NCBI GenBank assembly: GCA_963422375.2
Contig: CAXXKD010000001.1
Coordinates: 384,001 to 448,000 of the forward strand
DNA length: 64,000 nucleotides
Reading direction: 5' to 3'
DNA from: Bryobacterales bacterium
Lineage (GTDB): Bacteria > Acidobacteriota > Terriglobia > Bryobacterales > UBA6623
The notes below the pieces were generated by a model. That model saw only the letters and a list, made by a program, of their open reading frames with translations. It did not search any database and was not told the origin of the DNA. Positions 1-64,000 of this stretch are shown in pieces. The position numbers and the translations under genes are program-made. The first letter of the stretch is position 1. Every line of letters begins with the position of its first letter.

Positions 1-145
1 TGATGGGGAACGGAACCCGATGAACTTGCCCTACTGCTCTACCGCAGCCCCCGGTACCCGCCATCCGAGATGCCGAGAGCAGCGGTGCATCAATGCGTCC
101 CTCCGGCAGTGGCTGTCGGCCACCTACGCCATGCTGAGCGCCTAT

Positions 146-174
146 ACCCTACACACTGCCTCGAGCCCTGTCAA
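146..174 (-). promoter_or_regulatory. Putative sigma70 promoter pointing out of the window
   Basis: Minus strand TTGACA-17 nt-TAGGGT with a TG just upstream of the -10. Confidence 0.4.
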
Positions 175-523
175 GCGTCCGGCCCGCGCGGCCATGCGCG
201 AGTGCAACCTCATGCGGAGGCTTCGGCCCGGAGCGCCGGGCAGGCCGCCGGGAGCAGGTACGCGCCTCGTTCCCGCGACCCCACGCTCCTCGAAGCGCTG
301 GTGGTCGGAGGCACGATACCGGCCTGCGGATCCGAAGACGGCCGCGGGGGCGTCTCGGTGCCGAGCATGGTTCGCTTCCAGCCGGCGGCTCGGTCTTGCG
401 ACGGCTGCTGCGGCAGGAATTGCCGGAGTTGTCGCTCGGGAGCCGATGATTCTAGTTTGGCTGCCGCATCATTGCCGCAGGATTGCGCGGGGCGAGGGGC
501 CTCGCCATAATGGGGCGACTCAT

Positions 524-2113
524 ATGCAGGTTCTTAGCACGCTCTTCGTGGCCTTGCTCGCGGCGGCCGCGCCCTGTGCCGCCGGGGACTGGCCGACATT
601 CGGATACGACGCTCGGAGGAGCGGCTGGGCACGGTCCGAGGTGACCCTCAACCGGGAGAACGCCGGGGACTTGGTTCTGAAGTGGAAGACGAAGGTCAAG
701 AACGAGCCCAAGTCCCTCGCGTCGCTGACGGCGCCGATCGTCGTCACGGACGTCCGTACCGGGGAAGGGCGCGGGGCCAAGCAGGACTTGGTCTACGTCG
801 CGGGCACCGGCGACGTCTTCTATGCGATCGACGCTTCCAGCGGCGAGATCGTTTGGGAGAAGCAGTTCAGGACCGACGTGCAGAACAAGGTTCCGGGCAT
901 GTGGCTCTGCCCAAAGGGGCTCAACGCGACGCCCACGGTCGATCTGGCGAAGAACACGATCTACGTGATCTCGACGGACGGCCGCCTCTACGCTCTCGAT
1001 CTCGGCACCGGCAAGGAGAAGTACCGCTCCCAGCAGTGGGTTCCGGCCTTCGCCAAGGCTTGGAGCCTGAATCGCATCGGCGACGTGCTGTATACGACCA
1101 TCTCCCAGCAGTGCGGGGACGCAGTCTCGGGTGTCACGTCGATTGACGTGTCGAACCCCGAGAACATCGTGATCCGCGTGTGGCGGGCGACGCCGGAGTA
1201 CGGGGCGGGAGTGTGGGGCCGCGCCGGCGTGGCCATCGGGCGGGACGGAGGCATCTACGCGGGAACCGGGGACGCGCCGTACAACCCCGGCCGGCGGATC
1301 TTCGGCAACACCATGTTCCGGCTGGACCCCGACACCTTGGAACTCGTCGACTACTACACCCCGGCGAACTGGGAGTACGTCTGGAAGCGCGATTTCGACA
1401 TTACGGCTTCGGCCTTGGTCGTGGATTACAAGGGCAGGGAGCTGGTCGTCATCGGCGGCAAGGAAGGCGTGCTCTACCTGATGGACGCCGAGAACATGGG
1501 CGGCCTGACCCATCACGACAACCTCTACACCACGCCCCTGCTGTCGAACGACGACGAATGGTTCGAGGCCAAGGGCCTCTGGGGAGGCTTCTCGAGCTAC
1601 GTGGACGACCGCGACCGGGTCTGGATCTACGTGCCGACGTGGGGCCCGGTGTCGACGCGGGCCCCCGAATTCCCGATCGATAACGGGCCGAACCCGAACG
1701 GCTCGGTCATGGCCTTCACGCTGGCGGACCGACCCGGAACCGGCGAGCCGTACCTCAAGGCCGAGTGGGTCAGCGGCGATTTCGCCGTGCCCGAACCGGT
1801 GGCTATCGCCAACGACGTGGTCTTCGCGCTCTCGAACGGGGAGAACGCGAGGCAGACGGTGAATGCCGGAATATTCCCGTTCGGGGATTTCGATTCCGAG
1901 GAGCTGCTGGAGGACACCCAGCGGACCGAGTACGACGACTCGGCCAGGCTGCGGGCGCTGGACGCCCAGACCGGAGAGCTACTGTTCGACTCGGGTCCCG
2001 ACGCCATCGAAACATGGAGCCATTTCACGGGGATCGCAGTCGCCGACGGCCAGGTGTACGCGGTCGACTTCTCGGCGACCGTCTACTGCTTCGGTCTCCC
2101 CGAAGCCGAATGA
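524..2113 (+). CDS. Secreted PQQ-binding-like beta-propeller protein
   Basis: Signal peptide MQVLSTLFVALLAAAAPCAA then DWPTFGYDARRSGW and repeated YAIDASSGEIVW / LYALDLGTGK blades; start moved from 20 to ATG 524. Confidence 0.85.
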   Translation: MQVLSTLFVALLAAAAPCAAGDWPTFGYDARRSGWARSEVTLNRENAGDLVLKWKTKVKNEPKSLASLTAPIVVTDVRTGEGRGAKQDLVYVAGTGDVFYAIDASSGEIVWEKQFRTDVQNKVPGMWLCPKGLNATPTVDLAKNTIYVISTDGRLYALDLGTGKEKYRSQQWVPAFAKAWSLNRIGDVLYTTISQQCGDAVSGVTSIDVSNPENIVIRVWRATPEYGAGVWGRAGVAIGRDGGIYAGTGDAPYNPGRRIFGNTMFRLDPDTLELVDYYTPANWEYVWKRDFDITASALVVDYKGRELVVIGGKEGVLYLMDAENMGGLTHHDNLYTTPLLSNDDEWFEAKGLWGGFSSYVDDRDRVWIYVPTWGPVSTRAPEFPIDNGPNPNGSVMAFTLADRPGTGEPYLKAEWVSGDFAVPEPVAIANDVVFALSNGENARQTVNAGIFPFGDFDSEELLEDTQRTEYDDSARLRALDAQTGELLFDSGPDAIETWSHFTGIAVADGQVYAVDFSATVYCFGLPEAE

Positions 2114-3126
2114 GGCGTGAGGTCGCCGCCGCTGAAGGTCTCCGTCTGCGAGCGCGAGCGTAGTTCCCGGAACCTTCGCAGCGCGCTGGCGGCGTCGCGA
2201 TGCTTGCCGGAGCGACGGTAGACGCGGGCCAGCGCGTAGTGCGGCCGGTGGTCGCTCGGCGCCGCGGCGGCGGCCCTGCCGAGGGATCGGATCGCGTCGT
2301 CGAAGGCGGACTTTCTCTCCAGCAGCAGGCCGAGCCAGTAGTGAGCCTGGCCTCGCTCGTCATACCTCAGGGACTCGCGCAGGAGTGCCTCGGCCCGCTC
2401 CAGCCGGGATTGGCGGTATAGCATGGACCCGAGCAGCAGAGGCGGTACGCCCGACGGTGCCTCGCCCGCCCGGTTGAGTTCCACGGCTTTCTCGTAGTGC
2501 GCGGCGGCCCGCCAGGCGTTCCCCAGCGCCTCGTGGCTGCGGCCGAGAAAGCTCCGGCTGTCCGCCGACCCGGAGTCCAGCTCGCACGCCCTCGCGAATG
2601 ACGCCGCGGCCCGCTCGAAGCGCTTTGTCGTGTAGGCGTTCAGGCCGAGGTAGTAGTGGGCCATCGCGTCCTCGGGAGCGAGCTTGGCCGCGATCTCGAA
2701 GAACGTCTCGGCCAGATCCTCCCTTCCGAGCCGGACCAAGCACAGTCCGAGCGCCTTGCTGGTGTCCGGATCCCCTTGGTCGCGGCTGAAGCTGCGGTTC
2801 AGGTCGGCCAGGGCGCTTTCGTAGCGGCCTTGGCCGTACAAGATCATTCCGCGCAGCAGGAGATCGCGAGCTGTCTCCCCTTGGGACTCGATGCGCTCTT
2901 GCAGGGCGGCCGCGGCCTCCGCGAGCAGGCCTCGGTCGATCATGCGCTCGACATTCCGGTCCGGTTCGGCGGCGGCCTGGCTGCCCGCGACCGCCGCGGG
3001 CGGTGCCGCCCAAGCCGCCAGCAGCCCCAGCGCGGCGAGAGCGGCCCAGCTGCGTGGCACGGCCTTGGGGAAGCGGGCGCGAGACCGCCGCGGCCGAACG
3101 CTTCCCTCGGGTGCGGTCCGGCCCAT
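2083..3126 (-). CDS. Tetratricopeptide repeat protein, probably exported
   Basis: Hydrophobic N-terminal segment; TPR motifs [28 protein letters not shown]; start uncertain. Confidence 0.8.
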
Positions 3127-3239
3127 GAGTCGCCGCGCCGGCCTACGCCGGCTCCCGCGCCGATCGCTCGGGCAGCCGAGTGCCGCCGCGCCCTCCGGTC
3201 ATTGCAGCCTCCGCGGCGCGGCTCGCTCCGGATCCCGGG

Positions 3240-3929
3240 TCATCCCGGAGGCGGCTCCCTCTTGCCGAATATTGCGGTGCCGACCCGGACATGGGTGGCG
3301 CCTTCCTCGATCGCGACCTCCAGGTCGTGGCTCATGCCCATCGAGAGCCCCGAGATGCCGTGCGGCGCGGCGAGCTCGCGCAGGTGTCGGAAGTACGGCC
3401 GCGAATCTTCCGGGTCCGCGCTCCAGGGGGGCATCGTCATCAGCCCGGCGAGCCGCAGGCCCGGTGCCGCCGCGGCGGCCTCCAGGACGGCCGGTAGCGA
3501 CGGCGGGTCCATTCCCGCCTTGGACTGCTCGCGGCTCAGCTTGACCTCGAGGAAGACTTCCAGATCCGCGGCGAAGCGGTCCAGCCGCTCCGCCAGCCTC
3601 ACGCTGTCGAGTGTGTGAACCGTCGCGAACAGACCCGCCGCGCGCTTCACCTTGTTGCGCTGGAGCCTGCCGATCATGTGAAAGCGCGCCCCCGGCAGGT
3701 CGGGCAGCGCGGCGGCCTTGCGCTCGAATTCCTGGACGTAGTTCTCGCCGAAGTCCCTCTGGCCCGCCTCGTAGGCGGCGACGATGTCCTCCGGCGGCTT
3801 GCGCTTCGACACCGCGACCAAGGTGATCGCGCCGGGGAAGCGCCCCGCGCGCCCGGCCGCGGCTGCGATCCGCTGGCGGACCGCGTCGAGGCGGCTCGCG
3901 ATGCCAGATCGGGATCGGCCCGGGTCCAT
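3240..3929 (-). CDS. yggS: PLP homeostasis protein, YggS family
   Basis: [41 protein letters not shown] motifs. Confidence 0.95.
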
Positions 3930-3998
3930 ATCCCTTCAGTTTGCGCGCCCGGCCGGGGAATCGCAAGTCGCGCCGCGGGGCCCGCGACGCAGGCCCGG

Positions 3999-5432
3999 TC
4001 AGGCCAGCGCGTCCCGGATCACGTGCCCGTGGACGTCCGTCAGCCGCCGGTCGATGCCGTTGTGCCGGAAGGTCAGCTTGGTGTGGTCGATGCCCAGCAG
4101 GTGCAACACGGTGGCGTGCAGGTCGTAGCAGTAGATGGGATTCTCGAGCGCCTTGTACGACCACTCGTCGCTCGCGCCGTAGACGGTGCCGCCGCGAACG
4201 CCGCCGCCGGCCAGCCAGGATGTGAACGTGAATGGGTTGTGGTCGCGGCCGATCGATCCTTGGCTGCACGGCATCCGGCCGAACTCTGTGGTCCAGTACA
4301 CAATCGTGTCTTCCAGCAGGCCCCGCGACTGCAGGTCACGGACCAGCGCCGCAGCCGGCCTGTCCATGGACTTGCCCATCGCTCCGTGGTCCTTGACCAG
4401 ATCCTCGTGGCTGTCCCAGTTCCGCCGCGGGAACCCGTTGTCCGCTCCGCTCCATACCTGCACGAACCGGACCCCGCGCTCCACCAGGCGGCGGGCGATC
4501 AGGCAGCGCAGCCCGAAGTCCTCGGTGACGGGGTCGTCGAGGCCGTATAGCCTCTTGGTGGCCTCCGACTCGCCCGACAGGTCCATCACCTGCGGGGCCG
4601 TCACCTGCAGCCTCGCGGCCATCTCGTAGGCTTTGATGCGCGCCTCGAGCCTCGAGTCGCCCGCGCGGCGCGCCATGTGCCCGCGGTTCAGCTCTTCCAG
4701 CAGGTCGAGTCCGGCCGCCTCGCTCGCGGGCGTGACGAAGTCCGCCGACGCGGGCGGGAACAGGTCGTGGATCGGATTCTCGCGCCCCGCCCGGATCATC
4801 GTGCCTTGATGCTGTGCCGGCAGGAACGCCGCCGTGTGGTTGCCGGGGCCGTTGGGCGCGAAGCCCCGCGCGTCCGGCAGCACCACGAACGACGGGAGGT
4901 CGTCGGACAGGCTTCCGAGCCCGTACGAAATCCAAGCGCCCATGCTGGGAAAGCCCGGCAGCACGAAGCCGCTGTTCTGCATGAACGTGGCCGGGCCGTG
5001 CACGTTCGACTTCGAGATCATCGACGGGAAGAAGGCCATCTCGTCCACGCACGCGGCAAGGCGCGGCACGAGGCTGCTCATCCATTTGCCGGACTCGCCG
5101 TGCTGCCGCCAGGACCACGGGCTCTGCATGACCGGGCCGGGGTCGCTCTGGAACAGCTCCACCTTGCCGCCCGGGTCGAACTTCTCCCCGCTGCGCTGGA
5201 TCAGCAGGGGCTTGTAGTCGAACGTGTCGCACTGGCTGGCGGCGCCGGACATGAAGAGCTGCACGACTCGCTTCGCCTTGGCGCGATGATGCAGTCCCCC
5301 GTCAAGGCCCGACCCGGCGGCGCTCGAATCGCGGCCCATCAGGTGGGCCAAGGCCACCCAGCCTAGGCCGCCGCCCCAAGTCTCCAGGAAGCGGCGGCGG
5401 TCGATCGTGCGGCGGGCCCGGGCCTGCGTCAT
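3999..5432 (-). CDS. DUF1501 domain protein with Tat-like signal
   Basis: RRRFL leader, KAKRVVQLFMSGAASQCDTFDYKP, TTEFGRMP, GRDHNP, C-terminal RRLTDVHGHVI. Confidence 0.9.
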   Translation of the reverse strand: MTQARARRTIDRRRFLETWGGGLGWVALAHLMGRDSSAAGSGLDGGLHHRAKAKRVVQLFMSGAASQCDTFDYKPLLIQRSGEKFDPGGKVELFQSDPGPVMQSPWSWRQHGESGKWMSSLVPRLAACVDEMAFFPSMISKSNVHGPATFMQNSGFVLPGFPSMGAWISYGLGSLSDDLPSFVVLPDARGFAPNGPGNHTAAFLPAQHQGTMIRAGRENPIHDLFPPASADFVTPASEAAGLDLLEELNRGHMARRAGDSRLEARIKAYEMAARLQVTAPQVMDLSGESEATKRLYGLDDPVTEDFGLRCLIARRLVERGVRFVQVWSGADNGFPRRNWDSHEDLVKDHGAMGKSMDRPAAALVRDLQSRGLLEDTIVYWTTEFGRMPCSQGSIGRDHNPFTFTSWLAGGGVRGGTVYGASDEWSYKALENPIYCYDLHATVLHLLGIDHTKLTFRHNGIDRRLTDVHGHVIRDALA

Positions 5433-5436
5433 GGCT

Positions 5437-7977
5437 CTAGTCCACGAAAATGAATTCGTTGCTGTTGACGAGCAGCCGGACGGCGTTCGTGAGGCCGTGC
5501 TCGCGGGCGTGGGCCGCGAGCGCCTGCGTCTCGCGGGCGGAAGCGCCGCGCCCGTACGCCAGCCGAATGCCGTAGTCGATCTGCGCCCGGAGGGTGTCCT
5601 CGCGCTCGCGGAGGCGCTGCGCGAAATGCCGCGACTGGGTGACCACGAGCGGGTCGTTGAGCAGGGCCAGCGCCTGGATGGCGGTTAGCGTGCTGCTGCG
5701 CTTGGGGACGAGCAGCGACGGGTCGGCGCAGTCGAGGCTTTCCATGAAAGGGTCCTGGACGCTGCGCACGAGGAAGCGGTAGACGCCTCGGCGCCGGGCC
5801 GCCGGGCTCGAGACGTCGAAGCTCGTGTAGTCGTACACCGGCGAGTGGTCGTCCTTGAAGAGAAAGTGCTCGGCTGACGGCCCTCCCATCGCGAGATCCA
5901 GCTGGCCCCCGACCCAGAGGACCGAGTCGCGGACCGCCTCCGCGTCCAGGCGCGTGCGGTTCATGCGCCACAGGAAGCGGTTGCCGGCATCCTTCGTAGC
6001 TTGCTCGGGGTCGTGCGCGGACGACTGGCGGTAGGTTGCGCTGAGCAGGATCTTGCGGTGCAGCGCCTTCAGGGAGCCGCCTGCGTCCCGGAAATCCGCG
6101 GCGAGCCAGTCCAGCAGCTCCGGATGCGTCGGCTCCCCGCCCATCCGGCCGAAGTCGCTGGGCGACTCCGCCAGCCCGCGCCCAAAGTGGTAGTGCCACG
6201 CACGGTTCACGATGGACCGCCAGGTCAAGGGGTTGCGCGGGTCGGCGAGCCAGCCCGCCAGCGCGGCGCGGGCCGCGCCCTCGCGTCCGGGAGGATCCGG
6301 CTCGAACCGTCCGGCGGGGCCGGGCACGGCCGTCACGGCTCCCGGCACGGCTCGTGTGCCGGGCGCCTCGACGCTGCCCTTGGCGAGAACGTGGACGGGC
6401 CGCGGCTCCCAGGCTGGCGTGAACTTGCCGTGCGTCTCGAAGTAGCTCGCGGCGCTGTAGACGTAGCGGGGCTCCCCCAGCGCGTCGAACTCCGCCGCCA
6501 GCGCGGCCGACGCCTCCGCGCGGCGGTCGTACTCGGCCTTGGCGGCGGGTTCCATTAGAGCGATGGCCAGATCCTTGCGCTCGGCGCGGAGCATTACGAT
6601 GCGCTTCGCGATCTCCGCCCGGCGGGCAATCGTTTCGGGAGTGTCGACCTCGCCCACCTTCGGCAGCAGGATCGTGCTCTCCTCCGAGAGGTCGAAGATC
6701 TCCCCGTCGATGCGGTCGATCTGGGGGCTGCTGGTCTCGTCCAGCTGCCGTAGGAAGGGTCGCAGCGCGTCCTCCGCCTTGCCCCTCCGGCGCCACAGAT
6801 CGCGAGCTCTCGCATGCAAGCCGGGCTCCTCGAAGTACGGCTGGTCGGCCCGGTCCACCCCGGCGAAGACCGCCTGCAGTGCGTAGTAGTCGGCCTGCAG
6901 GATGGGGTCGAACTTGTGGTCGTGGCAGCGGGCGCAGTGGACGGTGAGACTGGCGAAGGCCGTCATTGTCGCGGCCAGCATGTCGTCGCGGTCGAGCAGC
7001 CGCGCGAGCTTCTTGTCCTTCGTGTCCTCGCGCAGTTCGGCGTGCCCCACGTAGTCCCACGGCCCGGCTGCGATGAATCCCGTCGCCACGAGGCCTTCTG
7101 GATCGCTTGGCCACAGCACGTCGCCCGCGATCTGCTCCCGGACGAAGCGCCCGTACGGCTTGTCGCCGTTGAGGCTCCGGATGACGTAGTCGCGGTAGGG
7201 CCACGCGTTGCGGCGCGCCTTGTCCTTGTCGTAGCCGTGGGACTCCCCGTAGTGGACGACATCCAGCCAGTGCCGGCCCCAGCGCTCGCCGTAGCGCGGC
7301 GAGGCGAGCAGGCGGTCCACGAGACGTTCGTACGCGTCCGGCGACGGATCGTTGACAAATGCGTCCACCTCGGCCGGATCCGGGGGGATCCCGTGCAGGT
7401 TGAAGGTCATTCTGCGGATCACGACGGCCCTGTCGGCCACGGCGGAAGGGCGGAGGCCCATTTCGGACAGCTTCGCGAAGACGAATCGGTCGATCGCGTT
7501 ACGAGCCCACTCGCCGCCGATGTCCGGCACTGCGGCCGGGTCCAGCGGCCGGAAGGACCACCACGTGCTCGCGCCCGGGCCGGTGTCTCCTGCCCGCGCA
7601 CCTCCTGCGATCCAGCTGCGCAACAGGCCGACCTCGGCGTCTGAGAGCGGCTCTCCGGCGGGCGGCATGGCGGGCCGGTCGCCGGACACCTTGCTCAGCA
7701 GCAAGCTGGCACTGGGGTCCCCCGGCACGACGGCGGGGCCGCTCTGTCCGCCGCGCAGGACGGTCTCCCGTGTCGACAGGTCCAGGCCCGCTTGGCCTCC
7801 CCCCGCCGGATGACAGGCGAAGCAGCGGGCCTGCACCAATGCGAAGACGTCGCCGCGAAAGGTCGGAGCCTCCGTAGCGGGTGCTACAGCTGCCAAGCAA
7901 AGGCAGGCTGCGGAAGTGACCGCTCGCAGCGCCCGTCGCGAGTCCGATCCGTTGGTGCTGAGCCGGGCGGGCGGCAA
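5437..7977 (-). CDS. Planctomycete-type cytochrome c / DUF1549 / DUF1553 protein
   Basis: CFACH and CARCHDHKFDPI heme motifs, YGERWGRHWLD, PTHPELLDWLA, NSNEFIFVD; adjacent to DUF1501. Confidence 0.9.
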   Translation of the reverse strand: MPPARLSTNGSDSRRALRAVTSAACLCLAAVAPATEAPTFRGDVFALVQARCFACHPAGGGQAGLDLSTRETVLRGGQSGPAVVPGDPSASLLLSKVSGDRPAMPPAGEPLSDAEVGLLRSWIAGGARAGDTGPGASTWWSFRPLDPAAVPDIGGEWARNAIDRFVFAKLSEMGLRPSAVADRAVVIRRMTFNLHGIPPDPAEVDAFVNDPSPDAYERLVDRLLASPRYGERWGRHWLDVVHYGESHGYDKDKARRNAWPYRDYVIRSLNGDKPYGRFVREQIAGDVLWPSDPEGLVATGFIAAGPWDYVGHAELREDTKDKKLARLLDRDDMLAATMTAFASLTVHCARCHDHKFDPILQADYYALQAVFAGVDRADQPYFEEPGLHARARDLWRRRGKAEDALRPFLRQLDETSSPQIDRIDGEIFDLSEESTILLPKVGEVDTPETIARRAEIAKRIVMLRAERKDLAIALMEPAAKAEYDRRAEASAALAAEFDALGEPRYVYSAASYFETHGKFTPAWEPRPVHVLAKGSVEAPGTRAVPGAVTAVPGPAGRFEPDPPGREGAARAALAGWLADPRNPLTWRSIVNRAWHYHFGRGLAESPSDFGRMGGEPTHPELLDWLAADFRDAGGSLKALHRKILLSATYRQSSAHDPEQATKDAGNRFLWRMNRTRLDAEAVRDSVLWVGGQLDLAMGGPSAEHFLFKDDHSPVYDYTSFDVSSPAARRRGVYRFLVRSVQDPFMESLDCADPSLLVPKRSSTLTAIQALALLNDPLVVTQSRHFAQRLREREDTLRAQIDYGIRLAYGRGASARETQALAAHAREHGLTNAVRLLVNSNEFIFVD

Positions 7978-9539
7978 GGCGAGGTCATTCTACCCTAGGG
8001 TCCTACTTGGTGCATGTCCATTGGCAGGCCGGCGGCGCGCAGGCTTCGAGTAGGTCCAGGGCGCTGCGACGGTCGCTGACCGCCGCGGGCAAGCGATGTT
8101 TCCGATGGCAGAATCCGAACGCAGGACCTACCGGTTCGACGCCTGCGAGAGGGCCGCTGCCGTGCCGGTTGCGAGCGAGCACGGTACGTCCGCCTCTGTG
8201 CCGTGCGAGAGCTTGGCTACGGGACGGGCGAATTGGGGTGGGGGGCAACGTGAGCGCGACGGGCAGGGCGCGCTCCAATGTCATCGATGCCGAGACCGCC
8301 GACGCCGACCGGGCCAGCAGCTGGTAGGTCGGCATAGTCCACCTGCGCGACGGCCGAGTCGCGGACGGCTGGAGCTCGATGGTCGATCCCTATGAGTGGC
8401 TCGATCCGGTGAACGTGCTGTGTAGGATCTCACATTATATTCTTATTTTATTCTCAAATAATTCCATAGGATGGAGCGACTGTCTTCTCAGCTGGATCCA
8501 CTACTGTACGAAGAGGGAGGGGTGACGTCTCGCTGAAGGGCTCGCGGCCGCGGGTGTGTTTCGCAATAGGATGGCAGCAGCCCCGGGGCGCTCGGGCCGG
8601 TCGACGTGGTGGCTGGGGAGCGGGGCCGGGCTAGGCGGACAGCCAGCGGGGCGAGACCGACCGAGGAGGCGACGCGGGCCTGCGGGGGCAGGCCCGGGAG
8701 CGCCAGCTGCGCGGTCTGGAGGGCGTAGACGGCGCCTGTCACGAGCAGCATCGCCAGGGGCTCGTCGCGGCCGGTGGCCAGCCGGAACCCGCACCGGCCA
8801 TTGCGCGAGCCCGGGGCAATGCCCTTGAAGATACCCCCGCCGGGCAGGGGCCGGGTGCCCGCGAGCTCGGTCCCGCGGAGCGCACCGCGGCGACCGCGGG
8901 AGACAAAGACGGCATTGCGGCGGCGTTCGGCGTGGAGGCTTTCGGACCGCCGAGAGGCCTCCAGCAGGGCACCCGCTGGTGCGGCCGTTCCCGACTCATT
9001 CCATCTGAAAGCGCTACGCCCCGCGAAGCAATCCGGCGAAGAATGGCCGTATCCTCACGAACCAACTTGGGAACCTACACACACAAGAACACACGCAAGG
9101 GCATCGGCGTGAGTCAGGTCATGAGGATTCTCACAGCCGACGCTGCGACCGAGAAGTAGTTTCTCCGTGTCCGCCGATCGCGCGGGAAAGCCCCAACCGC
9201 GTCCGCTCGGGCGCGAAGCAAGAGATCCACGGACTTCGCCAGGGCTCATGGGGCCGAGCCGGTCAAGCACTCCGGGCACGCCTTGTCCCTGATGGGCTCG
9301 CTCCATGCGTTGACTTCCATTCCAAGCACGCTCCGGTCCCTTCACGGGTCCTCTCTGTCCGCAAACTTGCAGGTCCACCCCGACGGGCTGGTGCCGAGAT
9401 ACCGCCTCGCCAGCTGCTCGGCGCATCATGCCTGAAAGCCCCAGGATGCTTCCCGGCCGTCCACTCGACCCAAGGTGACAGCCACGTCGGTCGCAAGCGC
9501 CTGGTCGGCCCGGGCGGTGCGTGGCATCGCGACACGAGT

Positions 9540-10429
9540 TCACCTCCCGTTGAGCCGGGCCAGCAGGGCGTCCGCGGATTCGCCGGACACGATCGCCACG
9601 CAGGCGTCGTCCAGTGCGCTCGGATCCGAGATCGACGCCGGCGCCCTCCTAATCGCTTCGGCTACCGAGTGCCCGAAGCGCGTCTCAACGATTCGCACTA
9701 GCAGGCTCCGCTTGTCCTCCACCGCCTCCTGCCGGGCCTCCCGCCGTCCCTTGTCGACGCCCTCCGCGAGCGCCTTGTCCCTGATGTGCTCTCCCCATTC
9801 CTTGAATCCCCTGAACTCCTCCCGGGCTCAACGCGCCTCAGGCTCGTGGCCACATCCGTCGCGAGCGCCCAGGCCCGCTGCGGATCCCGGTTCCAGCTGA
9901 ACCGCAGCAGCGCTGCCGCGCTGTTGACCGCCAGTTCCGGGCGGTTCACATCCACCTCCCCGCTGGCCACAAGCTCGTACGTCATCGAAGGCAGCCGCCG
10001 CGCCCCTTCCGCGGGCGGGCAAACCAGCCCGCCCAAGTCCCGGGCAGGGCCCCACGCCCCGTCGCCACTGTAGATCATGCACGAATGCACCAAGGGCAGG
10101 GCCGAGCCGTTGATGCGCTTCTCCGCCAGCAGGCCGTTGTACAGCCCCACCTGGCAGGTGACCATGCGCAGCGCCATCAGCGAGTCGGCCTCGGACTGGA
10201 ACTCAACGTGCAGGAAGACGCGGGGCCTGCCCTTGCGGCGGGACTCGACGCTCCACAGCCGGTCGCTCTCGCGCTGCCGCAGTTCCGCCGTGACGCGCCG
10301 GGTCTCCTCGAGCTGCAGCGTGGTGAGGTCGAGTCCCTCCACCCACGGCTCCGGCACGAAGCCCCGCAGGAAGTCGGCCACGATCCCCCGGTGCGAGAAG
10401 CAGAGCTTGAAGAAGGAGTCGTTGACCAT
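9540..10429 (-). pseudogene. Rpn/YhgA-like PD-(D/E)XK nuclease, frameshifted near 9820
   Basis: DSFFKLCFSH, RESDRLW, HVEFQS, ALRM, IYSGDGAW; the C-terminal helical tail (RSLLVRIVETRFG...DALLARL) is in another frame. Confidence 0.75.
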
Positions 10430-10727
10430 GTGCGCCGTGCTACGACTCACTTCTCGGCGGCTCGACGGCCCGCCACCGCCTGGACCGAGGCCGGCCTCCG
10501 TAGTCGGGGGGCGCTCTGTCCGTCCCGTCGGCCCTAACGCGGTGTGCGGGGGAGAGACTGCAGCCATCGCAAGAGGAATAATGTTGTGTTCTTTCAGGAT
10601 GAAACGACTCCATCATTTAGAATAAATTTGGTACATACTGAGCCTTTTGCAAAATTCAGAAAAGAGGGCTGACCGCCCCATGAACGACTAGTTTCCGGGC
10701 TGTTATTCTCGCCGAAAAAGACTCCCT

Positions 10728-11998
10728 TCAGCTGGGCTTGCTCGGCTGCGGGGCGCTCCTGCGGGGATCGGCCCCGTGCAGGCGCAGCTGTCCCGGCCCG
10801 GCCCTGCGGGCGGGCGCTCTTCGCGGCTGTCCCGGCGGCCCGGGCTCTCGGAGCGCCAGGCGCAGGAGCTGCGCGACCGTCAGCGCGAGCACGCCGAACA
10901 GGAGGTGGCACAGCACCTTGCCGTGGCCACCTTGCCGTGGCCGCGGACGCGCACGTGGCGCCCGCCGCAATCGTCCTTCAGGCGGCCGTTGACACGCTCC
11001 ACCGTCGAGCGCTCGCGGTAGCGCAGCTTGGCGGGATCCGCCCGCCCGGCGCTGCGCAGCGCCTTGGCCTCCCGTGCCAGATCCGCCTGCAGCTCCGTCC
11101 GGCCGCGCGGGTTGACAGCGATGAGCGGCACGTGCCCGAGCCGCTTGCTGAAGGCCCGGATCCCGGCCGCGTCGTACGCGCTGTCCATCCGGTCGTACAG
11201 GTTGTCGACGCGGCCCGCGGTCCGTGTCGCCAGCGGGATCGCGGCCTGGCTGTCGTGCAGCGAAGCCGCGGTGAGCAGGCAGCTGACCGGGATCCCGCCG
11301 TCGATCGCGTCGATAGGCAGCTTGTAGCCGCGCCAGCTGACGGTACGGCCCTTGGCGTTGCGCTTGGTGCCGGTATCGCAGTCCTGCGGCAGGTCGTGCA
11401 GCATTGCTTCGAGATTCATGTCCGGCTGCCGCGCCAGTCGGCGCGGAGCGGGCGGCCGCTGCTCGCCCTTGCGAGGGCGCCCGCGCTTGCGTTTCGGCTG
11501 GGGTTCCGGCGCGGGCTTCGCGGCGGGCCGCTCGCGGCCCTCGATGGCGGTCGAATCGCGGGAGACGCGCCCTGCCAAGCGGCCGTCGAGCGTCCGCGCG
11601 AGCAGCGCCTCGTGCAAGCGTCCGGGCAGTTCGCCGACGGCGAACTCGGCGCAGGAGCGCGAGAAGGTTGCCTCGCCGGGCACGGCCCCGGCCAGGTCCC
11701 AGCCGCACAGTCGGCGCAGGGTGCGATCGGTCTGCAGGCGCTCGACCGGCGAGCGCGTAGTGGGCTGGTCGAAGACGGCCTTGGCGATGCAGGCGCGCGC
11801 CATGGCGGCGCGGCTTGCGCGGGGGCGGCCGCGGCCGCCCTGCCCGACGGGCAGGCAGTCCTCGACCTGCGCCAGTTCCACCGCTTGAACGAAGCTGCGG
11901 CAGCGCTCGCCGAGGGGGCCGAGTTCCTGCTCGAGCCAGGGGAACAGCCCCTGCTGGAACGTGAACCAGTACGCGGATACGGTTTCTATCAAGGACAT
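10728..11998 (-). pseudogene. DDE transposase with C-terminal frameshift
   Basis: SRDSTAI, WRGYKL, SLHDSQ, MDSAYD, RSTVERVNGRLKD; 14-bp tandem duplication at about 10914-10941 shifts the frame. Confidence 0.8.
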
Positions 11999-12171
11999 AT
12001 TCGTTGAATCCTGCCAGCTGTTTACTAGGCTTGCATTACAATAATAGCACGGATGGCAAGGGATTGCCAGGAAACTCAAAACGCATGACAAGCCATTAAA
12101 ACTACATTTACTACAGTTCTATTCCATTGATTATATCGAATACTTAATAGACTAACTAAATGATAATTCTA

Positions 12172-13204
12172 CCTGATTACCAACGAATGTCAGCCGAGGA
12201 TATGCTATACTGGAGGAGGTCGGAAACCTCTGACAGGAAAGGGGATAGCTGATGAAACGCAATCGCGTGCAATTCCAGAAGGGACTCAGCCTGGGCAAGT
12301 TCCTGCAGCGCTACGGCAGCGAGGGGCCATGCGAGCAGGCCGTCTTCAAGGCCCGCTGGCCGGACGGCTTCCGCTGCCCGGAGTGCGGCTCCCGGCGGCA
12401 CTGCCGCATCCGCTCCCGCAAGCTCCGGCAGTGCCATGCCTGCCACCGCCGGACCTCCCTCGTCGCCGGCACGATCTTCGCCGCCACCAAGCTGCCGCTG
12501 ACCGTTTGGTTCCTGGCGCTCCACCTGCTGACGCAGGGCAAGCACGGCGTTTCGTCGCTGGAACTGGCGCGGCAGCCGGGGGTCAGCCGGAATACCGCCT
12601 GGAAGATGAAGCACAAGCTCTTGCAAATGATGAAGGAGCGCGACGAGCGCCTGCCGCTGGCCGGCATCGTGCAGGTGGACGACGCCTGCTGGGGCGGGGA
12701 GCGGAGCGGCGGCAAGCGCGGTCGCGGCGCGGCGGGCAAGACGCCGTTCGTGGCCGCCGTGCAGGTCACCGCCGCCGGCCAGCCGGCAAGGATGCGTATG
12801 AGCAGCGTGGCGGGCTTGCGCAAGAAGACGCTGGCAGCGTGGGCCGGGCGGCACTTGCAGCCCGGCACGAAGGTGCATTCCGACGGCCCGGCCTGCTTCC
12901 GGGGCGTGGCCGACGCCGGCTGCGAGCACGTGCCGACCGTCACCGGAGGCGGGAAGCGGAGCTGCGGGGATTCCCGCTTCGTCCGGGTCAACACGATGCT
13001 GGGGAACGTCAAGCAGTCCCTGGCGGGAACCTGCCATGCGCTCGACGGCAAGCACCTGCCGCGGTACCTCGCCGAGTTCCGCTACCGCTTCAACCGCCGC
13101 TACGATCCGGAGGCGCTGGTCCCCCGCCTGCTCCACGCCTCCGTGCGCACCCCGCCCAGGCCTTACCGCCTCCTAACCTTGGCTGCGTCTTGTGGGTAAT
13201 CAGG
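12172..13204 (+). mobile_element. IS1595 family element type A, copy 1 (transposase 12252-13199)
   Basis: TIRs CCTGATTACC...GGTAATCAGG; 8-bp TSD TAATTCTA at 12164-12171 and 13205-13212; Zn ribbon plus VDDA/HSDG/YLAEF motifs. Confidence 0.95.
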
Positions 13205-13269
13205 TAATTCTATGAGCTCGGGATTTTTGCAAAAGGCTCAACTGCAACTGTTTTCAGGCGGTAGGTGCT

Positions 13270-14939
13270 ATGGAATCCATGGTCGCAGCCGCAGGCTCCC
13301 AAGGCGTTCCGTGCCGCAATCCGCCCCGTCGCCGTCCGCTTCGATCACGAGCGCAGCAGCTCCGACGGCGGCGCTGTCCCGGTCGAGGCCGCCGACCGCG
13401 CTCCCGGCCTCACCGCGGCGTTCGCCGACTGCCTGCGCGACCGGCGCCAGCCCTCCGAGGGGCTCCACTCCCTGGCCGACAGGCTCCGCCAGCGCATCTA
13501 CGGCCTCGCCTGCGGCTAGGAGGACTGCAACGACGCCGGGCGCCTTGGCGGCGACCCCGTGTTCAAGCTGCCGCTCGGGGGCGACCCCTTGCAGGGCCGC
13601 GACCTGCCGTCCCGGCCCACCCTGTCGCGCTTCGAGAACGCCGTCACCGCGGACGCGCCGAGCGCGATGTCCGCGGTGCCGGCCCGCTGCGTCCTCCGGT
13701 GTCAGCGCGAGCAGCGCCCCGAGACGAGCATCGTCGAGCTGGACTTCGACCCGCCGCACGGGCACCGGCAGCTGGCGCTGTTCAACAGCTTCTGCGACAC
13801 GCATTGCTACTTGCCGCTGGTGGGCGCGGTGCGCCGCGACGCCGAGCGCCAGCGGCATCTCGTGGCGGCGCTGCCGCGCTCGGGCACGGCCGCGGACCGC
13901 TTGCTGCCGCTGCTGCGGGAATTCTTCCCGCGGGTGACGCTGCGCCTGCGCTTGGATGCGGGCTTCCAAGGGGACGAGCTGCTGGCCATGGCGAGCGCGA
14001 GGGCCTGGAGTACGTGGTGTGCCTGCAGAAGAACGCGGTGCCGGAGCGGCGCGCGGCCCCGTTGCGGGCGGCCGTCGAGGCCCGGCGCCCGCCCGGCGGC
14101 ACCCCGGGCGCGGACCCGGGTGGGGAAGCGGCGGCTGCGGGGGACCCGCCGTCCCGCCCGGAGCAGTTGCGAGCGAAGTACCCGCGGCTGGGAGCCCGCA
14201 CCTAAGGGGGCCGGCCGGACGCGGCGGCCCGGGCCCGCTGAACGGGCAGTTCGTCTACCGGGCGGGCCGCCGGTCGCGGTCGCGGCGCGTGATCGTCAAG
14301 GCGGACGTAAGCGAGTTTCCCGGGCGCGTCCCGAAGTGGTGACCAACGAGGGCGGCCGCCTGCAGCGCCTGTACGAGCGGACCTACCGTCTGCGGGGGGA
14401 CGTGAAGAACCGCGTCAAGGAGCTCAAGCAAGGGATGCGGATGGGCCGCGTCGCCTGCTCGAGCTTCGCGGCGAACCAGTTCCGCGCACCGCTCGCGGCG
14501 TCGGCCTACGCGATCATGCAGGAACTGCGCTGGCAGGCGCGGGAGACGCCACTACGGAAGCGCCAGGTGGACGGGTTGCGCCTCAGCCTGCCGAAGCCGG
14601 GGGGCGGGTCGCGGCCACGGCGGAGCGGATCGTGCTGCACGTGCCGCGGATGACACCGTTCCGGGACGCCTGGGTGGTGGCACGGGGCTTGGGGGCCGTG
14701 CCGATATGACGCCGGGCCGGGTCAATCGGGAGAGTGCGTCGGCAGGCGCTGGGCGCCGCCGGGGGAAACCGTGCCTGTCTCCCGGGCGGGCACCGCCGCC
14801 GAGGTGCCCGAGGCCCGCACGCCGCTCGCGAGACGCCCCACATTTCCCGCCCGCAGGTGATTCGGAAGCAGATTCGGCGGCCATCGAGAGCCCGGAAACC
14901 GGATCCATGAGCCTGCGCCGCATTCATGAATAATGCGGG
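13270..14939 (+). pseudogene. IS1380 family transposase remnant
   Basis: SSDGG, RQRIYGLACG*EDCND, LSRFEN, RGDVKNRVKELK, FAANQFR; stop codon and several frameshifts; right end ATGAATAATGCGGG. Confidence 0.85.
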
Positions 14940-15540
14940 CTAGGAGACCGAAGCCAGTGAATCGGCTCTGGATGCGCTGCGTCGCAATTGCGCGCCGGAC
15001 CCGCCAGTCATCCAATGCCAAGCTTGATGGGCGAAAACGGTACCCGAGGTGTCACCGAAAGAGGCTGCCCGCAGACTCATGAAACCGGTCGAACTTCGCT
15101 ACATCTGCGGGCCTTGGTGCGAGAGCCAGGCGGAATACTCGTAGGCATTGCCCCCGATAATCCCAGATCGATCTCCCTCGCGGTCTCCAGTGAGGACTAC
15201 CCGGGGTCGGGTTGTCGGCCCGAGCGCCCGGAACGCCGGACCTCGTGTACGAGCTGCCAGCGCGCCCCGGGTGATCGCAAAGGATCGACGCACTGACATG
15301 CGACAGGTCGACGCTGACAAAGGAGGCCGAGTCTCCCCGCTCTGAATCTTCCCGCCTTGGCCCGTCCGCACGTCCAACGGCCTGAAACCGGCGCTCTAGC
15401 ACCACGAGTTCCGGCTATCGGTGACCGCGAAGGGCAGCTGCCCTCGTCGCCCGAAACGATGCTGGCGGCCCTCGCAGTTTTGCGGTCACGATCCGCAGGC
15501 GGGACCGGACTCGTCTGTCAGCGGGCCGAGCGCGGCCCGG

Positions 15541-15894
15541 CTAACGCTTATCGGGGATGTGGATCACGATCTCGCCCGGTCTGGACCAGCCCAGCTGCTC
15601 CCTAGCCCGCTTCTCGATGCCGAATCGGCCCGGCATGAGCGCGTCGACCTCCGCCTCCAAGGCCTCGTTCTCGCTCTCGAGACGCTCGATTTGCTCCTTC
15701 AGATCTGCCTCCTTGCCAAGCGTCTCGACGAGCGATTGGAACGGGCCAATGCCGTTTACGTGAAGCACGCCGCCGAGCACGGCCACGGCCGGAATGCCGT
15801 ACAGCCAGACTGTCCACGGCGACATTCGCCGGGGACGGGCCCCGGCCTGCTCCCGGATCTTCTCGTGACGCTGGATGAAGCTGCGATCCGTCAC
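15541..15894 (-). CDS. ftsB: Septum formation initiator FtsB/DivIC
   Basis: TM helix, coiled coil and IEKRAREQLGWSRPGE motif. Confidence 0.85.
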   Translation of the reverse strand: MTDRSFIQRHEKIREQAGARPRRMSPWTVWLYGIPAVAVLGGVLHVNGIGPFQSLVETLGKEADLKEQIERLESENEALEAEVDALMPGRFGIEKRAREQLGWSRPGEIVIHIPDKR

Positions 15895-15935
15895 CAGTCC
15901 CCCCAGCTAGCAATGGTACCAGCATCCCGCCAATC

Positions 15936-15971
15936 TTAGATTCCCCTGTTTCGTTAGATTCCCCTGTTTCG
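15936..15971. repeat. Perfect 18-bp tandem duplication TTAGATTCCCCTGTTTCG x2
   Basis: Read directly, in the divergent intergenic region upstream of ftsB. Confidence 0.9.
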
Positions 15972-16005
15972 GCGGCGGGAGGATTGCCTGCTATAGTTCG
16001 GTGGC

Positions 16006-16935
16006 ATGGCAGTTGTCCCGCCGTCGATTCCTCTGGGACGCAGGGCGTTCCTGGGCGCGTTGGCCGCCGTCGCGGGCGCGGCCGGCAAGCGTAAGTTCTA
16101 CACAGCTTTTGTGCCCGGCAGCCTCGGGGTCGAGGCTGACCAGGCGCACGCAATCGTCATGGCCGCTAGGTACGGCTTCGAGTCGGTACAACCCTTTCCG
16201 GCCGACCTGCTCAGGGACGGGGTCCGGCGTCATGTCGATGCCCTCGATATGCGCGGCCTGCGATGGGCGGCGGCCGGTCTACCGGTGAACTTCCGCGGGG
16301 GCGACGCAGAATTCGAGGACGGGATCGGCTCCCTTGCGCCGAAGGCGGACGCGCTGCAACGGGCCGGAGCGGCCCGTGTCGGGACTTGGCTGACGCCTTC
16401 GAGCGAGACGCTGACCTACGTGCGAAACTTCAAGCGGACGGCGGCGCGCCTGCGGCGCGTTGCCGAGGTTCTCGGCGACCACGGCCTGCGCCTAGGCCTA
16501 GAGTATGTCGGCACGAAGCGGAACTGGACGGCCTCCCGTCACTCGTTCGTGCATACGATGGCAGGTACCAAGGACCTGATCGCGGAAATCAACCGGCCCA
16601 ATGTCGGCTTCGTCCTGGACTCGTGGCACTGGTGGACTTCTCGCGAGACCGGCGACGACATCCGCGCCCTGTCCGCCAGCGAGGTCGTCTCGGCGGATCT
16701 CAACGACGCGCCTCGCGGGATTCCGCGGGACGAGCAGCACGACAACCGACGCGAGCTTCCGCTCGCCACGGGCGTGATCGACCTCCGGGAGTTCTTGGAA
16801 GCGCTGGTGGCGATCGGCTACGACGGGCCCATTCGCGCCGAGCCGTTCTCGCGCAAGCTCAGCGAAATGGACGACGGCGAGGCCAGCCGGCTCGCCGCCG
16901 AGGCCATGCGCAAGGCGTTCGACCTGGTGGCGTGA
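16006..16935 (+). CDS. Sugar phosphate isomerase/epimerase (xylose isomerase-like TIM barrel), Tat signal
   Basis: RRAFLG leader; GLEY, LDSWHW, DLND, GYDGPIRAEPF. Confidence 0.85.
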   Translation: MAVVPPSIPLGRRAFLGALAAVAGAAGKRKFYTAFVPGSLGVEADQAHAIVMAARYGFESVQPFPADLLRDGVRRHVDALDMRGLRWAAAGLPVNFRGGDAEFEDGIGSLAPKADALQRAGAARVGTWLTPSSETLTYVRNFKRTAARLRRVAEVLGDHGLRLGLEYVGTKRNWTASRHSFVHTMAGTKDLIAEINRPNVGFVLDSWHWWTSRETGDDIRALSASEVVSADLNDAPRGIPRDEQHDNRRELPLATGVIDLREFLEALVAIGYDGPIRAEPFSRKLSEMDDGEASRLAAEAMRKAFDLVA

Positions 16936-16980
16936 CCTCCCGGCCCGCTTTCGGGCCGGGCTCCCGTTCCCTGTGGCAAG

Positions 16981-18648
16981 ATGAGACTTGGGAGCGTGCG
17001 CGTGGTCCCGGTCCGCACATGGCTTGCCGCCGGGTTGGCGTGCGTCGGCCCCTGGGGGCTGGCTTCCGGCCAGCCCCGGCCGCTTCTCTCCTGCACGACC
17101 GCGGCATCTCCCGGGCCCGTCTACGCCGGCGGTATCGCCGAGTCTCTCGCTGACATCGTCCTGACGTGCGATGCCAATGGCGGCGCAGGCCCGTCGGCAG
17201 CCCCGGATGTGCGGGTTGACGTCTCGGTCACCTTGAACGTGAGCGTTTCCAACGCCGTCGGCGCGGGCGGCGACGGCGAGCTGAGCGATGCCGTCCTCTC
17301 GGTGAACGACAACGATTGCGACGCGCCGAGCACCAGCGGTTCTTCGTTCGGGGTTTGCGACGCTCCGCGCGCGGACGTGCAGGACCCGCAGTTCGGGCGC
17401 CTCGCGTCGCCCACGACGCTCGAATGGCTCGACGTGACCCTGCCGCCGTCCGCGGCCCGAGCGACGCTGCGGATCCGCGGAATCCGGGGCAACGCTTCGC
17501 AGCTGCGCCTAGTGGCCGGTACCGGGCAACCCAGTCCTCCCGTCACGGCGACGGTGAGCGTTCGCTCAGATACAGCCGTCGCCGTGAGAAACAGCGTGGT
17601 GAGGCTCGGCTTCCCGATTCCGGGAGTCGCCGTGGAAGTTGCCGAGGCGTCCTCCTCCGCCGCCTGTCTCGGCGACCTACGGGGCAGGGCTTCAATTCGG
17701 CTGAAGGAGGGCTTTACCCACGCCTTCACAGCCGTGCCAGCGAAACGCTCGGGGAGCGCTTCGACGCGCATTCTCCTCGACTTCCACGACGTGCCGGACG
17801 ACGTATCGGTGAGCCTGTCACCGGCGGTGGGATGCCACCAGCCCGACCACGACGGCAGCGACGCCGACGGCAGGGACAGGGCCACTCTCGGCTTGGTGAG
17901 CGGGCACGGACGAGACGGCACCGGCGGGGTCGCCGGCCACGGCCCGCTCGAGTCGCCGCCCACTGTCGCGGTCGCCTTGGACCACGGTTTCGGGAGGGCT
18001 GTCTACGAGGTGCAGTCGGACGATCCCACGCGGGTGGAGGACTGTCACGTGCCCGTCCGGCTCGAGTCAGAATCCGACCGGGTGTCAAGCGCTCGCGTCA
18101 GCGTGCGGGCAGGGCTAGGGCCTCTCGGTGCTGCTTACGTCTCGAGCGAGGACGCGCCGGTTCCTCGGTTCGCCGCTCCGCCTCTGTCCAGTGCCGTCGA
18201 CATTGACCTCGCCGCCTGCGGAACTACGCTGCTCTTTCCGTTCGTAACGAACCAAGCGGGCTTTTCCACGTCGCTCCTCATCACTCACGGATCGAGGCAG
18301 GCGCTGACGAGTTCGTCGCCGGGCCGGGCGGCCTCCTGCGACCTGCACTACTACGGCTCGACTTCCGAAGGCCGTGGAGTGCTGCTGGTGCAGCACTCCA
18401 CGGCTATCGATCCCGGGGAGCAGCTGTCATTCAACCTTGCGGCTGGCAACTTGGAACAGAACATCGTCGGAACGGAGCAGTTTCAAGGCTACATCATGGC
18501 GGTCTGCGGCTATCCGGACGCTCGCGGCTACGCCTTCATCTCGGACGGCTTCGGCGACATCCCCGACTTGGCGATGGGCTATCTAGCCCCTGTCGTTCCG
18601 CTGGGCCCGGGCGGCAGGCGCTTGCCGATGGGCGAGGGCCAGCCGTGA
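16981..18648 (+). CDS. Secreted Cys-paired beta-rich hypothetical protein, paralogue 1
   Basis: Signal peptide; shares DAVL, VQDP, IRxNAS, EGF..AF, AVYEV, CGTTL(L/F)FPFVT, FQGY, GYLA motifs with the next gene. Confidence 0.75.
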   Translation: MRLGSVRVVPVRTWLAAGLACVGPWGLASGQPRPLLSCTTAASPGPVYAGGIAESLADIVLTCDANGGAGPSAAPDVRVDVSVTLNVSVSNAVGAGGDGELSDAVLSVNDNDCDAPSTSGSSFGVCDAPRADVQDPQFGRLASPTTLEWLDVTLPPSAARATLRIRGIRGNASQLRLVAGTGQPSPPVTATVSVRSDTAVAVRNSVVRLGFPIPGVAVEVAEASSSAACLGDLRGRASIRLKEGFTHAFTAVPAKRSGSASTRILLDFHDVPDDVSVSLSPAVGCHQPDHDGSDADGRDRATLGLVSGHGRDGTGGVAGHGPLESPPTVAVALDHGFGRAVYEVQSDDPTRVEDCHVPVRLESESDRVSSARVSVRAGLGPLGAAYVSSEDAPVPRFAAPPLSSAVDIDLAACGTTLLFPFVTNQAGFSTSLLITHGSRQALTSSSPGRAASCDLHYYGSTSEGRGVLLVQHSTAIDPGEQLSFNLAAGNLEQNIVGTEQFQGYIMAVCGYPDARGYAFISDGFGDIPDLAMGYLAPVVPLGPGGRRLPMGEGQP

Positions 18649-20489
18649 GCGCTCGAGTCCGTCTGGCCAGGAGTGTCCTGATGGGACTAAACCGGCCCGG
18701 CCGGTGCGGGGCCCGCTGGGCGGTCCTGCTGCTCGCCTGCTGCGGGGCCCGAGCCCAAGAGACGCTCCCGGACCCGAGCGCGGATCTGGGTGACATCTAT
18801 TGCACGGCGACGGCAACCGTGCCCCTCGTGCGGCTCGAGGGCACGAGCGAGCTGGTGGGCGACATTCTGCTTACCTGCTACAACTCCGGCGCGGTTACCG
18901 CGGTTACTAGGCCTTTCTCGAGCGGGTTTCTGGAAGCGGATGTGAGGCTCTCGCTGAATGTGGCTGTCGGCAACCGCGTGGGCACCGGAGGGGCACTGGC
19001 AGACGCGGTCCTCGTCGTCAACGGCAAGGACTGCCCTGCGTCCGGCGCGGCGCGCACCTTCGCCTCGTGCGGCCATGCCGACAGGACAGTCCAGGATCCG
19101 ATGCTGGCGTACCGGGACTCCTCGCAGCGCGGCACCCTGACTTGGCGCGGAGTCGCGATTCCGATCCCCGGTGCGCCGACGGGTGCCGACGGAGGCCGTG
19201 CGGCGCCGGTGGCGGACTGCTCCGGACGGTACGGGCTTCCGGGCGGATGTCACCCCCGCGCGACCACCATCCGCCTGACCAACATTCGTGCCAACGCCTC
19301 CGAGCTGGGTGCTAGCGGCGAGCCGACCGCGGTGGCTATCCCGATCGAGGCTTCGCTGGATGTGGCCGCTCCGGGCGCGACGGTGCGGATCGAAGGCGGC
19401 CTCCTGCGGGTAGCGGAAGCCGCTGCGGGGCTGAAGGCTGGAGTGCGCTCCCCGGTGCCCGAGCGCCTCTGCTCCCATGGCGAGACAGTCTCCGAAGTCG
19501 CCGTTTCCGAGGGATTCGCCACCGCCTTCAAGACAAGGGGAGTTGCCTCGGACCGGCCAGGTGACCCGGGCTGGGACGAGGCCTTCTACCGCCTCGCCGC
19601 GGACGGCTTCGATCCCGACGCCGGGCTGGCTGGCACGCGGATCCGCGTCGCGCTGGCCGGCCTTCCGGCGGGGGTGTCAGTCTTCGCGCCGACCCGCGTC
19701 GCATGTGCGCCCGACGGACTGCCCGGTACGCTGGAGCTGCGGTTAGTCGAGGGCGCTTCCGCCAGCGGGCTCGGCGGGTCGCTTGCCGGCAGCGCCGGAG
19801 GCGAGCGGTCCATGCTCGCGAGCGAGGACTTCGGGGCGCGGGCCGTGTACGAGGTCACGCAGGCCGACCCGCTGGTCCGGGAGGAATGCAGCATTCCCAT
19901 CCGCTTCGAGCGAACAGACCTCAATGCAAGGGCGGCCTTCGGCAGCAGAGTAGTCCTGTCCGTCGGCCTCGCCCCGGCCGGGCCGCCATCGCCTGGAGGT
20001 CGCGGGGACTACGGGCAGCGTTTCGTCAACGTCAACCGGCGAGGCCGACCGCGGATTGACCTTGTCGACTGCGGCACGACTCTGTTTTTCCCCTTCGTTA
20101 CAAGCCGCACTAACTTCGACACCGGGGTCGTGATAGCGAACACTTCGGCCGACCCGCTTGGTACCAGGCACGAGTCCGGCCAGTGCATCCTGCGCTACCA
20201 CGGCTCGCGGCAGTCCGGCCAGCCGGTCGAGCCGTCCATCCAGAGGTCGGCTTCTGTGCAGCCCGGCAAGCAGCTGGCCTTCACTGTCTCAAGCGGCAGC
20301 CCGGCTAACGGTCTCGCGCCCTTGGCAGGCTTCCAGGGCTACTTGGTCGCCGAGTGCGAGTTCCGGCACGCGCACGGATTCGCGTTCGTGACCGAGCAGG
20401 TCAACGGCGCTGCCATCTTGGCCCAGGGCTATCTCGCCGAGATCGTGCACGGGGAGGCCAGCGCAGGGGCGTCCGCTGGGCCTCCCTAG
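18645..20489 (+). CDS. Secreted Cys-paired beta-rich hypothetical protein, paralogue 2
   Basis: GTGA overlap with paralogue 1; collinear motifs; CTATATVPLVRLEGTSELVGDILLTC N-terminus. Confidence 0.75.
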   Translation: MSARVRLARSVLMGLNRPGRCGARWAVLLLACCGARAQETLPDPSADLGDIYCTATATVPLVRLEGTSELVGDILLTCYNSGAVTAVTRPFSSGFLEADVRLSLNVAVGNRVGTGGALADAVLVVNGKDCPASGAARTFASCGHADRTVQDPMLAYRDSSQRGTLTWRGVAIPIPGAPTGADGGRAAPVADCSGRYGLPGGCHPRATTIRLTNIRANASELGASGEPTAVAIPIEASLDVAAPGATVRIEGGLLRVAEAAAGLKAGVRSPVPERLCSHGETVSEVAVSEGFATAFKTRGVASDRPGDPGWDEAFYRLAADGFDPDAGLAGTRIRVALAGLPAGVSVFAPTRVACAPDGLPGTLELRLVEGASASGLGGSLAGSAGGERSMLASEDFGARAVYEVTQADPLVREECSIPIRFERTDLNARAAFGSRVVLSVGLAPAGPPSPGGRGDYGQRFVNVNRRGRPRIDLVDCGTTLFFPFVTSRTNFDTGVVIANTSADPLGTRHESGQCILRYHGSRQSGQPVEPSIQRSASVQPGKQLAFTVSSGSPANGLAPLAGFQGYLVAECEFRHAHGFAFVTEQVNGAAILAQGYLAEIVHGEASAGASAGPP

Positions 20490-20539
20490 GTGTCGGTAGG
20501 GAATTGGCGCTTGCTAGATTGGTTAGGGGAGAGTTAGGA

Positions 20540-21562
20540 GTGCCTTCAGAATCGGGGCGGGACCAAGCATCGCAGGGGGCGGACGTCCGCGAAATCGGCC
20601 GGCGGGTCGAGTCCGAGGCGGCCGTGCTGGCCGCGGTGCGTCGCGAGATCGGACGGATCATCGTCGGACAGGAAGCGCTGGTCGACGGACTCATTCTCGC
20701 TCTGCTTTGCAACAATCACGTGCTCATCGAGGGCGTGCCGGGTCTTGCGAAGACGCTGTCCGTGACGACGCTCGCCGGGGCGATCCGAGCCTCGTTCCGG
20801 CGAATCCAGTTCACGCCCGACCTGCTACCGGCCGACCTGATCGGCACGATGATCTACTCCCCGCGGGACGGAGGCTTCAGCACCAAGAAGGGCCCGATCT
20901 TCGCCAATGTCGTGCTGGCCGACGAGATCAACCGCGCCCCGGCTAAGGTGCAGAGCGCCCTGCTCGAGGCCATGCAGGAGCGACAGGTGACGATCGGGGA
21001 AGAGACCTATGCGCTTGACGATCCATTCCTAGTGCTCGCCACGCAGAATCCGATCGAGCAGGAAGGCACCTATCCGCTGCCGGAAGCGCAGGTCGACAGA
21101 TTCATGTTCAAGCTGCGCGTGGGCTACCCGACGCGGGCACAGGAACTCGAGATCCTCCGACGCATGGCGCGAACTCGAGTGGAGCACGAAGTCGCCCCGG
21201 TTCTCGCCCCGGCCGACATCGTGCGGCTGCGGCAGCTGGCTGACTCGGTCTACATGGACGCGAAGATCGAGGAGTATATCGTTGACCTAATCGAGGCGAC
21301 CCGGCGGCCCGAGGAATACAAGCTGGATATCGGCGAGTGGATTCGGCACGGCGCATCGCCCCGAGCCACGATCTATCTCGCCATGGCAGCGCGCGCTCGC
21401 TCGATGCTGCAAGGCCGGGGATTCGTGATCCCGCAAGATGTCAAGTCGGTGGCCCCGGACGTTCTACGGCACCGCGTCATGGTGACATACGAGGCGGAAG
21501 CGGAAGAACTCTCGCCCGAGGACATCGTGCAGCGGGTGCTGGACGGCGTTGAAGTCCCCTAG
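20540..21562 (+). CDS. moxR: MoxR family AAA+ ATPase
   Basis: [66 protein letters not shown] start inferred. Confidence 0.95.
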
Positions 21563-21563
21563 C

Positions 21564-21957
21564 TAGTGCCCGGGACCGGCCCCCCATTTGGGCCGGAGTG
21601 GCGCGAATCGAGCATGTTCTCGGCACATGCGACCTATATTTTCAATATCTTCGTATTATACGCCGTGTTCCTTGTCGATTGTTGCGATTTCGCAAGGATC
21701 CTCGGAAGTCGCACGATGATACTTCAGCGAAGATAATCACGAATCCCGGCATTTCGGGCCGAATGACACGGGAATCTGGAATTCTTCGACCCGTAGTCTT
21801 GCCGACACCCACGGACGCGCAGTGGATAGTGCGGTCCATTGAGGTCACTGCATTGAGGAATACTAGAACATTAACAGAATAGACAAAATACCAATCAAGA
21901 ATCCACCCCATCTCCTGTTGCCTGCCCCAAGGTGAGTGGGTGTTGTTACAACCACTC
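21564..21957 (+). mobile_element. Degenerate MITE-like element (family 2) immediately after the moxR stop
   Basis: 21741-21957 aligns by eye with 56912-57128; ends resemble the TAGTGC..GTGACA ISNCY-type TIR. Confidence 0.55.
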
Positions 21958-22250
21958 GCTAGAGTCGTGCATCTCGTTGTGCGGCCGGCACCAGCCGGTC
22001 GGCGGGGCGACTCTCTCATGGAGAACCTCTGCCGTCATTGGGATCATCTTCGAGACGCCGTGGCGTTTGTCATACGTTCCGGAACGCGCCGAGTCGCCGG
22101 TCCACTTGCAAGGTTTGCGGCATCAGGGCAGGTAGGCTCGACTTGCTTGACCCTGTTGTGCCCAGCGGCAGAGTCATAGCCTTTCGTAAGGGAATTATAT
22201 ATCTGAGTTCCGAGGGAATCGAGTCGGCAAATTATCAAGCCATAATAAGA

Positions 22251-23292
22251 CCTGATTACCCACAAGACTCAGCCAAGGTTAGGAGGCGGTAAGGCATGGG
22301 CGGGGTGCGCACGGAGGCGTGGAGCAGGCGGGGGACCAGCGCCTGCAGGTCGTAGCGGCGGTTGAAGCGGTAGCGGAACTCGGCGAGGTACCGCGGCAGG
22401 TGCTTGCCGTCGAGCGCATGGCAGGTTCCCGCCAGGGACTGCTTGACGTGCGCCAGCAGCGTGTTGCTCCAGACGCAGCGGGAATCCCCGCAGCTCCGCT
22501 TCCCGCCTCCGGTGCCGGTCGGCACGTGCTCGCAGCCGGCGTCGGCCCCGCCCCGGAAGCAGGCCAAGCCGTCGGAATGCACCTCCGTGCCGGGCTGCAA
22601 GTGCCGCCCGGCCCACGCTGCCAGCGTCTTCTTGCGCAAGCCCGCCACGCTGGCCACGCTGCTCAGGCGCATCCTTGCCGGCTGGCCGTCGGCGGTGACC
22701 TGCACGGCGGCGACGAACGGCGTCTTGCCCGCCGCGCCGCGCCCGTGCTTGCCGCCGGTCCGCTCCCCGCCCCAGTAGGCATCGTCCACCTGCACGATGC
22801 CGCCCGGCGGCACGCGCTCGTCGCGCTCCTTCATCGCTTGCAGGAGCTTGTGCTTCACCTTCCAGGCCATGTTCCGGCTCACGCCCAGCTGCCGCGCCAG
22901 TTCCAGCGGCGAAACGCCGTGCTTGCCCTGCGTCAGCAGGTGGATCGCCAGGAACCAGACGGTCAGCGGCAGCTGGGTGGCGGCGAAGATCGTGCCGGCG
23001 ACGAGGGAGGTCTGGCGGTGGCAGGCATGGCACTGCCAGAGCTTGCGGGAGCGGATACGGCAGTGCCGTCGGGAGCCGCACTCCGGGCAGCGGAAGCCGT
23101 CCGGCCAGCGGGCGTTGAAGACGGCGTGCTCGCATGGCCCCTCGCTGCCGTAGTGCTGCAGGAACTTGCCCAGGCTGAGTCCCTTCTGGAATTGCACGCG
23201 ATTGCGTTTCAGCTGCTATCCCCTTTCCTATTAGAGATTTCCGACCTCCTCCAGTATAGCATATCCTCGTCTGGTGTTCGTTGGTAATCAGG
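22251..23292 (-). mobile_element. IS1595 type A, copy 2
   Basis: Same TIRs as 12172-13204; ATG replaced by CTG; 9-bp in-frame duplication (SSVASVA); no matching TSD. Confidence 0.9.
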
Positions 23293-24671
23293 TAAATCAA
23301 TTTGATATTTATTCTGGATATCTGTTGACATTTGGTGGAGTATTTTGATAGAATAGTTCCAATATATGAGGTCGTCTATGAAGCAGGAATGTCCCGGGAA
23401 GTGGTTTCGTAAAGGCATCACTCTGATTGAAGTGATCGCCATGTTCCGCGATGACGAATCCGCGGAAAAGTGGTTCGCCTCCATGCGCTGGCCCGACGGT
23501 CCGGTATGCCCCCACTGCCGCGGCTCCAGCGTGCAGTCCGGCACGGCCCACCCTTCGATGCCGTACCGTTGCCGCGGCTGCGGCAGGCGCTTTTCCGTGC
23601 GCACCGGCAGCGTGATGGCCGACACCAAGCTCGGCTACCGCACCTGGGCTGTCGCCCTGTTCCTGCTGACTACCGGCATCAAGGGCGTCTCAAGCATGAA
23701 GCTGTACCGCGACCTGGGCATCAGCCAGAAGTCGGCCTGGCACCTGGCGCACCGCATCCGCGCGTGCTGGGAGCGGCATCAGGGCCTGTTCGCCGGCCCG
23801 GTGGAGGTGGACGAGACCTACGTCGGCGGCAAGGAGCGCAACAAGCACGAGAGGAAGAAGGCCCGCGCCGGGCGCGGGCCCGTTGGCAAGACACCCGTGG
23901 CGGGGGCGCGGGACCGCGCCACGAACGCAGTGGCCGCGCGGCCGCTGCCGGGCACCGCCAAGGGCGACCTGCAGGGCTTCGTGCGCGCCCGCGTCGTGCC
24001 GGGCGCGCAGCTCCGCTCCGACGAGGCGGCGGCCTGCGCCGGCATGGAGGAGTTCCCGCACGAAGCCGTCAGGCACTCCCGCGGCGAGTACGTGCGCGGG
24101 GCAGCGCATACGAACGGCATCGAGTCGTTTTGGTCCCTGTTCAAGCGCGGCCTGTACGGAACCTATCACCGGATGAGCGTCCGTCATCTCGGCCGCTACC
24201 TGACGGAGTTCGCGGGACGGTGCAACGACCGCGACTGCGACACGGCGGAACAGATGCGGCGCATGGCGCGGGGCCTGGTCGGCCGGACGCTGACCTACCG
24301 GCAACTGGTCGGCAAGGCCGCAGTCGCGGCCGGAGCACGGTCTAGCCGGTCAGCTGCAGCCTCTCTTCACGCTCGGTGCGAAGGGCGCTCCGGATCCGGA
24401 ATCCCGCGCCGCGACCGGTGTCCGGCCTGGACTATTCATAGATGCAGCCGTCTTGGAAGGGGAGCCTCTCCACGGCAATCCGGGTTCCACCGGGGCGCCC
24501 GAGGCGGCCTCACTAGTCCGTGCGCCGCCAAATCCGCTTGCAGAATCGATTCAGATACGAACCGACCCTTCGGTGCCCACCTCGGCCGCACACGAAAGAC
24601 CCGAGCTAGACGCCGACGTCCCCAATCAGAGCAGTTCTAGCCGGATATGGCGTTGTCGGCACTCAGATATA

Positions 24672-24930
24672 TAGTGCTTGTGACAAAACCCCTGAATTCT
24701 GGCCCGATCAGCATTTCATACTACATCCTGAGGTCGGATGGATCTCCAAACACAACATATAGGGCCCAAGGTCGGAAGTTGCTCAGACGCCAATCGCGAA
24801 GATTTCCGCGCTCTACCCAGAATCGCCAGGATTTCGGATTAGTCGTAGCATTCCAGCGAAATCTTCGCCTTGAGAGATTGGACCTAACGCCTTTGTTGTC
24901 AAGGGGATACGAGTTTTGTCACGGGCACTA
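24672..24930. mobile_element. MITE family 1, copy 1 (about 260 bp), inserted in the IS1595-B right TIR
   Basis: TIRs TAGTGCTTGTGACAAAAC / GTTTTGTCACGGGCACTA; close copy at 48620-48879. Confidence 0.85.
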
Positions 24931-25240
24931 TATAATTCCCTTTCGTAACTAGCACCACTTCACGACTCACCCATGGACACATGAATGCGGCGTGTTCACT
25001 CGGAGGGCATGAAATCGGGCACGGGCGCGGCAGCGCTGGGTTGAGATCATGGGTGACGGAAGCGGGGACAGCACGTCAATCATTCTGACAGGCGGAGCGC
25101 CAGCCCCGGATTGCGATCCCAACAGCCATGCGGGCACTCCGGCCGCCTCACCCCGCGCAATGAAAACAGACGATAGAGCACGGGGCGACGGAGCCTGCGC
25201 GACACCGTGGGTGGCTGTGTTCGTTGGATCGAGCGCGGCC

Positions 25241-25520
25241 CTAGGGCCGTAATCTGTTGCGGTCGGCCGCCCACGCAAGCCCGTCCGGAACTCGCCGACA
25301 TTGTCGAGTTCGCCAGCTTAGCCGCAGCCGTCCGGTGCTCTGGCTTGGGCAGGCGTGCTTGTACTCGGATCTCAGGTATGCGACATGGATGTCTCTTCGG
25401 AGGAACGGCTCGACGCCGTTAGCGTGCACTTGTTCGGAAACGGATTTGCTGACAGAGTGCTTGACGGACACATGCTTGAAGGGTAGGATTTCATAGTCCT
25501 TCGCGTCGTCCGTATATCCT
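25241..25520 (-). pseudogene. IS1595 transposase fragment (third lineage)
   Basis: IYTDDAKDY...SVKHSVS...HANGVEPF matches the IS1595 DDE core. Confidence 0.6.
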
Positions 25521-25734
25521 GTAGTTCGCGCCCAACTGGAAACAATTGGGGCCGACGTAGCTACGAAGCAATCAAGCCAGCTGGATGGGGCGCTGTTGGG
25601 CGCTATCCCTTATCATTCCCTCCCAAGGCCATCCACTACGCGCATGCCTATGAACAGGGTTGCTCGGCTATGATGTTCTCGATATGGACTTGTCTAGGCC
25701 ACTCAGATCCATTGATAGATTCGAATTGGAGTCA

Positions 25735-28707
25735 TCACTCGCCTTTGAATAGATCGCCCTGCTCTTTAGAACCCTCTGGTTCAGTCTCCAAATCGTTCGC
25801 CAGTCGGGAAATCTCCGACCAGCTCTGCACCAAGGTGTTATACAATAGCGCCTCGGCCGCACGCTTCTTTCGGTCGCACAAGGTATAAAGGCGGTAGCAG
25901 AGTTCACGAGCTGTTTCGGCGTAGGTGCCGAGTGCAGCTACGATCTCTGCGACACCACGTTCGCCATGCTCATCAAGATCCCGGATCAGATGGTGGACCA
26001 TTTCCCAAGCGGTCGGCCTTGTGTCGGATCTTGGGTCCCAGTCGTCGGGCAGCTCGTTTGACCTAAGTAGACGCACCTTTCCACCCTTCGACATTACGAT
26101 TCCGGTCTCCACCATGCTGGCGACGTCGGTGTTCTTCGCCTTGGAGAGCGTCTCCGCCTCCCCGAATCCGCCTTCGGTGAAGCCGTGCTGCGCGAACCAC
26201 TCGAGCGCCCAGCGCGTGGCGGCGTCGAGATCGCCCTCCTGGTCCTCCAGTACCTTGTCGAGGGCTTCGTTGATCAGCGCGAGAGCCTCCCGCACCGAGA
26301 GCGGCCGGCCCTCGGCGTCCAGCACCCTCCCGTAGCGCGTGTACACGGCCATGCCGGGGCCGATGGCGGCCTGGGCGAGATCGACGGGGGCGACGTTGCC
26401 GGACTGCAGGAGGTGCAGGGCCCGGGGCAGCTCGGCGCGCAGCGCCGTGACGAACTCGCGGCGGGTCCCCGCGGGCGCGTCGGCCGGCCGGCGTCGGCAG
26501 GCGAGGACGATGCTGGAGGCGAGGGCGTTCGTGCCCATGCCGACCAACCGATTGCCAAGCTCCGTCCGCATCGGCCACGTGCCGGTGATCGCGAATCCGG
26601 AGCGGATCGCGGCGTCCAGGAACGTCTCCCAGCCCTTCGTTTCCGATTGCTTGAAGGCGTAGTAGACCGTCACGGGGAAGCCGGGATGAGACTGTTCCGC
26701 GAGCCGTTGAAGCGCCTGTGTCATTCCGTCGAGAAAAAAGTCCTCCGCAGCCTTCTTGCTCCCGTGCCGGTACGGCGTGGCGACCAGTTCCTCCGCCTTC
26801 GGGACCGCCAGCGTTGCGAACAGATTGGGGAACACCGGCTTCAGGGACCGTCGGAGCCAGACGTAGAAGAAGTCCGACAGGTCCGCGTAGCCGATGTTGT
26901 CGTAGTACGGTGGGTCCGTTGAGATCATCCGTGACGACGACTGCAGCTCTCTTGTCGTAGCGTCCGCTTGGTCAGTCACCCCAGGTACGTGCGGAGGCAG
27001 GGCGATAGTCAGAGGGTCGACCACACACGTGATGGCGGCGTCGACGCTGCCCGTGGCGGTTCCCAGAAAATTTGGTTCGGCGTAATCCCACACCATCGGA
27101 AGCGCTTGCCGCCCAAAGCAGTGTTGAGCTTTTTGTCCAACGGGGTTCCACCGAACAAGGCTGTTCCCACTCATCGCCAATCGATCCACCGCCAACGCCA
27201 GATACAGGGACACCGCCTCGGCGTACGCGGTCGCGCCCGTCCCGCCGTCGCGCAGCGGCTTGCCGTCGTCGGGCAGGCCGGCGGCCGCGGCGTCGCGACG
27301 GACGCGCTCGGCGGCCTCCCCGACGAGGTCGGAGAAGGTAGTGAGGGCGACGAGCTGGCGAGACGTGAATAGGTCGGCCCATGTAAAGAAACCGTAGCCA
27401 CGACCGCTAACCAAGTTGGTCGTGTCGCGGTTCATCGTTTCGTCAGGGATCCAGCGCGGCCGCGCTCGCGACGCCGCATCTTCGTCGCGATGAGTCGGCG
27501 AGAGATACACGCGCCTGCCGCCGCCTTCCGCAACGACGGCCATCAGGCCCGATCCCATCCGACCAGCCATGCTTTCTGCCTTGACGTAAGCCGGGGGTAC
27601 TGGCGACCCTGACATCAGGCACCGGAAGTTCGCCCCGCGCGCGAGCTTCGTACCCCGCTTGGCCGCTACCGCATCGGGCGGCGCGCCCACCCGCACCGTG
27701 AATCGGTACCGCCGGCCTTCGATCACGGGCTCGACCCACGCCTCCTTGCCCTTCTTCGTCGACAGCATGAACGTCGACGCGAGGGGCACGTCCACGTCGG
27801 CGAAGGCCGGGTTGGGGCTCTTCACCGTCCGCGCCCACAGCCACGCGATGACCGTCAGCTCCCGGCCCTCGTACGGCTTCAGGTCGGGACGCTCCCTGAC
27901 CATTTCCGGCGTGATCTCGGCCCGCGGATACAGATGCCCGATTCGATTCCCCGCCTCGTCCCGCATCCACCGCCCGTAGCGCCGCACGTCCTCGGCCAGC
28001 CCCCGCGCGCCGCGCCACGTCCTCTCGACCAGGTTCCGCTCGGCCCGCGCCTCCGGGTGCACCGGCGCCCGGCCCGCGAACCGCGGCGGGATCTCGATCA
28101 TCGCCTTGCTGATCAGCACCGCCACCGGGTTCAGGTCGCTGGCGTGCGCCTCGAGGCCGAGGCGCTGCGCCTCCAGCGGCAGCGAACCGCCGCCCGCGAA
28201 CGGATCGTGGAACGCCGGCAGGCGATCCGGGTCGAACAGTTCGGGCGCACGCGGATGGCCGGCGTGCTCGGCGCACGCCCGCCGCCAGCTCCGCCGGATC
28301 TCGGCCCGCGCGCGCTCGAGCACCGTCTCGTTGGTGGTGTTCTCCCACACGACGAGGTCCCGGAGGATGCCGAACAGCCGCTCGCGTTCCCGCTCGGCCG
28401 CGATCTCCCGCAGCACCTGACCGTCCGTCCCATTGGCACCCGCTGCTTCATCGCCGGCCGCACGCCGCTGCCGGAGCGCCCGCTGCGCCGCACGCTTCCT
28501 CTCCGGGTTCGACAGCAGCACGTCGACGTACTCCGACGGATCGTCCACCATCTGCGCGAAGAGGACCGCCCGCGCCACCGCCAGCGGCTTGCGTGACCAC
28601 CACAGATGCAGCGTCGAGGGGTGACCGTGCCGGACAGACTTCTCCCGTGCCCCCGCCACGTTGATCTCGTCGAGCGGCAGGGCGGTCTCGATCAGTTTCT
28701 TTCTCAT
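25735..28707 (-). CDS. DUF1156 adenine DNA methyltransferase, full-length copy
   Basis: [19 protein letters not shown], motif I DPFAGGGS, motif [11 protein letters not shown]. Confidence 0.9.
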   Translation of the reverse strand: MRKKLIETALPLDEINVAGAREKSVRHGHPSTLHLWWSRKPLAVARAVLFAQMVDDPSEYVDVLLSNPERKRAAQRALRQRRAAGDEAAGANGTDGQVLREIAAERERERLFGILRDLVVWENTTNETVLERARAEIRRSWRRACAEHAGHPRAPELFDPDRLPAFHDPFAGGGSLPLEAQRLGLEAHASDLNPVAVLISKAMIEIPPRFAGRAPVHPEARAERNLVERTWRGARGLAEDVRRYGRWMRDEAGNRIGHLYPRAEITPEMVRERPDLKPYEGRELTVIAWLWARTVKSPNPAFADVDVPLASTFMLSTKKGKEAWVEPVIEGRRYRFTVRVGAPPDAVAAKRGTKLARGANFRCLMSGSPVPPAYVKAESMAGRMGSGLMAVVAEGGGRRVYLSPTHRDEDAASRARPRWIPDETMNRDTTNLVSGRGYGFFTWADLFTSRQLVALTTFSDLVGEAAERVRRDAAAAGLPDDGKPLRDGGTGATAYAEAVSLYLALAVDRLAMSGNSLVRWNPVGQKAQHCFGRQALPMVWDYAEPNFLGTATGSVDAAITCVVDPLTIALPPHVPGVTDQADATTRELQSSSRMISTDPPYYDNIGYADLSDFFYVWLRRSLKPVFPNLFATLAVPKAEELVATPYRHGSKKAAEDFFLDGMTQALQRLAEQSHPGFPVTVYYAFKQSETKGWETFLDAAIRSGFAITGTWPMRTELGNRLVGMGTNALASSIVLACRRRPADAPAGTRREFVTALRAELPRALHLLQSGNVAPVDLAQAAIGPGMAVYTRYGRVLDAEGRPLSVREALALINEALDKVLEDQEGDLDAATRWALEWFAQHGFTEGGFGEAETLSKAKNTDVASMVETGIVMSKGGKVRLLRSNELPDDWDPRSDTRPTAWEMVHHLIRDLDEHGERGVAEIVAALGTYAETARELCYRLYTLCDRKKRAAEALLYNTLVQSWSEISRLANDLETEPEGSKEQGDLFKGE
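26645..27267 (-). repeat. 623-bp inverted repeat, arm L (pairs with 35505-36127)
   Basis: Boundaries aligned by hand; protein identical and alternative-frame ORFs identical (26718-26960 vs 35812-36054). Confidence 0.9.
28204..28395 (-). repeat. About 190-bp inverted repeat, arm L (pairs with 34377-34568; near-identity continues about 100 bp further)
   Basis: [12 protein letters not shown]...LPAFHD identical in both methyltransferases. Confidence 0.8.
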
Positions 28708-29930
28708 TTCTCAACCGCAGAAACATGAAGTTCAGCGTCGCCGCGCCGTCTGACGTTCGGAAGACCGATGTCAAGTCCGGCCCGGTCGCCAAACCGAATC
28801 CCGGCACCGTCGCATGCGATTCTCAGATACCGCATCTTCCGGTCATTACTCAGATACGCAAGCAACCACCAGTTGCCCGGCAACGAGGCTCCGCCGCTCG
28901 CCATCGACTCGTTCGAGGACAGCTCTTGCCTGGTCCGCGCCACACCGCGATTCTTGCGGCCGCGCAGTTTCGGGTCGACCCGCGGCAGGAAACCCGGATC
29001 GCGTGCGGCCAGGGCTGCAAATATCGCCACGTACGCCTCCTTGGCGTTCCTTGCGCGCCGCTCCTCGCCGAGCAGCCGATAGCGCACTGCGCCCTTGCCG
29101 GGTGCGGGCGATTCCGGCCGGGTAGGAACGGCGATTCCAAGGCCAAGCACCCGCGCCTCCGGCCGCGCTGATGCCTTTCTCGATCCAGGCGTGGGAGTGT
29201 CGGACGTCCTGCGCTGTTGACGGCCATCATCCGGCTTCAGGCGGCGCAGAAAGTCAGCAACGTCCCGTCTCGCGGGGCTGCCTTCGGTAAGCAACGACGT
29301 CGCCTGTGTCAGCAGGACCGCCAAGCGCTCGTCGAGGTCGCCTGCGACAAGTTGCGCCCATGCACGCGGAATCGCCTCCCGCGCCTTGTGCCTATCGAGC
29401 CGCGCGTTGAGATCTTCCCGCGCGAAGTCGGCGGCCTTCCCCGACTTGGTGTTCGCGCAGGACAGATAACGCTCGAGTTTCGCGGCGACCTCGTCGAGCG
29501 AATCCGTCTCGATGTCGAAGGTGCTGACAAGGCGTTCTGCATACGTTCCGGCGCTCTGCGTCGAGTGGAAGCGCCAGTTGACGCCGTTCGTCAGCAAGGC
29601 CAACGGGGCGCCGGCGTGGAAGGAGTACTCGAACAATTGCCGGTCGCCATCGGATTGGCCGATCCGTTTCAGCACGCACTCGGTCGACTTCAGTTCGACG
29701 ATGCACCGCGGGTTGCGGTTCGACACGCACAGCGCCATGTCGATCCGCCGCGTCGAGGTCTTCAACCTCAGCGAGTATTCGGCGCAGACTTGGTCAGGAT
29801 CGTATACGTCCCATCCCAACGCGTGGAGGATGGGTTGAACGATCCGGGTGCGGACCGCCGTCTCGTTGGGGTATGCGCTCCGCGAGATCCCGTGCCGGAT
29901 TCTCTCGAGAGTCTTCGTCAGATCATGCAC
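28704..29930 (-). CDS. HsdR N-terminal-like PD-(D/E)XK restriction endonuclease with extra C-terminal domain
   Basis: NETAVRTRIVQPILHALGWD, RIDMAL, VELK, QLFEY, LLTNGVNWRF; ATGA coupling to DUF1156. Confidence 0.75.
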   Translation of the reverse strand: MHDLTKTLERIRHGISRSAYPNETAVRTRIVQPILHALGWDVYDPDQVCAEYSLRLKTSTRRIDMALCVSNRNPRCIVELKSTECVLKRIGQSDGDRQLFEYSFHAGAPLALLTNGVNWRFHSTQSAGTYAERLVSTFDIETDSLDEVAAKLERYLSCANTKSGKAADFAREDLNARLDRHKAREAIPRAWAQLVAGDLDERLAVLLTQATSLLTEGSPARRDVADFLRRLKPDDGRQQRRTSDTPTPGSRKASARPEARVLGLGIAVPTRPESPAPGKGAVRYRLLGEERRARNAKEAYVAIFAALAARDPGFLPRVDPKLRGRKNRGVARTRQELSSNESMASGGASLPGNWWLLAYLSNDRKMRYLRIACDGAGIRFGDRAGLDIGLPNVRRRGDAELHVSAVEK

Positions 29931-29993
29931 TGCCCAACGGTCTCCAGCCGCGCCGGCGTCCCGACTTGCAACTCATCTCGCCGGCCGCGGGCA

Positions 29994-30053
29994 TCACCAC
30001 TCTTCCCGCAGGCGCTGCATGACCGAACCATCGCCGTCGAGAATCATCTTCAT
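29994..30053 (-). pseudogene. Collapsed toxin-antitoxin remnant (RHH-type antitoxin start fused to PIN-toxin end)
   Basis: MKMILDGDGSVMQRLREEW*; ends in the same GAGTGGTGA as the PIN remnant at 32377-32385; preceded by TGcTAGGAT. Confidence 0.4.
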
Positions 30054-30942
30054 GGGAAATCCTAGCACTTCACGCACTACAGCCGGTCACGCTTCCTTCG
30101 AGGCCGTCGCCGAGGAGGTCTTCCGCCGCTACGGCCGCGCCTGGAAGCCGCGGACCACCACCGTCAACCGCGCGTACCTGCGCAATCAGATTCTGCCCTG
30201 GTTCCGCGGCCGCCCGATCGGCGACATCACGCACCATGACGTGCAACGCTGGTTCGCAACCCTGCACGCGACGCCGGCGGCGGCGAACCGCTCGCTCCCG
30301 ATCCTGTCGGTGATCCTGCGTCAGGCGGAGACCTACGGCCACCGGCCGGACGACAGCAACCCGTGCACGGGTCTGAGACGTTACCGGGAGCGCGGACGCG
30401 AGCGGTTTCTGACCGGCGACGAGATCCGACGGCTCGGGACAGCGCTGGCGGCGCACGAGACCGTCGTGCCACTGGCCGTTGCGGTAGTGCGCCTCCTGCT
30501 GCTGACCGGCTGCCGGCAGGGCGAGGTCCGGACGCTGCGGTGGCAGGACTATCGCGAGGGCCATCTGTTCCTGCGCGACAGCAAGACCGGCCCGCGGACC
30601 GTTTGGCTGGCGTCGGCCGCCCGCGCCGTGCTCGACCGGCTACCCCGCACGGTCGAGTGGACCTTCCCCGCGGCGACCGGCGGCGGTCCGATGCCGACAG
30701 AGACGCTGTATCGCTGCTGGCGCGTCGTCCGCACAGCGGCGGGCATGCCTGACGTGCGGCTGCACGACCTGCGCCACAGTTACGCGAGCTTCGCGCTGCG
30801 GCGGGGCGAGACCGTGCTGACCATCGGTCGTCTTCTGGGACACCGCGACCCGGCCACCACGCTGAAATACACGCACGTCGCCAACCCGCTGGTTCGCAGC
30901 GCGGTCGAAGCCGTCGGAGCGGTTCTGGATGCAGAGCGATGA
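30052..30942 (+). CDS. Tyrosine recombinase/integrase 1 (no arm-binding domain)
   Basis: LLTGCRQGE, DSKTG, HDLRH, LLGH, TTLKY: catalytic R-K-H-R-H-Y intact; start uncertain (30019 or 30052). Confidence 0.9.
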   Translation: MGNPSTSRTTAGHASFEAVAEEVFRRYGRAWKPRTTTVNRAYLRNQILPWFRGRPIGDITHHDVQRWFATLHATPAAANRSLPILSVILRQAETYGHRPDDSNPCTGLRRYRERGRERFLTGDEIRRLGTALAAHETVVPLAVAVVRLLLLTGCRQGEVRTLRWQDYREGHLFLRDSKTGPRTVWLASAARAVLDRLPRTVEWTFPAATGGGPMPTETLYRCWRVVRTAAGMPDVRLHDLRHSYASFALRRGETVLTIGRLLGHRDPATTLKYTHVANPLVRSAVEAVGAVLDAER

Positions 30943-32212
30943 CGCGCCGACGCTCCGTGCCTTCGTCGCGGGAGCGTGGAAGTCGGCGTGCTACGAGCGC
31001 TGCAAGCCATCGACTCGCAAGCGCATGGACAGCGCCTTGCGGGCCCAACTGCTGCCGACCTTCGGTGCGCGGCGGCTCGATCGAATCGGCCGGAAGGCGG
31101 TCCACCTGTGGTTCGATTGCTACAGCCGGACGGCACCGGCCGGAGCGAACCGCACGCTGGACGTGCTGCGGCAGATTTTCAATCACGCCGTCGCGTGCGG
31201 ACACGTCACGACCAATCCGACTCGCGACGTCCGACACAATCGGCGTCTCCAGCGGACACGCTTTCTGTCGCGCGTCGAAATCGACCGCCTGCATGAGGCT
31301 CTGGACGCGCATCGCGGACGCGGCTCGGGCGAGCAACAGGCGGAGATCATTCGTCTGCTGCTGTTGACCGGGTGCCGGAAGAGCGAGATCGTGCACTTGC
31401 GCTGGTCGGAGGTCAGCGAGGAGTCGCTGCATCTGACAGACAGCAAGACCGGCCCGCGGACGGTCTTGCTGAACGTGCGAGCGCGCGCCGTTCTCGAGCG
31501 GCAGCCCCGAGCGGGCAGCGCGTACGTGTTCCCTTGGCTGGCCGATGCGTCGCAGAGCCGTTCGGGCGAGCTGTCCCTGTGGCGGAAGGTGCGCCGACAG
31601 GCAGGGATCGCGGACGCGCGCCTGCACGATCTTCGGCATACCTTCGCGAGCCACGCCGTGATGCAGTCCGTTCCGCTGCCAGTGGTTTCGCGCCTGCTCG
31701 GCCATTCCCAGGTCCGGATGACGCTCCGCTACGCGCATGTCGGCGACCGCGAGACCGAGGCGGCGGCCGAGCGGATCGGAGACGCCCTCGCGGCGCTCTT
31801 GTCCGAGCCTGTCCCCGACGCGCGGGAACCCGAAACGGCCCGGAACCCGGCCCGCCGTTCCGCTGGCGGCGGAGAGTCCTCGGCGGCGGAAGAGACCGCG
31901 GTCACGTTCTTGACAGCGAGCCATGCAGGTGGGATACTGCCGCAAGATGTGGAGAGCGTGAACGCTGGGGAGCTTCGTCAATCCCTTGGCAAGGTTCTCG
32001 GCCGGCTCGAACGTGGCGGCGAGCCCGTTCTGGTGTGTCGCAGGCGAACGCCGGCCGCGGTCCTCGTAAGCCTCGAGGATTACTGCGAACGGTTCCTCGA
32101 CCGCGTTGCCGATGATCGGCGACGAGAAGTGGTCGCCCGGTTGAAGCAGCTTGAATTCCAGTCGCCGGCTGTCCGAACGACCCTCGACGCGCTGCGCGAC
32201 TTGCGGTCGTGA
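30929..32212 (+). CDS. Tyrosine recombinase/integrase 2, reading through in frame into a Phd antitoxin
   Basis: LLTGCRKSE, DSKTG, HDLRH, LLGH, MTLRY; paralogous to integrase 1. Confidence 0.88.
   Translation: MQSDDAPTLRAFVAGAWKSACYERCKPSTRKRMDSALRAQLLPTFGARRLDRIGRKAVHLWFDCYSRTAPAGANRTLDVLRQIFNHAVACGHVTTNPTRDVRHNRRLQRTRFLSRVEIDRLHEALDAHRGRGSGEQQAEIIRLLLLTGCRKSEIVHLRWSEVSEESLHLTDSKTGPRTVLLNVRARAVLERQPRAGSAYVFPWLADASQSRSGELSLWRKVRRQAGIADARLHDLRHTFASHAVMQSVPLPVVSRLLGHSQVRMTLRYAHVGDRETEAAAERIGDALAALLSEPVPDAREPETARNPARRSAGGGESSAAEETAVTFLTASHAGGILPQDVESVNAGELRQSLGKVLGRLERGGEPVLVCRRRTPAAVLVSLEDYCERFLDRVADDRRREVVARLKQLEFQSPAVRTTLDALRDLRS
31910..31938 (+). promoter_or_regulatory. Putative sigma70 promoter for the Phd-PIN-AAA-DUF4276-MTase arm
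   Basis: TTGACA-17 nt-GATACT with TGn extension, about 10 nt before GTG 31949. Confidence 0.55.
31949..32212 (+). CDS. Phd/YefM family antitoxin
   Basis: VNAGELRQSLGKVLGRLERGGEPVLVCRRRTPAAVLVSLEDY pattern. Confidence 0.75.
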   Translation: MESVNAGELRQSLGKVLGRLERGGEPVLVCRRRTPAAVLVSLEDYCERFLDRVADDRRREVVARLKQLEFQSPAVRTTLDALRDLRS

Positions 32213-32385
32213 TCGTGCTGGCGCAGGCCCTGTCGGAACTGACCCGATCTGCGCGGGAACGTGATGCACTCCCTGCACACCGCGGTTCTGATGCGCGAGC
32301 ACGGCGTCAGCCGCATCCAAACCCGCGATGTCGGTTCCGTCAGTTCCGGTTGCTGACAGTGGACGACCCGCTCGGAGAGTGGTGA
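32209..32385 (+). pseudogene. VapC/PIN toxin C-terminal remnant
   Basis: DLRGNVMHSLHTAVLMREHGVSRIQTRD...DDPL; N-terminus deleted, frameshifted. Confidence 0.65.
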
Positions 32386-32407
32386 TGGTGCGGCCAAGGT
32401 GATGGCG

Positions 32408-33586
32408 ATGCAGATCGAACACATCGCCATACGGAACTACCGGGCCTTCAGGCACGCGGAATTCGAGAAGTTGCCGAGGATGATGGCGGTAGTCGGCGCG
32501 AACGGTACCGGCAAATCCACGTTTTTCGACGTGCTGACGTTCCTGCAGGACGCACTGGCCCGGAACGCGGAATCAGCCGTCGCCCGGCGCGGGGGGTTCC
32601 GCGAGCTGGTCAGCCGCGGACAGAGCGGACCGGTGGGAGTGACGATCAAGTTCCGCGAAGAGGACGGACCGCTCGCCACCTACCTGCTGGACGTGGCCGC
32701 GAACAACGGCCGCGTGGTCGTGGAGCGGGAAATCCTGCGCTACCGGCGCGGAACGGGCGCGGGGCGGCCGTGGCACTTCGTTGACTTTTCACGGGGTTCG
32801 GGACAGGCGATTACGAATGAAGGCGCCTATGGCGAGCCGGGCGCCAGGATGGAAAGGAAGGCATACCGTCTGGGCGATCCGAGCATCCTGGCCATCAAGG
32901 GTCTCGGGCAGTTCAGCGAGTTCCGGGTTGTATCCGAGTTCCGGAGCATGATCGAGAACTGGCACGTCTCCGATTTCCACATCGCCGACGCCAGACCCAG
33001 TGCGGAAGCCGGCTGCGCCGAGCACCTTTCCACCCGCGGCGACAACGTGGCGCAGGTTGCGCAGTACCTGTACCGGAACCACCGTGAACGCTTCGAACGC
33101 GTGCTGACCGTCATGCGGCGGCGCATCCCCGGGATGAGCCGCGTCGAGGCGAAACCGACCGAAGATGGCCGGCTCGTTCTGCGTTTCAAGGACGGCAGCT
33201 TCAGCGATCCATTCATCGCCCGCTACGTTTCCGACGGCACCGTCAAGATGTTCGCCTATCTCGTCCTGCTCCACGATCCCAAACCCCATCCGCTGCTGGC
33301 GATCGAGGAACCGGAGAACCAGCTCTACCCGGAACTGCTGGAAGAGCTGGCCGAGGAATTTCGCGACTACGCCCGGCGCGGAGGCCAAGCGTTCGTGTCG
33401 ACGCACTCGCCCGATTTTCTGAACGGCGCACGGATCGAGGAGATCTTCTGCCTAGTCAAGCGGAGTGGTTTCACAACCGTGCGGCGGGCGTCCGACAGCG
33501 AAACGCTGTGCCGGCTCGTCGACGAAGGCGACCGGCCCGGTGCCTTGTGGAAGCAGGGGCTGCTCGAGAACGCGGATCTCCCATGA
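32408..33586 (+). CDS. ABC-type AAA ATPase (AAA_21/AAA_15-like)
   Basis: GANGTGKST, SDGT signature, IEEPENQLYP, VSTHSP. Confidence 0.9.
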   Translation: MQIEHIAIRNYRAFRHAEFEKLPRMMAVVGANGTGKSTFFDVLTFLQDALARNAESAVARRGGFRELVSRGQSGPVGVTIKFREEDGPLATYLLDVAANNGRVVVEREILRYRRGTGAGRPWHFVDFSRGSGQAITNEGAYGEPGARMERKAYRLGDPSILAIKGLGQFSEFRVVSEFRSMIENWHVSDFHIADARPSAEAGCAEHLSTRGDNVAQVAQYLYRNHRERFERVLTVMRRRIPGMSRVEAKPTEDGRLVLRFKDGSFSDPFIARYVSDGTVKMFAYLVLLHDPKPHPLLAIEEPENQLYPELLEELAEEFRDYARRGGQAFVSTHSPDFLNGARIEEIFCLVKRSGFTTVRRASDSETLCRLVDEGDRPGALWKQGLLENADLP

Positions 33587-34161
33587 GCCGCGTCATCTTC
33601 CTGCTCGAGGAACGCTCGATGAAGGCGCTGCTCGAGAAGCTTCTTCCGCGAGTCGTCCAGGATCTCCCGTTCCTCTGCGTGCCGCATGAAGGAAAGGCCG
33701 ATCTGGAAAAGAGTGCGCCTAGGAAGATCCGCGCATGGAGGGAACCGGGTGTGCGGTTCGTGATCGTGCGGGACCAGAACGGCGGCGACTGTCGCGCCGT
33801 CAAGAGTCGATTGTTGCGTGTGTGTCAATAGGCCGGACGTACCGATGTGCTCGTGCGCATCGTGTGCCGTGAACTTGAAGCCTGGTACCTGGGAGAATCC
33901 GCTGCGCTTGCCGACGTGTACGGCGACGACGGACTCCGGGGAATCGAAAGGCAGGCGCGGTTCAGGGACCCGGATGCGGTCGCGCATCCGGCTAGGGTGG
34001 TGTCCGATCTGGTCTCGGAATTCCAGAAAATCTCCGGGGCGCAGCAGCTCGGCGCACGCCTTACTCGGGAGGGGAATCGGTCTCGCAGCTTCCAGGTGTT
34101 GCTGGATGGATTGGATCGCATCGCCACGGAGTTGCATGCGAGTCGCCCTGTGCAACGATGA
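33583..34161 (+). pseudogene. DUF4276/RloB-like TOPRIM-fold protein with one in-frame TAG (33829-33831)
   Basis: IFLLEERSMKALL, HEGKADL, VRDQNGGDC, ELEAWYLG, NRSRSF; both halves in the same frame. Confidence 0.75.
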
Positions 34162-36656
34162 GGACTGTGCGGAAGAAGCTGATCGAGGTCGCCCTGCCGC
34201 TCGACGCCATCAATGCGGCGGCGGCGCGGGAGAAATCGATTCGCCACGGTCATCCCTCGACGCTGCATCTGTGGTGGGCGCGGCGGCCGCTGGCGGCGGC
34301 GCGGGCAGTCCTCTTCGCGCAGCTGGTGGACGATCCGTCGGCGCGTCCGGACCTGTTTCCCACGGAGAAGGCCCGGGAGCGGGAACGCGAGCGGCTGTTC
34401 GGCATCCTCCGGGACCTCGTCGTGTGGGAGAACACCACCAACGAGACGGTGCTCGAGCGCGCGCGGGCCGAGATCCGGCGGAGCTGGCGGCGGGCGTGCG
34501 CCGAGCACGCCGGCCATCCGCGTGCGCCCGAACTGTTCGACCCGGATCGCCTGCCGGCGTTCCACGACCCGTTCGCGGGCGGCGGTTCGCTGCCGCTGGA
34601 GGCGCAGCGCCTCGGCCTCGAGGCCCACGCGAGCGACCTGAACCCGGTGGCGGTGCTGATCAACAAGGCGATGATCGAGATCCCGCCGCGGTTCGCGGGC
34701 CGGGCGCCGGTGCATCCGGATGCCCGGGCCGAGCGGAACCTCGTCGAGAAGGCATGGCGCGGCGCGCGGGGGCTGGCCGAGGACGTGCGGCGCTACGGGC
34801 GGTGGATGCGGGAGGCGGCGGCGGAGCGGATCGGGCATCTGTACCCGGCGGTGGAGGTCACGCCGGCGCTGGTGCGGGAGCGTCCGGACCTGCAGCGGTA
34901 CCAAGGCCGCAAGCTGACGGTGATTGCGTGGCTGTGGGCGCGGACGGTGCGGAGTCCGAACCCGGCGTTCGCGGACGTGGAGGTGCCGCTGGCGTCGACG
35001 TGGATGCTGTCGACGAAGAAGGGCCGGGAGGCGCATGTCGAGCCGGTGATCGAGGGGCGGGGGTATCGGTTCGAGGTGAAGGTCGGCGCGCCGCCGGATG
35101 CGGCAGCTGCCAAGCGGGGCACGAAGGCTGGCGGCAGCGGCAAGCCTTTCCTCTGCCTGATGTCGGGAACGCCGATGCCGTTCGACTACCTGCGGGCGGA
35201 GGGCAAGGCGGGACGGATGGGTTCACGTCTGCTCGCAGTCGTAGCGGAGGGCGACCGCGGCCGAATCTACCTGTCGCCAACTGCTGGGCAGGCACTCGCG
35301 AGCCATGAAGCCAAGCCGGGGTGGACTCCGGAGACCGATCTGCCCCAAAGGGCGCTCGGTTTCCGCGTTCAAGAGTACGGGATGCTTCGCTGGCGGGACC
35401 TCTTCACATCCCGCCAGCTTGTCGCCCTCACTACCTTCTCCGACCTGGTGGGGGAGGCGGTGGATCGCGTCCGCCGCGACGCCGCGGCGGCAGGGCTGCC
35501 CGAGGACGGCAAGCCGCTGCGCGACGGCGGGACGGGCGCGACCGCGTACGCCGAGGCGGTGTCCCTGTATCTGGCGTTGGCGGTGGATCGATTGGCGATG
35601 AGTGGGAACAGCCTTGTTCGGTGGAACCCCGTTGGACAAAAAGCTCAACACTGCTTTGGGCGGCAAGCGCTTCCGATGGTGTGGGATTACGCCGAACCAA
35701 ATTTTCTGGGAACCGCCACGGGCAGCGTCGACGCCGCCATCACGTGTGTGGTCGACCCTCTGACTATCGCCCTGCCTCCGCACGTACCTGGGGTGACTGA
35801 CCAAGCGGACGCTACGACAAGAGAGCTGCAGTCGTCGTCACGGATGATCTCAACGGACCCACCGTACTACGACAACATCGGCTACGCGGACCTGTCGGAC
35901 TTCTTCTACGTCTGGCTCCGACGGTCCCTGAAGCCGGTGTTCCCCAATCTGTTCGCAACGCTGGCGGTCCCGAAGGCGGAGGAACTGGTCGCCACGCCGT
36001 ACCGGCACGGGAGCAAGAAGGCTGCGGAGGACTTTTTTCTCGACGGAATGACACAGGCGCTTCAACGGCTCGCGGAACAGTCTCATCCCGGCTTCCCCGT
36101 GACGGTCTACTACGCCTTCAAGCAATCCGAGCGGAAGGGGGATGGCGGCATCGCCAGCACCGGCTGGGAAACATTCCTGTCCGCCGTTATCGGTACCGGC
36201 TTCGCCATCACCGGCACGTGGCCGATGCGGACCGAGCTGGGCAACCGCATGGTCGGCATGGGCACCAACGCCCTCGCCTCCAGCATCGTCCTCGTGTGCC
36301 GCCGGCGCCCGGCGGCCACGCGCCGCGAGTTCCTGGCCGCCCTGCGCGCGGAGCTGCCCCCGGCGCTGCGCCTGCTGCAGTCCGGCAACATCGCCCCCGT
36401 CGATCTCGCCCAGGCCGCCATCGGCCCCGGCATGGCCGTTTACACGCGCTACGGGAGGGTGCTGGACGCCGAGGGCCGGACGCTCTCGGTGCGGGAGGCT
36501 CTCGCGCTGGGCGCTCGAGTGGTTCGCGCAGGACGGCTTTGCCGAAGGCGGATTCGGAGACGCGGAGACGCTCTCCAAGGCGAAGAACACCGACGTCGCC
36601 AGCATCGTGTGTTGGTCAACGCGGTCCTTGAAAGGCGACGCACTACTCATTGTTAG
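34158..36656 (+). pseudogene. DUF1156 methyltransferase, second inverted copy, C-terminally truncated
   Basis: Motifs I and IV intact; 65-bp deletion at CGCGCTG (36503-36509) causes a frameshift; homology ends about 36609. Confidence 0.88.
35505..36127 (+). repeat. 623-bp inverted repeat, arm R
   Basis: Reverse complement of 26645-27267. Confidence 0.9.
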
Positions 36657-36735
36657 CAAGCTCACAGGCACCGACCTCGCGAGTCCGAACCCGATCTGTT
36701 GAGTCGCCACCTTGAGTGGATTCTTGGAGTTACAC

Positions 36736-39700
36736 TTACTCCGATTCGAATCCTTGACTGCTGAACTTCAGCGTGCGGCAGTTCTCTGTCACCGTTCGCA
36801 CGACGTGGTCGGGCGCGCCGTTCGGAATGGCCGCATCGATCTCGATCGTGACTGTGACGCTCGCTCCCGTGAGGCCAGCGAGGTGGGCAACCACTTCTTC
36901 AGAGATCCGGCCGGCGTCGCGCCCGGTGCGAGCGGCGTCGACCCCGACCGTGCCATGAAATCGGGCCGGACGTGGAGCAGGTGGCAGCGGTGGGCTAGGC
37001 CCGCGCCCAGGCCCAGTTACTCCGCCCTCGCTCTCTTGGTCGTACGGCGGGCGCGGTGTGTCAGTTTCTTTCTCCGCATCGATCTGTCGTTGAGCGACAT
37101 CGGCCTTGACTATCAGTCCGGCCGAGTACTCGTCGTTGAGGTTGATGATCTGGCCGCCACGCAATCCCACATAGCGACCGGTCTGTTCGTCGAAACTGTC
37201 CGCGTACCCGAAGCTATCGTCAATCCACGTCACTAGCCCGACGCCGTCGGCGACGGCTTGTAGCAAGACTGCAGGATCCAGCAGCCGCGGCAGGTACGGA
37301 TACTGTGCGAAGTCTTCTATGAGCTGCTGGACCGCCACGTGGTTTCCCCTCCACAGCGGTATCTGATCAAGTGCCAGCCGGAGTCGCGTGCCTGCGAATC
37401 GATGGGCTAGCACGTCGTCTCTCCTGAGCCGTTCGGCTACGCGGGCCGCTAATCCTTCCTTTCCGGTCAACCGCGTAGCTTCCAATGTGATCGGATCGGT
37501 CGGCGCGTCCTGGACCGGGGCTAGCAGCCACTGATACGTCTCCGGAAGCCTAGCTTCGACTGTTTGGTTAGCTGTGTTCACCTGCGTCTCCGCCTGTTTC
37601 ACCTGATTGGGCGAGAGATTGAGCGCCTCCCGCTCTGCAACGATCGAGCTCCACGCTATGTGGCGGCGTACCGCATCGTCAAGGTCTTGAAGCCTCGTCT
37701 TGTCCGGTGCAAGGAAGACGAGACAATTGCAGTACAAGCGCGGCGCGGCCCCCCGTGACTTGAGAATGTCATTGGCCGCAGTCTCCGCCGGGGAGTCGCC
37801 ACTTCTTTGGTGCGGGTGCTCCGTCCCGAGCACTACCAGGCGCGTCTCCCGCTCGTCGGGGACGTCGTGGCCGGATTCCGGCGCGCGATGGATCCCTCGA
37901 AAACCACCGGTCTCTTTGAGTGCATCGCGCAGTGCAGCGCTGATTGCTTGCGCCACGCGGTCCTCGTCGCCGCGGAGCTGCTCGGCACGGTCCTCGGCAA
38001 GTTTCGTAACGGTCGCCCGCGTGTCGTACCAGTACCGCGACCCGTCTTGGTACAGGTACGTGGCCGAAGCGGCCAATCGTCGAAGCGCATCGCCGAAGAC
38101 AGCCGGCGTTTCGCCTGGGAGCACGCAGCCGAGCTTGATCCTCCTGTCATCGAGGCCGCGGTGGGCCGCGCCCGCCGTGGGTGCCGATCCGAGATAGAGG
38201 GCACGTGCAACTCGTCGGCAAGCCGAGAACTTGCCCAAGGCTGCCACGTTGCTGTCTATCCGCTGTGGAAGGGCGTTCTGGCCGTCGACATCCTTCTCGA
38301 TCACGGGCGTCCAGTTGTCCGGCAGGTAGCGGGTCAGTTCCGACAGCACTTGCGGGTCGTCGATCGACAGGTGGGCGGGCAGGATCAACGGGTTGCGGTC
38401 GCCCTTTTCCCACAGGCTGTGGATGACCGCCGCCATCAGCCTCAGCACGCCCCGGGTGCGCTGGAACGTCACCAGAGTTGACCAATCGGTGTACAGTCGG
38501 TCAAAAATCTCTGGGTGGATCGGGTAGGCGGCCCTCAGCCGCTTCTCGTAATCGGCATCCCGACACTCCGACGGAAACTCCTGATGCGCCGTGCGATAGA
38601 GGCGGGCGAACGTCTGGGCGACGACGTCGCGGTCCTTGAATTGCTCGGGGGCGGCTAGCGGTTCGAACAATCGCCGCCGGACGATCTCGAACCCCTCCTC
38701 GGCACTGGCCGGCCGCCACGACGACTCGACGCGCCCGACGACGTTCCGCAGGCGTTCGAGCGCTTCCCGACCGCGGTGCCCGCCCACCTCCACGTCGTCC
38801 AGCTGCGCATGGGGAAACCCTGTTGTGTCCGAGGCCGGGAGACTAATCACGAGCAGGCAGTTGCCAACAGCCTTCGCCGACTCGGTGAGCGCTTGGGCGA
38901 AGGTGAACTGGGTCTCGAAGCTGCCGGCTGGCAGGTCGCTCTGGTCGTGGAGCTGGCGCGCGTAGGCGACCCACTCGTCGATCAGGATCAGGCAAGGCCC
39001 GTGATCGGCAAGAATCTGGCGGAGCCTGTCGCCTGGGCTCGTCGCATGCTTGTCGTCGTCGGCTACGCGCGCGTACGCACGTGCGCCTCCCATCTGCCAC
39101 GCCAACTCGCCCCACAGCGTGCGCACGACCGTGCCGTCGGGCTTGGTGACGGGATTGCCTGGCGAGATCTTGTTGCCCACTAGGACGACCCGCCTCGCGG
39201 ACGGCAAGCTCGTTGCATCCGCCTCCTGAAGCACCGCTTCAATGCCTTCCAGTTCGCCTGGCATCGTGCCGGAGAACAGGTGATACAGGGCGAGCATCGA
39301 GTGGGTCTTGCCGCCCCCGAAATTGGTCTGAAGCTGGACCACGGGATCGCCGCCGCGACCGGCGAGGCGCCGCACTGCGCCGACCAGCATTCCTCGGAGG
39401 CTCTGCGTGAGGTAGGTGCGACGGTAGAACTCGACCGGATCGCGATAGGCGGGGGTCCCTTCGTTGAGGTGGACCTGCCAGAGATCAGCGGCGAATTCTG
39501 CCTGCTGATACCGCCCGCTTGCCACGTCTTGGTGCGGCGCGACCACCTCGCGCCACGACTTGAGCCCTCCGGTCGCGGCGCTGCCGATGGGGAGGCTGGC
39601 CTGCTTGCGTCGTTCTCCCCGCGCCTGCTCGTCGAATCGGACGCGCAGGAGCTCCATCTTGAGCCTCTCGACGTCGGTTGCTTGCGTGGCCGAGACGGCC

Positions 39701-40062
39701 GTTAGCAGGAGGTTTGCAGTGTCGAGCACGCGGTACGCGTCGTCGCTGGAGAACCGCGCCTGATGCGCCCAGCGGTTTCTGTGGTCCCGCAACTCGGCGA
39801 CGAAGCTGCGCTCGGCTCGTCCGAGAGTTTCGCGGAACACCTCGTTCCACGTCTCCCACATCAGCTTGAGCAGCAGTTGGACGTCCCAATCGGTCACTTG
39901 CCGCTGGCCGATCGGGGCGCTTTCCACGAAGCGCTGCAGCGTGGATCCGTCCAGGCGCCGCGACTTGATCGCTTGCTGCACCTCTCGCCTTACGAACGGG
40001 CCGAGCCCTGCCCTCAAGAGCTCAAGCGCTCTTCCGACGCGCTCGTGGTTGGTGGCCGCCAT
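36736..40062 (-). CDS. DUF499 AAA+ ATPase with N-terminal Swt1-like HEPN domain
   Basis: RNRWAH (RxxxxH), LQTNFGGGKTHSM, ILIDEW, EIVRRRLF, YPIHPE, FQRTRGVLR. Confidence 0.9.
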   Translation of the reverse strand: MAATNHERVGRALELLRAGLGPFVRREVQQAIKSRRLDGSTLQRFVESAPIGQRQVTDWDVQLLLKLMWETWNEVFRETLGRAERSFVAELRDHRNRWAHQARFSSDDAYRVLDTANLLLTAVSATQATDVERLKMELLRVRFDEQARGERRKQASLPIGSAATGGLKSWREVVAPHQDVASGRYQQAEFAADLWQVHLNEGTPAYRDPVEFYRRTYLTQSLRGMLVGAVRRLAGRGGDPVVQLQTNFGGGKTHSMLALYHLFSGTMPGELEGIEAVLQEADATSLPSARRVVLVGNKISPGNPVTKPDGTVVRTLWGELAWQMGGARAYARVADDDKHATSPGDRLRQILADHGPCLILIDEWVAYARQLHDQSDLPAGSFETQFTFAQALTESAKAVGNCLLVISLPASDTTGFPHAQLDDVEVGGHRGREALERLRNVVGRVESSWRPASAEEGFEIVRRRLFEPLAAPEQFKDRDVVAQTFARLYRTAHQEFPSECRDADYEKRLRAAYPIHPEIFDRLYTDWSTLVTFQRTRGVLRLMAAVIHSLWEKGDRNPLILPAHLSIDDPQVLSELTRYLPDNWTPVIEKDVDGQNALPQRIDSNVAALGKFSACRRVARALYLGSAPTAGAAHRGLDDRRIKLGCVLPGETPAVFGDALRRLAASATYLYQDGSRYWYDTRATVTKLAEDRAEQLRGDEDRVAQAISAALRDALKETGGFRGIHRAPESGHDVPDERETRLVVLGTEHPHQRSGDSPAETAANDILKSRGAAPRLYCNCLVFLAPDKTRLQDLDDAVRRHIAWSSIVAEREALNLSPNQVKQAETQVNTANQTVEARLPETYQWLLAPVQDAPTDPITLEATRLTGKEGLAARVAERLRRDDVLAHRFAGTRLRLALDQIPLWRGNHVAVQQLIEDFAQYPYLPRLLDPAVLLQAVADGVGLVTWIDDSFGYADSFDEQTGRYVGLRGGQIINLNDEYSAGLIVKADVAQRQIDAEKETDTPRPPYDQESEGGVTGPGRGPSPPLPPAPRPARFHGTVGVDAARTGRDAGRISEEVVAHLAGLTGASVTVTIEIDAAIPNGAPDHVVRTVTENCRTLKFSSQGFESE

Positions 40063-40151
40063 TTCCAACAGTCTATCTGTAGGCTGGCCACCGGCCCGGA
40101 ACCGCTTGATCCTCTGCTGGCGCCGTGCCGTCGGATCGGGCTTCGGCGCAG

Positions 40152-43100
40152 CTACTGCGGCTCCTCGGCCATCGCCAGCAGGTCCTTCATCGCGTAGTTG
40201 ACGCTCGCGGCGTTGAAGTCCGGCTCGCGTCGGAACGGCCGTCGGATGTAACCGACGTAGGGCTTCCGATCATCAAAGAAGAGGATGATCGCGAGAATGA
40301 AATTGTCCGGGTTGTTCAGCGAGTAGAGGATCTCGTTGCGCGTGACGGTGATGGTGTCCGCGTCGCTCCGTCGCCCCTTCACCTCTATGAACCGGAGCCT
40401 GCCGGAGGCCGGATCGCGGCTCTCGATGTCGTAGCCGAGCTTCTCGTACTCTCGGTCGGTCGGCTCGCGGCCGAGTCCGCGCTCGGTCTTCATCACAATG
40501 GACCGCGCTCGGGCGGCAGCCTCCTGCGTCTTGGCAGGCGGCTCTGGGACCGGTGCCCCTCCGGCCATTTCTGCGACCAGCCCGCGGGGGACGATCAATG
40601 CGCCGCCGAGCACGACCGGTGGACGCGGGGAGATCTGCGCCTCCCGGTCTAGCTGTTTCAGACGCTTCTCTAGTCGGGCTTGTAGGCTGTCCGCGCGGCG
40701 GCGCGCCTCGGCGGAATTTAGCCGTGCGCCGGACTTGCCAGCCTGCTCGGCCAGCTTGAGTTCCTCGGCGCGATGGTCCCAGAACGAAATCTCCTTGGTC
40801 AGGCGATCCTTCACTGCGGCCTTGGTCTTCTCGATCAGAGCAACGCGTGCGTCGCGGACTTCCGCGACGTGCTTCGGGACCACATGGACAACTGCGTGGC
40901 TCTGCACTCCCTGCTCGATTTCCCGATTGATCCATTTGCACTCGGCGCGTTCAAGGATAGTGGCCACGTCGGGCTCGTCCGCGGCCAGCGGCCGGTAGTC
41001 GAGATAAGGCGCGATGTGCAGATGCCGCATCGCGCCGTCGGCATGGCGCTCGACGTAGAGGACCCGCTTCGAGATGACCCGGCGCTCGCCCGTGCGGGTC
41101 ACGCTTCCGTCTTGCAAGGAATGCTCGATGGAGAAGAGAACTCGTGGACCCGTGCCGTCGTCGCGCTCGTCGACGAGGACGGTGCCGCGCTTGAGCAGGT
41201 CGCGATGGCGTTCCAGTGTCAGGTCGATGACCGCGTCAAGCAGAGGATGGCCCGGGCACACCAAGGCCGCTACCGGTTGGCGCGGCGGCGCGACGAGCGT
41301 TTTCTCGAACGCAATTCGTTCGTAGCGCGCGAGCACTGGCGCTCCCGTACCGCTCACTCGCTCGCGCCCGCGGACTGCCGGAGGGACATGGGTTACTTCG
41401 AAGCGGCGCGCCTCGCGTTGCCGCGCCGTGCCTCCGAGCCGCTGGAATGCCTCGCGAAAGAACGACTCGATGTAGTGCGGTTGGAGGCGGCGCGCTTCGG
41501 CCCTTTCCATCTCCTCGCGAACGCCCTGCACCCTGCGGGCGTCCATCGCGTCGTGGACGAGCTGCCTCTCCGCGAGCAGTTCCCGCAACGCGTCTTGGTC
41601 GAGCGCCTGATCGACGACCTTATCAAGGCGAGCACGCACCTCCGGCTGTCCGCCGTACCGAATAGCATCGAGTAGCAGCTCGCGTAGGGGACGCCCTTGG
41701 AACTCCAGCTTCCCGAGCACGTCGAACACTTGGCCGCCGAGCGCCTCTCGCGCTTGGTCGAGCTTTTCTAGCAGACGTTCGTAGACGTCCCCCTCGCGAG
41801 TCTTGTCGGCTACGAAGTTCCACAAGTGGCAGACCTCCGTCTGACCGATACGGTGGATGCGGCCGAATCGTTGTTCCAAGCGGTTCGGATTCCACGGAAG
41901 GTCGTAGTTCACCATGAGATGGGCATGCTGTAAGTTGATTCCTTCTCCTGCGGCGTCGGTTGCTAGGAGCACCCGGACGTCCGGGTCGTGCCGAAACGAT
42001 TCCTGAGCCGCGAGCCGTTCTTTGCGGCCCATGCTGCCGTGGATGACGACGACCGCCGACTCGCGGCCCAGCACGGTCGTGATGCGATCGCGGAGGTAAT
42101 GGAGCGTGTCCCGGTGCTCGGTGAAGATGACGAGCCGGGGCGGGGATGGCGACAGGCTTGCGCCGCCAGCGGAGTCTGCGACCGAACGTGCGGCTGCCTG
42201 CGTCGCTGAATCAGTCGAAGTGATTTTCGTGCCGAGCAGGCTCGCTAGCTCGCGCCATTTCGTGTCCAGGCGGGAATTGCGGACGACGCGGGCAAGACCC
42301 TGCAATTGCTTGAGTGTCTCGATCTCCGCGCGCAACTCCCTGATCGAACGTGCGGCTGTTGCTTGGTCGCCGATGCGTCCCTCGGCGTCGTGGCTCTCCT
42401 GTTCAGGTAGGTCGTCAAGGTCGTCAAGGTCGTCTCGGTCCAGCTCCGGGGCTGCGAAGAGCAAAGCCGGCTCTAGCTTGCCGCCGCGCTGGAGTTCCTC
42501 GAGCTCGCGCAGTCGGCTCTCCAGGCGCTCCCGTCGACGGCGCAGGGACTCGTATATCGCAGCCGGAGACGACGCGAGCCTCCGCTGGAGGATGGTCAGC
42601 GCGAATCCGACAGTCCGCGCCTGCTTGGCGTTCGCGAGCGCGTCCGCCCGATTGAACTCCTCGCGCACGTAATCCGTCACTTTCGAGTACAGACGGTCCT
42701 CGTCATCGGACAGCTTGAACGGTACGGTGTGGGCGATTCGCTTCGGAAACAACGGCTTTCCGTCGAACGTCAGCAGCCTCTCCTTGACCATGCGGCGCAT
42801 CAGGTCCGTGACGTCTACTGTGTGGACGCCGTCCCGGAACCGGCCCTCGAAGCGGTCCCCGTCCAGCAGGGCAAGGAATAGCTGGAAGTCTTCGTCCTTG
42901 CCGTTGTGCGGGGTTGCTGTCATTAGCAGGAGATGGCGGGTCAGGCCAGAAAGGAGTTGGGCCAGCCTGTACCGCTTCGTGTACTTGATTTCCCCGCCGA
43001 AGAAGGTTGCCGAAAGCTTGTGGGCCTCGTCGCAGACCACAAGGTCCCAGGCTGCGTCCGGTGCCTGCAGCTTCTCTTGGACGGTCTCGTCGCGCGACAG

Positions 43101-43721
43101 CTTGTCGAGCCGGGCGATTACCAGATTCGCCTCGAGGAACCAATTCCCGGTCTTGGCGGAATTCAGCCTGTCGTTTGTGAGGATCTCGAACGGGAGCTGG
43201 AACCGGCGGGACATTTCGTCCTGCCACTGCTCGGCAAGGCCGCCCGGGCATACCACTAGGCAGCGCTCTACATCGCCGCGGGCGATCAGCTCCTTGATCA
43301 GCAGCCCTGCCATGATCGTCTTGCCCGCGCCCGGATCGTCTGCAAGAAGAAAGCGCAGAGGCTGGCGAGGCAGCATCGACTCGTACACGGCGGTGATTTG
43401 ATGCGGCAGTGGGTCGACCAACGAGGTGTGGACGGCCAGCAACGGGTCGAATAGATGGGCAAGGCGGATCCGCCGCGCTTCGCAAGCGAGCCGGAACAGC
43501 GCCCCGTCACCGTCGAAACTCCAGGGCCGCCCGTGAGTGACAACCTCTAGGCGGGCTTGGTCATGCCGGTACAGCACCTCGTTGCCGACGACGCCGAACG
43601 GTGTCTTGTAGGTCAGCTCGAGTGCTTCCGAGCCGTACCACTGCACGCTGACTACCGTGACCTCGCCGTCGGGAAGGACGCCGCGCACGACGCAGCGCGG
43701 CTTGAGGTCTTCGAGGCGCAT
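40152..43721 (-). CDS. SNF2-family helicase with C-terminal DUF3883 nuclease
   Basis: LADDPGAGKT, DEAH, TATPH, GEGINLQ, EQRFGRIHRIGQ; GYDIES...FIEVKGR. Confidence 0.92.
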   Translation of the reverse strand: MRLEDLKPRCVVRGVLPDGEVTVVSVQWYGSEALELTYKTPFGVVGNEVLYRHDQARLEVVTHGRPWSFDGDGALFRLACEARRIRLAHLFDPLLAVHTSLVDPLPHQITAVYESMLPRQPLRFLLADDPGAGKTIMAGLLIKELIARGDVERCLVVCPGGLAEQWQDEMSRRFQLPFEILTNDRLNSAKTGNWFLEANLVIARLDKLSRDETVQEKLQAPDAAWDLVVCDEAHKLSATFFGGEIKYTKRYRLAQLLSGLTRHLLLMTATPHNGKDEDFQLFLALLDGDRFEGRFRDGVHTVDVTDLMRRMVKERLLTFDGKPLFPKRIAHTVPFKLSDDEDRLYSKVTDYVREEFNRADALANAKQARTVGFALTILQRRLASSPAAIYESLRRRRERLESRLRELEELQRGGKLEPALLFAAPELDRDDLDDLDDLPEQESHDAEGRIGDQATAARSIRELRAEIETLKQLQGLARVVRNSRLDTKWRELASLLGTKITSTDSATQAAARSVADSAGGASLSPSPPRLVIFTEHRDTLHYLRDRITTVLGRESAVVVIHGSMGRKERLAAQESFRHDPDVRVLLATDAAGEGINLQHAHLMVNYDLPWNPNRLEQRFGRIHRIGQTEVCHLWNFVADKTREGDVYERLLEKLDQAREALGGQVFDVLGKLEFQGRPLRELLLDAIRYGGQPEVRARLDKVVDQALDQDALRELLAERQLVHDAMDARRVQGVREEMERAEARRLQPHYIESFFREAFQRLGGTARQREARRFEVTHVPPAVRGRERVSGTGAPVLARYERIAFEKTLVAPPRQPVAALVCPGHPLLDAVIDLTLERHRDLLKRGTVLVDERDDGTGPRVLFSIEHSLQDGSVTRTGERRVISKRVLYVERHADGAMRHLHIAPYLDYRPLAADEPDVATILERAECKWINREIEQGVQSHAVVHVVPKHVAEVRDARVALIEKTKAAVKDRLTKEISFWDHRAEELKLAEQAGKSGARLNSAEARRRADSLQARLEKRLKQLDREAQISPRPPVVLGGALIVPRGLVAEMAGGAPVPEPPAKTQEAAARARSIVMKTERGLGREPTDREYEKLGYDIESRDPASGRLRFIEVKGRRSDADTITVTRNEILYSLNNPDNFILAIILFFDDRKPYVGYIRRPFRREPDFNAASVNYAMKDLLAMAEEPQ

Positions 43722-43999
43722 GGCAGAATCGTACCCATTGTCCCCGTGGGTTGACGTGCTGGGATACCGGGGCAACGGACGTCAGGGAACTGGACGAAGA
43801 CTCTGGCTCGGTTCGGACGGGACGAAGCCGTACGTCGGCTCGCGCGCACGACGAGGGGACGCGGGGATGGAGTCCGAGGCGCCGAACACCGGATGTGCCC
43901 AACTCGGTCCGGGCGCCAAGTCCCGACGCGAGCTGTCTTGGACTACGCTGACCAACTCAAGGTGGCCGCACGGAGCGCCGGCGTGCCGGTTACGGGGAC

Positions 44000-45385
44000 T
44001 TAGTCCTCGAACCGGTAGAGCCACCCGTCGGTGCGCACGTAGATCGCCCCGTCCGCGAGCGCCGGCGTAGCGAAAACGCCGTCCTCCAGGTCACTCGTGC
44101 CGAGCACCTCCCAGTCCGCTCCGGCCTTGACGACCGCCACCTTCCCGCTCTCGCCGAAGAAGTAGACCCTCCCGTCCGCCGCCACGGGCGACGCAGAGTA
44201 GCCGTCGACCGCCCCCGAGAGGCGGCCCCGCTTCAGGATGGCTCCGGTCTCGGCGTCGAGTGCGTGCAGAATGCCGCCGTTCTTGACGAAGTAGAGCGTG
44301 CGCTCGTACACCAGCGGTGACGGGATGACGCCGATGAGGCTGCGTTCGTACCGCCAGACTTCCCGCACGGAGAACTCGCTCCCGTCGCGTTCGAGGCGCA
44401 TCGCGGCGAGACGCGACGGTCCCGTGCGCCTCCCCATGATGTCGTCCCAGTCGACTTGCTCGAGAATGCCGTCCCGGTCTCCGCGATGCTCGGCCACGGC
44501 CGAAAGGAACGCATGCCCGGCGTACTCGGACGGTTCGAGACTGCCGCTGCCGTCGGAGTCTCGCTCCGAGAGTGTCGCGCTGAACTTGGACGGCGCCTCG
44601 AAGTTGTAGCCGAACGCGAAGACCGTGTCGCCGGCCAGCACCGGGCTCGCCACCATCACCCCGGCGAACCCGCCCTCGCGCAGGGTGCGCTTCCCGCTCG
44701 CGGCGTCGTAGGACCCGAGCAGTCTCGTGCTGACCGTCAGGATCTGCGTCCGGCCGCCATCGGGGCGGTAGGCCAGGGGAGTGGTCCAGCTGTCGGTTTC
44801 CGCGCGCTGAGTCTTCCAGACGGTCTCGCCGTTGTCTGGATCGAATGCCGCGATATACGACCCGGCGGCATGGTCGAGCTGCAGCACCAGCAATCCGTCG
44901 ACGATGATCGGCGAGGCCCCGAGCCCCTGCTCGTTCGAGAACGGCCCCAATTCGGTGCGCCAGCGCAGCTGCCCGTCTGCGTCGTAGGAAAGCAGGCCGG
45001 CGTCCTCGAAGAACGCGTACACGTTTTCGCCGTCGGTGACCGGGCTGGTCGAGGCCGGCTCGTTCAACTCATGCAGCAGGGCACCGCGCCCGCGTTCGAC
45101 CGCCCGTTCCCACACGAGCCTGCCGGTGGATCGGTCGAAGCACTGCGTGTACAGCCTCCCGTTCCCGGCCGACGTCAGGAAGACTCGGTCCCGGGCCAGT
45201 ACCGGAGACGACTTGCCGCGCCGGACGGGCGTCTTCCAGCGCACGTTGGTCGCGGGACCGAGCTTGGTCGGGAACCCCGAATCGGCCGAGATGCCGGAGC
45301 CGTTCGGCCCCCGGAATCGAGACCAAGGCCCGGCAAAAAGCGCGGACGCCAGCAAGGCAGCCAGCAATGCTCGGAGAACCAGCAT
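44000..45385 (-). CDS. Secreted PQQ-binding-like beta-propeller protein
   Basis: WSRFRGPNGSG, SSPV, ASPVAADGRVY, ATPALADGAIYVRT; EF-hand-like DSDGSG insert. Confidence 0.85.
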   Translation of the reverse strand: MLVLRALLAALLASALFAGPWSRFRGPNGSGISADSGFPTKLGPATNVRWKTPVRRGKSSPVLARDRVFLTSAGNGRLYTQCFDRSTGRLVWERAVERGRGALLHELNEPASTSPVTDGENVYAFFEDAGLLSYDADGQLRWRTELGPFSNEQGLGASPIIVDGLLVLQLDHAAGSYIAAFDPDNGETVWKTQRAETDSWTTPLAYRPDGGRTQILTVSTRLLGSYDAASGKRTLREGGFAGVMVASPVLAGDTVFAFGYNFEAPSKFSATLSERDSDGSGSLEPSEYAGHAFLSAVAEHRGDRDGILEQVDWDDIMGRRTGPSRLAAMRLERDGSEFSVREVWRYERSLIGVIPSPLVYERTLYFVKNGGILHALDAETGAILKRGRLSGAVDGYSASPVAADGRVYFFGESGKVAVVKAGADWEVLGTSDLEDGVFATPALADGAIYVRTDGWLYRFED

Positions 45386-45481
45386 GCGCCGTTGAACCTA
45401 GCACAGGTCCTCTCCGACGCGGCCGAGCGCCTTGGATCTCGATTGAATGGGAGGCGCCAGGCTCGACTGTCGGGGCCGGAC

Positions 45482-46723
45482 TCAGCCCCACCACTTCTCG
45501 CCGTCCGCGAGGTGCGCCCGGACGACGTCCGGGTCGAGCTCGATCCCTAGACCGGGCTTGTCCGGCACTTCGACGAAGCCGTCCTGCGCCAGCGGTCCGT
45601 CATGCACGATGACGTCGTCCATCCACCCGCCGTCGAAGAAGACGGTTTCGCAGGCGAAGTAGTCGCGGACCGTCGAGGCCCAGTGGACCGTAGCCATGCC
45701 GTTGACGATGCTTCCGGTGTTGTGATTCGCGACGGGCAGGAAGTACAGGTCCGCTAGGTCGGCCATGCGCTTCGTCTCGAGAAAGCCGCCCGAGTTTCGC
45801 AGGTCCGGGTGCAGGATATCGATGGCTGCGTTGACCACGAACGGCAGCGCCTCGGCACGTCGCATCCAGTTCTCGCCGGTGCAGATCGGCACTGGCGACA
45901 TTTCGGCCAGGCGCTTCCAGCTCTCGGAATAGGCGACCGGAAGCGGATCTTCGAGGAAGCGCGGCTTGACATCCTCCAGGGCGATCGCCATGTCGATGGA
46001 GCTCCGCAGGTCGAATTCCCAGTGGCAGCCGATCAGGATGTCGTGCTCGAACCCGAGCGCGTCGCGGCAGTTCTCGAAGCCCTGGCGCAGCCGTCGCAAC
46101 TCGTCGCTCGAGAGCATGCGGTTCGACGGGTCGCGGCCCGGGTCGATACCCGGGGTGTTGCGCAAGGGGCCGAACTTGTGCATATTGATGCCGAACGGGC
46201 TCTCCTTGACCTGCTGCGCCCAGTCCCGCAGGGCCGCCTTGTCGAAGAAACTGTCCGGGCGCGAATGGTCGTAGAGTCGGACCCTGTCGCGGAACTTCCC
46301 GCCCAGGAGCTTGTAGGTCGGCACGGCGAGCAGCTTCCCGGCCAGATCCCACAGGGCCATTTCGATCCCGCTCATGGCTCTCTGCTGGGCGTGCGCGCTG
46401 CCGTCCGTGTACCGGGCGACCGTGTAGAGGCGGTCGATCTGGAGCGGGTCCTTGCCGACGAAGAGGTCGCGCAGTCCGCGGACTTCCTCCCGGATTCCGA
46501 GCCCGGGCGAGCCGTAGGCCTCCGCGAAGCCATGCAACCCCGCATCGGTGTCGACGCGGACCAGCGTGTAGGTGCGCGGGCCCTGCAGGATCATGGTCCG
46601 GATATCCGTGATCCTGACCTTGTTGCGGTCAGCGGCGCTGAGCTGGCGAAAGCCTGCCAGCCAGCCGGGGACGGTCGCTCCCGCGAGCGCGGAAAGAAAG
46701 CGGCGCCGGTTGGTTTCAGCCAT
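45482..46723 (-). CDS. Mandelate racemase/muconate lactonizing enzyme family, Tat signal
   Basis: RRRFL, SGIEMALWDLAGK, LLGGKFRDRV, FLEDP, CTGEN, PDKPGLGIE. Confidence 0.9.
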   Translation of the reverse strand: MAETNRRRFLSALAGATVPGWLAGFRQLSAADRNKVRITDIRTMILQGPRTYTLVRVDTDAGLHGFAEAYGSPGLGIREEVRGLRDLFVGKDPLQIDRLYTVARYTDGSAHAQQRAMSGIEMALWDLAGKLLAVPTYKLLGGKFRDRVRLYDHSRPDSFFDKAALRDWAQQVKESPFGINMHKFGPLRNTPGIDPGRDPSNRMLSSDELRRLRQGFENCRDALGFEHDILIGCHWEFDLRSSIDMAIALEDVKPRFLEDPLPVAYSESWKRLAEMSPVPICTGENWMRRAEALPFVVNAAIDILHPDLRNSGGFLETKRMADLADLYFLPVANHNTGSIVNGMATVHWASTVRDYFACETVFFDGGWMDDVIVHDGPLAQDGFVEVPDKPGLGIELDPDVVRAHLADGEKWWG

Positions 46724-46843
46724 CGTGATCGCCAGTATAGGTTGCGCCGCGCTCGGAATGTAGAGCTTGGGCGGCCCTTCGGCCCCTTCTCGGATGCGCC
46801 GCGCGACCGCGGCGAAGGCAGCGAACCGGCTGCCGCGGCAAGC

Positions 46844-47602
46844 TCAGCGGGCCGTGGCCCCGCCGTCGATCACCATGACTTGGCCCGTCACCCAGGCCGA
46901 CTCGTCCGATGCAAGGTACAGGGCCATGCCCCCGATGTCGCTCGTCTCGCCCAGCCGCCTGATCGGCTGGGTCGGAGGGTACGGCGCGTCCTTGTCGAGG
47001 TTCTTCCAGAAGTAGGAGCTGAAGTCGGTCCGGACCAGGCCCGGAGCGATTGCGTTGACGCGGACGCCGTGCCGGCCCCACTCGTCGGCCCAGGTCCGGG
47101 TCATCATGATCAGACCGGCCTTCGTGAAGCTGTACAGCAGCCCTTCCCGCTGGGGCCGCAGCCCGGCGATCGACGCGATGTTGATCACGGAGCCGCCACC
47201 CCTCTCGATCATCTTGGGCACCACTAGGCGCAGGAAGCGCACGGCGGACAGGACGTTGATCTCGACCATCTTCATCACGGCCGTGTCGGACACGCTCAGC
47301 GAAGGCCCCTGTTCGAGGTTGGTCGCGCCGTTATTGACCATGATGTCGATCGCCCCGAACCGCTGTTCGGTCTCGGCCACGGTCGCTTCCACTTGGTCGG
47401 GCTTGCCGATGTGGCAAGGGACGGCATGCACTCGCCCCTGCAAGGGCGCGAACTCCTCCTCCGTCCGCCGGAGATTCTCCAGCTTCCTGCTCGCGATGAC
47501 GACGTCGGCGCCGGCCGCGACGAAGCGCCTAGCGATTTCCTTGCCTATTCCTCGGCCGCCTCCGGTGACTAGGGCGACCTTTCCGTCGAGACTGAAACTC
47601 AT
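46844..47602 (-). CDS. SDR family oxidoreductase
   Basis: [27 protein letters not shown]. Confidence 0.92.
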
Positions 47603-48037
47603 CGAGTGCGACCTGCCTCCGAAGACAGGTTGTACCACGAGTGGCGGACCGGTCGCCGCGGCAGCGGTCCGCGCGATACCGGCCGCGCGCGGTGCTCGGC
47701 GGCCCTCGCAGGGCTGGGCTCCCGCGTGTCGTCGCCGCCGGTGGGCGGCTTCGCGATCGCTCGGGCAGGCTCACGTTTGCGGACGTGTAGCTCGCATCGA
47801 GGCATTGGCGGCCCCTCGGCCTGGCGAGCGCGGGCTTGCGGCGGCCTCACTTGCCACGCTGGCGCCGTCGCGCAAGAGGGCCGCTCGGCCGAGATCCTGG
47901 GCGTGCCGACATCCGGAAGGCACTGCCGCCCGCTGCCCGAACATAAAACAATCCGATCAGAGACCTCGGGACGTGTCGCCGGCAAATTGCAGGGCGCGCA
48001 CTCGGGCAGCCGGGTACCCTCGTCAGACCCGCAGGCG

Positions 48038-48622
48038 TGCGACGCTAGCGTACGCGGCGCTGGCGATTCTTCCCGTTGCTGCCTTGGCCCAAGGCGTCGC
48101 GGCGCGGGGCGTTCTGCCGAGGCCCCGGGGCGAGCCCTCTGGCCCGCCATTCCATGCGAATTTCGTCGACTCCATGCGAGTTTCGTCGACGTGGCGTAGG
48201 AAGCCGGGCTGCGCAGGCCGACCGTCTACGGCGAGGACGACCGCAACGACTACCTTCTCGAAACGATAGGCGGCGGCGCTCGGCTTGATTTCGACGGGGA
48301 CGGCTGGCTCGACCTCTTGCTCATGGGCGGGACGCGATTCGCGAACCCGTCCCTGGCCAGTTCCTTCCAGCTGCACCGCAACCGCGGCGACGGGACCTTC
48401 GAGGAAGTGACCGCCGAGGCCGGCCTCCACTGGGTCGGCTGGGCCTCGAGCGCGACTGTCGGCGACGTCGACAACGATGGCGACGCGGATCTGTTCGTGA
48501 CCTTCCGGGGGCGCCACGCCCGGTTCCTGAACGGCGGCGGCGGATTCGCGGAGGTGACGGAGGTCACCGGGTTTGCGGACGAGGACGTGCGCTGGGGATC
48601 CGGGACCACGTTCCTAGACTAG
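48038..48622 (+). pseudogene. FG-GAP/CRTAC1 (ASPIC-UnbV-type) protein, 5' fragment
   Basis: DFDGDGWLDL, RNRGDGTFEEVT, GDVDNDGDADLFV; 20-bp duplication 48151-48190, internal stop, cut by a MITE. Confidence 0.75.
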
Positions 48623-48879
48623 TTCTTGTGACAAGACCCCCTGAATTCTGGCCCACTCAGCATTTCATACTACATCCTGAGGTCGGACGAATCTCCAAAA
48701 ACAACATATTGGGCCCAAGGTCGGAAGTTGCTCAGACGCCAATCGCGACGATTCCCGCGGTCTACCCAGACGCTCCAGGATTTCGGATTCGTCGTAGTAT
48801 TCCAGCGAAATCTTCGCCTTGAGAGATTGGATCTAACGCCTTTGTTGTCAAGGGGATACGAGTCTTGTCAGGGGCACTA
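48620..48879. mobile_element. MITE family 1, copy 2
   Basis: Collinear with 24672-24930, same TIRs. Confidence 0.85.
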
Positions 48880-48881
48880 GG

Positions 48882-49395
48882 TAGTGCTTGTGACAGAACG
48901 CACAACCCCTTATTTTCCAAGCGGTTGCAGCAGGTCCGTGGGACGAAGATCGGGCCGATCCGGGCCGGCTTGTGAGCTTCCGGGGGGGGGGGGGGGCAAT
49001 CTTCGTTGAGGAAATTCCCGTGAGGACTGTTCAGTAGATCCAGCTCACCCTTGGCCAGGCCGCCATGGAGGATATTGATCTCGACGTCCGTTCCCGCGAC
49101 GATATCCCGGCCATCGTGCGAGAAATACAGTTTCGATTCTTCCGCGGGCGAGTCCGAAAAAATCAATCCTGAAGTCGGTCGTCCCGGCATGCAGCTGTGG
49201 AATAATCTCGTCTCGGGACTGCTCAAGCAGGGATTGAATCGCGACTATGACCGCTTGACGGAGCTGGTGAACAAGCACGCGGACGTCCGGCGCTTCCTCG
49301 GTCTGAACGCGACGCTCGACGAGCAGGTCTTCAGCTACCGGACAGTCAACCGGAATCCGAAGCTTCTTACGCCCGACCTCCTCGCGGAAATCAAT
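48882..49395 (+). pseudogene. ISNCY-like element left end and transposase N-terminal fragment
   Basis: TIR TAGTGCTTGTGACAG; GRPGMQLW...LKQGLNRDYDRL...LLTPDLLAEIN, interrupted by IS1595-B. Confidence 0.65.
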
Positions 49396-50917
49396 GGGAA
49401 TTATATATCTGAGTGCCGAAGGAATCAATTCGGCAAATTATCAAGCCATAATAAGATTTCATATTTCTTCCGATTTTCCGTTGACATTCTGTGGTTTTTC
49501 TTGGTAGAATAGTTCCAGTAGTGGATGCCGTAAATGAAGAAACCAGGCCCCGGAAAGTGGTTCCGTAAAGGCATCACATTGATCGAAGTGATCGCCATGT
49601 TCCCCGATGACGAATCCGCGGAAAAGTGGTTCGCTGCCATGTGCTGGCCGGACGGTCCCGCGTGCCCCCGCTGCCGCGGCTCCAGCGTGCAGTCCGACGC
49701 GGCCCACCCTTCGATGCCGTACCGCTGCCGCGGCTGCGGCAAGCGCTTTTCCGTGCGTACCGGCAGCGCGATGGCCGACACCAAGCTCGGCTACCGCACC
49801 TGGGCCGTCGCCCTGTTCCTGCTGACCACCGGCCTCAAGGGCGTCTCGAGCATGAAGCTGCATCGCGACCTAGGCATCAGCCGGAAGTCGGCCTGGCACC
49901 TCGCGCACCGCATCCGCGCGTGCCGGGAGCGGGATCAGGGCCTGTTCGCCGGCCCGGCGGAGGTGGACGAGACCTGCGTGCGTCGGCGGCAAGGAACGCA
50001 ACAAGCACGAGAGCAAGAAGGCCCGCGCCGGGCGCGGGCCCGTCGGCAAGACCCCGGTGGCGGGGGTGCGGGACCGCGCCACGAACGCAGTGGCCGCGCG
50101 GCCGCTGCCGGGCACCGCCAAGGGCGACCTGCAGGGCTTCGTGCGCGCCCGCGTCGCGCCGGGGGCGCAGGTCCGCTCCGACGAGGCGGCGGCCTGCGCC
50201 GGCATGGCGGAGTTCCCGCGCGAAGCCGTCAAGCATTCCGGCGGCGAGTACGTGCGCGGGGCGGCGCATACGAACGGCATCGAGTCGTTTTGGTCCCTGT
50301 TCAAGCGCGGCCTGTACAGAACCTATCACCGGATGAGCGTCCGTCATCTCGGCCGCTACCTCACGGAGTTCGCGGGACGGTGCAACGACCGCGACTGCGA
50401 CACGGCGGAACAGATGCGGCGCATGGCGCGGGGCTTGGTCGGCCGGACGCTGACCTACCGGCAGCTGACCGGCAAGGCCGCGGTCGCGGCCTGAGCGGCG
50501 CCCGCCGAGCTGAGCGCGGCGGCCCGCTGCGGGCGCGCTCTTCACGCTCGGTGCGCTCGGTGTGCTTCACGCTCGGTACGAGGGGCGCACCGGATCCGGC
50601 ATGCCCCGGTGCGCCCCCAGTCCGGCCGGGACCGTCCATGCAGGCCGTCGAGTGCCGGGGATCCGCTGTCTTCGGCCCTCCGAGGGCCTGCAATCGGCTT
50701 GCAAGGCGTGCCCTGCCACCGCCAACCGGGTTCCGCCGGGGCATGCGAGGCGGCCTCTCTAGTCCGTTCCTCGTCAAATCCGCTGGCAGGCTCGATTCAG
50801 ATACGATCCCACCCCTCTGTGCCCATCGCGGCCGCACTCGAATGACCCGAGCTCGACACCGACCTCCCTGCTCAGAGCAGTTCTAGTCGGACATGGCGTC
50901 GTCGGCACTCAGATATA
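49396..50917 (+). mobile_element. IS1595 type B, copy 2 (frameshifted transposase 49534-50494)
   Basis: Left TIR GGGAATTATATATCTGAGTGCCGA; frameshift near 49980; right TIR broken by another TAGTGCTTGTGACA end at 50918. Confidence 0.88.
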
Positions 50918-50972
50918 TAGTGCTTGTGACAAAACCCTGATATTTTGGGAATTCTAGCTGATAGATCCCGAC

Positions 50973-51689
50973 CGGTGCCCGGCAGCGGCCGCGCGGCCAC
51001 TGCGTTCGTGGCGCGGTCCCGCACCCCCGCCACGGGCGTCTTGCCGACGGGCCCGCGCCCGGCGCGGGCCTTCTTGCTCTCGTGCTTGTTGCGCTCCTTG
51101 CCGCCGACGCAGGTCTCGTCCACCTCCGCCGGGCCGGCGAACAGGCCCTGTTCGCGCTCCCAGCACGCGCGGATGCGGTGCGCGAGGTGCCAGGCCGACT
51201 TCCGGCTGATGCCCGGGTCGCGGTGCAGCTTCATGCTGGAGACGCCCTTGATGCCGGTGGTCAGCAGGAACAGGGCGACGGCCCAGGTGCGCTAGCCGAG
51301 CTTGGTGTCGGCCATCGCGCTGCCGGCGCGCACGGAAAAGCGCTTGCCGCAGCCGCGGCAACGGTACGGCATCGAAGGGTGGGCCGTGCCGGACTGCACG
51401 CTGGAGCCGCGGCAGTGGGGGCATACCGGACCGTCGGGCCAGCGCATGGAGGCGACCACTTTTCCGCGGATTCGTCATCGCGGAACATGGCGATCACTTC
51501 AATCAGAGTGATGCCTTTACGAAACCACTTCCCTGGACTTTTCTGCTTCATGGACGACCTCATACATTGGAACTATTCTATCAAAATACTCCACCGAATG
51601 TCAACAGATCTCCGGAAGAAATATGAAATTAATTTATGGAATGATAATTTGCAAAATCGGTTGCCTCGGCACTCAGATATATAATTCCC
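50973..51689 (-). mobile_element. IS1595 type B, copy 3, truncated and inverted
   Basis: Left TIR ends at 51689; frameshift and internal TAG. Confidence 0.85.
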
Positions 51690-51692
51690 AAC

Positions 51693-53468
51693 CTAATCCC
51701 CTAGGGCCCCGCCGCTGTCTGCACCGTCGAGCCAATACGGCTCGCCCAACCGATACGGATCGGCGTCCTGTTCTGCTGGCGGTCGGCGGTCAATCAACCC
51801 AAAGCGCCGGACTGGACAGGCGAGCTTGCGCGCGGCGTCCGCCAGGGCCTCAGCAACGAGGCCCATGAGCGTCGTCCCGCCCGTGACGTTTACGACGACT
51901 TTGGTCGCGTCCACGAGGTCCGCACGGGCATCCTTCGTCAAGCGGTCGATTTCGGCACGCCCGCCGAATGGATCTTTGAGACACAGCGCCTTGACTGGAC
52001 CGTCATAGCCGGCTAGCGATCTCGCTTCGTCGATCTTCGGTTCAGTTTCGCGGGAGCAGATGACGAGACACAGTGCTGGCTCTCCGTCGCACACTCTCAA
52101 AGCGCTGAACAGCACGCCAGGCCTCATTCCGATAGGGCTAACGAGGACCTGCCCGCGCGGGTTGCCGAACGCTAACGACACACGCGGACAATGCCGGAGT
52201 GTTTCTCGCCAGTACTTCTCGACATGATCGCGATTTTTCCTGGTCTTCTTGCTGTCAACGAGCGGCTCTAGGCGCATTCCGTGATGCGCATACCCGTTAC
52301 GGAGCTGCCTAAGTTGGCCCCAGTACGTTCCAAGCGCCCGCTGATCATCTGTCAGTTTGTGCTTGAGCTTGCTGCCATCCCTCCCTATATTTTCGATTGC
52401 GCCGAGAAGTGTGGCGGCACTGCGTCGCGCGGTGTCGTAGTCGAGCCATCTTCCCTCTTCGCCCTGAAGCAGTATTGCCCACGAGACGGTCCACTCGCTC
52501 AGAAGCCCGAGCGCGGTCGGCATATTCCTGCGATCCAGCAGGTCGTCGATGACGCAGGCCTGCCGCTTTAGCTCGCGCTCGGTCAGCCGGATCTGCCCCT
52601 TCCATCCGTCACCCTCGAACTTTTGGTCGCGAAGCGCGAAGGGCTCGAGGGTCGTGTGGATGCGATCGCAAAGCTCATTGCCCAAGGGCAGGCGGTAGTG
52701 GCCCGTGAGGAGTCGTCGCAGCGGCTTGCGGAAACGCTCGCGGATTCGGCTTGCCTTCGCCCCTAGCTCGATCGGAAGCCCCGAGAGACAGGCTTCCGAT
52801 AGCTCAGTCAGTTCAGGTTCGATCTGCTGATTCTGTTGGTTCGAAGGAGCCTCCCGGAGGAGTTTAACCATCGGCAAGGCGCTCCCCGTGTCACGCAGAA
52901 CCCTGAGCGCGTAGAGCCACTCGGGCAGCTCCAGAAGCGGCTTCAAGTCAAGAAATGGACTGGCTTCTCCGCGCCGCAGCAGACCGTAGTAGGCGGCGCG
53001 CACCCGAACCTCTCGAAGAGCAGCCACGTACAGAACTGCGATGTAAGTGAGAAAAGAGAAATGACGGAAGCCATGCGTAACATCGACGGTGATCTCAACC
53101 TCCGAAGGAATGGCTTCTGTGACGCATTGCAGGAACTCGTCTACCTGCTCGGGAGTATCGCCGCCCGAAACTTGGACAAGGTCCATGCAGTACCGGTCGC
53201 CAAGAGCCCGCTGGAGAACGGGCCAGCTCTCGTCTTTCGCTTGCGGCGTACACAGAGCCAAGACGCGATGCGGCCGCGCGGCCTCCGGCAGCAGCTCGAG
53301 CAGAGCAACGGGCGCGAGCTGGGCTTGGGTTGTGAGATCACCTAGGGAATAGGACGCCAGGCTCGGATTCGTTCCGAGCACCGTGAGCAGAATAGTCTCC
53401 GGCACGGCGGCACCCGAGCCACTGGGCGTGGCTGCCCAAGGTTCCGATGGGCTGTCCGTTTCGCTCAT
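51693..53468 (-). CDS. CARF (DxTHG, Csx1/TM1812-like)-HEPN ribonuclease with C-terminal second CARF-like domain
   Basis: VDVTHGFRH; LRNGYAHHG (RxxxxH); C-terminal VSPIGMRPG...VNVTGGTTLM. Confidence 0.82.
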   Translation of the reverse strand: MSETDSPSEPWAATPSGSGAAVPETILLTVLGTNPSLASYSLGDLTTQAQLAPVALLELLPEAARPHRVLALCTPQAKDESWPVLQRALGDRYCMDLVQVSGGDTPEQVDEFLQCVTEAIPSEVEITVDVTHGFRHFSFLTYIAVLYVAALREVRVRAAYYGLLRRGEASPFLDLKPLLELPEWLYALRVLRDTGSALPMVKLLREAPSNQQNQQIEPELTELSEACLSGLPIELGAKASRIRERFRKPLRRLLTGHYRLPLGNELCDRIHTTLEPFALRDQKFEGDGWKGQIRLTERELKRQACVIDDLLDRRNMPTALGLLSEWTVSWAILLQGEEGRWLDYDTARRSAATLLGAIENIGRDGSKLKHKLTDDQRALGTYWGQLRQLRNGYAHHGMRLEPLVDSKKTRKNRDHVEKYWRETLRHCPRVSLAFGNPRGQVLVSPIGMRPGVLFSALRVCDGEPALCLVICSRETEPKIDEARSLAGYDGPVKALCLKDPFGGRAEIDRLTKDARADLVDATKVVVNVTGGTTLMGLVAEALADAARKLACPVRRFGLIDRRPPAEQDADPYRLGEPYWLDGADSGGALGD

Positions 53469-53764
53469 CTGCGAGCCTCGGTAAACGCATTGTAGGGAAC
53501 GCACAACGTGGGCTGGCACTAACCAGCTTGACTCTCTGACAGCCGTCCTCCCCGTCGAGCCCTCGGAAGTGGAGCTGTCACAATGGGCCTACTTCTCCAT
53601 CGGACTTGGCCGCCGCGCATGTGGTCGCGCAGCACGGACTGGATCCGCAGTAGCATACTGAAGCACGTCCAAGTATCGTCGGGGATGTTTCTGCGGAGTG
53701 GCGGGTACTACTCCCGATGGAAAGACCTCTGCCGACCACCCCGTCTTGGCCTAGCATACAGTTA

Positions 53765-54816
53765 CCTGATTACCCACACGACTCAGCAAGGTTAGGAGGC
53801 GGCAAGGCATGGGCGGGGTGCGCACCGGAGGCGTGGAGCAGGCGGGGGACCAGCGCCTGCAGATCGTAGCGGCGGTTGAGGTGGTTGAAGCGGTAGCAGA
53901 ACTCGGCGAGGTACCGCGGCAGGTGCTTGCCGTCGAGCGCATGGCAGGTTCCCGCCAGGGACTGCTTGACGTTCGCCGGCATCGTGTCGACCCGGACGAA
54001 GCGGGAATCCCCGCAGCTCCGCTGCCCGCCTGCGGTGACGGCCGGCACGTGCTCGCAGCCGGCGCCGGCCACGCCCCGCAAGCAGGCCGGGCCGTCGGCA
54101 TGCACCTCCGTGCCGGGCTGCAAGTGCCGCCCGGCCCACGCTGCCAGCGTCTTCTTGCGGAAGCCCGCCACGCTGCTCATGCGCATCCTTGCCGGCTTGC
54201 CGTCGGCGGTGACCTGGTTGACCTGCACGGCGGCGACGAACGGCGTCTTGCCCGCCGCGCCGCGACCGCGCTTGCCGGCCGGTCCGCTCCCCGCCCCAGT
54301 AGGCGTCGTCCACCTGCACGATGCCGCCCAGCGGCACGCGCTCGTCGCGCTCCTTCAGCACTTGCAGAAGCTTGTGCTTCACCCTCCAAGCCGTGTTCCG
54401 GCTCACGCCCAGCTGCCGCGCCAGTTCCAGCGACGAAACGCCGTGCTGGCCCGGCGTCAGCAGGTGGATCGCTAGGAACCGGACGGTCAGCGGCAGCTGG
54501 GTGGCGGCGCAGATCGTGCCGGCGACCAGGGAGGTCCGGCGGTGGCAGGCATGGCACTGCCAGAGCTTGCGGGAGCGGATGCGGCAGTGCCGTCGGGAGC
54601 CGCACTCCGGGCAGCGGAAGCCGTCCGGCCAGCGGGCGTTGAAAACGGCGTGCTCGCATGGCCTCTCGCTGCCGTAGCGCTGCAGGAACTTGCCCGGGCT
54701 GAGTCCCTTCTGGAATTGCACGCGATTGCGTTTCATCCGCTAGCCCCCTTCCTATCAGAGATTTCCGACCTCCTCCAGTATAGCATATCCTCGGCTGACG
54801 TTCGTTGGTAATCAGG
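53765..54816 (-). mobile_element. IS1595 type A, copy 3 (frameshifted)
   Basis: Same TIRs; two 9-bp duplications and frameshifts; no TSD. Confidence 0.9.
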
Positions 54817-56310
54817 AAAGACTTTTGCGCCCCTCAGTAGATGCGCCAGCGCAGGCGATACAAGACGAGGATGCGCTCCGCGTCCGCACCGGCACGCTCG
54901 TCAGCAGGAACCATTCCAGGGGCTCGGCGCCGTCCGGGGCCGCGCTTCCCGCACGTGCATCATGCTCGGGCGAATCGGCTCGCTCCCGCGCTCGGGTCCC
55001 TCGGCCGGCGCCGGCAGCGGGACCGTCTGCCAGCGCAGCGCCACCTCGGCCGCGCGCGCCGGGCGCAACTCGCTCGCCGCCTGGCGCCGCGTGCCGCCGC
55101 CTGCCGCGCCGGGCCAAGCTGCGCGGGACGTGCAGCGCCAAGCGCGCCTGGGCGGGTGCCGCGCGCAGGCGGTCGAAGAGCTTCGGCCGGTCCTTGCCGA
55201 GACTGCGGTTGTGCCCGGCCCGCACCAGCAGGTCGATCCCGTCCAGCCGCCGGCGCTCGGCGAACAGCTCGAACACGTCCGCCTCGCGGTCCATGACGGC
55301 GACCGGCCGGGTCCCTCGCAGCTGCCCGGCCAGCTCGGCCGTGTCCCGCAGCCCGCGCACCCAGCGCTGCGTCATGCGCAGCTCGGCCGGCTTGCGCTTC
55401 CCGGCCCGGCCGTCCGGGGCCTCGAACTGGATCAGCGGCACGCCCAGCGCGATGCCGTCGCCGTTGACGGCCGGCGTCGAGTGCATGTGCAGGCCGAGGG
55501 TGCCCTTGGAACGGCTGTTCCTGCCGATCAGCCCCGGGCCGACGCAGCCCGGCCGCTCGGCGAAATTGAGGTCGCTGCCGTCCTGGATGCACAGCACGAC
55601 GGCCTGGCCGTCCATGCGCTCCAGCATGCGCGCAGTGAGGGGCGAGGATGCTGGCGGGCGTGACGGCGGCCTCGGCCGGCTGGTCGATCATGCGGTAGCA
55701 GGCTTTCATCAGGGCGCGGTCGGACCGGGCTGCGGAGACGAACGAGGCCCGCGGCGCGTCGGCCATGGCGGCCGCGCATTGCACCAGGCGGCGGCTCCAG
55801 CGTACATCTCCCAGCGGAGCGCCGCCGAACTCGCGCCGGTCGGGGCGCAGCGCCCGCGACCGGCGGTCCGGCCGACATGGATCCAGTTGGCGGCCTTGAA
55901 GCTGGTGCCGGCATGGCGGCGGCGGTCGACGAGGGTCTCCGCGAGCAGGGGCTCGTCGCCGTAGCGCTGCCGGAAGTTGGCGGGGAGGCAGTGCCGCGGG
56001 GATGCTCGCGGGCGATCAGCTCGGTCCGGCGGCTGCGGTCGTCGGTGACGAGTTCGAGGCGCCGACGCGATGCCGGCACGGACCGCGGGACCTCGACGGG
56101 GTGGCCGAGCCGTCGCGGGCGGCTGTGCCCGCCGTGGCGGACGGGCGGTGGGAGAGCGATACTGTCGCCGGCGTGGAGGGTCCGCAAGGCCTTCAGGCAG
56201 GTGACCGGCTGGGGGTTTCCGCGAGCGTCGTGGAAGCGGAAGTCGGCGCACACGTACGCGGCGAGCGCGGTGCGGTGGGGGAAGGTCTCCGTGTCCAGCA
56301 GCGCTCGCAG
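54817..56310 (-). pseudogene. IS4 family (Tn5/IS50-like) transposase with DUF4338-like N-terminal region
   Basis: LCIQDGSDLNF, GLHMHS, VMDREADVFE, PLEWFLLT; upstream RYGDEPLLAETLVD...FKAANWIHVGRTAGRGR. Confidence 0.8.
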
Positions 56311-56937
56311 GCGGAAATCGCCCACGCGGCGGCGCGCACCAAGGACACGCAGTTCGGCCCGCGCAAGCGCGCCCTGGCCGCGCGGCGGGGCACGGGCCGC
56401 GCGGCGGGGCACGGGGCGCGCGGCGGGGCACGGGGCGCGCGGCGGGGCACGGGGCGCGTGGCGGTGGCACTGGGGCACGAGATCCTGCGCATCGCGTTCG
56501 CGATGCTGCGCGACGGCGTGCCCTACCGCGATCCGGTCATCGACCCGGAAGCGCTGACGGCGCGCGAGAACCTGTCCCGCTGGCTGCGGATGGTGCGCAA
56601 GGCGCAGCTGCTGCCGGAGGTGGCGCGGCGCGTGCAGGCGGAGCTGCTGCGCCAGAAGGCCGCGCGCGAGAAGCGGCGGCTGGCCGAGTCCGCTCCGGCC
56701 CTAGAGCCGGGGTCCGGAGCGGCTGAGCGGCCGGCACTCGCCTCGGACGGGACCGGCCCGGGTGCCCGGTCACTCGGCGCGAGCGAAGGGGAAGCCCGCG
56801 CGAACGGCGCCCCATGCCGGTCCCTGACGTCAATTCAACCACCGGGCCGTCGAAACGTGTCGCTGGGGCGGAACCGTGGGGGTGTGTCTCCAAGACCTAT
56901 AGCATTCGGAGGAATCCTAGCACTTCAGGTCGAATGA
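56311..56937 (+). pseudogene. IS110 family recombinase C-terminal fragment
   Basis: EIAHAAARTKDTQF...AARRG...VAVALGHEILRIAFAMLRDGVPYRDP. Confidence 0.7.
56379..56454. repeat. 19-bp GC-rich tandem repeat CGCGCGGCGGGGCACGGGG x4
   Basis: Read directly; one mismatch in unit 1. Confidence 0.9.
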
Positions 56938-57128
56938 GACGGGAATCCGGAGTTCTTCGGCCCGTACGCCTTGCCGACACCCACGGACCGTACCGGATAA
57001 TGCGGTCCGTTAGGGTCAATACTTAGGGAATTACTAGAACACTACTAGAGGCAAGAAAATACACGAAGCGAATCCGCCCAATCGCCTGTGGCCAGCCCCA
57101 ATGTGGGTGGGTCTTGTCACAAGCGCTA
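56880..57128 (+). mobile_element. MITE-like element (family 2), second copy
   Basis: Similar to 21741-21957; right TIR GTCTTGTCACAAGCGCTA; left end uncertain. Confidence 0.6.
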
Positions 57129-57300
57129 CTTCTTCTCGAACCCGGGGCTGACCGCGCGCACCGTCTTTCTGCCCGGCGACAGGCCCAAGCAGAAGTTCAA
57201 GAAGAATATTCTCAATGGCACGAACGGCGGCCCGATCGCGAGGAATTTGACCTGCTTCCTCGGGTCGTTCGAGGGGGTTGCGCTCCGAGCGGTCCCTCGC
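57129..57300 (+). pseudogene. TonB-dependent receptor (Oar-like) internal fragment
   Basis: FFSNPGLTARTVF...KFKKNILNGTNGGPIARNLTCFLGSFEG resembles the conserved N..GG..GGPI....FF..YEG segment. Confidence 0.5.
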
Positions 57301-57617
57301 GAACGCGGTCCGGACCTTCTCGACGTCTTTCGGGCCGCTCGCGGAGAGTCCGGGCGGGCGCTTGCCAGCGCATCCCGGATCGGACATAATGGGAACGGCG
57401 GGCCTTGGGCTTGCCCGTGGCAGCTTCCAACCTCGGTATGGGCTGGGGTGCTGCCGGGAATCGTCTAGGTCAGCGATGGCTTTGGGCGCGCTCGGAAACT
57501 ATGGATTGAGTCGGACCGGTCCTCGGCCGGGCCGACCTGCGGATTGCGAGGCGATTAGCGCAAGCTTCTGCGCCGACCAGTCCTGCCGTGCGGGCGCGGC
57601 GCGCCCTTGATGGATCG

Positions 57618-58526
57618 ATGCCCAAGGCCGTCAAGGAATTCGCTCGCAGCGTCGCGAAGAAGATCCGTCTGATCGAGATTCAGACCAGCAAGGCGGTCGA
57701 CGACGTCCTCGCCGGCGAGTACAGTAGCGTCTTCAAGGGCAGCGGCATCGAATTCGAGGAAGTCCGCGAGTACGCCCCCGGCGACGAGATTCGCAGCATC
57801 GACTGGAACGTCACCGCGCGCATGGGCAAGCCCTTCGTCAAGCGCTACGTCGAGGAGCGCGAGCTGACCGTCTGGCTGCTCGTGGATCTCTCGGCCTCCG
57901 GGGCGTTCGGGAGCCGCAGCGAGCTCAAGAACGAGGCGGCAGCCGAGTTCTGCGCGCTGCTCGCCTTCGCCGCCATCCGCAACAGCGACAAGGTCGGGCT
58001 GATCGTCTTCACGGAGCGGGTCGAGCTGGCGATCGCCCCGAGCAAGGGGCGCACGCACGTCCTGCGGCTGATTCGCGAGGTGCTGCGCTTCGCTCCGCGG
58101 GAGCGCGGGACCGATCTCGCTGCGGCCCTCGAGTACCTGGGCCGGGTCACGCACAAGCGCGGCGTCGTCTTCCTCGTCTCCGATTTCCTCACCGCCGCCC
58201 CGCTGGAGCGGGAGAGCGGCAAGCAGCTGCGCGTCCTCGCGCGCCGGCATGACCTGATCGCCGTGACGGTCGGCGACCGGCGCGAGCTCGAGCTGCCGGA
58301 CGTGGGACTCATCGAACTGGAGGACGCCGAGACCGGTCGGTGCGTCCTCGTGGACACCTCGAGCAAGCGCGTGCGCCGGGAGTACGCGGCCGACGCGCGC
58401 CGGCGGGGCGAGCGCAGACGGGACTTCTTTCGCGCCACGGGCATCGACGAGGTCGCGATCATGACCGGCCAGGACTACGTGCGCGACCTCCTGCGGCTGT
58501 TCCGGAAGCGCGGCAGGAGGCGATGA
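57618..58526 (+). CDS. DUF58 domain protein (MoxR/Bat operon)
   Basis: SVFKGSGIEFEEVREYAPGDEIRSIDWNVTAR, YVEERELTV, VDLSAS, LVSDF. Confidence 0.93.
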   Translation: MPKAVKEFARSVAKKIRLIEIQTSKAVDDVLAGEYSSVFKGSGIEFEEVREYAPGDEIRSIDWNVTARMGKPFVKRYVEERELTVWLLVDLSASGAFGSRSELKNEAAAEFCALLAFAAIRNSDKVGLIVFTERVELAIAPSKGRTHVLRLIREVLRFAPRERGTDLAAALEYLGRVTHKRGVVFLVSDFLTAAPLERESGKQLRVLARRHDLIAVTVGDRRELELPDVGLIELEDAETGRCVLVDTSSKRVRREYAADARRRGERRRDFFRATGIDEVAIMTGQDYVRDLLRLFRKRGRRR

Positions 58527-59515
58527 CGACTCCGGCCGGTCGACGGACGCGCCGGGCCGGCGCGGCGCTGGCGCTGGCCGCGGCGCTCTGCTCGTGCGAC
58601 GCTGCCGGCACCGGACCCACGCCTGCCGAGCCGGCGGTCGTCCAGCGCGTCGAGAGCGAAGGCGCCCGCTTGGAACTGTCCCTGGACCGGGACGCGCTCT
58701 CGATCGCCGACAGCGCCGTGCTCCGGCTCGCGGTCGAGAGCGCCGAGGCCGACAGGGTGGAGTTCCCGGAATCCGAGGACGGCTTCGGGGACTTCGCGGT
58801 GACCCGCGACGAGCCCGTCGCGGAGCGCCTGCTGGAGGGAGGCGCCGTGGCGCGCGGGCGCGAGTATGCCCTGCAGCCCTTCCTGCCCGGCGAGTACGAG
58901 CTTCCCGCGCTGACGGTGCTCGTGAACGGCTCGCCGCGCCTCGTCAGCGATCCGATCCCGGTCACCGTGGAGAGCGTGCTGGAGGATCCGGAGGCCGCGG
59001 AGCTGGAGGACATTGCCGGCCCCGTCGACGTGCCTGTCCCTTGGTGGTGGTGGGCGGTCGCGGCGCTCGTGGCAGCCGCCCTGGCGGCGGCGGGGGCGTA
59101 CTGGCGCAAGCGTCGCAAGGCGGCCCTGTCGGCATCGCGGGTGGTGCCGCCCCACGAGGCGGCGCTGGCCGCCTTGGACGCCCTCCTCGGGCGCGGGCTG
59201 CCCGGCCCCGACGAGGTCAAGCGCTTCTACATGCGCCTCTCCGACATCGTCCGGCGCTACGTCGAGGAGCGGTTCGGGCTGCGCGCCCCCGAGCAGACGA
59301 CCGAGGAGTTCCTCGCCGCGATGGCCGCGAGCCCCGCTGTCGGCCGCGAGCACCAGCGGCTGCTGCGCTCCTTCCTCGAGCAGGCCGACATGGTGAAGTT
59401 CGCCAAGTTCACCCCGGGCAGGGACGAAGCCGAAGATGCCGTCGATGCCGCCAGGCGCTTCGTCCGGCAGACCGCGCCAGACGAGCTGCTCGCTCCCGGG
59501 GGTCGGCCCGCATAG
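58523..59515 (+). CDS. Bat-operon membrane-anchored protein (BatD/DUF4381-like), possible lipoprotein
   Basis: LCSC lipobox-like, TM helix, LSDIVRRYVEERFG, EQTTEEF, ADMVKFAK; ATGA coupling. Confidence 0.75.
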   Translation: MTTPAGRRTRRAGAALALAAALCSCDAAGTGPTPAEPAVVQRVESEGARLELSLDRDALSIADSAVLRLAVESAEADRVEFPESEDGFGDFAVTRDEPVAERLLEGGAVARGREYALQPFLPGEYELPALTVLVNGSPRLVSDPIPVTVESVLEDPEAAELEDIAGPVDVPVPWWWWAVAALVAAALAAAGAYWRKRRKAALSASRVVPPHEAALAALDALLGRGLPGPDEVKRFYMRLSDIVRRYVEERFGLRAPEQTTEEFLAAMAASPAVGREHQRLLRSFLEQADMVKFAKFTPGRDEAEDAVDAARRFVRQTAPDELLAPGGRPA

Positions 59516-59533
59516 GCCGGGCCCGGCCGGGCT

Positions 59534-61075
59534 CTACAGCAACCGCTTCAGGATCTTGCCGGCGGGTGACCGGGGGATGGATTCGACGAATTCCACCTGG
59601 CGCACCTGCTTGTAGCCCGCGACCTGCGACCTGACGTGCCCTTGGATCGCATCGGCGCTGAGGGAGCGCCCGGGGTGCAGGGCGACGAAGGCCTTCGGGC
59701 ACTCCGAAGCCGCCTCGTCGGGGATGCCGACGACCGCGGCGTCGCGGACCTCCGGGAGCTCCAGGATCACCGATTCCAGCTCGGCGGGCAGGACCTGGAA
59801 GCCCTTGTACTTGATCATCTCCCTCTTGCGGTCGACCAGATGCAACCGCCCTATCTCGTCGATCCGGCCGATATCGCCGGTGAAGAACCAGCCGTGGCGG
59901 AACGCCCTGGCGTTCTCCTCGGGGGCCTCGTGGTAGCCCCGCATGATGTTCGGTCCCCGCAGCGCGAGTTCCCCGGTCTCGCCGGGGGCCAGCTGGCGCG
60001 AGCCCTCCTCCGGATCGAAGATCGCCGCCTCGAGGCCGTCCACTGGGACGCCCGCGGTCTCTGCGATGTCCCACGGGGCGTTCGCGGGGTTGGTTGTCGC
60101 GATGCCGGCCGTCTCCGTCATGCCGTATCCCTGGCGCACCGCGACCCCAGTGGTCTCGACGAAGCGGCGGACGGCCGGCAGCGGCACGGGCGCCGCGCCG
60201 ACATTCACCCATCGCACCGACGAGAGGTCCCGCCGGCCCAGGTCATCCCGCGAGAGCATGCTCAGCAGCACCGGCGGCACCAGCGGCAGAGAGGTGATCC
60301 GCTCGCGCTCGATGGTGTCGAGGCAGTCGTCCATGTCGAACCGCGCGCGCAGGTGCATCGTGCTGCCGCTGGCGAGCAGGACGTTCATCACCACGTTGAA
60401 GCCGTAGATGTGGTATAGAGGCAGGAAGACGTACCAGCGGCCGTCGGCCTCGTACATCGAGTGCCGCGTGAAGAGCAGCTGCCGGATGGCGGCGACCAGG
60501 TTCGACTGCGTTAGCTCGATCCCCTTCGAGAGGCCGGTCGTCCCGCTCGAGTACGGCAGGAAGGCGGTGTCGCTCTCGCGGTCGGACGGCACATCCGGGT
60601 CGGAGTCCTCCGCCGACGCCCAGAAGCCCGGCTCCAGCTCGATCAAGCGGCAGGCCGGAATCCGGTCGCGGCATTGCAGCAGCCGCGGCATCAGGCTGCG
60701 CTCGGCGAACACGACCGATGCCCCGGAGTTGGTGATCTGATGCACCAGTTCGCGCTGCTTGTAGCTCGAATTGAACGGGGTGAAGACGGCGCCGCTCGCG
60801 AGGATGCCGTATCCCGCCGTGACGAAGTCGAACGAATTCGGGCTGAACACGCCGACCACGGACCCCGTGCCCCAGCCCCGTGCCAGGAGGGCGTTGGCGA
60901 AGCGGCTGGCGCGCCGCCAGTTCTCGGCAAAGGTGAGGATTCTCCGTTGGCCGTCGACGATGAAGGGCCTGTCGCCGTAGGCGGCCGCCGCGTCGCGCAC
61001 GATGGACGGGACCGTGGCCGCGCGGGAGGCGATCCTCTCCAAGGCGGGATGCGGTGGCTGGCCTTGCTGGGGCAA
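59534..61075 (-). CDS. AMP-binding acyl-CoA synthetase (4-coumarate-CoA ligase-like)
   Basis: YSSGTTGLSKG, QGYGMTE, TGDIG, VDRKREMIKYKGFQV, GKIL. Confidence 0.92.
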   Translation of the reverse strand: MPQQGQPPHPALERIASRAATVPSIVRDAAAAYGDRPFIVDGQRRILTFAENWRRASRFANALLARGWGTGSVVGVFSPNSFDFVTAGYGILASGAVFTPFNSSYKQRELVHQITNSGASVVFAERSLMPRLLQCRDRIPACRLIELEPGFWASAEDSDPDVPSDRESDTAFLPYSSGTTGLSKGIELTQSNLVAAIRQLLFTRHSMYEADGRWYVFLPLYHIYGFNVVMNVLLASGSTMHLRARFDMDDCLDTIERERITSLPLVPPVLLSMLSRDDLGRRDLSSVRWVNVGAAPVPLPAVRRFVETTGVAVRQGYGMTETAGIATTNPANAPWDIAETAGVPVDGLEAAIFDPEEGSRQLAPGETGELALRGPNIMRGYHEAPEENARAFRHGWFFTGDIGRIDEIGRLHLVDRKREMIKYKGFQVLPAELESVILELPEVRDAAVVGIPDEAASECPKAFVALHPGRSLSADAIQGHVRSQVAGYKQVRQVEFVESIPRSPAGKILKRLL

Positions 61076-61175
61076 AGGGAATCCTACCGCAGGTCGGCGG
61101 GCCTGCGACGGAGCGCCCAGCCGGGGATCGTCGCGCCGACGGACCTGGTCGGCCTCGGCTCGCGGAGCGTCGAGC

Positions 61176-62114
61176 TCAGGCGGCGGCGCGGCCGCGGTCG
61201 GCGCCCGGCGGGGGATCTTGGCCGAGGAAGACCTCGAGCCGCGCCAGCCAGGCGCCGAACCATTCTCGGAAGGCCGCTCTCGATCGCTCCTGCTCGGGGC
61301 CCAGCGGGAAGGGCAGCGACGGCCGGCACGCGTTCCTCCATTCCGCGATCCACTTGAGTGCCCACGGATAGGGGAACGAGGCGAACCGATCGAGGAACTC
61401 CCGGTTGAAGGCGGCAGCCTCGGAGAACGCCCGGTCGTCCCCGAACGTGTCGAACAGGGCCGCGCTCAACTCGGGCACGACGCCGGCCGGACCGGAAATC
61501 GCGCCGTCGAGCAGGCCCTCCCGGATGGAGTCGGGCAAGCGGGCGTCGTGCCCTTGGATACGCGTGCAGTCCGTGCCGTCGAAGGTCAGCCTGCGCAGGA
61601 TGCCCAGCTCCCCGCTCGAGTCCTTGATGCCGACGATGTGCGCTTCCGAGTCCAGCAGCTCGGCGGCCACGGCCTCGCCGATGGGGCTCACGAAGCCGGC
61701 GAGATTGTACAGCAGCACGGGGCCGGCAATGGCCCGGGCCGCTTCCCGGAAGTATTGCAGCAGCTCCGCGTCCCCGTACCGGTAGAAGTGCGGCGGGGGC
61801 AGGAGCACGGCCGCCGCTCCGGCCTGCAGGGCGTGCCGGGCCAGATCGACCGAATCCGACAGCGAGGCGGATCCGACGCCGGCGACCAGCGTCCCGCGGC
61901 CCCGGACCGCGGGAGCCAGCAGCTCCACGATCTCCTTGCGCTGTTCAACGGAGATGTCGAAGTACTCGCCGGTGCCTCCGCACGGCACGACTCCGCTGGC
62001 GCCCCGCGAGAGGGCGAAGTCGGCCGCGCTCAGCAGGCCGTCGCGGTCCAGCTGCCCCGAGGGCGAGCGAGGCGTCAGAAGGGCTGCCATCAGGCCGCGA
62101 ATGTTGGACGGCAT
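61176..62114 (-). CDS. Dihydrodipicolinate synthase family aldolase
   Basis: CGGTGEY, LPPPHFY, LLYN, GIKDSSG. Confidence 0.88.
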   Translation of the reverse strand: MPSNIRGLMAALLTPRSPSGQLDRDGLLSAADFALSRGASGVVPCGGTGEYFDISVEQRKEIVELLAPAVRGRGTLVAGVGSASLSDSVDLARHALQAGAAAVLLPPPHFYRYGDAELLQYFREAARAIAGPVLLYNLAGFVSPIGEAVAAELLDSEAHIVGIKDSSGELGILRRLTFDGTDCTRIQGHDARLPDSIREGLLDGAISGPAGVVPELSAALFDTFGDDRAFSEAAAFNREFLDRFASFPYPWALKWIAEWRNACRPSLPFPLGPEQERSRAAFREWFGAWLARLEVFLGQDPPPGADRGRAAA

Positions 62115-62168
62115 GCAGGGAGATTCTATCCGATGACGCTAGAATCAAGGTTCCGAGGGCCAATCGCG

Positions 62169-63404
62169 ATGAAACCGAGCCGCAGGGACTGGCTGCGAGC
62201 TGGCCTGCACGCCGCCGTGGCCCCTACCGTGATGATTCCGCGAGCACGCGCTTACGACATTCAAGAGATCGAAGCGAGGCTCGCGTCCGCTAGGGCTATC
62301 GACGGCGTGACCAAGCAGGACCTGCCGACTCCCTGCCTGATGCTGGATCTCGACGCGTTCGAGGGCAACGTCCGTGGCATGGCCGAGCACGCGAGGGCCG
62401 CGGGCCTGGACCTGCGGCCCCACGCCAAGACCCACAAGTGCTCCGAGATCGCCAAGAGGCAGGTCGGAGCGGGTGCCTTGGGTGTCTGCGTGGCGACGAT
62501 TCGCGAGGCCGAGGCGATGGCCGCGGCGGGCATCGGCGGGCTGCTGCTGACGTCCGAGTCCGTGGGGCCGAACAAGATCAGCCGCTTGCTGCGCCTGTGC
62601 CAGCGCAAGCCGGACACGATGGCTGTCGTGGACCACGCCGACAACGCCCGCGAGCTCGACGAGGCCGCGGGATCCGTCGGCGCGAAGCTCGACGTGATGG
62701 TGGACGTGGACCCGCTCGGGAGGCGCACCGGAGTCCCGCCGGGGAAGGGCGCCGTGGCCCTCGCGGAAACCGTGGACAGGCTGCCCAGCCTCCGGTTGAA
62801 GGGCGTCCACGGCTACTGCGGCGCCTCGTCGCACGTCCAGGGCTTCGGAGAGCGGAAGCGGCACTCCGAGCAGTACATGGGTCCCGTGCTGGAGACGTTC
62901 GCCGCGATGCGTCGCAAGGGACTGCCCGCGGAGATCATGTCGGGGGCGAGCACGGGCACCTACAACATCGATTCGGCGCTGGACGGCATGACCGAGCTGC
63001 AAGTGGGCTCCTACGCGCTCATGGATGTGGACTACCGCCGGATCGGCGGCCGGAGCGGCGCGGTCTACGACGACTTCGCCCCCGCTCTGCACGTGCTCGC
63101 GACCGTCATCAGCAAGAATCACGACGACATTGCCACCGTCGACGCCGGCCTGAAGGCGCTGGCCACGGACCGCGATTTCGGCCCCGACGTGGCGCGGCCA
63201 GGGGGCCTCGCATACGCCTACCGGGGCGACGAGCACGGTGCCTTGGATCTCGCGGACGCCCAGCGCGAGGTAGCGCTTGGCGACAAGGTCGAACTGGTGG
63301 TGCCGCATTGCGATCCGAACGTGAATCTGTACGACCGGATGTACTGCGTGCGCGGCGAGCAGGTGCGGCAGGTTTGGAAGATCGACGCCCGAGGCCATGT
63401 CTGA
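62169..63404 (+). CDS. DSD1/D-threonine aldolase family PLP enzyme, Tat-like signal
   Basis: SRRDWL, LPTPCL, LRPHAKTHK, ELQVGSY, DEHG, PHCDPNVNLYD. Confidence 0.9.
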   Translation: MKPSRRDWLRAGLHAAVAPTVMIPRARAYDIQEIEARLASARAIDGVTKQDLPTPCLMLDLDAFEGNVRGMAEHARAAGLDLRPHAKTHKCSEIAKRQVGAGALGVCVATIREAEAMAAAGIGGLLLTSESVGPNKISRLLRLCQRKPDTMAVVDHADNARELDEAAGSVGAKLDVMVDVDPLGRRTGVPPGKGAVALAETVDRLPSLRLKGVHGYCGASSHVQGFGERKRHSEQYMGPVLETFAAMRRKGLPAEIMSGASTGTYNIDSALDGMTELQVGSYALMDVDYRRIGGRSGAVYDDFAPALHVLATVISKNHDDIATVDAGLKALATDRDFGPDVARPGGLAYAYRGDEHGALDLADAQREVALGDKVELVVPHCDPNVNLYDRMYCVRGEQVRQVWKIDARGHV

Positions 63405-63410
63405 GAGACG

Positions 63411-64000
63411 ATGAGCGAGCTTTCGTTCCGTCAGGCAGACCTGCCGGGAATCCGGCCGCTGTACGCGGACCTACTGTTCAATTTCGAGTGCGTTAGGCGC
63501 TTCTACCCCCGCCCCCCGTCGCTGGACGCTGCCTGCGCGGCGGCCGACGCCGTGGCGGACGACGTGAGGATGGACGGGCGTCATCGCCAGCGCCTCGCGG
63601 ACGAACTGGGCAGGCAGAACGAGGGCGTCGACGGAGCGACGCTCGAGAGCATCGATCGGCTGTCGCGGCCGGGCACGGTCGCGGTCGTGACGGGGCAGCA
63701 GGTCGGCCTCTTGGGCGGCCCCGCATTCACCCTGTACAAGGCCTTGACCGCCGTCCGTTGCGCGCGGGAGCTGAGCCATCGGGGAAGGCCCGCCGTCCCG
63801 GTCTTCTGGTTGGCTACCGAGGACCACGATCTCGCGGAGGTCAATCACGCATGGGTGTTCGGACCGGACGGATCTCCCCGGCGCATCGACGCCGTGACGG
63901 ACGCGGAACCGGCCGCCGCCGTGGGAGGGATCCGGGTGGCGGACGCCGGCTTGGATCTGCTGCAAGCCGTGTGCGACGGCTTGCCCTACGCCCCGGGGGC
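63411..64000 (+). CDS. bshC: Bacillithiol biosynthesis cysteine-adding enzyme, partial (runs off the window; absent from the ORF track)
   Basis: Hand translation gives VVTGQQVGLLGGPAFTLYKAL and PVFWLATEDHDLAEVNH. Confidence 0.9.
   Translation, partial: MSELSFRQADLPGIRPLYADLLFNFECVRRFYPRPPSLDAACAAADAVADDVRMDGRHRQRLADELGRQNEGVDGATLESIDRLSRPGTVAVVTGQQVGLLGGPAFTLYKALTAVRCARELSHRGRPAVPVFWLATEDHDLAEVNHAWVFGPDGSPRRIDAVTDAEPAAAVGGIRVADAGLDLLQAVCDGLPYAPG

Follow-up and report, generated by a model that had tools for sequence, protein, structure and literature searches.

An Hma defence locus in which a complete and an inverted, truncated hmaB flank two recombinases that likely invert DNA at two nested sites and swap putative specificity segments

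What is a defence locus doing with two copies of its methyltransferase gene, pointing away from each other, and with two recombinase genes between them? This arrangement lies in a 64,000-nucleotide stretch of a Bryobacterales genome (hereafter the window), in a DUF499/DUF1156/SNF2 locus that PADLOC and Pfam identify as Hma, a Type-1 BREX-related system. HmaA (40152..43775, minus strand) scored 1610 bits in PADLOC and has the Pfam domains SNF2, Helicase_C and NOV_C, giving an SNF2 helicase that has a nuclease domain at its C-terminus. HmaC (36736..40068, minus strand) scored 1118 bits and combines HEPN_Swt1 with a DUF499 ATPase, and the complete HmaB (990 aa; 25735..28707, minus strand), recognized by DUF1156 and a PADLOC score of 1439 bits, has the insert after core strand 2 and the helical C-terminus of a DUF1156 methyltransferase. 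The models NF042963 and NF042962, which we take to represent the DUF499-DUF3780-DUF1156 restriction-like system, scored 119 bits (cutoff 1000) and 175 bits (cutoff 1200), and that system was rejected. Hma (Payne et al., 2021, PMC8565338; PMC11232893), a Type-1 DUF499-centred BREX-related system (10.1101/2025.10.09.681413), has in common with the window the SNF2 helicase-nuclease, the DUF1156 methyltransferase, the HEPN-DUF499 ATPase and an embedded AAA_21 pair. The canonical operon order is A-B-C, whereas the window reads A-C-inverted partial B-recombinases-B, and the accessible text of the Hma descriptions mentions neither inversion nor phase variation. Since hmaA, hmaB and hmaC are all there, the locus is a rearranged member of Hma.

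The original prediction described two divergent DUF1156 genes, of which only the left one has a C-terminus, sharing identical inverted blocks and differing strongly in between. Both genes match DUF1156 and the PADLOC HmaB model. The complete copy has motif I (DPFAGGG) at residues 168-174, DPPY at 598-601 and a helical C-terminal region, while the right-hand copy (34158..36656, plus strand) carries deletions of 12 and 65 bp close to its end, loses its frame past the second of these, and shows no homology beyond about 36609. The complete copy, alone among the aligned copies, has lost 8 residues through a 24-bp deletion, including the S-T of a near-invariant STGWETF motif; the read data contain no insertion row at this position. 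Across a 2151-bp alignment the two copies are 87.4% identical. The 623-bp block (26645..27267, minus strand; 35505..36127, plus strand) is exactly identical, and the second block, put at about 190 bp, is an exact repeat of 191 bp in the conserved N-terminal part of hmaB (28205..28395, minus strand; 34377..34567, plus strand). A third repeat, overlooked earlier, is located close to where the truncated copy ends; it is exact over stretches of 49, 39 and 22 bp, of which the first two cover 26305-26393 / 36391-36479. In the DNA that separates the 623-bp and 191-bp blocks, the strong divergence holds for about 300 bp (57-75% identity) but not elsewhere, where identity is mostly 79-96% per 100 nt. 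Variable module V1 is present as allele a (RGANFRC...DETMNRDTTNL; approximate limits 27370..27660, minus strand) in the complete gene and as allele b (GGSGKPFLC...[11 protein letters not shown]; approximate limits 35112..35402, plus strand) in the truncated one.

Several genes occupy the DNA between the copies. Immediately upstream of the complete hmaB, and a passenger within the invertible segment, is a gene for a 408-aa HSDR_N-domain protein (28704..29930, minus strand). The remaining genes are on the plus strand: recombinase 1 (30055..30942, with an uncertain start codon), recombinase 2 (30929..32212, in the same frame as a Phd/YefM antitoxin domain), a PIN toxin gene remnant 81% identical to the PIN gene of the cassette C2 (32215..32374), the HEC-01 AAA_21 ATPase, a passenger and Hma-embedded candidate defence gene (32399..33586), and its DUF4276 partner (33583..34161), which an in-frame TAG interrupts. 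This stop, the PIN remnant and the deletions in both hmaB copies are signs of decay.

The original prediction proposed a search for inverted DUF1156 pairs around recombinases in related genomes. Besides the window, this genome carries the layout at one more site; it recurs in 8 other genomes from the same genus and extends to other phyla. Among 79 loci, drawn from the best 80 of 625 confirmed hits, an inverted second hmaB copy is present in 10, and in 9 of these the recombinase pair lies between the copies; only 1 of the remaining 69 loci, which have no inverted copy, has the pair. A search of 401 genomes that started from the recombinases gave 3 further matches, all between inverted hmaB copies and 2 of them new (L157, with the layout of L057, was not scored as new). 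In 7 loci the recombinases point to the truncated copy and in 11 to the complete one, not counting the two-complete-copy loci L038 and L057 or L039, L043, L081, L117 and L131. On a recombinase tree with 14 labelled rows, built without L001 (remnants only), orientation changes 4 times against a shuffled mean of 4.8, and at least 2 changes are forced by starred branches. Truncation of hmaB falls at the same codon across phyla.

Where would such a segment cross over? The recombinase regions of loci L130 and L034 are 90-100% identical per 300 nt, yet their outer flank is attached on opposite sides. Up to codon 500 the complete gene of L130 matches the truncated copy of L034 (84-100%), and beyond it the complete copy (93-100%). 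The switch falls within 10 bp, where only 10 identical bases are common to the two copies of L034; L130 is a single short-read metagenome contig that cuts off the other hmaB copy, and its join may be chimeric. Transferred to the window, the interval is 27204..27213 (minus strand) and 35559..35568 (plus strand), identical in both copies and ending within a conserved TGTAT whose anomaly had been spotted before this crossover. We call this putative inner crossover interval site B. It lies near the 5' end of the 623-bp block, inside which the original prediction had placed the exchange. The same prediction had the inversion join an alternative segment to the sole intact C-terminus, and the in-silico product is indeed an open frame of 954 aa whose module pair occurs as a complete gene in L051. 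All four in-silico products of the window cassette are open frames of 954-992 aa.

A candidate outer crossover core, site C (TACAC..., codons YTRY; 26331..26343, minus strand; 36441..36453, plus strand), marks the end of the truncated copies: in 13 of 14 loci, identity between copies stops 13-19 nt past the first Tyr base. A strict site-C pattern, itself fitted to these loci, was found in 33/33 against 6/64, counts that omit the frameshifted complete copy of L037 and are non-independent because the cassette hmaB genes mostly form one clade; in the two new loci 1 of 4 copies has it. A dyad-symmetric version of site C fits some loci only and was dropped, and we claim no full site. Third-position identity is high within loci beside both sites, at 0.89 against 0.55 between loci for codons 481-500 and 0.95 against 0.65 for codons 781-800, whereas codons 601-720 are little raised (0.53-0.68 within, 0.43-0.59 between); this codon mapping omits L059 and L056, the latter being the same locus as L036. 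Loci L038 and L032 are identical at codons 116-504 and have zero mismatches at 774-803, with V2-V3 exchanged in between.

In the window, the 623-bp block takes in site B, the DPPY motif and module V2. The corresponding region differs between the copies in 16 of 17 other cassettes (L074 was not scored), V2 being 41-53% identical at the nucleotide level, or 79% in the frameshifted L037. As judged from these alignments, the 623 bp probably arose by conversion, which removed V2 diversity, and not as a designed repeat. Because V2 is identical in both window copies, only V1 can switch here. The proposal of an invertible shufflon therefore stands as regards the layout, both orientations across genomes and a natural recombinant, but not as regards the 623-bp block as its repeat, and a second, outer site is added to it.

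V1 and V2 fall within the insert that separates motif I from DPPY (residues ~195-575 in the structure model), to which the target recognition domain has been assigned in the text available for 10.1101/2025.10.09.681413. The HmaB model contains a class I SAM core (best Z 14.8, rmsd 2.5, 165 aligned residues in VIA-align), the sole VIA-align match for the whole model. The insert gave helical matches only (best Z 7.2, rmsd 3.3, 97 aligned), Foldseek found no match at E 0.001 for the whole model or the insert, and a PDB sequence search with an 81-row HmaB profile returned 0 matches. Among 32 cassette copies, V1 falls into 7 clusters and V2 into 15, discrete alleles that recur across phyla. V1 and V2 assort independently (Mantel 0.02 in 61 single-copy genes, -0.08 in the 32 cassette copies; all Mantel tests omit L037). 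This independence needs no inversion, because single-copy genes show the same, and we rejected it as proof of inversion. V2 and V3, in contrast, are linked (Mantel 0.36, p 0.001), and site B separates V1 from V2.

Both recombinases keep the tyrosine recombinase residues R-K-HxxR-H-Y, in agreement with the original prediction. Recombinase 1 has no arm-binding domain and recombinase 2 no N-terminal extension. At a threshold of E 0.01, Arm-DNA-bind_3 is present in 0 of 22 hmaB-linked recombinase-1 frames against 14 of 15 other relatives, not counting the fragments L151-L154, L149-L150 (which repeat L148) and recombinase 1 of L137 and L139, which the end of the contig truncates. The nearest relatives of both proteins outside hmaB loci are tandem island integrase pairs with Arm-DNA-bind_3 (L050 in the same genome and L132-L147), which in L132-L147 are 54-67% identical in orthologous matches and have the tandem order of the window pair. 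Unlike the window pair, they carry ~90-120 extra N-terminal residues, unrelated cargo alongside and no inverted hmaB copies. Island integrases are marked by an arm-binding domain at the N-terminus and by direct att repeats; here the arm domain is absent, the repeats are inverted and the inner segment is single-copy.

Taken together, we consider it likely, though well short of certain, that the complete and the inverted truncated hmaB flank two recombinases whose action at two nested sites inverts the DNA and thereby swaps putative specificity segments. The tandem recombinases would carry out the inversion. Crossover at site B would swap the N-terminus and V1, and crossover at site C everything up to codon ~799 (V1, V2, catalytic core and V3), so that the two sites together could yield up to four hmaB alleles. 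V1 and V2/V3 may each read part of the DNA target, and HmaA would then restrict a different set of phage DNA in each state. In the window cassette, only V1a and V1b would alternate, along with the deleted and the intact STGWETF segment.

Comparable switches exist in other defence systems. In its main text, Milman et al. (2023, PMC9881135) describe programmed inversions in BREX type 1 pglX, DISARM drmMI and Cj0031-like Type II RM genes; as in the window, a complete gene, an inverted partial copy and a recombinase close by swap the variable middle of a defence methyltransferase through nested repeats. The window differs in its target, HmaB (DUF1156, DUF499 and Hma occur 0 times in that main text), and in having two tandem recombinases. 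In L. rhamnosus pglX one of the described inversions removes the C-terminus, whereas the spare hmaB keeps its whole N-terminus, so every single inversion gives a complete gene. The cod hsdS shufflon of S. pneumoniae with PsrA, in the text available for PMC7096588, likewise places nested inverted repeats of 15, 85 and 298 bp within its specificity genes, has short cores that depend on the recombinase embedded in long repeats, and swaps two variable regions combinatorially. The window has no HsdS, HsdM or HsdR: its modules lie within a single-chain methyltransferase, one alongside the catalytic core, and it has two recombinases. The inversion trick is known for other defence methylases; for the Hma methylase family we found no report of hmaB or DUF1156 inversion in the literature, and the supplementary tables of PMC9881135 may list such loci. 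As far as its accessible text goes, PMC11232893 found integrases near 19.1% of hmaA genes and took them as mobility genes, and in the one test in print saw T4 sensitivity unchanged on HmaB overexpression, with no RM-like effect. HmaB was named an m5C enzyme in the available parts of PMC8565338 and later an N6 enzyme in those of 10.1101/2025.10.09.681413.

A conserved cassette that seems built for swapping two segments argues for HmaB sequence specificity under diversifying selection, and names the segments. The clusters above form a natural allele library, making the recognition code accessible to methylome sequencing. The arm-less pair suggests a route from integrases to invertases. A fuller picture is tentative and, in our judgement, somewhat more apt to fail than to hold: an island integrase pair that lost its arm domains may have become a two-subunit invertase acting at two asymmetric, oppositely written sites in hmaB, giving four methylation specificities per cassette, acting in trans on the recombinase-less second cassette, and feeding V1 and V2/V3 modules into a pool shared across phyla. 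If so, HmaB would act as a single-chain m6A methyltransferase whose target, as with HsdS, is modular and has two parts.

Inversion might instead alter HmaB activity or expression, exchanging a defective for an intact allele or changing the upstream genes or promoter that drive hmaB. This is unlikely in our view. The complete allele alone lacks the S-T segment, which the truncated copy has, the two hmaB starts have different upstream passengers, and V1 and V2 as DNA readers have no structural match or assay; however, in the other cassettes neither copy has lost the STGWETF segment, and most of the differences lie in V1, V2 and V3, which are discrete alleles reused across phyla, and site B parts V1 from V2 while V2 and V3 stay linked. 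That the window holds a frozen relic, without useful switching, of a family of true shufflons is very unlikely. The frames of the two recombinases are intact, as are hmaA and hmaC, the two copies of site B are the same and all four products are open, even though V2 diversity is erased, 24-, 12- and 65-bp deletions have accumulated, one mismatch immediately precedes site C, the HEC-01 partner is broken and PIN is a remnant.

Could the specific inversion that we favour be dispensed with altogether? It is quite unlikely that the inverted copy is a duplicate which gene conversion and RecA-type recombination have reshuffled, with the recombinases as leftovers of the element that brought it. Long exact blocks (623, 191, 382 and 901 bp) are good RecA substrates, but the L034/L130 switch falls within 10 bp of identity and the catalytic core, equally conserved, is hardly homogenised. 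Cassette C2 is homogenised despite a deleted recombinase 1, and both cassettes of this genome have tracts in common at 96-100%; against this, the truncation codon is constant across phyla, the repeats are inverted whereas integration leaves direct ones, and both recombinases are catalytically intact and arm-less. An artefact of assembly is scarcely credible as the source of the identical blocks. The genome is metagenome-derived, and at the related locus L038 a long inverted duplication sits close to where a contig ends; yet independent short-read graphs break at the block edges and give the block about twice the flanking depth in two runs, which contradicts the assembly collapse that the original prediction had raised. 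In run X3, whose graph breaks at the repeat edge 26645, the repeat unitigs reach depths of 201.1 and 199.8, compared with 102.7 for the inner segment and 101.7 / 98.7 for the flanks, and run X5 is roughly concordant (530-656 against 276-349). The segment between the hmaB copies is at single-copy depth. Short-read contigs break at repeats of at least 30 bp, and the repeats are thus not phased. Reads that span a repeat turned up in neither orientation, and about 1 in 100 of the reads of each of the Hi-C runs X6 and X7 yielded 0 that mapped here. An opposite-strand joint, 28043-34920, in runs X2 and X5 was discarded, as the joined positions are not homologous. Other joints skip V2; most of these fit the C2 copies, and one is at about one third of single-copy depth.

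The window locus is an Hma anti-phage defence system (PMC8565338), Type-1 BREX-related in the naming of 10.1101/2025.10.09.681413: PADLOC calls HmaA, HmaC, both copies of HmaB and the HEC-01 candidate defence pair. As the original prediction had it, two hmaB (DUF1156 methyltransferase) genes point apart around recombinases 1 and 2, a complete copy at 25735-28707 (minus strand) and a C-terminally truncated one at 34158-36656 (plus strand). The copies align over 2151 bp at 87.4% and contain exact inverted blocks of 623 bp, as claimed, and of 191 bp, for which about 190 had been given; the strong divergence described between the blocks exists (57-75% per 100 nt) but is confined to about 300 bp. 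A third, shorter repeat lies close to the end of the truncated copy. Assembly collapse, which could have produced identical blocks artificially, does not fit the depths in independent runs, which are those of a two-copy repeat: in the public short-read run X3 the repeat reaches 201 and 200 versus 99-103 elsewhere, so it is truly present twice. The inner segment has single-copy depth, and thus neither excision nor amplification was seen. In runs X3 and X5, a joint at 26907-27194 / 35578-35865 also gives a further V2 allele (V1 to V3 being the variable hmaB modules) at about one third of single-copy depth, attributed to neither of the assembled cassettes.

Searching related genomes, as originally proposed, recovered inverted DUF1156 pairs around recombinases in the genus, in other phyla and in metagenomes. 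A close recombinase 1 occurs in 10 of the 31 genomes of the genus and lies between divergent hmaB copies in nine of these, the window's genome counted; the tenth match is a 3-kb contig. Across the genome collection, 10 of 79 loci (the best 80 of 625 confirmed matches, enriched for near relatives and titled Acidobacteriota, Gemmatimonadota and Binatia) have an inverted second hmaB copy, and the recombinase pair lies between the copies in 9 of these 10, versus a pair in 1 of the 69 others. When 401 genomes of the phylum were searched starting from the recombinases, three further matches appeared, all between inverted hmaB copies and two of them new, and 5 of 25 metagenome matches adjoin hmaB, three being repeats of one locus. 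Other arrangements were also encountered. Loci L054 and L067, the latter inside the cassette clade, have directly repeated hmaB copies without recombinases; L038 and L057 have recombinases between two nearly complete inverted copies, and a 4.4-kb inverted duplication near a contig end in L038 may be partly artefact. The L081 contig has the 3' halves of two hmaB copies running towards each other, each cut at a contig end, with no recombinase seen.

The window's genome has a second cassette on contig C2 (L001), in which remnants of the recombinases lie between a complete and a truncated hmaB and a 200-bp exact repeat terminates at the truncation point. The two cassettes have V1 in common and differ in V2. 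No match to hmaA or hmaC was found across 20 kb around L001, which would need those of the window to act in trans; tracts common to the window and C2 copies at 96-100% indicate that the two cassettes also exchange DNA. Recombinase 1 is deleted in L001 (6866-14250), and PIN/Phd-type modules precede both hmaB starts.

In the window, L032, L034, L036, L113, L121 and L156 the recombinases are oriented towards the truncated copy; in L001, L033, L035, L037, L051, L052, L061, L062, L074, L130 and L155 they are oriented towards the complete one, a contig end cutting one hmaB copy in L074, L121 and L130. Over 14 labelled rows of the recombinase tree the orientation label changes four times, about as often as with shuffled labels (mean 4.8), and the starred branches force at least two changes. 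L037, the nearest relative of the window's recombinase pair (84%), is oriented the other way round.

Integrases use arm-binding domains for directional integration; simple invertases are not known to carry them. Arm-DNA-bind_3 was found in 0 of 22 hmaB-linked recombinase-1 frames versus 14 of 15 other relatives, and the gap between recombinases 1 and 2 is -12 to +31 nt at hmaB loci versus 228-279 nt in other relatives. By these comparisons, an island integrase pair appears to have been converted into an invertase. Contig C1 of the same genome has relatives of the cassette recombinases in the form of a fused integrase pair with arm domains (L050:8444-14490), near tRNA-Leu and next to an MmeI-type RM gene; the pairing in L142 is similar. 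At 30929-32212 in the window, recombinase 2 and a Phd antitoxin domain occupy one frame, as in L032, L037, L051, L057 and L121, which could couple inversion to toxin-antitoxin autoregulation.

Identity within loci exceeds that between loci at codons 1-320, 461-500 and 741-800, an excess hardly seen in V1 (341-440), V2 (501-600) and the conserved catalytic core. At site B, the inner inferred crossover site, where the middle of these zones ends, 33 of 34 cassette copies encode Tyr503 as TAT versus 37 of 63 single-copy genes, and TGTAT occurs in 33/35 versus 20/68 copies, counts that are not independent, as the cassette hmaB genes fall mostly in one clade. In all but one of the other well-filled Tyr columns, cassette copies favour TAC or are even. 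This bias was noted before we found loci L130 and L034, whose recombinase regions are near-identical with the outer flank on opposite sides. The complete hmaB of L130, a single short-read contig, tracks the truncated copy of L034 until the codon before GTC GGG GTG T and the complete copy from the base after it; at this switch point the two L034 copies are identical in only those 10 bases. Ordinary homologous recombination requires identity over more than 10 bp.

At site C, the candidate outer site at the YTRY codons, identity between copies ends 13-19 nt past the first Tyr in 13 of 14 loci and 39 nt past it in the window. Both new loci from the recombinase-first search are likewise truncated at YTRY, with the strict pattern in 1 of their 4 copies. 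Sites B and C have TGTA in common, on opposite strands, and none of five recombinase-less single-copy genes nested in the cassette clade keeps both motifs. L038 and L032 are identical at codons 116-504 and 774-803 and different between, as would be expected if both sites were used. Past the common TACG/CACG, 10 of the 13 truncated copies carry GT(T/C) at the non-coding positions +5 to +7, which may belong to the recombination site.

The window itself is atypical. Its copies are 100% identical in V2 and the DPPY region, unlike other loci (V2 identity 41-53% in 15, 79% in frameshifted L037), which makes the 623-bp block a probable conversion tract that begins 63 bp ahead of Tyr503. In silico, inversion at B gives an open frame of 954 aa, as does inversion at the 191-bp block (954 aa), at C (958 aa) and at B then C (992 aa). 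The complete allele is without eight residues including the S-T of STGWETF, a motif present in at least 90% of the alignment and in the two products using C. In L051, the complete gene pairs V1b with the window's V2.

Among 32 copies, V1 forms 7 and V2 15 clusters of discrete alleles reused across phyla, V1b being combined with 6 V2 clusters. In cassette copies the Mantel test shows no linkage of V1 with V2 (-0.08) but a linkage of V2 with V3 (0.36, p 0.001), and the values for single-copy genes are alike (0.02 and 0.32). Both V2 and V3 lie between sites B and C and therefore would stay coupled. In the HmaB model (pLDDT 84.4), V1 and V2 fall within an insert between motif I and DPPY, named TRD in 10.1101/2025.10.09.681413, and V3 is a low-confidence loop (716-730). 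As a search of solved structures gave no match to the insert, and the single functional test of HmaB (PMC11232893) was negative, that hmaB inversion switches specificity is something we infer.

Inversions of defence methyltransferases are already known for pglX, drmMI and Cj0031-like genes (PMC9881135), and likewise for hsdS (PMC7096588). In line with the original remark that no description was known for DUF499/DUF1156 systems, our literature search, whose scope ended short of the PMC9881135 supplementary tables, bioRxiv supplements and subscription journals, gave no paper on hmaB inversion. What this analysis adds is a crossover interval placed on the map, recombinases without arm domains, the linkage pattern of the modules and a genome with two cassettes.

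The window also contains other repeats. IS-like copies, 83-95% identical, lie at 12170-13214, 22250-23295 and 53755-54819, and others, again 83-95% identical, at 23293-24702 and 49395-51690, the ORF at 23366-24640 encoding an IS1595 transposase. A 19-bp G+C-rich unit forms a tandem array at 56355-56464. A MITE-like element of 260 bp, of which the runs contain many loose-ended copies, occurs at 48620-48879 and at 24672-24930, just past the end of the complete hmaB.
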